From: Pseudomonadota bacterium
Lineage (GTDB): Bacteria; Bdellovibrionota; FAC87; UBA2466
Assembly: GCA_043767805.1 (NCBI GenBank)
Contig: JAYUGC010000009.1
Coordinates: forward strand, 1-18,632
Length of the DNA stretch: 18,632 nt
Direction of reading: 5' to 3'
This document shows positions 1 through 18,632 of this stretch, piece after piece. The notes under the pieces are model-generated. The model had not been told where the DNA came from, made no database searches, and saw only the letters and a list, made by a program, of their open reading frames with translations. The translations under genes were made by a program, and so were the position numbers. Every line of letters starts with the position of its first letter. The stretch's first letter is position 1.

Positions 1-260
1 TCTACCGAAAACAGGAAGAGGAGCTCTGGTGGTATTTTCTGAAGGCCGATAACACGGGCGTTCCCGACGGCTGGATTCCTTATTACCGGGTGCTCGGTAA
101 GGTCACCAAAGTAGGCCAGGCGCCTCGCCCCACGCGGGAGACCCGCCGCGACGACGTCCGCCGTCTGTGGCGCTCGCGCCTGGGATACGCCGTCTATGCG
201 TCACGCCTGACCGGCCGGCTTCTGCAACGTTCCCTCCTGGGACGCGCAATGCATGGGTAA
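1..260 (+). CDS. 5'-truncated S24/S26 (signal-peptidase-like) family peptidase, C-terminal part
   Basis: Not in the ORF track because the start lies outside the window. The frame beginning at nt 3 is open to TAA 258-260: YRKQEEELWWYFLKADNTGVPDGWIPYYRVLGKVTKVG...RAMHG*. 'FLKADN..PDGWIP...VLGKV' resembles the S26 box E 'KGDN...D......ilGkV'. The stop overlaps the next ATG (253) by 8 nt, suggesting an operon. Confidence 0.6.
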   Translation, partial: YRKQEEELWWYFLKADNTGVPDGWIPYYRVLGKVTKVGQAPRPTRETRRDDVRRLWRSRLGYAVYASRLTGRLLQRSLLGRAMHG

Positions 261-978
261 GCCACTCGTTTCCATCGTCGTGCCGACGTTCAACCGCGTG
301 CGCTTTCTCCGGCAAACGATCTTGTCGCTTCTCGCCGAGAAAGACGTCTCGACGGAAATCTGGGTGGTCGACGATGCGAGCGAAGACGACTCCATGGATT
401 CCATCCGCGACCTTCCAGTCGGCCAAATCCGTTTAGAGAAGAATCGAGGCGTCAGCCGCGCGCGGAACGAAGGGCTCAGTGTCTGCCAAGGCGAGCTCGT
501 CACTTTTTTCGATAGCGACGACCTTTTGGTTCCCGGCGGCATAAGCCGACGAGCGAAAGCTCTCCTCGCGCTTCCCTCGGCGGTTGGGGTCGGGGGCACG
601 CAAGCGGGCGATATCGACGCGGATGGGAATCTGCTCCCTCACCGCGTGCAACTCCCACCCAAGGAACCACTCACCTTGGATTTTTTTCGGCGGGGTGGAG
701 TTTACTGCCTGGGGCCTTGGCTTTATCTCTTTCGCCGGAAGGCTCTAGAGGAAGCAGGCGGCTTCGACGAGACTTTGCAGCTCGCTTCCGACAGTGATCT
801 CATGTTTCGTTTACTCGGCTCGGGCTACGTGCCGGTCCTTCCCATTCCCGTCATGCTCTACCGTTTTCACGAAGGAAATTTGAGCTTTTCCGATGCCGAG
901 CGCCCGGCCATGAGGCCACGTGCTTTAGCCGAAACTTACTTAGTGAATGCCCAGTACGGCATTCCCTTGCGGAGCTAG
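253..978 (+). CDS. Glycosyltransferase family 2 (GT-A fold)
   Basis: VSIVVPTFNR, EIWVVDDASED, NRGVSRARNEG, FFDSDD (DxD), GGFDETL..SDSDL, YRFHEGN: canonical GT2 motifs. Confidence 0.93.
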   Translation: MGKPLVSIVVPTFNRVRFLRQTILSLLAEKDVSTEIWVVDDASEDDSMDSIRDLPVGQIRLEKNRGVSRARNEGLSVCQGELVTFFDSDDLLVPGGISRRAKALLALPSAVGVGGTQAGDIDADGNLLPHRVQLPPKEPLTLDFFRRGGVYCLGPWLYLFRRKALEEAGGFDETLQLASDSDLMFRLLGSGYVPVLPIPVMLYRFHEGNLSFSDAERPAMRPRALAETYLVNAQYGIPLRS

Positions 979-980
979 CC

Positions 981-1703
981 ATGAAGCTGTCCATCGTCAT
1001 TCCCATTCACAATCAGGGCGCGTTTCTCTTCGCGGCTTGCGAGAGTCTCCTCAGAGAGCGGGCGGACACGGAAGTGATCGTCGTGGACGACGGATCCACC
1101 GAGGAGCTTTGGGACCTACTCGGCGAGCTCAACGTAAAATATTTCCGCCTGGGACGGCGGCAAGGCGTCGCGGCGGCTCGCAACTACGGGGGCCGGCAAG
1201 CGAGCGGTGAGTATCTGGGCTTTCTGGATGCCGACGATAAATCGGCCGCGGGTGGGCTTACTTGGCGAGTGGATTATCTGGACGCGCATCCTGAGTTCCG
1301 CGCGGTAGCGGGCGCCTTGGGCCAAATCATTGGCGAGGACGGCCTTCCTCTCCCGTCCTTTACGTTTCCTTGGGCGGCAACGCCGCTCCCACCGCTCCTC
1401 ACACGGGAATGGGCGCGCGCCCGGGGACCGATGCAAACCGCGGCTTGGTCGCTGACGTTCCGCCGTGATTTTTTCCTGGAGCTGGGCGGATTCGACGAGT
1501 CGTTACGTTTCGATCCAGATACGGATCTCCTCACGCGGGCCCTGGAGCAGACATCCATTCCGTACTTCGCGAAAGCGGTCGTCGATTACCGCGTGCACGC
1601 GGGAAACCACTCGCGTCTGGGCGGCATTCCCGAGTTCCGGCAAAAGCCTCACGTCCTGGCCGAAACGTGGCTTTCCTATCTCGCCGCCCAAGCTAGACAG
1701 TAG
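981..1703 (+). CDS. Glycosyltransferase family 2 (paralog of the upstream GT2)
   Basis: LSIVIPIHN, EVIVVDDGS, GVAAARNYG, FLDADD, GGFDESL..DTDL, YRVHAGN. Starts 2 nt after the upstream stop, with GGAG upstream. Confidence 0.93.
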   Translation: MKLSIVIPIHNQGAFLFAACESLLRERADTEVIVVDDGSTEELWDLLGELNVKYFRLGRRQGVAAARNYGGRQASGEYLGFLDADDKSAAGGLTWRVDYLDAHPEFRAVAGALGQIIGEDGLPLPSFTFPWAATPLPPLLTREWARARGPMQTAAWSLTFRRDFFLELGGFDESLRFDPDTDLLTRALEQTSIPYFAKAVVDYRVHAGNHSRLGGIPEFRQKPHVLAETWLSYLAAQARQ

Positions 1704-3429
1704 CGCGGGGCATTTCCACCATGCGGCCTTGGCCGTAGTGGAACATGAGCTCCAAAGGCTCGCCGGCCTCGAGATCTTGGATATTTTTAGGCGAGCGGTG
1801 CACGGGGAAGCGAAACTTCGCGAGGTATACGTCGTGCTGCAGTTTCTCGACGCCGGGAGGAAGGGTCTTATCCTCGTCTATAGTGGCGTTTCTTTCTCCG
1901 CCCCGCCGGCCCCGGTTTTTCGCCGACAGAGCCAGAAAGCGCACGTACTCCTGGAGCGCCGGCGGCTCTTCTCCAAGCTCCTGGGTGACGAACTCTGAAA
2001 CCCACTGCGCCTCTTGGCAGAGCTCAGCGACCGAGCTCGAAGGCAGAAAAAAATCGGCAAGCGACTTACCATGGCGCGCGAGAAACGCATCCATGCGCCG
2101 TAGGCCTTCCATTAGGCGCAAGCCCAGTTTCTCGCTCACGGTCTTCACACCGAAACGGAAGTGATCCCGGTAGTAGCCTCGAAGCCGCTTCGCCCATTCG
2201 TCCCCGCGCGCGAAATCTTGCTCGGAAAACTGCGGCGTGCGGAACACCCGATAGGGCGCTTCGGGCTCAAACACGATGCCGAGCTTATCTGCGTTCGAGA
2301 AATAACTTGAGCCCGGGAGAAGCGTGAGCCGATGGACGTTAACCAGATTGGCGTCGAGCTCCAGCGCGAAATCGAGAGACGCTTCGAAATCTTCGTACCG
2401 ATCCCCGGGCAATCCGTAAATGACGTCGATATTGAGCTCGAGGCGGGAAGTCAGGGAACGAAGGCGCTGAAAATTGGAACGAAACTTGTCCGCTTCGAAC
2501 CGGCGCCCCGCGATCTTCAAAGTCTCCGCATTGGTGGTTTGCAGGCCAAACGCGATGTAACCCGACTTGAGCCGCGCGAGCCGCTCGATGAGCTCTTCGT
2601 TGAGAAGCTCCGCCACCATCTCGAAATCAAAAATGCAGCTCCCGCCCTCTTCCTCCAAAATGATGTCGAGGATCTCGACGAGGCGCTTGCGATGCATATT
2701 GGAAACGGCGTCGGCGATCCAAACCCGGCGCACCGGAGATTTCATGATCGCCCGGAGCTCGGCTTTTACGCGCTCGAGCGGGAAGTAGCGAACTTGCCCC
2801 AGCACGCCCCAGGTGCAAAACCCACAGCGAAAGGGGCAGCCCCGGTTCGTTTCGAACGCCGCCAGATGGCTTCCCACGGTTTCCAAGTTCAGAGCGCCCG
2901 AGAGAAAGGGAGACGGGACTTCGCTCAAATCCGCGATGAGCGGCCGCTCGAGATTGGTGACGACTTCGCTGTCTTCCCGAAAGGAAATGCCGCTGACGGG
3001 CGATAGCGCCGCCTTGTTCCACCCCTGCTTGATCACTGAGAGAAACAGATCTCGAAAGGTGTGCTCGCCTTCGCCTCGAACGACCAGATCGAGCGCCGAA
3101 TGCCCGAGATAATGGGAAGCGCGGTGACTGACTTCGGGGCCGCCGGCGAAACATTTCTTCGCGGGGTCCAAGGCCTTTAGCCCGTTAATTACTTCGAGCA
3201 TTTTTGCCACGTTCCACACGTAGCAGGAGAAGCCCACGAAATCGGCGTCCTTCGCTTTTTGAATGAGCGTTTCGGCGTTGACGTCGACGTTCTCGTCGAT
3301 AACTTCCAAATCCAGGCCGTCGCGCAGCTCGGGTTCGTCGAGCCATACGGCCTTCATTAGGTAAGGCGCCAGAGCGACTCCCGCGCTTACCGGATTCAAA
3401 GAGACTAAAAGCACTTTGGGTTTTTTCAT
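1693..3429 (-). CDS. Cobalamin (B12)-binding radical SAM protein (class B methyltransferase-like)
   Basis: N-terminal B12-binding motifs DFVGFSCYVWN, AGGPEVS, VVRGEGE. Radical SAM motif ETNRGCPFRCGFC (CxxxCxxC), then GLQT and DVIYGLPG. ATGA overlap with the upstream radical SAM gene at 3426-3429. Confidence 0.95.
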   Translation of the reverse strand: MKKPKVLLVSLNPVSAGVALAPYLMKAVWLDEPELRDGLDLEVIDENVDVNAETLIQKAKDADFVGFSCYVWNVAKMLEVINGLKALDPAKKCFAGGPEVSHRASHYLGHSALDLVVRGEGEHTFRDLFLSVIKQGWNKAALSPVSGISFREDSEVVTNLERPLIADLSEVPSPFLSGALNLETVGSHLAAFETNRGCPFRCGFCTWGVLGQVRYFPLERVKAELRAIMKSPVRRVWIADAVSNMHRKRLVEILDIILEEEGGSCIFDFEMVAELLNEELIERLARLKSGYIAFGLQTTNAETLKIAGRRFEADKFRSNFQRLRSLTSRLELNIDVIYGLPGDRYEDFEASLDFALELDANLVNVHRLTLLPGSSYFSNADKLGIVFEPEAPYRVFRTPQFSEQDFARGDEWAKRLRGYYRDHFRFGVKTVSEKLGLRLMEGLRRMDAFLARHGKSLADFFLPSSSVAELCQEAQWVSEFVTQELGEEPPALQEYVRFLALSAKNRGRRGGERNATIDEDKTLPPGVEKLQHDVYLAKFRFPVHRSPKNIQDLEAGEPLELMFHYGQGRMVEMPRATV

Positions 3430-4445
3430 GGGTGGGGATCACCCGGCGGCCGGTAGAGACGGCACTGCTCGCAAACGACCTTGCCACTAGCCGGCGCACC
3501 CAGCGTCGGGACGAAACGGCTCCGAGCAAAGCGGTAGCTTTCCCCGTTCCAGATGTCGTCGAAACTTTGGGTGAGAAGATCGCCCATGACGGCCTCCTTC
3601 TTATTGGCCCAGCAACAAGGGGTAATTTTCCCCTCGGGGTTGATCACGCAGCTGTCAAAAAGGGCGCCGCACCGGCCTGGGGCGGGTGCCGGGCCTTCGG
3701 AATCCTTGTAGTACTCGCGGATGTCGGCGGCCTCCGAGGGGAGCCACTGCCGCTTCCAGCTTTCTCCGTCGCCTTCGACGGGAAAATCCACCCACTCGTA
3801 TCCCAGAAAAAGCTGCTTGCGTTCGAAGTCCACGCCCAGCTCGTCGGCAATCGCCTTCACCTTCGGGGCATCGGCCTCGTTCTTTTTGCTCACGATGAAG
3901 CCCACCGTGATGCGCGGCAAGGCCGACTCTAACTTCTGCTTCGTGGCCACGAGACTTCTCAAATTGGAAAGCACGAGCGCGAGATTCCCGCCTTTGCGAT
4001 GCTGCTCGTAGGTCTCCTGAGTCGCGCCGTCGACGGCGATACGCAAGTGATCGAGGCCCGAGGTGACGATGGCCTCGAAAAAGGCAGCGTCGCGAGTCAG
4101 GCTGAAGTTCGAGTGAATGGTGACCCGGATGCCGCGCGCGGTGGCAAGACGGATCATCTCGAAAATGTCGGGGTGCTGAAAGGACTCTCCAATGTTGAAG
4201 AGATTCAACCTCCGTACCGACGTCATTTTTTCCAGCACGCTCTGGAAAGTGGCGAGCGGCATCTTGCGCTTGAAATCGTTGGGAAGCCCCTGGCCAGTGG
4301 GGCAGAGCTCGCAGCTCAAATTACAGGCGCTCATCGGATCGAGGTAGAGCTGGGAGGGAAGCGGAATCCGCCCCGAAATGGCGTACTCCATCCAGGTCTT
4401 TTTTCCCATGCCTTCGGGAGAACGGAGGGACGTTGGTGCTTCCAT
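3426..4445 (-). CDS. Radical SAM protein with C-terminal SPASM/Twitch Fe-S domain
   Basis: CNLSCELC (CxxxCxxC), NIGES, IAVDGATQETY..RKGG. C-terminal CGALFDSCVINPEGKITPCC...MGDL..SFDDIWNG...CEQC. Confidence 0.93.
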   Translation of the reverse strand: MEAPTSLRSPEGMGKKTWMEYAISGRIPLPSQLYLDPMSACNLSCELCPTGQGLPNDFKRKMPLATFQSVLEKMTSVRRLNLFNIGESFQHPDIFEMIRLATARGIRVTIHSNFSLTRDAAFFEAIVTSGLDHLRIAVDGATQETYEQHRKGGNLALVLSNLRSLVATKQKLESALPRITVGFIVSKKNEADAPKVKAIADELGVDFERKQLFLGYEWVDFPVEGDGESWKRQWLPSEAADIREYYKDSEGPAPAPGRCGALFDSCVINPEGKITPCCWANKKEAVMGDLLTQSFDDIWNGESYRFARSRFVPTLGAPASGKVVCEQCRLYRPPGDPHP

Positions 4446-4468
4446 GATTGAGGATCTCTCGGGCTACA

Positions 4469-4497
4469 ACTAAAGCGGGGGTGATTTTCGCTGTCAA
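4469..4497 (-). promoter_or_regulatory. Putative sigma70 promoter for the two radical SAM genes
   Basis: Minus strand: perfect TTGACA (4497-4492), 17 nt spacer, weak -10 TTTAGT (4474-4469), about 24 nt upstream of ATG 4445. Confidence 0.35.
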
Positions 4498-4558
4498 CCG
4501 CTCCGGGTCTTCTATTGCGCCGCCAAAAGAGAAAGGAACGCGAACCAAGCAGGAAAGC

Positions 4559-4567
4559 TGTTACATT
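4559..4567 (+). promoter_or_regulatory. Putative extended -10 element
   Basis: TGtTACATT (TGn + TAnnnT), 12 nt upstream of ATG 4580; no SD sequence visible. Confidence 0.3.
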
Positions 4568-4579
4568 AGCGGCGTCACG

Positions 4580-5830
4580 ATGAACGCCAGACTCTTTAAT
4601 CGTCTTCGCGCCGGAATCGACGGCCTTTGCCACTGGCCCCTCGTTCGCCTGGCCGGCACGGATTGCTACTGGTGGGCCGCGTCCGCGGTGGCCCGCAAGC
4701 TTTACCGTTTCCCGGGCGTGCGTTCCGTGGCGCTCCGAGGCGGAATGGTCAGAGGGTGCCGGCCGGGGATTTCCGATTTGGATTTCACCGTCCTCCTGCA
4801 CGACGAAAGCTTTGAGACCGAAGTGACTCAGTCACGCGCGCTCATCGCCGAGTACCGAAGCTTGAAGCGATTCGTGCCGATGCTCGGAGAGCTGACGCTG
4901 ACCACGACCGGACGCTGGTCGCACTTTGAACGGCTGGCTCCCGGCCCGGTCCTTGGCTACCGCGATCAGCTGCGGTTTCACAACGGACGATGGACGAAGG
5001 CCCGGTGCGAGGCCGTTCCCCACGCGGCGGCGCGTTTCGCCCTCGCTCTCGATCACTTTCGTCTGGCTCTCCACGCCGCCCAGCTCGACGATAGCCGCTA
5101 CGGCCGCATCGTCGCCGCGAAGGAAATGCGAAAAGCGGGGAAGTTTGCGGGAGACGAAACGGCGGGCGAGGATCCGATCCTGGTTTTTCTCGCGCTCGAT
5201 CGTTTGGCCACCGAAGCCGTTCAAGACCGGTTTTTTACTCCCGAGCTGACTTGGCCCGAAGCCCCCGTTTTAAGGCGAGCGGCCCACGCGGTTCTCGGAG
5301 ACTGGCAGATTGCCACTTTGCTAAAACGGCCCGGTTTTTCCGAAGGAGTGGCAGCGGGCGATGCCCCCTTCTCCCTCGCCGCCTCTCCCCACCACGTGCG
5401 AACGTGGATGCCCGCGCTGCTTCGCCGGGAAAAGGGCGAGTCGCGCCTTCCCGTATATCCGCTTTCTCCCGCCATGAGCGAGTGCCGCGCGAGAGGATGG
5501 GCGGGTTGGTGGCCCACCGAGCCGCTGGCCCAATTTCCTAACTCCGGCGCGCCCTCTCCTGAGCGAGGCGGGCATCTGCTTCGCAGCCTGGTTGAGAGAC
5601 TCTGTCACGACAGCATTTGCCTCGTGCCCGGGCGCCTGACCCTCGCCGCCGACCGCGAGAGCGATCTATGGGAGACGCGTTTTTCCGTCGAGACAAATGC
5701 GCTTAGGCAAGCGTTGCGCCTGGATCCGGTCGCCAAGCAATCCCAGGATCGCCTCAGTCACGGCATCACCTTGGCGCGCTCCGCCATGGAGGCTGTTGCC
5801 CTGGCCCGGGATCGATCTTGGCTCAACTAA
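4580..5830 (+). CDS. Nucleotidyltransferase (DNA pol-beta superfamily) domain protein with uncharacterised C-terminal region
   Basis: VRSVALRGGMVRGCRPGISDLDFTVLL fits the hG[GS]xxRG...SDhD nucleotidyltransferase signature. ATG 4580 is preferred over TTG 4448, which would leave no room for the divergent promoters. Confidence 0.7.
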   Translation: MNARLFNRLRAGIDGLCHWPLVRLAGTDCYWWAASAVARKLYRFPGVRSVALRGGMVRGCRPGISDLDFTVLLHDESFETEVTQSRALIAEYRSLKRFVPMLGELTLTTTGRWSHFERLAPGPVLGYRDQLRFHNGRWTKARCEAVPHAAARFALALDHFRLALHAAQLDDSRYGRIVAAKEMRKAGKFAGDETAGEDPILVFLALDRLATEAVQDRFFTPELTWPEAPVLRRAAHAVLGDWQIATLLKRPGFSEGVAAGDAPFSLAASPHHVRTWMPALLRREKGESRLPVYPLSPAMSECRARGWAGWWPTEPLAQFPNSGAPSPERGGHLLRSLVERLCHDSICLVPGRLTLAADRESDLWETRFSVETNALRQALRLDPVAKQSQDRLSHGITLARSAMEAVALARDRSWLN

Positions 5831-5927
5831 CAACGCTGAGCACCAGAAAGCGACTCGATTTTCTCTTGGCGGGGCTCAAACCCTTCGGTTATCCTTCCGG
5901 AAACTCTAACGAATTAACCACTCGCGG

Positions 5928-6326
5928 ATGAAACCCATGGACGAAGAGCGCTACCGAACCAGTGAGTCTGCCGTCTACCGCGAGGTAGGAAACGAGCTCG
6001 TCGTCATTCAAGTCGAGACAGGACACTTCTACTACTTCAACAAGACGACCAAACAGTTTCTCGATTTCTTCCGCCATCCGGCGAAGCTCGACGATTTTCT
6101 TTCGCGCGCGGGACTAAGCGACGACGCCGAGCTCACCTACCTCAAAACGTTTTTGTGCACCCTGAAAGACAAGCGCATCTTGGAAGCGACCGAAGCGACG
6201 GGGGTCATTCCCTCGGGAGGCGAAGTGAGCTCATACGACCGGCCCACGCTCATCCGCGAAGGCGAGAAGAAGCTCGACGAGATCGCGTCCGAAATTGCCG
6301 TGCTTACCACGGGCACTTTCCTCTAA
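5928..6326 (+). CDS. PqqD-family RiPP recognition element (RRE) with a C-terminal leader/core-like extension
   Basis: Residues ~8-87 (YREVGNELVVIQVETGHFYYFNKTTKQFLDFF...LKTFLCTLKDKRILE) fit the PqqD pattern of 3 beta strands plus 3 helices. They are followed by a G/S/T linker and YDRPTLIREG...VLTTGTFL. The start could alternatively be ATG 5937. Confidence 0.85.
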   Translation: MKPMDEERYRTSESAVYREVGNELVVIQVETGHFYYFNKTTKQFLDFFRHPAKLDDFLSRAGLSDDAELTYLKTFLCTLKDKRILEATEATGVIPSGGEVSSYDRPTLIREGEKKLDEIASEIAVLTTGTFL

Positions 6327-6442
6327 AAAGCCCCGCCCCCGGCCTAAACACCTCTTTCGTGTAGTAACCCCACGGGTTACGCCATTCGCTTCCGCGCTGT
6401 TCACTTCTCAGACGAATTTCACAATTCGGCAGGCTTCCCGAT

Positions 6443-6459
6443 CTGGAACGGACCCTGCA
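6443..6459 (+). promoter_or_regulatory. Putative sigma54 (-24/-12) promoter
   Basis: CTGGAACGGACCCTGCA: GG-N10-GC spacing, close to the consensus YTGGCACG-N4-TTGCW, 53 nt upstream of ATG 6513. Confidence 0.5.
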
Positions 6460-6512
6460 GTAGCAGAGCTTAAGCAAAGCACACTGGACACGCGACTTTG
6501 AGAGAACAACGA

Positions 6513-7658
6513 ATGGCCTTACGACGCACAATTTGCGCACTCGCCTTAGGAATCGCTTTCACGATTCCCGTGCTTTCGGCGCGAGCCGATGAGGATCGCC
6601 GCACCCAGCAAGGAGACAAGGCCAGCAAGGAATTGAAGAAGAAGACCGAAGAGCAGCTGCTGCCTTCGCAGAAGATACATGAAGGACTTAAAGAAGAGCA
6701 TCTAAAGAAGGCCGAAGAGGCGCGCCAGAATAAAGACGAAGGAACGGCTCAAAGAGAAGAACAGATGGCCATGATGGAGCAGATGAAGGTTCAACAGCTC
6801 CAGCAGCAAATCCAATCGAACAACGAGTCGGCTGACAAGAACGCGCAAGGCGCCGCAAAGCTCACCGAGACGGACGCGAACGACAAACAAAAATCTTATG
6901 ATCCGAGCGTCGTTTCCGTGCGAAAAGGCGAAGTGCCTTCAGCTCCCGGACAAAAGCCTTCCGGCGGCGGTAGCCCTCCGGGGACCGAGCCCGCGGCTCC
7001 TCCCGCGCAGCTTGCGGACCTCAGCACTTTTTCTCGTGAGGCCTTGCCCCAGCCGGCAGTCGTCGCTCCGAAGGCCGAAGCGCCGCCCCCTGCCGCGAGA
7101 CCGCAGACCATCGATCATCTTTTGGGAGACTTGGAAAAGGTAGACCGCGCGGCCGTCGTCTATGAGGACGGCGCGAAGAACGCGAATGGCGGCCAAAGCG
7201 GGGCGACGCCGCAATACCGTTTGCTCACTTCCGCTTCGGGTCAGGCGACGACCCCGACCGCGACGGTTTCTGGCGGTAGCTCAGACGGCGGAGCCGGAGG
7301 GGCGAATTCCGATATTTGGAAAGCGGAAGCGGAGAAACCCACCGGTGGCCGAGCGGTCGCAACCAGAGGCCCGGCTTCCGTCGGCGGCTCGACGTCCGCG
7401 CTGGAAGGCGAAAAGGCTTTGGGCGCGTTGGACAAGGATTTCTTCGAGCCCTGCCCGGACGCGAAGGAATGGAAAAAGATGTCGAAGGAAGCGCGCGGAG
7501 GCGTGCGCGACTCTTGCCAAAAATTAGCAAAGCAGTGCCAGGCCAAGCCCGCCGACAAAAAAGCTCCGAAGGGCACGAAACCCAAAGAGCTCGCCGCCGA
7601 GTGCAAAGAATGGCTCGGCCAAAAATCCAAGACCGAAAAGAAAACCGCGGCGAAGTAA
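6513..7658 (+). CDS. Secreted hypothetical protein: coiled-coil, Pro/Gly/Ser/Thr-rich disordered region, RGPAS motif, 4-Cys basic C-terminal domain
   Basis: Sec signal peptide MALRRTICALALGIAFTIPVLSARA ending in A-x-A; K/E/Q-rich helix. ATG 6513 with GAGAGA upstream is preferred to TTG 6498. Confidence 0.8.
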   Translation: MALRRTICALALGIAFTIPVLSARADEDRRTQQGDKASKELKKKTEEQLLPSQKIHEGLKEEHLKKAEEARQNKDEGTAQREEQMAMMEQMKVQQLQQQIQSNNESADKNAQGAAKLTETDANDKQKSYDPSVVSVRKGEVPSAPGQKPSGGGSPPGTEPAAPPAQLADLSTFSREALPQPAVVAPKAEAPPPAARPQTIDHLLGDLEKVDRAAVVYEDGAKNANGGQSGATPQYRLLTSASGQATTPTATVSGGSSDGGAGGANSDIWKAEAEKPTGGRAVATRGPASVGGSTSALEGEKALGALDKDFFEPCPDAKEWKKMSKEARGGVRDSCQKLAKQCQAKPADKKAPKGTKPKELAAECKEWLGQKSKTEKKTAAK

Positions 7659-7731
7659 CGCCCGCGGCGCGTCCCGCGCGCTCGATCCGGGGCGGTCACT
7701 GGTTGCCCGCCGCAACTAAAGGGATCGTGAA

Positions 7732-9069
7732 TTAGCGAATGTGGAGTTCCGCGTCGAGCTCTTGGATGCGATCCATGATCTGATCGTCGGACAAGCCTTC
7801 CGTGCCGTTCTCAAAGCGCGCGAGCTCCGCCGTCGTGGGAACGCGGTTCATGACGAGACTCGGCTGAAACGATCCGGTCGACTGAGGCGTGTGGCCGGCC
7901 ATGTCGTTCGTCTTCCAGATGGAGTAATCGCGGATTTCGCCGAGCGCGACGAAGCCGTCCTTCATGCCGTCCACGTAGCCGTCGGAATGCCCGATAAGAG
8001 CCTTCCACAAAGCGTGACCGAAAGCGCTGCCCGCGCTGCCGTTCGGGCCATTCGGCTCCTCGGGATCCGTGCCGGGGCCGGTCGACGATTCTTCGGAGGG
8101 CTTGCTCGAAGCCAAGACCATGAGAGTGCGGCCCTGGGCTTGCCAGTCCTGCCAATCGGCCTTCTTCTTATCGAAGGAGCTGACCAAATTGCCCGAGTAG
8201 CAAGCCATCATGAAGACGACCACTTCGCTCGCGGGCATGGAAAGCGCGTTGTCCCGCACTTCGTCGTAGCTCACGCCGAACTGAAGACCGGTGTGAGAGC
8301 CGTGACCGCTCGAGTACTGCACGTACATGTCGTCGCGGGTGATGACCTTCTTCAAGTCTTGCCACTTTTGACGGAGCGCCGAAGCGTTGGAGCCGATGAT
8401 CTTGGTTCCGAGGTAGTTTCCGCCGAGGTCTTTGGTGAAGATGTCGTGCGTGTGATTGATGTCGTACTTCACTTCGTTGCCCATCATGCCGGAGAGGGCA
8501 TCGCCGAAGCCGATGTAGTATTTTTTGCCGACGTAGCCCACGCCCGTAATTGAGCGCGAGTCAGGTCCCACCGGCTGCACGCGGAGCGCGAGCAAGAACT
8601 CTTTCGCCGTGGCGCTCGCCGCGGGAGCGGAGTCCGATTTCGCCCAGCCGTAGTACCGATTTCCCCGGTACTCCATGGTGAAGGCTTTTACGTACACTGC
8701 GGAAGCCGAGCCCGCCGCCTGGTAGCGGTACTCGAGAATGTCCCACTTGAACATGCCATGCGGCTCCCCCTTCATGTCGGAGGTGACGACAGCCTTCGCA
8801 TCGAGCTGCGATTTCAAATCGAAACTGCCCGCGGGTTTCACGCGAAAGTTCAAGGTGTCCGATCCCTTGGTCAGCGCGACGAGCAAAGTCTGATCGCTTC
8901 TCGCGTCTTGCGCAAAGGCCCAGCCAGTGGGAAGCGCGAGACTCAAAGCCTCCATGCCGTAAAGACCCGAACGCGTGGGGCCGCTTTTGCGGCGCCCTTC
9001 CGAAGCGGCGACGGCAGGCAAAGCCAGAAGACACAAGCCCAGACCGATCCAACCGAAGTGACGATTCAT
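7732..9069 (-). CDS. Secreted caspase-fold (clan CD, C13/C14-like) cysteine peptidase with an additional N-terminal domain
   Basis: Signal peptide (LALPAVAA). Catalytic His motif YVQYSSGHG and Cys motif VVVFMMACYSG, then VLASS.P.EES, GSAFGHAL, DGFVALGE..Y and TPQ as in bacterial caspase-like domains. SD AAGGA. Confidence 0.8.
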   Translation of the reverse strand: MNRHFGWIGLGLCLLALPAVAASEGRRKSGPTRSGLYGMEALSLALPTGWAFAQDARSDQTLLVALTKGSDTLNFRVKPAGSFDLKSQLDAKAVVTSDMKGEPHGMFKWDILEYRYQAAGSASAVYVKAFTMEYRGNRYYGWAKSDSAPAASATAKEFLLALRVQPVGPDSRSITGVGYVGKKYYIGFGDALSGMMGNEVKYDINHTHDIFTKDLGGNYLGTKIIGSNASALRQKWQDLKKVITRDDMYVQYSSGHGSHTGLQFGVSYDEVRDNALSMPASEVVVFMMACYSGNLVSSFDKKKADWQDWQAQGRTLMVLASSKPSEESSTGPGTDPEEPNGPNGSAGSAFGHALWKALIGHSDGYVDGMKDGFVALGEIRDYSIWKTNDMAGHTPQSTGSFQPSLVMNRVPTTAELARFENGTEGLSDDQIMDRIQELDAELHIR

Positions 9070-9139
9070 CGGGAAATCCTTTCAATTAAGGGGAACGCGG
9101 GGGAGGTTTGAGTGTAAGCATGACATAAACCTAGCCGTC

Positions 9140-9164
9140 GGCGGGCTCAGTAGTTCGGCCCGCC
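9140..9164. repeat. 7-bp inverted repeat in divergent intergenic region
   Basis: GGCGGGC-N11-GCCCGCC between the protease (-) and transglycosylase (+) starts. Confidence 0.45.
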
Positions 9165-9256
9165 ATAGCAGACGTTAACGAAGCAACTCGTTGACCTGGC
9201 GCGACACCCGTTAGGAGGTCCCGGCGAAGGGAAAGTGCGATACGATACCGCCACTC

Positions 9257-10951
9257 ATGCCCCAAATTTTAACCACCTGGATCCGGCGGACTTGGCCCTT
9301 CGCCTTTGTCTGTGCGTGCGCGGCGTCGCCGCCGCGCGGTCTCGATACTCCCCCTACTCAAGCGGGAGTTCTGCCGGGCCTAGTCGAAGCGTTGAAGCTT
9401 CAGCCGCCCGATGCGGGGCTCCCCGATCCGGTGTCCGCCGAAGACACTCCCCTCTTTCGCCAAGCCGCGCAGGTCGACCGCTTGTTAAAAGGCCTCGCGA
9501 GCCCCGAAGAAACGAAAGCGCTGACGCAAGAGTGCCGCAAGAAGCGGGTAAAAAATCCGTTCTGCCCCATCGTTCGTGACGCCAAACGTCTAAAGTCTTT
9601 TTTCGAAGAGACCGAGCGGCCGTACAAGTTCAGAGAGCCTACGCCGAAAGAGCCTATGGCTCCCCAGATCGTCGACGGCAACGTCGTCAATTACGCGAAG
9701 TTAAAAAAAGCCGACGTCGACAATCTTCTGCCCGGCTTCAAGACGCTTACTCCCGAAGCTCTGACCATCGTCAAAGCGAAAGCGCTTTCCTCGGCGGGCT
9801 GTCCGGACAACGCGGCTATCGCGCTCGCGGCCACTCTGGAAGACGGCATGCCGAGCAAGGTGGATCCCAAGGAAGTCGCCGCGCTCTACGCGAAAGTCGG
9901 TGGCTGCTTTCCGAAACGCTCGGCGAACCGCGAGCACTTTCTCACGCGCGCGGGCCTTCTCTATTATTATTCCGCCGACTACGCGTCGGCGGCCACCGTG
10001 CTCGCCCGCGCCGAAGCTCAAGATGCTCTCGTGGGCCGCCCGCTCTATTGGCTCTACCGTTCTCGCAAAGCGCTCGGCGAGACGGAGAAGGCCGACCAGA
10101 CTTTGAAAAAACTCTTTCGGCAGCATCCGCTCTCGTTCCACGCGCTTATGGCCGCGCTGGAGAGCGGACAAGCGCCCGAAACGGTTTTTCTTCATCCACC
10201 GACTCCCGTGAAAAAGCGATCGAAGCGCGTCCCTTGGGCCAATGCCTGGTTCGAAGACATCGAGACCATGAAGCGGTTCGGCTTCTTCGCCTCCTCCGAG
10301 CGGCTCACGGTGTGGGTCTCGGCGAAAGCCAAACGCCTCGAGCCGGAAGTGCGTCTCTATCTCGCCGAGTTCGGAAGCCCGTTTTTCAAAGTCACCCGGC
10401 TCACGGAAATTTTCATCCGCCGTCGTCCGCTCATGTCGACCGAGTCGTTCAAGCTCGCCTACCCGCTCGCCTACTGGCCGCTCATGGAGAGAAACGGCAT
10501 GGATCTCGATCCGCTGCTGCTGCTCGCCGTGGGCAGAAAAGAGAGCAAGTTCGATCCTAAGGCGGTCTCTCCCGCGAACGCGCAAGGGCTTCTCCAGATT
10601 CACCCCGACACGGGTAAGCGCCTGACGGACGGCGCCGCTCTCGATCTCACGAACCCTTACGTGAATATCACGGTCGGCGCGCACTACATCACCGAGCTTT
10701 TAAAAAGACTCGATGGCCGTTTGCCTTGGGCCCTCGCCGCGTACAACGCGGGCGAAGAGGCTGCTCACTCCTGGATGGTGCGCTTTCCGTCGCCGGATCC
10801 GATTCTCCAAATCGATCTCATCACGTTCCGCGAGACTCGCAACTACGTGGGCTTCGTGCTCTCGAACTACTACTGGTACCGGCGGCTCTACCAGCCGGAG
10901 AAGGGCCAGCCCCTCGATTTTCTGGTTCCGCCGGAAGTCGCGCGTAAATAA
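9257..10951 (+). CDS. Soluble lytic transglycosylase (Slt70-like, helical/TPR N-terminus), possibly a lipoprotein
   Basis: SLT motifs RKESKFDPKAVSPANAQGLLQI (catalytic Glu), ALAAYNAG and ETRNYV. TPR-like helices upstream; a possible lipobox in FVCAC. Confidence 0.92.
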   Translation: MPQILTTWIRRTWPFAFVCACAASPPRGLDTPPTQAGVLPGLVEALKLQPPDAGLPDPVSAEDTPLFRQAAQVDRLLKGLASPEETKALTQECRKKRVKNPFCPIVRDAKRLKSFFEETERPYKFREPTPKEPMAPQIVDGNVVNYAKLKKADVDNLLPGFKTLTPEALTIVKAKALSSAGCPDNAAIALAATLEDGMPSKVDPKEVAALYAKVGGCFPKRSANREHFLTRAGLLYYYSADYASAATVLARAEAQDALVGRPLYWLYRSRKALGETEKADQTLKKLFRQHPLSFHALMAALESGQAPETVFLHPPTPVKKRSKRVPWANAWFEDIETMKRFGFFASSERLTVWVSAKAKRLEPEVRLYLAEFGSPFFKVTRLTEIFIRRRPLMSTESFKLAYPLAYWPLMERNGMDLDPLLLLAVGRKESKFDPKAVSPANAQGLLQIHPDTGKRLTDGAALDLTNPYVNITVGAHYITELLKRLDGRLPWALAAYNAGEEAAHSWMVRFPSPDPILQIDLITFRETRNYVGFVLSNYYWYRRLYQPEKGQPLDFLVPPEVARK

Positions 10952-10990
10952 GAAAGCCTCCCGTGCCACTACCGGCATCGGAAGGCTTTC
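10952..10990. terminator. Probable bidirectional intrinsic terminator between convergent genes
   Basis: GAAAGCCTCCCG-TGCC-actacc-GGCA-TCGGAAGGCTTTC long stem immediately after the slt stop, with T-rich flanks. Confidence 0.7.
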
Positions 10991-11010
10991 CTAATGATTT
11001 CTTTGTTAGG

Positions 11011-11505
11011 TTAAGGTCCGGCCGCGCCGACTCCCTTGCCTCTCAGCATGAGATCGGAGTTCGTTCGGGACGCGTAACCGTCGTAGTAGCTGAAAGACGG
11101 AAACGCATCGAGCATGCCTACGGACCGCGGGTAGAACCGCACGACTACCGTGCAGAACGCCCGCGGTTCCAGCACACCCGTGCAGGAACCGCCCTCACCC
11201 GGGTAACTGCCACCCACGAACAGATAATTCTGAGACAGGTAGAAGCTCGCCGTCATCTCGCTCGCCTTTAACGAGCCAATGTTGGTGATCGTCAATTCTC
11301 GATCGGTGAACCTATCCACGGTCACCGGACCGAAGTCGTATATTGGTCCCCCGGAGACATTAAGCACCGCGGCTGGAGTCACGCCTTGTTGTCTTTGAAG
11401 CTCGCTGCCACACGCCGCAAGAAAGCTCAAATACACAAGCGGGACGCACCGGATGAGTCCACGGGGAACCGAGCCCCAAAGGGCCTCAATCCCCATACCC
11501 CTCAT
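11011..11505 (-). CDS. Lipoprotein with a single Ig-like ASH (ASPM-SPD-2-Hydin / choice-of-anchor D) domain
   Basis: Strong SD AAGGAGG and lipobox FLAAC. YDFGPV...LTITNIG...GGSYPGEGGSCTGVLEP..FCTVVVRFYP...L.GKG is the typical ASH pattern. Confidence 0.8.
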   Translation of the reverse strand: MRGMGIEALWGSVPRGLIRCVPLVYLSFLAACGSELQRQQGVTPAAVLNVSGGPIYDFGPVTVDRFTDRELTITNIGSLKASEMTASFYLSQNYLFVGGSYPGEGGSCTGVLEPRAFCTVVVRFYPRSVGMLDAFPSFSYYDGYASRTNSDLMLRGKGVGAAGP

Positions 11506-11520
11506 AACTCCTCCTTGAAA

Positions 11521-11550
11521 CTATCCGGCAGACCCCCGCCGGCCGGACAG
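11521..11550 (-). promoter_or_regulatory. 5'-UTR hairpin just upstream of the lipoprotein SD
   Basis: On the minus strand CUGUCCGGC...GCCGGAUAG forms a 9-bp stem (one G-U pair) ending 4 nt before AAGGAGG. Confidence 0.4.
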
Positions 11551-11601
11551 TATCCCAGTTCAGGATCGTCTCCCTCGGTGCGGGAATAGCGACGAGGATT
11601 A

Positions 11602-11651
11602 TGTGATTATCCTCAAAATGGACCACGTCCGTGTGATTATCCGCAAAATGG
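11602..11651. repeat. 20-bp direct repeat pair with 30-bp period
   Basis: TGTGATTATCCTCAAAATGG (11602-11621) and TGTGATTATCCGCAAAATGG (11632-11651), one mismatch. Confidence 0.85.
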
Positions 11652-13115
11652 CTTGGGATACCGGCCTAAGTGCGCGTCCCGCCGTTCCGCCGACCGAAAA
11701 CGAGCGCGAGCCGCTTCGCAGTCCCCACGTCTGGCCATAAGTAACCCCAGCTGGTACTCGAGACTCGCGGCGACTTTCGGATCCGAAGCAAAACGATGCC
11801 CTTCGTTCCGCCAAAGCTCCGCGTAGCTTTCGGCGTCTCCCTTTTGAAAACGATAAGCGAACTCGGTGAGCCACACGCGGGGGCTGTCGGGAAGACGTAG
11901 GTGCGCTTGCGCGAGAAAGGCCTCTCCGTCCTCGTGGAACTGAGGGCCCAGATCCAGATAAGTCAGCGCGAGATTGCTCCAATTGAGCCCTACCTCCGCA
12001 TGGTGCTTCACCTCGGCGGAGGCGTGGGCGACCCGAGACTCGAGCTCGCTCAAACGACGCTGGAGAGGAAAAAGGAGAACTAAGGCATGCGCGGCGAGCA
12101 ACCACGGAAACCCCTTTGGGAGAACCGCGACGGAAAGCGCGAGCGCCACCGCCAGACAGGCCGCGGGGAAATAACCGTATCGTTCGGCACCGAGATTGAG
12201 ATTGGGAATGCTTGCATAAAGCACGAGAGAGAAAAGAACGACGGCGAACCACGGCGCCGCGAGCGACTTTCGCCGAGCGGCAACCCACAAGCCCCCGCCT
12301 AACGCGAGGCCCGTAAGCACCATGGTTACCGCCCAGACGAAATTGGGCGCGGCCACCCAACGATCTAAGAGGGAAGTCGTCGTGAGCCCAAGACCCGAAA
12401 AAGTTTTCACCGCCCATTCGGCCCACGCGATGGGCGCCAGAAAGAGCTGCTTTGTACCGAGCACGCTGAAGCCCAAGACTCCGTCATAAGAGAAAGCCGA
12501 GCCGCGATCGGACAGAAGCAGAAAAGCGACCACAATCGCCCAAGGAATCGCGTAAGTGAGCGCGCGCTTACGTCCCGTCGCCGCGAAAACCAAGGCGGGG
12601 GCTAATCCCACGAACACTTCCTTGGAAAGCGCGGCCGCGCCCACCGCGAGAAAAGCCAAGAGCCAACGCGAAGTGGACGCCAGGATTACGGCCAGCAAAG
12701 TAAAACACGTGCCGAGGACGTCCATGCGGAACCAGGCAACGGAAAGTGCCTCGGCGTGCAACGGGAGCCACGCAAACCAAAGCGCGCCGAGTACCGCCGT
12801 GAAAAACGAAACGCGCGCGGAGAGCCACCAAAATAGAAGCGCCGCGGTCAGCGCGTGTAAAGTCAGCGACAACCACCGCTGACCCTCTACCCGTCCGCCC
12901 CCGGCCACTTGCCCCAAGGCAAGAGCGACATTGGAGACGGGCTTGGAGGGTTTCAAGGAAAAAAGAAACGCGTCCGCGCTGCTACCCACCGCGGCGAGCG
13001 CGGGGTTGTGCTCCACGAGCTGAAGATCGTCGAAAAGGTATTGCCCATGACGCAGTGGGAGCCACGGCACCACGGCGAGAAGAGCCACGGTTACAAATCC
13101 ACGAAGGCGCATCAC
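11637..13115 (-). CDS. TMTC-like GT-C membrane glycosyltransferase (protein O-mannosyltransferase-like) with C-terminal TPRs
   Basis: YLFDDLQLVEHNP (DD..NP loop), LHAL, PLHAEALS...R.DVL, LSKE and AERYGYFP. About 10 TM segments; TPR-like tail (WSNLALTY, YQLGLLMARRGD.EAA..RF). Start is GTG 13115 or ATG 13112. Confidence 0.8.
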   Translation of the reverse strand: MMRLRGFVTVALLAVVPWLPLRHGQYLFDDLQLVEHNPALAAVGSSADAFLFSLKPSKPVSNVALALGQVAGGGRVEGQRWLSLTLHALTAALLFWWLSARVSFFTAVLGALWFAWLPLHAEALSVAWFRMDVLGTCFTLLAVILASTSRWLLAFLAVGAAALSKEVFVGLAPALVFAATGRKRALTYAIPWAIVVAFLLLSDRGSAFSYDGVLGFSVLGTKQLFLAPIAWAEWAVKTFSGLGLTTTSLLDRWVAAPNFVWAVTMVLTGLALGGGLWVAARRKSLAAPWFAVVLFSLVLYASIPNLNLGAERYGYFPAACLAVALALSVAVLPKGFPWLLAAHALVLLFPLQRRLSELESRVAHASAEVKHHAEVGLNWSNLALTYLDLGPQFHEDGEAFLAQAHLRLPDSPRVWLTEFAYRFQKGDAESYAELWRNEGHRFASDPKVAASLEYQLGLLMARRGDCEAARARFRSAERRDAHLGRYPKPFCG

Positions 13116-13166
13116 TCTGGAACTCTATCGGTTGTGCGCAGCCCGGGGCAATGTAGAATCGTCTCC
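13116..13166. promoter_or_regulatory. Overlapping divergent sigma70 promoters, both probably leaderless
   Basis: Plus strand: TTGTGC(13132-37)-N16-TAGAAT(13154-59)-7 nt-ATG 13167. Minus strand: TTGCCC(13151-46)-N18-TAGAGT(13127-22)-6 nt-GTG 13115. Confidence 0.55.
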
Positions 13167-14723
13167 ATGCCACGGCGCTTTGCTCAATGGGCTCTTCTCG
13201 GTTTGGCGGTCGGAGCGTGTTTTCTCGCCTGGTCTCTCTCCGTCGATTATTTCGACTCCTACGACATTCTTTCCAATGCCCGCCGTCTGGTGGGCAACGG
13301 CTACGGCGAGTACGTGCGCGGCCGCGGCCTTTTGAGCGGCCCGCTCTTCGCGGGCTTCGCGATCGTCGAACGTTGGTTTCCGAGCTTTCCGTTTTTTCGC
13401 GCGGCTCATCTGTGGTCGCTCACTCTGACTCTCACTCTGGTGCTCGCCTTTCTTACGATCGCGCGCCGGATAAGCCCGCGTCACGCGTGGGCGGGAGCGC
13501 TCGCTCTCGCCTTGAACCCGCTCGTCGTTCACTACGGCGTCTTTGCCAAAGAAGACATTCCCGCGACGCTTTTCACGGTGCTTGGCTTTGCGGAAATCCT
13601 GCGCCGAGGCGTCGGCTCGGCGCCCCTGTGGTTCGCGCTCGCGGGGCTCATACGAGCCAATCTTTTTCCCGCCATCGGCGTCACCGTCTTTCTTTTTCGC
13701 TGGGGACAGAAAGAGAGAAAAGGCGCCGTTCGTCTCTACGGCGGCTGGGTTCTTGCCACTCTCAGCATCGCCACGATCGTATACGCGTGGGCGGGACTCG
13801 GATCGGTCACCACGTTCGTAAGCGATCTGCTGACTCAATGGAAAGACAACCAGCAAGCGTATCAACCGCCCTCGGTCGCGCTCGGGCTCATCGGGGTCGC
13901 CCTGCCCGTCGTGGTGATCGCCGCTGGAGCGGTCGGCGCGCTGAGAGGCGCCGACGCGCCGACAAAGCTCGCGACTCTTTGGGCCGCGGTTTTCATTGGC
14001 CTGCAAACCTTTATCGTGTCCGGCAAGGAGACTCGCTATTTTCTTCCCGCGCTGCCGGCGCTCTACTTGCTGGCGGTCGCGGGTTTCGAGCGCTTGCCCA
14101 AGGTAATCGCCCTCGCCTGGTGGCTGGTGCTACCCGCCGGCCTTTTGGAAATGGCGCGCTTTCAAGATCCGATCTTTCGCGAGCCGAAAGCGGAACGGGT
14201 CTCGAAAGCGGCGGCGTCTCTTTCCCGCACGGGACGGGTCGTTTGGGTGGGCCCGTTTTATCCGCTTCGCCCCGCGCAACACGTGCTCCACGAAGACGAT
14301 GATTATTTTTCTCTCTTTCACCTTTGGAGAAACGGCGTCGCGTTTCATCTCAAGCACGAAGTGCCCGCCATCGCGTTTCCACAGAGCGAGCTTTTCAACG
14401 GCGAGACCATGCCGCGCGGGTTGGGTCAGTATCTCGAAACGGGAGACGCCATTCTTTGGAATCGCGAGCCGCGCTCCTACGCCACGCGCGACTTGCCCCC
14501 CACGCTCGCGCCACTCGTCATCGCCAGAGTCGAGATCTTCGAACGTAAGGACCGCCTACCTTCTCCCGGTCCTTACGAGGCCTACTCCGCCACCGCCGAA
14601 GGCTTTCGCTCCTTGGGCTGGCACAACGAAAGCGAACCCCCAGGCTCGCCATGGTGGCTCCAGCTACAGGGTGTAAGTGAACAGCCACTCAACAAAACCG
14701 AGTACAATCCGTATACACTCTAA
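13167..14723 (+). CDS. GT-C superfamily (ArnT/PMT_2-like) membrane glycosyltransferase with C-terminal soluble domain
   Basis: TM1 followed by the acidic loop YFDSYD; then LALNP, KEDIP and KETRYFLPALP; about 10 TM segments. ATG 13167 is chosen because TTG 12909 overlaps the divergent gene. Confidence 0.75.
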   Translation: MPRRFAQWALLGLAVGACFLAWSLSVDYFDSYDILSNARRLVGNGYGEYVRGRGLLSGPLFAGFAIVERWFPSFPFFRAAHLWSLTLTLTLVLAFLTIARRISPRHAWAGALALALNPLVVHYGVFAKEDIPATLFTVLGFAEILRRGVGSAPLWFALAGLIRANLFPAIGVTVFLFRWGQKERKGAVRLYGGWVLATLSIATIVYAWAGLGSVTTFVSDLLTQWKDNQQAYQPPSVALGLIGVALPVVVIAAGAVGALRGADAPTKLATLWAAVFIGLQTFIVSGKETRYFLPALPALYLLAVAGFERLPKVIALAWWLVLPAGLLEMARFQDPIFREPKAERVSKAAASLSRTGRVVWVGPFYPLRPAQHVLHEDDDYFSLFHLWRNGVAFHLKHEVPAIAFPQSELFNGETMPRGLGQYLETGDAILWNREPRSYATRDLPPTLAPLVIARVEIFERKDRLPSPGPYEAYSATAEGFRSLGWHNESEPPGSPWWLQLQGVSEQPLNKTEYNPYTL

Positions 14724-14813
14724 CCCGTCGTAACTAGGCCAATTCCCGGATCGCATTTTTTTGACTCCCTAGACTCTATACGATCTGGCCTTGGGCGCCG
14801 TGGCTGAATTCCA

Positions 14814-14830
14814 TTGGTATACGCCTTGCA
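14814..14830 (+). promoter_or_regulatory. sigma54 (-24/-12) promoter
   Basis: TTGGTATACGCCTTGCA matches TGGYAY-N5-TTGCA with GG-N10-GC spacing. It lies in a 230-bp intergenic region upstream of the lipoprotein. Confidence 0.7.
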
Positions 14831-14882
14831 TTAAGGACAGGGCAGACACCGCATAATCATCCGCACCTTAGTTACCGCACCA

Positions 14883-14906
14883 GATACCGAACTCAAAATC
14901 GGTATC
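14883..14906 (+). repeat. Perfect 8-bp inverted repeat in the predicted 5'-UTR
   Basis: GATACCGA-actcaaaa-TCGGTATC. Confidence 0.6.
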
Positions 14907-14953
14907 CCTGACCTCAGCCAACATTTTTGAAAAGCTTCTCTGGAGAGACAAAC

Positions 14954-16309
14954 ATGAGCACGAACTCCTTGATGGCGAAATGGCTGAAAAACGCGAGTCT
15001 AGCGGGACTGGTTTTTCTGGTCGTCGGTTGCGGAGGCACTCTCTCCAAAACGGTCACCGCCGGCGGGAACGGCAACTTGACCCCGACGCCGACTCCCGGA
15101 GCGGTCGCGGATCCCATGCTTCCCAAGTCCATCATCGGTAACGTAACGGCCTTCAGGCCGACCACCCGGGCGGCGGCGGCCTCTCTCGATACCCTGAGAG
15201 ATCCCGCGACGGCCTTCGGCGCCAACGCGCTGATGGGATATCCCGGACTAGGCGATGTGCTTTCTTCCGGCCTTTACATGAACCCCAGCCAGCAAGGACT
15301 CGCTCTCGACACTCAGTTCATGCTCGGCTCTTACACGATTCAAGACGGCGTGCTCATGCCGGCGCCTTACTCTCCCTTTCTCGCGCACTTGGGCCGGTCC
15401 AACGAGCATGTGTACCTCGGCGGAGAGCTCGACGTGAGCATCCCCGGCTCTTACGCTGAATTTTTCCTCCGCCACCACGATCCGAATCGCACGCGCCATT
15501 GCCTGGCGGCTTGCCGTCTCTCCAACGAGAACGGACAAATCATCGGCCGGCTACAGACCGACAACGACGGAACGACCACCACGCTCGGCACCGTGTACCT
15601 GACCTCGCCCCGCGCGGCGGTCGAGTGCGTTGCCTACAAGGACACTTTGGCCATGTACATCAACGGCCGCTTGGCCGCGGCCGCGAAGGATCCGGAGCCG
15701 GTCAATCGCCAAGCGCTCTTCGGCATCTCGGCGAACAACGGCCGCTTCCGGTCCATCTCGGCGGCGAACCTCGAGACGCTCCGGAACTCGAACCAAATCA
15801 CTTTCTACGACAACGATTTCACGTACCCCTCGGGCTCGGTCCTCCCGATTCAGTTCGAAGTCACCGGCGGCGGAGCCCTCATCGGTAACGGCGAAGTCGT
15901 CCCCTACGGCGGCGCCACCCCGACGGCCCTCATCCGCAACGTCGACGTCGCCGACGTCGACCTTTCGATAGACTATAAGCTTAGCTACAACAGCCCTCGC
16001 GCGGCGCTCATCGCCCGCTCGAACAGCACGGGCCACTACCGGGCGGAAGTGAACTTCGGGGCGACCGGCTACACTGTCTCGATTTTCCGCAGCAACCAGA
16101 CCGCGGCCATCTCGGGCCCCTACACGATTCCGGCGAAGTCGGCTGGCACCTTACGCTTCACCCTACACCGCGAAGAGCTCCGCGCTTACGTCGACAATCA
16201 GCTCTACGCAGCGGCGACTGACTCCACCGCGGGCTTCGGCAAAGGCCGGGTCGGCATGCTCATCAAAGACGTCACCGTCGACAACTTCCTTTGGAAGTCG
16301 TTCTACTAA
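14954..16309 (+). CDS. Lipoprotein with two tandem concanavalin-A/DUF1080-like beta-sandwich domains
   Basis: SD GGAGAG, lipobox VVGC and a TPTPTP linker. Internal repeat: LAMYINGRLAAAAKD...FGIS vs LRAYVDNQLYAAATD...GRVGM...VDNF. Confidence 0.75.
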   Translation: MSTNSLMAKWLKNASLAGLVFLVVGCGGTLSKTVTAGGNGNLTPTPTPGAVADPMLPKSIIGNVTAFRPTTRAAAASLDTLRDPATAFGANALMGYPGLGDVLSSGLYMNPSQQGLALDTQFMLGSYTIQDGVLMPAPYSPFLAHLGRSNEHVYLGGELDVSIPGSYAEFFLRHHDPNRTRHCLAACRLSNENGQIIGRLQTDNDGTTTTLGTVYLTSPRAAVECVAYKDTLAMYINGRLAAAAKDPEPVNRQALFGISANNGRFRSISAANLETLRNSNQITFYDNDFTYPSGSVLPIQFEVTGGGALIGNGEVVPYGGATPTALIRNVDVADVDLSIDYKLSYNSPRAALIARSNSTGHYRAEVNFGATGYTVSIFRSNQTAAISGPYTIPAKSAGTLRFTLHREELRAYVDNQLYAAATDSTAGFGKGRVGMLIKDVTVDNFLWKSFY

Positions 16310-16317
16310 ATTTTATC

Positions 16318-16336
16318 CGTTTCGCGCCGCGAAACG
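16318..16336 (+). terminator. Hairpin after the lipoprotein stop, probable terminator
   Basis: CGTTTCGC-gcc-GCGAAACG flanked by AAATTT...AAATTT and followed by TTTATT. Confidence 0.55.
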
Positions 16337-16345
16337 CGACTAAAT

Positions 16346-16371
16346 TTATTCTGAAGGAAGCGAAGGATCTC
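16346..16371 (+). repeat. Degenerate single arm of a REP/MITE-like palindromic element
   Basis: TTATTCTGAAGGAAGCGAAGGATCTC resembles the widespread intergenic GTCAT(T/C)CTGAGCGAAGCGAAGGATCTC repeat arm (recalled from memory). No complementary arm is present. Confidence 0.4.
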
Positions 16372-16544
16372 ACTGGTGAAACCCGGAACGAAGGGCGAAC
16401 CAGCGCGCGAGCTTCCACTCCATTCCCAAGTTCAAATGCTTGAAAAGCGAGCCTTGTCTCGCGCCCACATCGGGATCCGTTTGCCCACCCAGTCCGAGCA
16501 AGCGCCGGAGAGGAAAGCAAAACTCCAAGCAGCAGGAGAAAAGA

Positions 16545-16664
16545 AACACGCAGAGCGAGCGCGTCCTGCGAAAGTGCGGCTTCGTTTACGAAGACAGTAT
16601 GAAAAACTACTATCTAAAAGACGGAAACCTTCTTGGCGCGCGGATGTTCGCACGCTTTCCCTAG
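16545..16664 (+). pseudogene. C-terminal remnant of a RimJ/RimL-type GNAT acetyltransferase
   Basis: NTQSERVLRKCGFVYEDSMKNYYLKDGNLLGARMFAR fits the GNAT motif N.aS.RVLeK.GF..EG.lr....kdG...D...ya. The upstream in-frame sequence is not GNAT-like and is too short for a whole domain. Confidence 0.65.
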
Positions 16665-18004
16665 GCGGCCTTTTTCGTTTCGAGCTCTCTGAGCCGCGCG
16701 TCGACCTGCCCGCGCTCTAGGCGGTAGGCGGTCGTCTCTTCTTCCCACATGATATCGCTCATGAGGCCTGACGCGCGGTCCTCATTGGCTTTGACGAGAT
16801 AGCTGTCTAGTACCTGCAAGCGATGGCGCAAAACCGCAAGCCGATCGTCGAGATCCGCCGGGGCGGGGGCCGCGGGAGAAGAGGGATCGAGCGAGGAAAG
16901 CGCATCGTCCCTCCGCTCGAACACATCGTCAAACGCCTCGACGTCGGGCTCGGGAGCAGGAGGCTCCTGGCGCGGCGGCGGCATCGGCCACACCTCGTTT
17001 ACTTCCGGCGCCGCGGGCGGAGCCGAGGCCGCGACTGCGGCTTCGACGGGAGCAGTAACGGGCTCGCTCGGGACGGGCGTTACCTTCGGAGCCGCCGACG
17101 GGACGGTACCCTGGACTCGTTTCGCGCTCTCGTTGGTATAAACGACGGCGCGGCGATCGGTCGAATAGACGGTTTCCTCCGCAACGTCGTTATTGGACGT
17201 GTCGTTCCAGAGAAATTCCAAGGCGCTCGAGAACTTGTTCACCATCGCATAGTAGATTCCCTCGGGGTTCAACATGGCGTTGATGATGGTGAGCATGACG
17301 CTAAAAATAATGCCGATGCTGGAGGCACCCATAGAAAAAGCCATGTTCAACAAAAACTTGTCCATGACATCCTTGGTCTTCGCCACGTCATTCATATCGA
17401 TATGAGAGAGCTCGGGAAGAGCGCTCATCACGCCTAGAAACGTTCCGAAGATGCCGCCGACCACGAAGAGCCCCGGAAGAATGTTCAAGAGGTCGTTGAA
17501 CATACCGAGCGGAAAAAGACCAAGCACGCGGTTGAAGACGGGATTGGACTCGAATACGAACTTCGAGATATCGACGAAGCGGGGCGTTTGGCCGCCCTTT
17601 CGCAAATACTTCGTCTGGCTGAGGGTGTCGCCAATGAGCCGCCGGGCGCCTTCCACCACCAGAAACACCCGATCGGAAATGCTAGTGATCTGATCGAAAC
17701 GGCGTCTCCGGTGCTTACGCCGCAGATTGTAATGCTCTTCGAACGTCCGCTCGAGAAGCTTACGGGTCAGCTCGTGGAACGAGCTCACGTTCGGAATGTA
17801 GGAAGGGTCCGCGAGATACTTGTGCACCCGTTTCTCGAACTCCAGCGCGAAAGCGGACTCCGCTTTCACGGTCAGGAAGATGATGAGCCGGATGGTCACG
17901 CCAAGCACGAACGCGGCGCACAGGATGGGCAGGAGGGCGTGCCCGCCGACTTCCACCATGAGACGGACGCCTTGATTGATGTATTGATTGAAGACTAGCC
18001 ACAT
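16661..18004 (-). CDS. MotA/TolQ/ExbB-like membrane protein with Pro-rich linker and C-terminal helical domain
   Basis: One N-terminal TM helix and a cytoplasmic loop, then LPGLFVVGGIFGTFLGVMSAL...MAFSMGASSIGIIFSV (MotA/ExbB TM pair). SD GAGG. Confidence 0.75.
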   Translation of the reverse strand: MWLVFNQYINQGVRLMVEVGGHALLPILCAAFVLGVTIRLIIFLTVKAESAFALEFEKRVHKYLADPSYIPNVSSFHELTRKLLERTFEEHYNLRRKHRRRRFDQITSISDRVFLVVEGARRLIGDTLSQTKYLRKGGQTPRFVDISKFVFESNPVFNRVLGLFPLGMFNDLLNILPGLFVVGGIFGTFLGVMSALPELSHIDMNDVAKTKDVMDKFLLNMAFSMGASSIGIIFSVMLTIINAMLNPEGIYYAMVNKFSSALEFLWNDTSNNDVAEETVYSTDRRAVVYTNESAKRVQGTVPSAAPKVTPVPSEPVTAPVEAAVAASAPPAAPEVNEVWPMPPPRQEPPAPEPDVEAFDDVFERRDDALSSLDPSSPAAPAPADLDDRLAVLRHRLQVLDSYLVKANEDRASGLMSDIMWEEETTAYRLERGQVDARLRELETKKAA

Positions 18005-18015
18005 AAGTTAACCTC

Positions 18016-18632
18016 TCACTCCTTGAAGTGAAACTTGATGACGACCTTTTGCGCTTTCGTGCAGTCGTACTTGGCACAATATTGCTCGCCGGACATTTCC
18101 TTGCCGTCTTTCGTGCCTTCCGCCCGCAGATAGCCCTGCCCCGTGACCTTCGCCATGGGGAGGAGCTCGTTCTGGTACTTGTACTTGAAGCGCTTCGGGT
18201 TGAAGGCGAAATCGAAAATGGATTTAGCGCGCTGGTAGCTCAGATCCATGTTGTAGTCGACCGCTTTGCGCGCTTCGGGACGCAGATCCTTCGGATTCAC
18301 GTAGGCGCCCTTATAGGTCGGAGAGGCGAAGCCCACTATCTCCACGGAAGCGATCCGTTGGGCGAGCTTCTCGTCTTCCAAGATGCTTTTCGCATAAGCC
18401 GGCATCGCGTTTTGCAAAACGTGGCGCATGCCGTCTTTCAGGCCCGATTTTCCGGTATCGAAGTACTCTTCGCCGAACTGGATCTGCACTTCGCCGGTCT
18501 TCACGTTGATGTCCGCCTTGATGCCGGAGCGGGCGAAGTTCTCTTTGATCTTCTTGGCGAGCGCGGTGCGATCCATTTCCCTCTGGCGAAGCGCCGCGAG
18601 CTCGCGTTGCATGTCCTGGTTCGTATCGGAGA
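18016..18632 (-). CDS. 5'-truncated OmpA/MotB-like peptidoglycan-binding domain protein with preceding coiled-coil
   Basis: YFDTGKSGLK, VEIVGFAS, YNMDLSYQRAKSI, VTGQGY and QKVVIKF fit the OmpA_C-like pattern. The frame remains open to the window end. Confidence 0.8.
   Translation of the reverse strand, partial: SDTNQDMQRELAALRQREMDRTALAKKIKENFARSGIKADINVKTGEVQIQFGEEYFDTGKSGLKDGMRHVLQNAMPAYAKSILEDEKLAQRIASVEIVGFASPTYKGAYVNPKDLRPEARKAVDYNMDLSYQRAKSIFDFAFNPKRFKYKYQNELLPMAKVTGQGYLRAEGTKDGKEMSGEQYCAKYDCTKAQKVVIKFHFKE

Follow-up and report, generated by a model that had tools for sequence, protein, structure and literature searches.

The locus and its setting

Which genes of a compact locus encoding a peptidase, two glycosyltransferases, two radical SAM enzymes, a nucleotidyltransferase, and an RRE domain belong to one system, and what would that system act on? 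An earlier note on this DNA had proposed that all seven form a single RiPP cluster. We examined the locus within its window, the whole stretch of 18,632 nucleotides under analysis, which constitutes one entire contig in the genome of a Bdellovibrionota bacterium related to predatory bacteria. ORF calling confirmed seven tightly packed ORFs, and the measured spacing (an 8-nt overlap, a 2-nt gap, an 11-nt convergent overlap, and a 4-nt overlap) establishes the layout ->->-> <-<- ->-> as correct, in agreement with the note. The divergent spacer measures 134 nt with the nucleotidyltransferase start at ATG 4580, which is backed by the same-genus ortholog in genome G001, and a 97-nt gap lies upstream of the RRE gene. 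Alternative starts are 4448 or 4580 for the nucleotidyltransferase gene and 5928 or 5937 for the RRE gene. The features are as follows.

3..260, plus strand: peptidase, C-terminal 85 residues (family profile, ortholog)
253..978, plus strand: GT2 glycosyltransferase a (GT2a), 241 aa (Pfam PF00535)
981..1703, plus strand: GT2 glycosyltransferase b (GT2b), 240 aa, tandem paralog of GT2a (Pfam PF00535)
1693..3429, minus strand: B12-binding radical SAM enzyme, 578 aa (Pfam B12-binding and Radical_SAM)
3426..4445, minus strand: radical SAM/SPASM enzyme, 339 aa (Pfam Radical_SAM and SPASM)
4580..5830, plus strand: predicted pol-beta-fold nucleotidyltransferase-like enzyme, 416 aa (motif, predicted fold)
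5937..6191, plus strand: RRE (PqqD/lasso-B1-like) domain, residues 1-85 of a 129-aa protein (fold, profile)
6234..6287, plus strand: conserved leader-like motif, residues 100-117 of the 129-aa protein (conservation)
6288..6326, plus strand: variable C-terminal end, putative core peptide (column information)

Pfam confirms four of the seven ORFs (both GT2s, the B12 radical SAM, and the SPASM radical SAM). The peptidase, nucleotidyltransferase, and RRE ORFs have no match in Pfam or NCBIfam even at E <= 10 and were identified via folds, profiles, or relatives; by these two routes the family calls of the earlier note hold. Its expectation that the cluster extends to the left was also correct: the window adjoins on its left, across about two codons, the beginning of contig C14, which supplies the peptidase N terminus, a DUF2064/TIGR04282-like gene, and an 82-aa ORF. 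The flavodoxin-domain and AsmA genes further along C14 are unrelated. No lasso cyclase, YcaO, or LanM is encoded in the window, as the note had stated, nor is a kinase or an exporter.

An RRE protein with a precursor-like tail

The N-terminal domain of ORF 5937-6326 is a lasso-B1/PqqD-type RRE. Its AF2 model (pLDDT 78) comprises strands followed by three helices, and the best Foldseek matches are all RREs: TbiB1 (TM 0.70), TigE, PbtF, MccB, and NisB. The family profile retrieves TbiB1 from the PDB at E 3.7e-5 and recovers genuine PqqD (PF05402) proteins in 31 of 31 cases tested. A YxxPxL leader docks on TbiB1 as an extra strand. For residues 5-85, TbiB1 is the top match in both sequence and fold (PDB 5v1u and 5v1v, whose molecule is named "TbiB1 in complex with the TbiA leader peptide" in the structure search) but differs in being a separate 90-residue protein with its leader bound in trans.

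Residues 100-117 of the 129-aa protein (Y-D-R-P-T-L-I-R-E-G-E-K-K-L-D-E-I-A) fit the RRE-binding motif [Y/W]xxPx[LVIFA], as defined in the available part of PMC13381572. Across 91 family representatives, the mean information per column is 1.84 bits in the RRE, 0.67 in the linker, 1.98 in the motif, and 0.73 in the tail, and the strict [YW]xxPx[LVIFA] motif occurs in 50 of them versus 3.8 in shuffles. The tail motif is kept as strongly as the RRE (84 representatives, E <= 1e-10), and AF2 models residues 105-108 as a strand at pLDDT about 85. A search of the same genome returned the motif only in two RRE-tail genes and one unrelated match, with no free-standing precursor carrying it. From its sequence, the 129-aa protein resembles a precursor joined to an RRE of its own.

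The C-terminal ends beyond the motif fall into classes. The window protein terminates in S-E-I-A-V-L-T-T-G-T-F-L followed by a stop, a type shared by 11 of the 91 representatives; 35 end in F-x-[C/Y/S]-P (with one more carrying Glu there), 9 in F-[LF]-Y, and 6 in an "ISGPNTSxSG" type. Among the 36 F-x-X-P ends, the +3 residue is Cys in 21, Tyr in 10, Ser in 4, and Glu in 1, and Ala, Ser, or Thr precedes the final Phe in 30 of the 45 ends of the F-x-X-P and F-[LF]-Y classes. A YxxP leader motif in cis, combined with these end classes, provides the strongest evidence for the tail as a substrate; the earlier note had noticed neither.

Enzymes encoded beside the RRE gene

ORF 3-260 encodes the C-terminal portion of a signal-peptidase-like leader peptidase of the Sec11/SipW type (S26B), whose N-terminal 48 residues lie on contig C14 (146-3, minus strand). 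Its family profile finds human SEC11A (E 9.2e-10), with alignment of the Ser, His, and Asp motifs, and also matches NCBIfam TIGR02228 (archaeal-type signal peptidase I) at E 2.5e-8 and 33.9 bits, against a cutoff of 51.85. The 123-aa ortholog in G001 has a Pfam S24 match at E 8e-4. At the nucleophile position, this genus has Cys ("LGECLAP") and the eight other relatives have Ser; the His in "CHR" is invariant. The Ser-to-Cys swap retains a nucleophile. Both glycosyltransferases match PF00535 (93.8 bits for GT2a and 85.3 bits for GT2b).

ORF 4580-5830 is predicted to encode a nucleotidyltransferase-like enzyme with a pol-beta fold from an uncurated family. It carries the motif RGG..PG-x-S-D-x-D-F plus E104, and S65, D66, D68, E104, and K185 are invariant among eight aligned sequences. 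Structural support for the fold is middling, with Z about 8 and Foldseek E > 0.05: the AF2 model (pLDDT 68) has ANT, AadA, LinB, and 2rff as its best Foldseek matches at E 0.06-0.5, and VIA over residues 20-130 gives Z scores of 8.1 (2rff), 7.8 (MNT), and 7.6 (LinB). The best structural matches are thus minimal or aminoglycoside nucleotidyltransferases at Z 7-8, and the nearest named Atlas clusters carry PF01909. Assignment to PF14907 was rejected, with no match at E <= 1; three true PF14907 genes lie elsewhere in the genome.

We surveyed 8 kb around the RRE-tail gene in a small and phylogenetically narrow sample of 13 loci (the window and 12 others), all from related and hence nonindependent genomes of one order of Bdellovibrionota. 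GT2 genes are present in 11 loci by clustering, or 12 when L018 is included by Pfam, the peptidase in 10, and the nucleotidyltransferase, the usual upstream neighbor of the RRE-tail gene, in 9 (it is absent from 4). These three are the conserved partners of the RRE-tail gene. A methyltransferase occurs in six loci, fused to the peptidase in three, and an ABC ATPase of an ABC-2-type exporter also in six; GT4 and PMT_2 (GT-C) genes occur in four each, and an HprK-related-kinase-like gene occurs in three. At one locus, L016, no partner gene lies inside the 8-kb range. GT2, GT4, GT-C, an ABC-2 transporter, and a methyltransferase are also the makeup of an ordinary glycan locus.

The radical SAM genes are a lineage-specific cassette

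The seven genes do not form one co-conserved unit, as both radical SAM genes are absent from all 12 other RRE-tail loci. G001, from the same genus, is colinear with the window at each of the 12 other genes queried, the first being the peptidase and the last g14 (14299-14676), yet lacks both; its GT2b ortholog directly overlaps the nucleotidyltransferase gene, and its RRE-tail protein has the same tail type. Because of this colinearity, and because a GT2 gene overlaps the nucleotidyltransferase gene in L009, L011, L013, and L017, we consider the pair an insertion: a two-gene cassette that separates GT2b from the nucleotidyltransferase gene, runs opposite to both, and is found in this lineage only. 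GC and GC3 of the pair match those of its neighbors.

The B12 radical SAM enzyme is closest in NCBIfam to the KedN5 subfamily (170 bits against a cutoff of 700) and scores 74 bits against a cutoff of 282 with the RiPP C-methyltransferase model TIGR03975. It has no ortholog in 40 relatives (best, 34% identity), and a paralog with 39% identity lies on contig C133 of its own genome. The SPASM enzyme has no N-terminal RRE, its CxxxCxxC motif beginning at about residue 41, and every NCBIfam match falls far below cutoff. Its closest homolog among 400 genomes of the phylum (38% identity) adjoins YdjC and GT4 genes, and a second (34%) adjoins NeuB, a PglD-like gene, and a methyltransferase; the fetched flanks of both contain no RRE. 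The note had held that a polysaccharide-type context without the RRE would count against its reading, and for the radical SAM part, through the SPASM homologs, such a context was partly found. Elsewhere in the genome, a SPASM-like paralog sits in a GT-rich locus on contig C43, and on contig C134 a PqqD gene directly adjoins a SPASM radical SAM gene, with PF14907 and kinase-like genes.

Relationship to described systems

The closest described system, judged by its described features and motif, is the linear polyphosphorylated peptide (LPP) family of RiPP clusters, lppA-K-B-S-D-N (PMC13381572, Nat Commun 2026). According to the available part of that source, LPPs are restricted to Bacillota, the SipW-like peptidase LppS requires the RRE LppB, there is a YxxP leader, and cleavage falls after a small residue (Thr-1), Ser+3 of the core being modified; the clusters also encode an NTP transferase, an HprK kinase, and an exporter and are sited in GT-rich capsule loci. 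On this description, the two systems have in common a signal-peptidase-like leader peptidase of archaeal/SipW type with Ser-His-Asp, an RRE resembling lasso B1, a leader motif of the form [Y/W]xxP, an uncharacterized NTP-transferase gene, many surrounding glycosyltransferase genes, the lack of a lasso cyclase, and, in 3 of the 13 Bdellovibrionota loci, an HprK-like kinase. The note did not recognize the combination as a described class; with the radical SAMs set aside, it is not entirely undescribed, as the protease, RRE, NTP transferase, HprK kinase, and exporter in GT-rich surroundings characterize the LPP family. What would be new relative to LPP is the RRE-precursor fusion (PMC13381572, as available, has only discrete LppB, its "fusions" being laboratory constructs), a divergent nucleotidyltransferase outside PF14907, the lack of a kinase, and the phylum, Bdellovibrionota rather than Bacillota. 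The core is also 2-15 residues long here versus 45 in LPP, the window lacks an exporter, and the Bdellovibrionota loci add GT2 pairs and DUF2064, with the methyltransferase in relatives. Because Cys, Tyr, and Ser are all missing from the +3 position of the window-type end, the Ser+3 parallel is not directly transferable.

Other RiPP systems share single elements. The paeninodin/pseudomycoidin-type lasso tailoring module, as described in the available part of PMC6993621, combines an HprK-like kinase, the nucleotidyltransferase-fold enzyme PsmN, which is required for hexose addition to a RiPP, and a B1 RRE. It has in common with our locus a nucleotidyltransferase-fold enzyme with D-x-D beside an RRE, tied to glycosylation of the peptide C terminus, but our locus has no lasso cyclase or B2 protease, a different nucleotidyltransferase family, and recognizable GT2s. 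Mycofactocin and PQQ pair a PqqD-type RRE with a SPASM radical SAM enzyme lacking its own RRE, and MftF of mycofactocin is the best NCBIfam match of GT2a; by analogy, it is conceivable that the product derives from the very C terminus of the peptide. However, the scores lie far under the cutoffs (MftF, 90 versus 280 bits; MftC, 53 versus 265), conservation of the RRE does not extend to the radical SAM here, and there are no MftD or MftE equivalents. The daptide methyltransferase (NF041820) is the best NCBIfam match of the peptidase-adjacent or -fused methyltransferase in 6 of the 13 loci, at 89 bits against a cutoff of 175; the window itself has no such gene.

Proposed pathway and alternative readings

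We find it somewhat more probable than the opposite that the conserved genes make up a peptide-maturation cluster of RiPP type, akin in logic to LPP of Bacillota, with the 129-aa protein as its substrate. From N to C terminus, this protein would consist of a lasso-B1-like RRE, a variable linker, the YxxPxL leader, and a short core that differs between classes. As one AF2 monomer model suggests, the YxxPxL motif may fold back on its own RRE as an additional beta-strand. The self-bound RRE-leader unit would then dock on the Sec11/SipW-type peptidase and the adjacently encoded nucleotidyltransferase-fold enzyme, and the latter and the two GT2s would decorate the C-terminal core at a nucleophilic side chain, possibly a Ser or a Thr in this genus; for most relatives, it would be the Cys, Tyr, or Ser at +3 of F-L-x-P. 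Cleavage would follow the small residue closing L-D-E-I-[A/T/S], freeing a very short modified peptide. The small substrate protein thus appears to carry a built-in docking domain, and the exotic-looking radical SAM genes are a strain-specific insertion; as accessory enzymes, they could target the 12-residue core or an attached sugar.

The peptide-locus reading of the earlier note is partly supported, in that the RRE-tail protein, peptidase, GT2s, and nucleotidyltransferase fit it and the radical SAM pair as a conserved part does not. Its full version, in which all seven genes form one pathway of B12-dependent C-methylation, SPASM crosslinking or epimerization, glycosylation and/or nucleotidylation of the tail, and release by the peptidase, is doubtful in our judgment. 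PqqE and MftC rely on a discrete RRE, and the SPASM enzyme here has none of its own and would therefore need one. The pair is also embedded in the cluster, shows overlaps of 4 and 11 nt, and has the base composition of its neighbors; the RRE family profile also matches RRE-radical SAM/SPASM fusions (P0135, P0136, and P0097), and C134 offers a PqqD-SPASM pairing in the same genome. However, neither enzyme occurs in the 12 other loci or reaches any curated RiPP maturase cutoff, G001, whose tail is of the same type, lacks them, and the nearest SPASM homologs, like the C43 paralog, have sugar or GT-rich contexts.

Those contexts, with SPASM homologs beside NeuB, PglD-like, YdjC, and GT4 genes, would suit a cell-surface glycan or glycoconjugate locus in which the radical SAMs modify a sugar or sugar nucleotide and the RRE-tail protein is an adaptor or regulator autoinhibited by a pseudo-leader. 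The GT2, GT4, PMT_2 (GT-C), ABC-2-type ATPase, methyltransferase, and DUF2064/TIGR04282-like neighbors are consistent with this, and LPP clusters are themselves embedded in capsule loci, their final product not identified in PMC13381572 as available. We nevertheless consider such a locus unlikely: a regulatory tail is not expected to form discrete end classes after a conserved motif, and a Sec11-like protease with intact catalytic residues accompanies 10 of the 13 loci and is fused to a daptide-like methyltransferase in 3, neither of which suits a glycan-only pathway. Already disfavored, and very improbable, is a tail that extends an ordinary discrete PqqD protein by chance or as degenerate sequence, among loose neighbors without a common function. 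Three of the seven proteins are unrecognized by Pfam and NCBIfam and L016 is an orphan, but the tail motif is conserved on a par with the RRE in 84 representatives, and L009, L011, L013, and L017 all show the gene order GT2, nucleotidyltransferase, RRE-tail.

Cluster layout and left flank

The window is the full length of contig C9, one of 204 contigs in its genome, and the record titles of close relatives place it in the phylum Bdellovibrionota. ORF calling reproduced the positions and strands of seven tightly packed genes that the earlier note had treated as a single RiPP cluster, with overlaps of 8, 11, and 4 nt between cluster ORFs:

3-260 (+), C-terminal part of a peptidase (profile and relatives)
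253-978 (+), GT2a (Pfam GT2)
981-1703 (+), GT2b (Pfam GT2)
1693-3429 (-), B12-binding radical SAM protein (Pfam)
3426-4445 (-), radical SAM/SPASM protein (Pfam)
4580-5830 (+), nucleotidyltransferase-like protein (motif and fold)
5937-6326 (+), RRE-tail protein (fold and profile)
C14:146-3, peptidase residues 1-48, on the neighboring contig C14 (protein search with the relative G001)

None of the four Pfam-confirmed proteins (two GT2, two radical SAM) is assigned to a curated NCBIfam equivalog, and the peptidase, nucleotidyltransferase-like, and RRE-tail ORFs have no Pfam or NCBIfam match even at E ≤ 10. The best NCBIfam score for GT2a is MftF, at 90 bits versus a cut-off of 280, and no NCBIfam family that would indicate a polyprenyl-phosphate sugar synthase role ranked high.

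The cluster had been expected to continue to the left of the window, and it does. Searching the proteins of G001, a same-genus relative, against the genome shows that the reversed start of C14 adjoins the start of C9, about two codons apart. Before the peptidase on C14 lie a DUF2064 gene (TIGR04282-like, 105 bits versus a cut-off of 134) and a conserved 82-aa ORF; farther out lie flavodoxin-domain and AsmA genes in divergent orientation, a gene order that G001 shares. Since C14 carries three cluster genes followed by flavodoxin-domain and AsmA genes, the cluster reaches only three genes further left.

The reported absence of a lasso cyclase also held: Pfam and NCBIfam detect neither an Asn-synthetase-like lasso cyclase nor a transglutaminase-like B2 protease among the 17 window ORFs and the C14 flank. 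The same databases find no HprK-like kinase and no transporter or MsbA-like exporter in the window; elsewhere in the genome, matches to TIGR04352 are weak and fall on contigs C71, C182, and C134. No sigma-70-like promoter was detected in window positions 1-7000, where terminator-like sites are no more frequent than in shuffled sequence.

Architecture of the RRE-tail protein

The 129-aa RRE-tail protein begins with a PqqD-type RiPP recognition element (RRE), as judged from a predicted winged-helix fold and homology. Its AF2 model (pLDDT 78) proceeds from strands through three helices to an extra strand at residues 105-108 (local pLDDT of about 85), and its top Foldseek matches are all RRE-containing structures, namely, TbiB1 (TM 0.70), TigE, PbtF, MccB, NisB, and TruD. 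A profile of the family matches TbiB1 in the PDB at an E value of 3.7e-5; the protein itself gives no direct PF05402 match. A homologous-protein search returned 7 matches, and the profile, run against 1.84 billion representatives, recovered 143 proteins at E ≤ 1e-3 and 84 at E ≤ 1e-10. We scanned 37 of the 54 weakest profile matches: all 31 stand-alone proteins (85 to 109 aa) are PF05402 PqqD above the gathering score, and in the longer ones the RRE is fused to a radical SAM/SPASM, HPr-kinase, or GT9 domain. The approximately 90 stronger matches are all 100 to 160 aa long and share one architecture, in which the RRE is followed by a variable linker, a conserved block, and a short end. Six weak RRE-profile matches of 131 to 153 aa (P0122, P0127, P0131, P0145, P0147, and P0148) form a distinct group with the tail motif ..LLLDP(I/V)HEV..(E/T)GWP.., which may mark another RRE-with-tail family.

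The conserved block reads Y-x-R-P-x-[FL]-[LI]-R-x-G-E-K-x-L-D-E-[IV]-x. Among 91 representatives, columns of the block carry a mean of 1.98 bits of information and those of the RRE 1.84, versus 0.67 for the linker and 0.73 for the end. The block conforms to the [Y/W]xxPx[L/V/I/F/A] motif that is bound by the RREs of lasso and linear polyphosphorylated peptide (LPP) systems (PMC13381572). We found the strict motif in 50 of the 91 representatives, versus 3.8 expected from shuffles; in the window protein it is Y100-x-x-P103-x-L105 and is placed after the RRE rather than N-terminally. A search of the genome for the block recovered nothing beyond two RRE-tail genes (on C9 and contig C53) and one unrelated match; no free-standing precursor carrying it was found. 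A Tat- or Sec-type signal in the tail was considered and rejected, as the stretch from R-P-x-F-L-R to the putative cut is charged (G-E-K-x-L-D-E-I) and has no hydrophobic core.

Classes of C-terminal ends among 91 RRE-tail representatives, which include a few further types
F-x-X-P: 36 of 91 (X is Cys in 21, Tyr in 10, Ser in 4, Glu in 1)
F-[LF]-Y: 9 of 91
S-E-I-A-V-L-T-T-G-T-F-L (window type): 11 of 91
ISGPNTSxSG: 6 of 91

The residue before the final Phe is A, S, or T in 30 of the 45 F-x-X-P and F-[LF]-Y ends.

Distribution and conserved neighbors

Of 401 genomes sampled from the phylum, 13 carry the RRE-tail gene. Apart from one weak match, these genomes belong to a single order, with 8 of 33 sampled in family f1 and 3 of 4 in family f2. 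A locus search with 13 closer RRE-tail sequences returned five genome loci, all within the set already fetched, and one metagenome locus of 2.9 kb. To count neighbors, we clustered the ORFs within 8 kb at 13 loci from related genomes, including the window and the second copy of the same genome.

Neighbors of the RRE-tail gene in 13 loci from related genomes
GT2: 11 of 13 by clustering (12 with L018 by Pfam)
Peptidase: 10 of 13
Nucleotidyltransferase: 9 of 13
Class-I SAM methyltransferase: 6 of 13 (fused to the peptidase in 3)
CcmA/DrrA-like ABC ATPase: 6 of 13
Partner ORF of the ABC ATPase, no family match: 5 of 13
GT4: 4 of 13
PMT_2 GT-C: 4 of 13
Weak HprK-related-kinase/ScmC-like protein: 3 of 13

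The overlapping gene order GT2, nucleotidyltransferase, RRE-tail is repeated in four loci (L009, L011, L013, and L017), and one locus, L016, has none of the listed partners. In NCBIfam, the methyltransferase comes closest to the daptide RiPP methyltransferase, scoring 89 bits versus a cut-off of 175.

The second RRE-tail gene of the genome, C53:8387-8749(-) in locus L010, encodes a protein that is 41% identical. Its surroundings include GT2 genes, a fusion of peptidase and methyltransferase, a nucleotidyltransferase homolog, and an ABC ATPase together with its partner ORF. The C53 copy ends in F-L-C-P and the C9 copy in the window type, and thus the genome carries two systems with different tail classes.

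Peptidase and nucleotidyltransferase-like protein

The full-length G001 ortholog of the peptidase is 123 aa long, and its Pfam S24 match is weak. A nine-member profile of the family matches human SEC11A at an E value of 9.2e-10 and SEC11C at 2e-8, and the SEC11A alignment pairs LGpSqwP with the Ser motif, CHRV with the His motif, and KGDaN..D with the Asp region. The archaeal-type signal peptidase I of NCBIfam (TIGR02228) is matched at 2.5e-8, below its cut-off. H47, D66, and D72 do not vary. At the nucleophile position, eight relatives have Ser; G001 and the genome studied here have Cys (LGECLAP in the latter). The N terminus is the catalytic motif itself, with no membrane anchor ahead of it, and together with the SEC11A match this therefore identifies a Sec11/SipW-type enzyme, in agreement with the S26-like peptidase proposed from sequence.

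The product of 4580-5830 is predicted to adopt the nucleotidyltransferase fold of the pol-beta superfamily, on the basis of the superfamily motif G[GS]-x(9-13)-D-x-D with a third carboxylate and a modeled alpha/beta core. The eight family members compared have R-G-G..P-G-x-S-D-x-D-F in common, followed further downstream by L-G-E, with S65, D66, D68, E104, and K185 invariant. For the AF2 model, which has a moderate pLDDT of 68, Foldseek places nucleotidyltransferases first, namely, aminoglycoside and lincosamide enzymes and a minimal one, with weak E values of 0.06 to 0.5. The top matches of a Foldseek-independent search, over model residues 20-130, were 2rff (Z 8.1), MNT (7.8), Pol X (7.8), LinB (7.6), and ANT(4') (7.2); the structure-search tool itself rates Z values of 7 to 8 as middling, so the fold evidence by itself is not decisive. 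The closest named Atlas clusters carry PF01909. The family profile has no match among PDB sequences, and a homologous-protein search gave 4 matches.

We also considered PF14907, a family of uncharacterized nucleotidyltransferases to which we assume enzymes of the PsmN/LppN type to belong, and rejected membership. PF14907 finds three genes elsewhere in the genome but has no match on C9 at E ≤ 1, and a profile-profile comparison (hhalign) is insignificant (probability 0.2%), with the R-G-G…D-L-D region of the nucleotidyltransferase as the lone aligned stretch. At L011:7823-8976(+), the homolog is split into ORFs of 157 and 212 aa, which may reflect a frameshift or a MAG assembly error.

The radical SAM pair

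According to the earlier note, the B12 and SPASM radical SAM enzymes may act in the same pathway as the RRE-tail protein, the former as a RiPP C-methyltransferase and the latter as a peptide maturase. The B12 enzyme scores 74 bits against the RiPP C-methyltransferase family TIGR03975 (PoyB/PoyC-like; cut-off 282) and 170 against a KedN5-like family (cut-off 700). The SPASM enzyme likewise stays below every curated cut-off: tungsten-cofactor maturase, 103 versus 380 bits; MftC, 53 versus 265; PqqE, 34 versus 381; StsB, 44 versus 625. Neither tblastn nor ORF clustering finds a match to either gene at the 12 other RRE-tail loci, that of the colinear G001 included, so neither assignment was upheld and the RRE partner of the SPASM enzyme is not conserved. 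In G001, which has the same tail type, GT2b is joined straight to the nucleotidyltransferase gene, and every one of the 12 other window genes queried has a counterpart, with gene order kept between the peptidase and g14 (window 14299-14676). Two observations favor a shared pathway: the SPASM enzyme of the cluster lacks an RRE of its own, and on another contig of the same genome, C134, a PqqD gene abuts a different SPASM radical SAM gene, with a PF14907 gene and a kinase-like gene. Given the missing pair at all 12 other loci, we regard a shared pathway as rather unlikely. In four other loci, too, GT2 and nucleotidyltransferase genes are immediate neighbors, and we therefore favor reading the pair as an accessory insertion in this lineage.

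Homologs of the pair occur in other settings. The best B12 radical SAM match among 40 relatives is 34% identical, and a 39% paralog within the genome adjoins a GDPD gene. The best SPASM matches among 400 genomes of the phylum, at 38% and 34% identity, adjoin YdjC and GT4 genes in one case and methyltransferase, PglD-like, and NeuB genes in the other; no RRE or B12 enzyme was present in the seven SPASM-homolog loci inspected. A SPASM-like paralog on contig C43 (27%) lies within a GT-rich locus. We found no flanking repeats of note that would signal a mobile element at the insertion, and the GC and GC3 of the pair match those of neighboring genes, with no compositional shift.

The C134 operon (L078:3972-7705(-)) comprises genes for a P-loop kinase-like protein with weak HprK/PEPCK matches, a PqqD of 90 aa, a radical SAM/SPASM protein, an uncharacterized 184-aa protein, and a PF14907 nucleotidyltransferase. 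With two GT4 genes and an SLBB export-like gene next to it, the operon is an RRE/SPASM/nucleotidyltransferase cassette in its own right, set among glycan genes. On C71 (L077:3412-8878), a GT2, a PF14907 nucleotidyltransferase, an HPr-kinase-C-like protein, an 86-aa ORF without a family, and an APH-type kinase resemble a lasso-style tailoring set without the cyclase; a sulfotransferase-like gene and a DegT aminotransferase gene are nearby.

Comparison with LPP systems and proposed function

The LPP clusters of Bacillota were described in 2026 (PMC13381572). Their SipW-like leader peptidase, LppS (Ser29, His68, Asp93), requires a discrete RRE, LppB, and the clusters also hold an HprK-like kinase and an MsbA-like exporter and are embedded in GT-rich capsule loci (PMC13381572). 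LPP precursors carry the leader motif YxxPxVLxHQxIxFETxxS and are cut after Thr-1, and the primary modification is polyphosphorylation, at Ser+3 of the core; that article reports no phenotype on deletion of the uncharacterized NTP transferase, and its authors regard LPPs as restricted to Bacillota (PMC13381572). PsmN, a nucleotidyltransferase-fold enzyme required for hexose addition to a RiPP C terminus, is termed in its paper only an uncharacterized NTP transferase (PMC6993621).

The window system shares with LPP clusters the type of peptidase, the type of RRE, the YxxP motif, a neighbor with a predicted nucleotidyltransferase fold, and a GT-rich setting. In F-L-[C/Y/S]-P ends, a putative cut after the small residue would place a nucleophile at +3, as in LPPs. 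In contrast to LPP clusters, the window RRE is fused to the putative precursor, whereas LppB is discrete; the cores of the RRE-tail family are very short; the window has neither kinase nor exporter; and the phylum is Bdellovibrionota instead of Bacillota. The window nucleotidyltransferase also probably comes from another family than LppN, for which PF14907 is assumed. Our literature search, confined to main texts, found no natural RRE-precursor fusion and no report of this gene set in Bdellovibrionota.

The RiPP reading of the seven-gene cluster was right in kind but misplaced its center of gravity, as the radical SAM pair is not co-conserved. We consider it somewhat probable that the conserved machine is an RRE-leader-core fusion with a Sec11-like peptidase, a nucleotidyltransferase, and GT2s, acting with a cleavage site, modified residue, and chemistry that we infer. 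A fuller proposal, which we hold to be improbable as a whole, is a self-presenting scaffold from which a tiny modified stub is clipped off as a metabolite. The RRE of the 129-aa protein would bind the YxxP leader of the same chain, and the product would be confined to the final residues: four (F-L-[C/Y/S]-P) in most relatives and 12 in this genus. The new nucleotidyltransferase family and the GT2s would nucleotidylate or phospho-glycosylate the stub on its nucleophile, and the cytoplasmic Sec11-like protease, here presumably Cys-His, would then clip it off. The outcome would be a tiny peptide-derived glyco- or nucleotidyl metabolite, mycofactocin- or pearlin-like, and in this strain the captured B12/SPASM pair would tailor the same core by C-methylation or a crosslink.

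In the RiPP systems that we found in print, the RRE is part of an enzyme or stands alone and the leader is bound in trans. An RRE, leader motif, and core in one polypeptide would, if true, represent a different mode of substrate delivery and offer a handle for genome mining: an RRE, then YxxP, then a short variable end. It would also extend to Bdellovibrionota the logic of SipW-like peptidase, RRE, and NTP transferase published as Bacillota restricted. Our results further suggest that RREs are associated with a second nucleotidyltransferase family, as yet uncurated, and advise caution in annotation, as radical SAM genes within a cluster are no proof of a common pathway before co-conservation is checked.

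Other genes in the window

The gene at 7732-9069(-) encodes a 445-aa protein with a weak match to an EACC1-associated caspase domain (NCBIfam, E value of 1.2e-6) and 75% identity in G001. It adjoins genes for a secreted, low-complexity Lys/Glu/Ala/Pro-rich protein (6498-7658) and an SLT lytic transglycosylase (9257-10951). A MotA/MotB-like pair at 16661-18004(-) and 18016-18612(-) scores 28 bits for ZorA and 82 bits for ZorB of Zorya in PADLOC, and no ZorC or ZorD was seen between the pair and the contig end. The GC3 of 13187-14302(+) is 0.49, versus 0.65 to 0.80 in neighboring genes, and an overlapping 604-aa ORF at 12909-14723(+) may be the real gene.

Follow-up and report, generated by a model that had tools for sequence, protein, structure and literature searches.

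A probable natural fusion of an RRE domain to a leader-like element and a short core in a relative of Bdellovibrio

Genes and domains at the locus

The window analyzed here is the whole of an 18,632-nucleotide stretch from a Bdellovibrio relative (GTDB Bdellovibrionota; assembly GCA_043767805.1, contig JAYUGC010000009.1), in which a small protein, P0001, is encoded next to a group of putative tailoring enzymes. Two GT2 glycosyltransferases of the same neighbor cluster, c0, are encoded on the forward strand at 253..978 (241 aa; PF00535, 1.4e-26) and 981..1703 (240 aa; PF00535, 6e-24), and are followed on the reverse strand by a B12-binding radical SAM protein of the KedN5-like C-methyltransferase type (1693..3429, 578 aa; PF02310 and PF04055), which matches NF033712 at 4.7e-50, below the cut-off, and by a radical SAM/SPASM protein (3426..4445, 339 aa; PF04055 and PF13186). 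The CxxxCxxC motif of the latter lies as early as residues 41-48, so this protein lacks an N-terminal RRE. Divergent from the SPASM gene, and upstream of P0001, lies the forward-strand gene for P0087 (4580..5830, 416 aa), hereafter c3, which is assigned to the NTase fold by a fold match and a conserved motif. The GC content is even across positions 1-8000 (0.55-0.65), giving no hint of a recent foreign insertion of the radical SAM pair, and a promoter and terminator scan of 4300-6600 gave results no better than those for shuffled sequences.

The ORF of P0001 (5928..6326, forward strand) translates into 132 aa; an alternative gene call, P0002, starts at the ATG at 5937 on the same strand and yields 129 aa. 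All sequence features named in the initial annotation of this DNA, namely the 132-aa ORF, the linker ATEATGVIPSGGEVSS, the tail YDRPTLIREGEKKLDEIASEIAVLTTGTFL and Y103 at nucleotide 6234, were recovered by translation. The protein consists of four parts, all on the forward strand: a PqqD-like winged-helix domain (RRE; 5949..6191, approximately residues 8-88), delineated by profile comparison, an AF2 model and Foldseek; a variable linker (6192..6233, residues 89-102), delineated by an alignment of 76 sequences and the AF2 model; a leader-like recognition element (6234..6287, residues 103-120, YDRPTLIREGEKKLDEIA), delineated by column conservation, the AF2 model and its motif; and a core-like tail (6288..6323, residues 121-132, SEIAVLTTGTFL), delineated by the tail types among homologs and by pLDDT.

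The assignment of the N-terminal domain to the RREs, proposed in the initial annotation together with an HMM check, is supported by profile and structure comparisons. Curated models failed: no PqqD domain was detected in P0001 with Pfam (E ≤ 10, PF05402 included) or NCBIfam (E ≤ 1), where the only matches were WW and porin noise at E > 0.04. A profile built from 8 close homologs matched the lasso RRE TbiB1 at E 0.009, and the 76-sequence family profile matched it at E 7.6e-6, with profile positions 5-86 aligned to residues 3-87 of the 91-residue chain. In the AF2 model of P0001, where residues 11-90 have pLDDT above 90, three strands (15-20, 23-28 and 33-38) precede three helices (40-47, 54-61 and 66-81), which is the winged helix-turn-helix order of an RRE, a three-stranded sheet and then three helices. 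The best Foldseek matches to this model are RREs, namely TbiB1 (5v1v_A; E 1e-3, TM by target 0.70), TigE, the PbtF RRE and a lasso B1 protein of the TfuB1 type (6jx3), and the Atlas neighbors of the family homolog P0011 are clusters of "PqqD family protein".

Beyond the RRE domain, positions 86-102 are unconserved, with no column kept in the 76 sequences, and linker residues 91-100 have a mean pLDDT of 76. The segment from Y103 to G112 (Y-D-R-P-T-L-I-R-E-G) fits the lasso leader pattern YxxPxLxxxG. The lasso Thr(-2) position, six residues after G112, is occupied by Glu118, as the initial annotation had noted; among the 76 sequences this column holds E in 35, D in 18, Q in 13 and T in 3. The leader columns are strongly kept, with Y103 in 52 of the 76, R/K105 in 57, P106 in 72, F/L/Y108 in 75, L/I109 in 71 and R/K110 in 69, and because of this conservation across the alignment the match to the YxxP motif is more than chance.

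The proposal that the leader folds back on the RRE is weakly supported by structure prediction. Residues 101-110 of the AF2 model have a mean pLDDT of 89 and a strand is predicted at 108-112. When residues 1-92 and 96-132 were modeled as two chains, the ipSAE was 0.53, whereas the highest-scoring of 3 controls gave 0.01, a result rated by the tool as "weak support", with at least 87% of contacts agreeing between runs and a partner pLDDT of at least 57. Of 157 solved complexes, 116 pass the mark used in this test, as do 2 of 215 mismatches; the passes at ipSAE ≤ 0.60 comprise 18 of the 157 solved complexes and both passing mismatches. Since solved RRE-leader complexes such as TbiB1-TbiA exist, and the two halves come from one gene, the pass may also reflect likeness to known complexes. 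Docking of the YxxP segment in cis, possibly as the fourth strand along β3 that leader peptides form on RREs, is a weakly supported prediction.

The tail is predicted to be largely flexible at its end, with pLDDT below 50 for residues 127-132, and terminates in TFL. Past position 120, the 76 sequences diverge into discrete types rich in Cys, Ser, Thr and Tyr, while the YxxP element is kept, the outcome anticipated for the homolog alignment when the protein was first annotated. The commonest type resembles x-F-L-[C/S/Y/T]-P (32 of 76, most often xFLCP), followed by the SEIAVLT.. type, to which P0001 belongs (11), xFLY (5) and ..ISGPNTS.. (5), with the remaining 23 including Cys-rich tails. Tail lengths range from 3 to 19 aa, and 71 of the 76 have C, S, T or Y within the last six residues. 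A conserved leader followed by a varied core is the usual pattern of RiPP precursors, and was therefore counted in favor of a precursor role.

The protein family and its gene neighborhoods

The family comprises approximately 80 clusters at 50% identity, with lengths mostly of 110-135 aa and a common plan: the RRE, a variable linker, Y-x-R-P-x-[FL]-L-R-x-G-E-K-x-L-D-E-I, and a tail of 3-19 aa. This architecture and the motif are conserved in the 76 aligned homologs down to approximately 25-30% identity. The alignment omits 11 of the 86 retrieved proteins (one duplicate, the truncated proteins, the GT9 fusion, and matches that stop short of the tail), so the conservation counts are slightly favorable. 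The relative P0076 (497 aa) carries the RRE and YSRPILL followed by a GT9 domain (PF01075, 7.2e-15), with no short tail; a search for longer fused forms of the family found none, which is weak evidence. A paralog of the window protein, with the tail AFLCP, is encoded in a glycosyltransferase-rich cluster on another contig of the same genome (C53), where a neighboring gene encodes a SpI-methyltransferase fusion with the invariant Ser, His and Asp. A related-locus search of genome contigs recovered the same-genus contig and one weak, unrelated match, and that of metagenome contigs gave no match. A degenerate DNA pattern for ..LDEIxFLCP-stop hit 4 short metagenome contigs, of which only L082 (1152 nt) contains a gene of the family.

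No separate precursor gene was found near P0001, in agreement with the initial annotation. The 4400-6560 interval contains 34 small ORFs, 8 of them conserved at the same-genus locus, all of which lie over the copies of the c3 and RRE genes, one extending 27 nt past the RRE gene; no intergenic ORF in this interval is conserved with the same-genus locus, and the intergenic DNA itself is not conserved. Across 13 loci, the pattern [YW]xxPx[LVIFM]2 matches 20 of 2348 small ORFs, among which the family proteins alone recur. Of the findings named at the outset as fatal to the idea of a fused precursor, namely an N-terminal domain other than an RRE, loss of the YxxP motif in homologs, and a separate conserved precursor upstream of the window together with an unmodified tail, none was encountered.

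The most constant neighbor of the family is c3. Each of the 12 genomes that encode a full-length family member also encodes c3; the two genes share a locus in 10 of these genomes and are directly adjacent in 6. It has no Pfam or NCBIfam match, PF14907 included, and its profile finds no match among PDB sequences; PF01909 matches 1 of 23 c3 relatives. The conserved motif RGG..P-x-S-D-[LI]-D and G-E, together with a match of modeled residues 23-147 to ANT(4')-IIb (VIA Z 8.8) and to other minimal NTases, identifies c3 as an unannotated protein with a predicted nucleotidyltransferase fold, and the Foldseek rows obtained with the c3 model are NTases alone, if weak (E ≥ 0.017).

The other conserved partners of the family are GT2s (cluster c0 in 10 of 12 loci), a SpI-like peptidase, accompanied in some cases by a methyltransferase, and an ABC transporter, represented by an ABC ATPase and an ABC-2 permease. 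The SpI-like domain was detected with TIGR02228 in 8 of 12 loci, at E values of 2.5e-8 to 7e-15 and with one match above the cut-off; it has invariant Ser, His and Asp at spacings of 38 (Ser-His) and 25 (His-Asp), compared with 39 and 25 for the catalytic residues of LppS. Matches to HprK-like kinases are weak and confined to 3 of 12 loci (TIGR04352, E 1.4e-7 to 1.2e-3). For the family methyltransferases, the daptide methyltransferase model is the best NCBIfam match (E down to 2.4e-25, below the cut-off). The window encodes neither a SpI-like peptidase, the TIGR02228 matches of this genome being on contigs C53, C134, C23 and C120 only, nor an HprK-like kinase detectable with NCBIfam, for which the genome has weak matches on other contigs. 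Both radical SAM proteins are singletons in neighbor clustering, and neither is encoded within 10 kb of the family gene at the same-genus locus or at any of the 10 remaining loci. The suggestion that the enzymes neighboring P0001 act on its tail is accordingly unsupported as first stated, the radical SAM genes having been seen at the window locus only.

Comparison with known RRE-dependent systems

The closest parallels are the LPP RiPP clusters described in 2026 (Popov et al., Nat Commun 2026, PMC13381572). Both systems combine a YxxP-type leader with a lasso-type RRE and an archaeal-type SpI-like leader peptidase, which in LPP acts only when leader and RRE are bound to each other. They also resemble each other in having an enzyme with an NTP-transferase fold (predicted for c3) and, at some loci, an HprK-like kinase, as well as a transporter and glycosyltransferase-rich surroundings; LPP and paeninodin clusters are located within capsular polysaccharide loci. 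In a gap-free register against the LPP motif YxxPxVLxHQxIxFETxxS, P0001 matches at Y, P, the hydrophobic positions +5/+6 and +13, the acidic position +14 and Ser +18, whereas H, Q, I and T are unmatched; Ser121 is aligned with the LPP phospho-acceptor Ser3, and, if this register holds by analogy, the core would start at I119. The differences are several. In the family, the RRE is covalently linked N-terminally to leader and core, in contrast to the discrete LppB and separate LppA; the cores span 3-19 aa, compared with 45 aa in the studied LPP; c3 offers an NTase fold and motif with no PF14907 match in place of the uncharacterized NTP transferase of LPP; fusion of the peptidase to a methyltransferase is frequent, unlike in LPP; the transporter is of the ABC-2 type rather than MsbA-like; and the family belongs to Bdellovibrio relatives, whereas LPPs are called restricted to Bacillota. 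The window differs further in that the peptidase and kinase are absent and two radical SAM genes are present.

Among lasso systems, the TbiB1-TbiA pair (PDB 5v1v/5v1u) provides the best profile and fold match, TbiB1, and shares the YxxPxLx3G spacing with the tail of P0001. The systems diverge in the Thr(-2) position, which is Glu in P0001, and in the location of the leader, which is in cis in P0001; the Asn-synthetase-like lasso cyclase and the transglutaminase-like B2 protease were absent from the 16 ORFs of the window and from the scanned neighbors (Pfam and NCBIfam). Paeninodin and pseudomycoidin, which are tailored at the C terminus, employ the kinase PsmK and the NTase PsmN (PMC6993621). 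PsmN, an RRE-adjacent NTase-fold protein needed for hexose-on-phosphate at the terminal Ser of a YxxP-leader peptide, is the parallel for c3, but both are lasso peptides with separate precursor, cyclase, B1 and B2, and c3 has no detectable match to the uncharacterized NTase family of PsmN. Daptides (bioRxiv 10.1101/2023.03.08.531785) are alike in that the precursor is held by its leader on an RRE, which feeds the C terminus into tailoring enzymes; they differ in their leader motif, in the decarboxylase and aminotransferase, neither of which was seen with the family, and in that the daptide RRE is fused to enzymes whereas that of the family is fused to the precursor.

Fusions of a substrate to its processing machinery have precedents. 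Borosins carry their core fused to a catalytic methyltransferase, not to a bare RRE, and engineered leader-enzyme fusions are man-made. In both, as would be the case in P0001, one chain holds the recognition or enzyme part together with the substrate, so that no bimolecular leader binding is needed. A search for a natural RRE-precursor fusion in a literature made up mostly of open-access articles returned nothing relevant, so that a prior mention is possible. Apart from the probable fusion of the RRE in cis to leader and core, the family mirrors the systems of the LPP and paeninodin types.

Proposed mechanism and alternative explanations

RRE-dependent pathways are understood as three-body arrangements in which an RRE, an enzyme and a separately encoded peptide with a leader come together, and genome-mining tools therefore seek a short precursor gene beside the RRE. 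Building on the observed architecture, RRE fold, conservation pattern and gene associations of the family, we favor the reading that P0001 is a one-chain RiPP precursor, probably a natural RRE-leader-core fusion. It would combine an RRE of the lasso-B1/LppB type, a flexible linker, a YxxP leader of the kind recognized by these RREs, and a short core at the C terminus. The segment Y103-R110 would lie in cis within the peptide cleft of the RRE, forming a permanent RRE-leader handle on which partner enzymes dock, while the disordered tail (from approximately I119/S121 to L132) extends into the enzymes' active sites. The adjacent NTase-fold protein and the GT2s may decorate Ser/Thr of the tail (Cys/Tyr in other members) with phospho-nucleotidyl groups, sugars or both; in the window, where the protease and kinase are missing, the two additional radical SAM enzymes, one of a B12-dependent methylase type, may introduce further changes in the tail, which is rich in Val, Ile, Leu and Thr. 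Cis binding, the substrate role of the tail, its chemistry and its cleavage are inferred.

Several observations weigh against a precursor role. Neither the SpI-like peptidase nor any HprK-like kinase is encoded at the window locus, which makes release of the core uncertain here; the GT9 fusion in P0076 would fit a structural or adaptor role of the YxRP strand equally well; the xFLCP end, strongly conserved among sequences approximately 30-40% identical, could also be a docking or catalytic motif; the abundance of GT2, GT4, GT-C and ABC-2 genes is that of ordinary polysaccharide clusters; and c3 shows no sequence match to PF14907, taken as the NTase family of the known systems.

The broader proposition, to which we give about even chances, is that RiPP precursors of this self-presenting kind form a natural class, with recognition element and leader-core substrate in one polypeptide, in Bdellovibrio relatives and possibly other phyla. 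In such a class, the tailoring enzymes (NTase-fold proteins, glycosyltransferases and, here, radical SAM enzymes) and the SpI-like peptidase would act on a tethered core of 3-19 residues, and no bimolecular leader-binding step would be needed. In a bolder form, the fusion may be a reusable scaffold, with a sugar-nucleotide-derived small molecule built on the C-terminal Cys/Ser/Tyr-Pro and then released. If true, a cis fusion would explain "orphan" RRE loci devoid of a precursor gene, would enable targeted searches for RRE proteins of 110-150 aa whose C-terminal region contains a YxxP block, would extend the tailoring logic of the LPP and paeninodin types beyond Bacillota, would tie peptide tailoring to the glycan-rich loci of relatives of predatory bacteria and, because the leader would always be bound, would provide a compact engineering scaffold.

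Two alternatives are, in our assessment, unlikely to the same degree. In the first, P0001 would be an autoinhibited or capped chaperone, with the YxRP strand serving as a pseudo-leader in the RRE cleft that is displaced by a substrate encoded elsewhere, much as the initial annotation had allowed for an inhibitory leader mimic. It draws on P0076, where an enzyme domain rather than a core follows the motif, on the high conservation of the xFLCP end, and on a distant genome (G235), where a plain 96-aa PqqD (PF05402, 1.7e-14) lies beside a GT4-GT2 fusion and a c3-like protein, so the enzyme set can work with a tail-less RRE; yet no YxxP-leader precursor in trans recurs in the 13 loci or near the G235 PqqD, the many discrete nucleophile-rich tail types would be unneeded by an inhibitor, and a conserved SpI-like peptidase with intact Ser/His/Asp accompanies the family. 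The second, whose likelihood we put equally low, holds that the protein is a surface-glycan adaptor or primer, either a scaffold recruiting glycosyltransferases or a glycan carrier on its C-terminal Cys/Ser/Tyr/Thr, in a pathway resembling those for capsule or O-antigen. The loci are indeed dominated by GT2, GT4, PMT_2-type GT-C, methyltransferases and an ABC-2 transporter pair, and the C53 paralog resides in such a cluster. The embedding of LPP and paeninodin clusters in capsular polysaccharide loci (PMC13381572) is a further point in favor of this alternative. However, the domain is most closely related to RREs that bind leaders, the motif fits RRE recognition sequences, and the leader-peptidase-like enzyme is conserved; moreover, no polysaccharide pathway is known to use an RRE.

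A precursor of a mycofactocin- or PQQ-like cofactor, remodeled by the SPASM protein, glycosylated by the GT2s and methylated by the B12 radical SAM enzyme, would concern the window only and is considerably less probable still. MftC and PqqE depend on MftB and PqqD, and the SPASM protein, with no RRE of its own, matches MftC (2.6e-14) and PqqE (1.5e-8), while MftF is the best NCBIfam match of both GT2s (1.5e-25 and 2e-25). These matches nevertheless fall far below the curated cut-offs (90 bits vs 280 for the GT2s and MftF; 53 vs 265 for the SPASM protein and MftC), the radical SAM pair is absent from the same-genus locus, although the tail there is of the same type, as well as from every other locus, and Pfam and NCBIfam scans of the window revealed no MftD- or MftE-like genes. 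Furthermore, the C terminus of MftA is Gly-Val-Tyr, and that of P0001 is not.

An ordinary C-terminal extension with a coincidental motif match, for which a single Y..P.L...G could arise by chance in an estimated few per thousand proteins, is the least credible of the explanations and already disfavored, considering the retention of motif and architecture in the 76 homologs and the same arrangement in an independent RRE lineage of this genome. This second lineage, which also counts in favor of the one-chain reading, is located on contig C71 and is a PF05402-positive RRE (3e-10) with a YEPPQF tail in cis, adjoined by a PF14907 NTase (1.2e-43), an HprK-like gene and GT2s, and, by its sequence, is an independent second case of the RRE-leader arrangement.

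RRE domain and C-terminal tails of the family

The ORF at 5928-6326 (+) is real: its translation is the 132-aa protein (P0001) quoted in the initial annotation, Y103 lies at nt 6234, and YDRPTLIREG fits the YxxPxLxxxG pattern. A PqqD domain was not detected in P0001 by Pfam (E ≤ 10) or NCBIfam (E ≤ 1), and the proposed N-terminal RRE therefore needed testing by other means. A word-indexed search with P0001 returned 7 relatives (51-100% identity), and phmmer, run exhaustively against 1.84 billion representatives, retrieved 80 clusters with E ≤ 1e-3, including 37 with E ≤ 1e-10; nearly all are 100-135 aa long. The family alignment comprised 76 sequences, namely P0001, 74 hits and one paralog from the same genome. 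Of 86 proteins retrieved, eleven were not aligned: one duplicating the window protein; five that were short or matched only in the first half (P0028, P0063, P0077, P0084 and P0086); four with matches ending before the tail (P0060, P0071, P0074 and P0080); and P0076, a 497-aa fusion. The same C-terminal pattern is visible in most of them.

The profile of this alignment matched the lasso-peptide RRE TbiB1 among PDB sequences (E 7.6e-6, profile positions 5-86 against 3-87 of 91), and no other PDB sequence fell below E 0.02. The AF2 model built on the alignment (mean pLDDT 83.5, pTM 0.70) shows the canonical three strands and three helices, its best Foldseek matches in the PDB are RREs (TbiB1, TigE, the PbtF RRE, lasso B1, MccB and NisB), and in the Atlas the nearest neighbours of the homolog P0011 are clusters named “PqqD family protein” (134-153 aa). 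On this evidence, the N-terminal domain is an RRE, as had been proposed, and its sequence is nearer to that of lasso B1 proteins than to that of PqqD. A sample of 401 genomes from the phylum gave 21 with a match to the family profile. Full-length members were found in 12 genomes, the window's own included, and all 12 fall either in the family of the window's organism or in a sister family within one order; in the remaining profile-matching genomes the match was confined to the RRE part.

By alignment column counts, the linker (positions 86-102) is unconserved and is followed by a conserved block: Y at 103 (52/76), R/K at 105 (57/76), P at 106 (72/76), F/L/Y at 108 (75/76), L/I at 109 (71/76), R/K at 110 (69/76), G at 112 (42/76), L at 116 (61/76) and D/E at 117 (59/76). 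Beyond position 120, the sequences split into discrete short tail types, with x-[F/L]-[L/A]-[C/S/Y/T]-P at the end in 32 of the 76, the window's own type, SEIAVLT(T/S).., in 11, ..ISGPNTSxxG.. in five, xFLY or xFFY at the end in another five, and other tails, including Cys-rich SFVMACPTACTTAC-like ones, in 23. Tails span 3-19 aa, and Cys, Ser, Thr or Tyr occurs within the last six residues in 71/76. The comparison of homologs suggested in the initial annotation accordingly found a conserved YxxP block and varying tails among the 76 sequences; a conserved recognition block with a short, varied, nucleophile-rich end is the typical appearance of a RiPP precursor.

As in the initial annotation, which covered the adjacent intergenic regions, no separate precursor ORF was found. 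Among 34 small ORFs around the P0001 gene, eight were conserved in the same-genus locus, all overlying its c3 (upstream gene) and RRE genes, with one extending 27 nt beyond the RRE gene; the three nearby intergenic stretches showed no conservation against that locus. Over 13 loci, [YW]xxPx[LVIFM]2 occurred in 20 of 2348 ORFs of 25-220 aa, and only the family proteins recurred.

Conserved neighbours and related loci

The window is the whole of contig C9 of a 4.5-Mb genome. Up to 20 kb was taken around the 13 loci, and neighbours were clustered for 12; L035 was left out because the family gene was not among the ORFs selected for it. The gene immediately upstream of P0001 (c3; 416 aa, 4580-5830 (+)) had blast-cluster members in 8/12 loci, directly adjacent in six; profile search added distant copies 1-2 kb away in two further loci, and the last two genomes carry c3 on another contig, bringing it to 12/12 genomes. 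GT2 glycosyltransferases were present in 10/12 loci, an SpI-like peptidase domain (c2) in 8/12, an ABC ATPase with an ABC-2-like permease in 5-6, and a weak HprK-related-kinase-like gene in three; GT4 and PMT_2-type transferases also recur near family genes. The window locus has neither the SpI-like peptidase nor the kinase.

No match to c3 was found in Pfam, NCBIfam or PDB sequences. A nucleotidyltransferase (NTase) fold is suggested by a conserved R-G-G..P-x-S-D-[LI]-D..G-E signature in c3, by a PF01909 match in one of 23 relatives (1.8e-8), and by the AF2 model (mean pLDDT 76.7), whose N-terminal domain resembles minimal and aminoglycoside nucleotidyltransferases: ANT(4')-IIb (Z 8.8, rmsd 3.0 over 108 residues), 2rff (Z 8.5) and an MNT antitoxin (Z 7.9); Foldseek gave weak matches (E ≥ 0.017), almost all NTases. 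We read c3 as a putative NTase-fold enzyme on fold and motif together, because such Z values lie near background for models with no clear match. In L028, the c3 homolog immediately upstream of the family gene is broken into two ORFs (7823-8293 and 8341-8976; 156 and 211 aa), which may reflect a frameshift or an assembly error.

The c2 domain occurs either on its own (136-164 aa) or as a fusion with a SAM methyltransferase. All eight members tested matched TIGR02228 (E 2.5e-8 to 7e-15, one above the curated cut-off), with invariant Ser, His and Asp at Ser-His and His-Asp spacings of 38 and 25. For the fused methyltransferase, the model for the daptide RiPP methyltransferase scores best in NCBIfam (E as low as 2.4e-25, below cut-off).

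The same genome carries a paralog on contig C53 (L003:8387-8749 (-); 120 aa, 41% identical, tail AFLCP) within a large cluster of GT2, GT4 and methyltransferase genes, in which a c3 homolog of 699 aa (13866-15965) and an SpI-methyltransferase fusion (3794-5146) are likewise encoded. On contig C71 (L080:5030-8029), a second, different RRE (PF05402, 3e-10) has a linker and a cis YEPPQF.. tail (..VDYEPPQFQKFEDL..), and the cis arrangement therefore occurs in two RRE lineages. The C71 RRE gene is followed directly by genes for a PF14907 nucleotidyltransferase (1.2e-43) and an HprK-like protein, with GT2 genes flanking; this lineage carries the classical paeninodin/LPP enzyme set.

Three other arrangements were observed. 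Contig C134 (L081:4972-8705) holds an operon resembling SynChlorMet / HPr-rel-A cassettes, encoding an HprK/PEPCK-like P-loop protein, a 90-aa discrete PqqD-like RRE, a radical SAM/SPASM protein, a weak SpI-like protein and a PF14907 nucleotidyltransferase (1.5e-30). P0076 joins an RRE and YSRPILL to a GT9 heptosyltransferase-like domain (PF01075, 7.2e-15) and is the only fused form found. In a distant family of the phylum (L068, G235:C5, 8144-12389), a plain 96-aa PqqD (PF05402, 1.7e-14; best NCBIfam match, lasso PqqD chaperone) has as neighbours a GT4-GT2 fusion of 734 aa and a c3-like protein of 586 aa, with no YxxP peptide ORF found nearby.

Predicted cis docking and the proposed role of the tail

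Architecture, conservation and context favour the cis leader proposed in the initial annotation; its docking onto the RRE received weak backing from prediction. AF2 places residues 101-110 with confidence (mean pLDDT 89) and predicts a strand at 108-112; residues 111-120 average pLDDT 61, and the last six fall below 50. Two-chain prediction of residues 1-92 against 96-132 gave ipSAE 0.53, versus 0.01 in the best of three controls, with at least 87% of contacts agreeing between runs and partner pLDDT of at least 57; the tool's verdict was “weak support”. Among 157 solved complexes, 116 attain that mark, as do 2 of 215 mismatches, and passes at ≤0.60 comprise only 18 of the 157 solved complexes plus both passing mismatches. 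Because RRE-leader complexes have been solved and both chains come from a single gene, resemblance to known complexes may explain the pass.

One parallel is offered by linear polyphosphorylated peptides (LPPs). In the available text of Popov et al. (Nat Commun 2026; PMC13381572), LPP clusters lie in glycosyltransferase-rich capsule loci, are said to be restricted to Bacillota, and encode LppS, an SpI-like leader peptidase of archaeal type (catalytic S29/H68/D93), and LppB, a discrete RRE, together with a transporter, an HprK-like kinase and an uncharacterised NTP transferase; LppS cleaves after T-1 only if LppB presents the leader (YxxPxVLxHQxIxFETxxS), and Ser3 of the core is polyphosphorylated. 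The LppS Ser-His and His-Asp spacings (39 and 25) match those of c2, and the family block aligns gap-free to the leader motif as given there: counted from the shared Y, P is shared at +3, V and L correspond to F/L and L/I at +5 and +6, F to L at +13, E to D at +14, and the phospho-acceptor Ser at +18 to Ser121 of P0001, a column holding Ser in 9 of the 12 sequences with a residue there; the motif's H, Q, I and T are not matched in P0001. In the text available for pseudomycoidin, an NTase-fold protein beside the RRE is needed for hexose on the phosphorylated terminal Ser of a lasso precursor (PMC6993621), and in that for daptides an RRE delivers the precursor C-terminus to tailoring enzymes (bioRxiv 10.1101/2023.03.08.531785). 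The family thus shares the logic of the three systems, its one structural difference being that RRE and leader-core form one chain. The family would belong to RRE-dependent, LPP/lasso-type peptide tailoring, with the cis fusion as the new feature. A full-text literature search returned nothing relevant on a natural RRE-precursor fusion, and the RRE fusions listed in the available text of the RRE-Finder papers are to enzymes only.

We consider it moderately probable that P0001 is a self-leader precursor, with RRE and its own leader-core in one chain. Confidence is held there because several points speak against a substrate role. The xFLCP end is unusually conserved, P0076 keeps the RRE and YSRPILL and then continues into its GT9 domain, and in the distant genome it is a tail-less PqqD that accompanies the GT4-GT2 fusion and the c3-like gene; the tail might instead be an autoinhibitory or structural pseudo-leader, which we think unlikely. 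The window is also without peptidase and kinase. Finally, the loci might be glycan clusters of the ordinary kind; that P0001 serves as a glycan-pathway adaptor is, in our view, equally unlikely. A window-specific, cofactor-like pathway drawn from the rSAM/SPASM gene and MftF-like GT2s is very improbable, all supporting family matches being far below cut-off. The window's two radical SAM genes were singletons in the 12-locus clustering, and the pair is missing even from the same-genus locus, whose tail type equals the window's. A P0001-type self-leader precursor would shift where RiPP precursors are looked for and would therefore be of clear interest to RiPP specialists.

Other genes in the window

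The rSAM/SPASM gene and c3 are divergent and 134 bp apart; the interval (4446-4579) would serve both operons as a common control region, were they co-regulated, and a simple scan found no sigma-70-like promoter in it. Just downstream of the P0001 gene, 6498-7658 (+) encodes a 386-aa protein with an apparent signal peptide, long Lys/Glu/Ala/Pro-rich low-complexity stretches and no family match, which is kept in the same-genus locus and was not found in the other loci. The product of 7732-9069 (-) (445 aa), syntenic in the same-genus genome, has an apparent signal peptide and a weak EACC1-associated caspase-type domain match (1.2e-6). A 564-aa lytic transglycosylase is encoded at 9257-10951 (+) (SLT domain, 5.6e-22); its best NCBIfam match is a flagellar-assembly lytic transglycosylase (2.3e-34, below cut-off). 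Genes at 16661-18004 (-) and 18016-18612 (-) match ZorA (6.4e-7) and ZorB2 (2.6e-7) weakly and far below cut-off; the pair could be a Zorya anti-phage system or, equally, a MotA/MotB-like stator pair.
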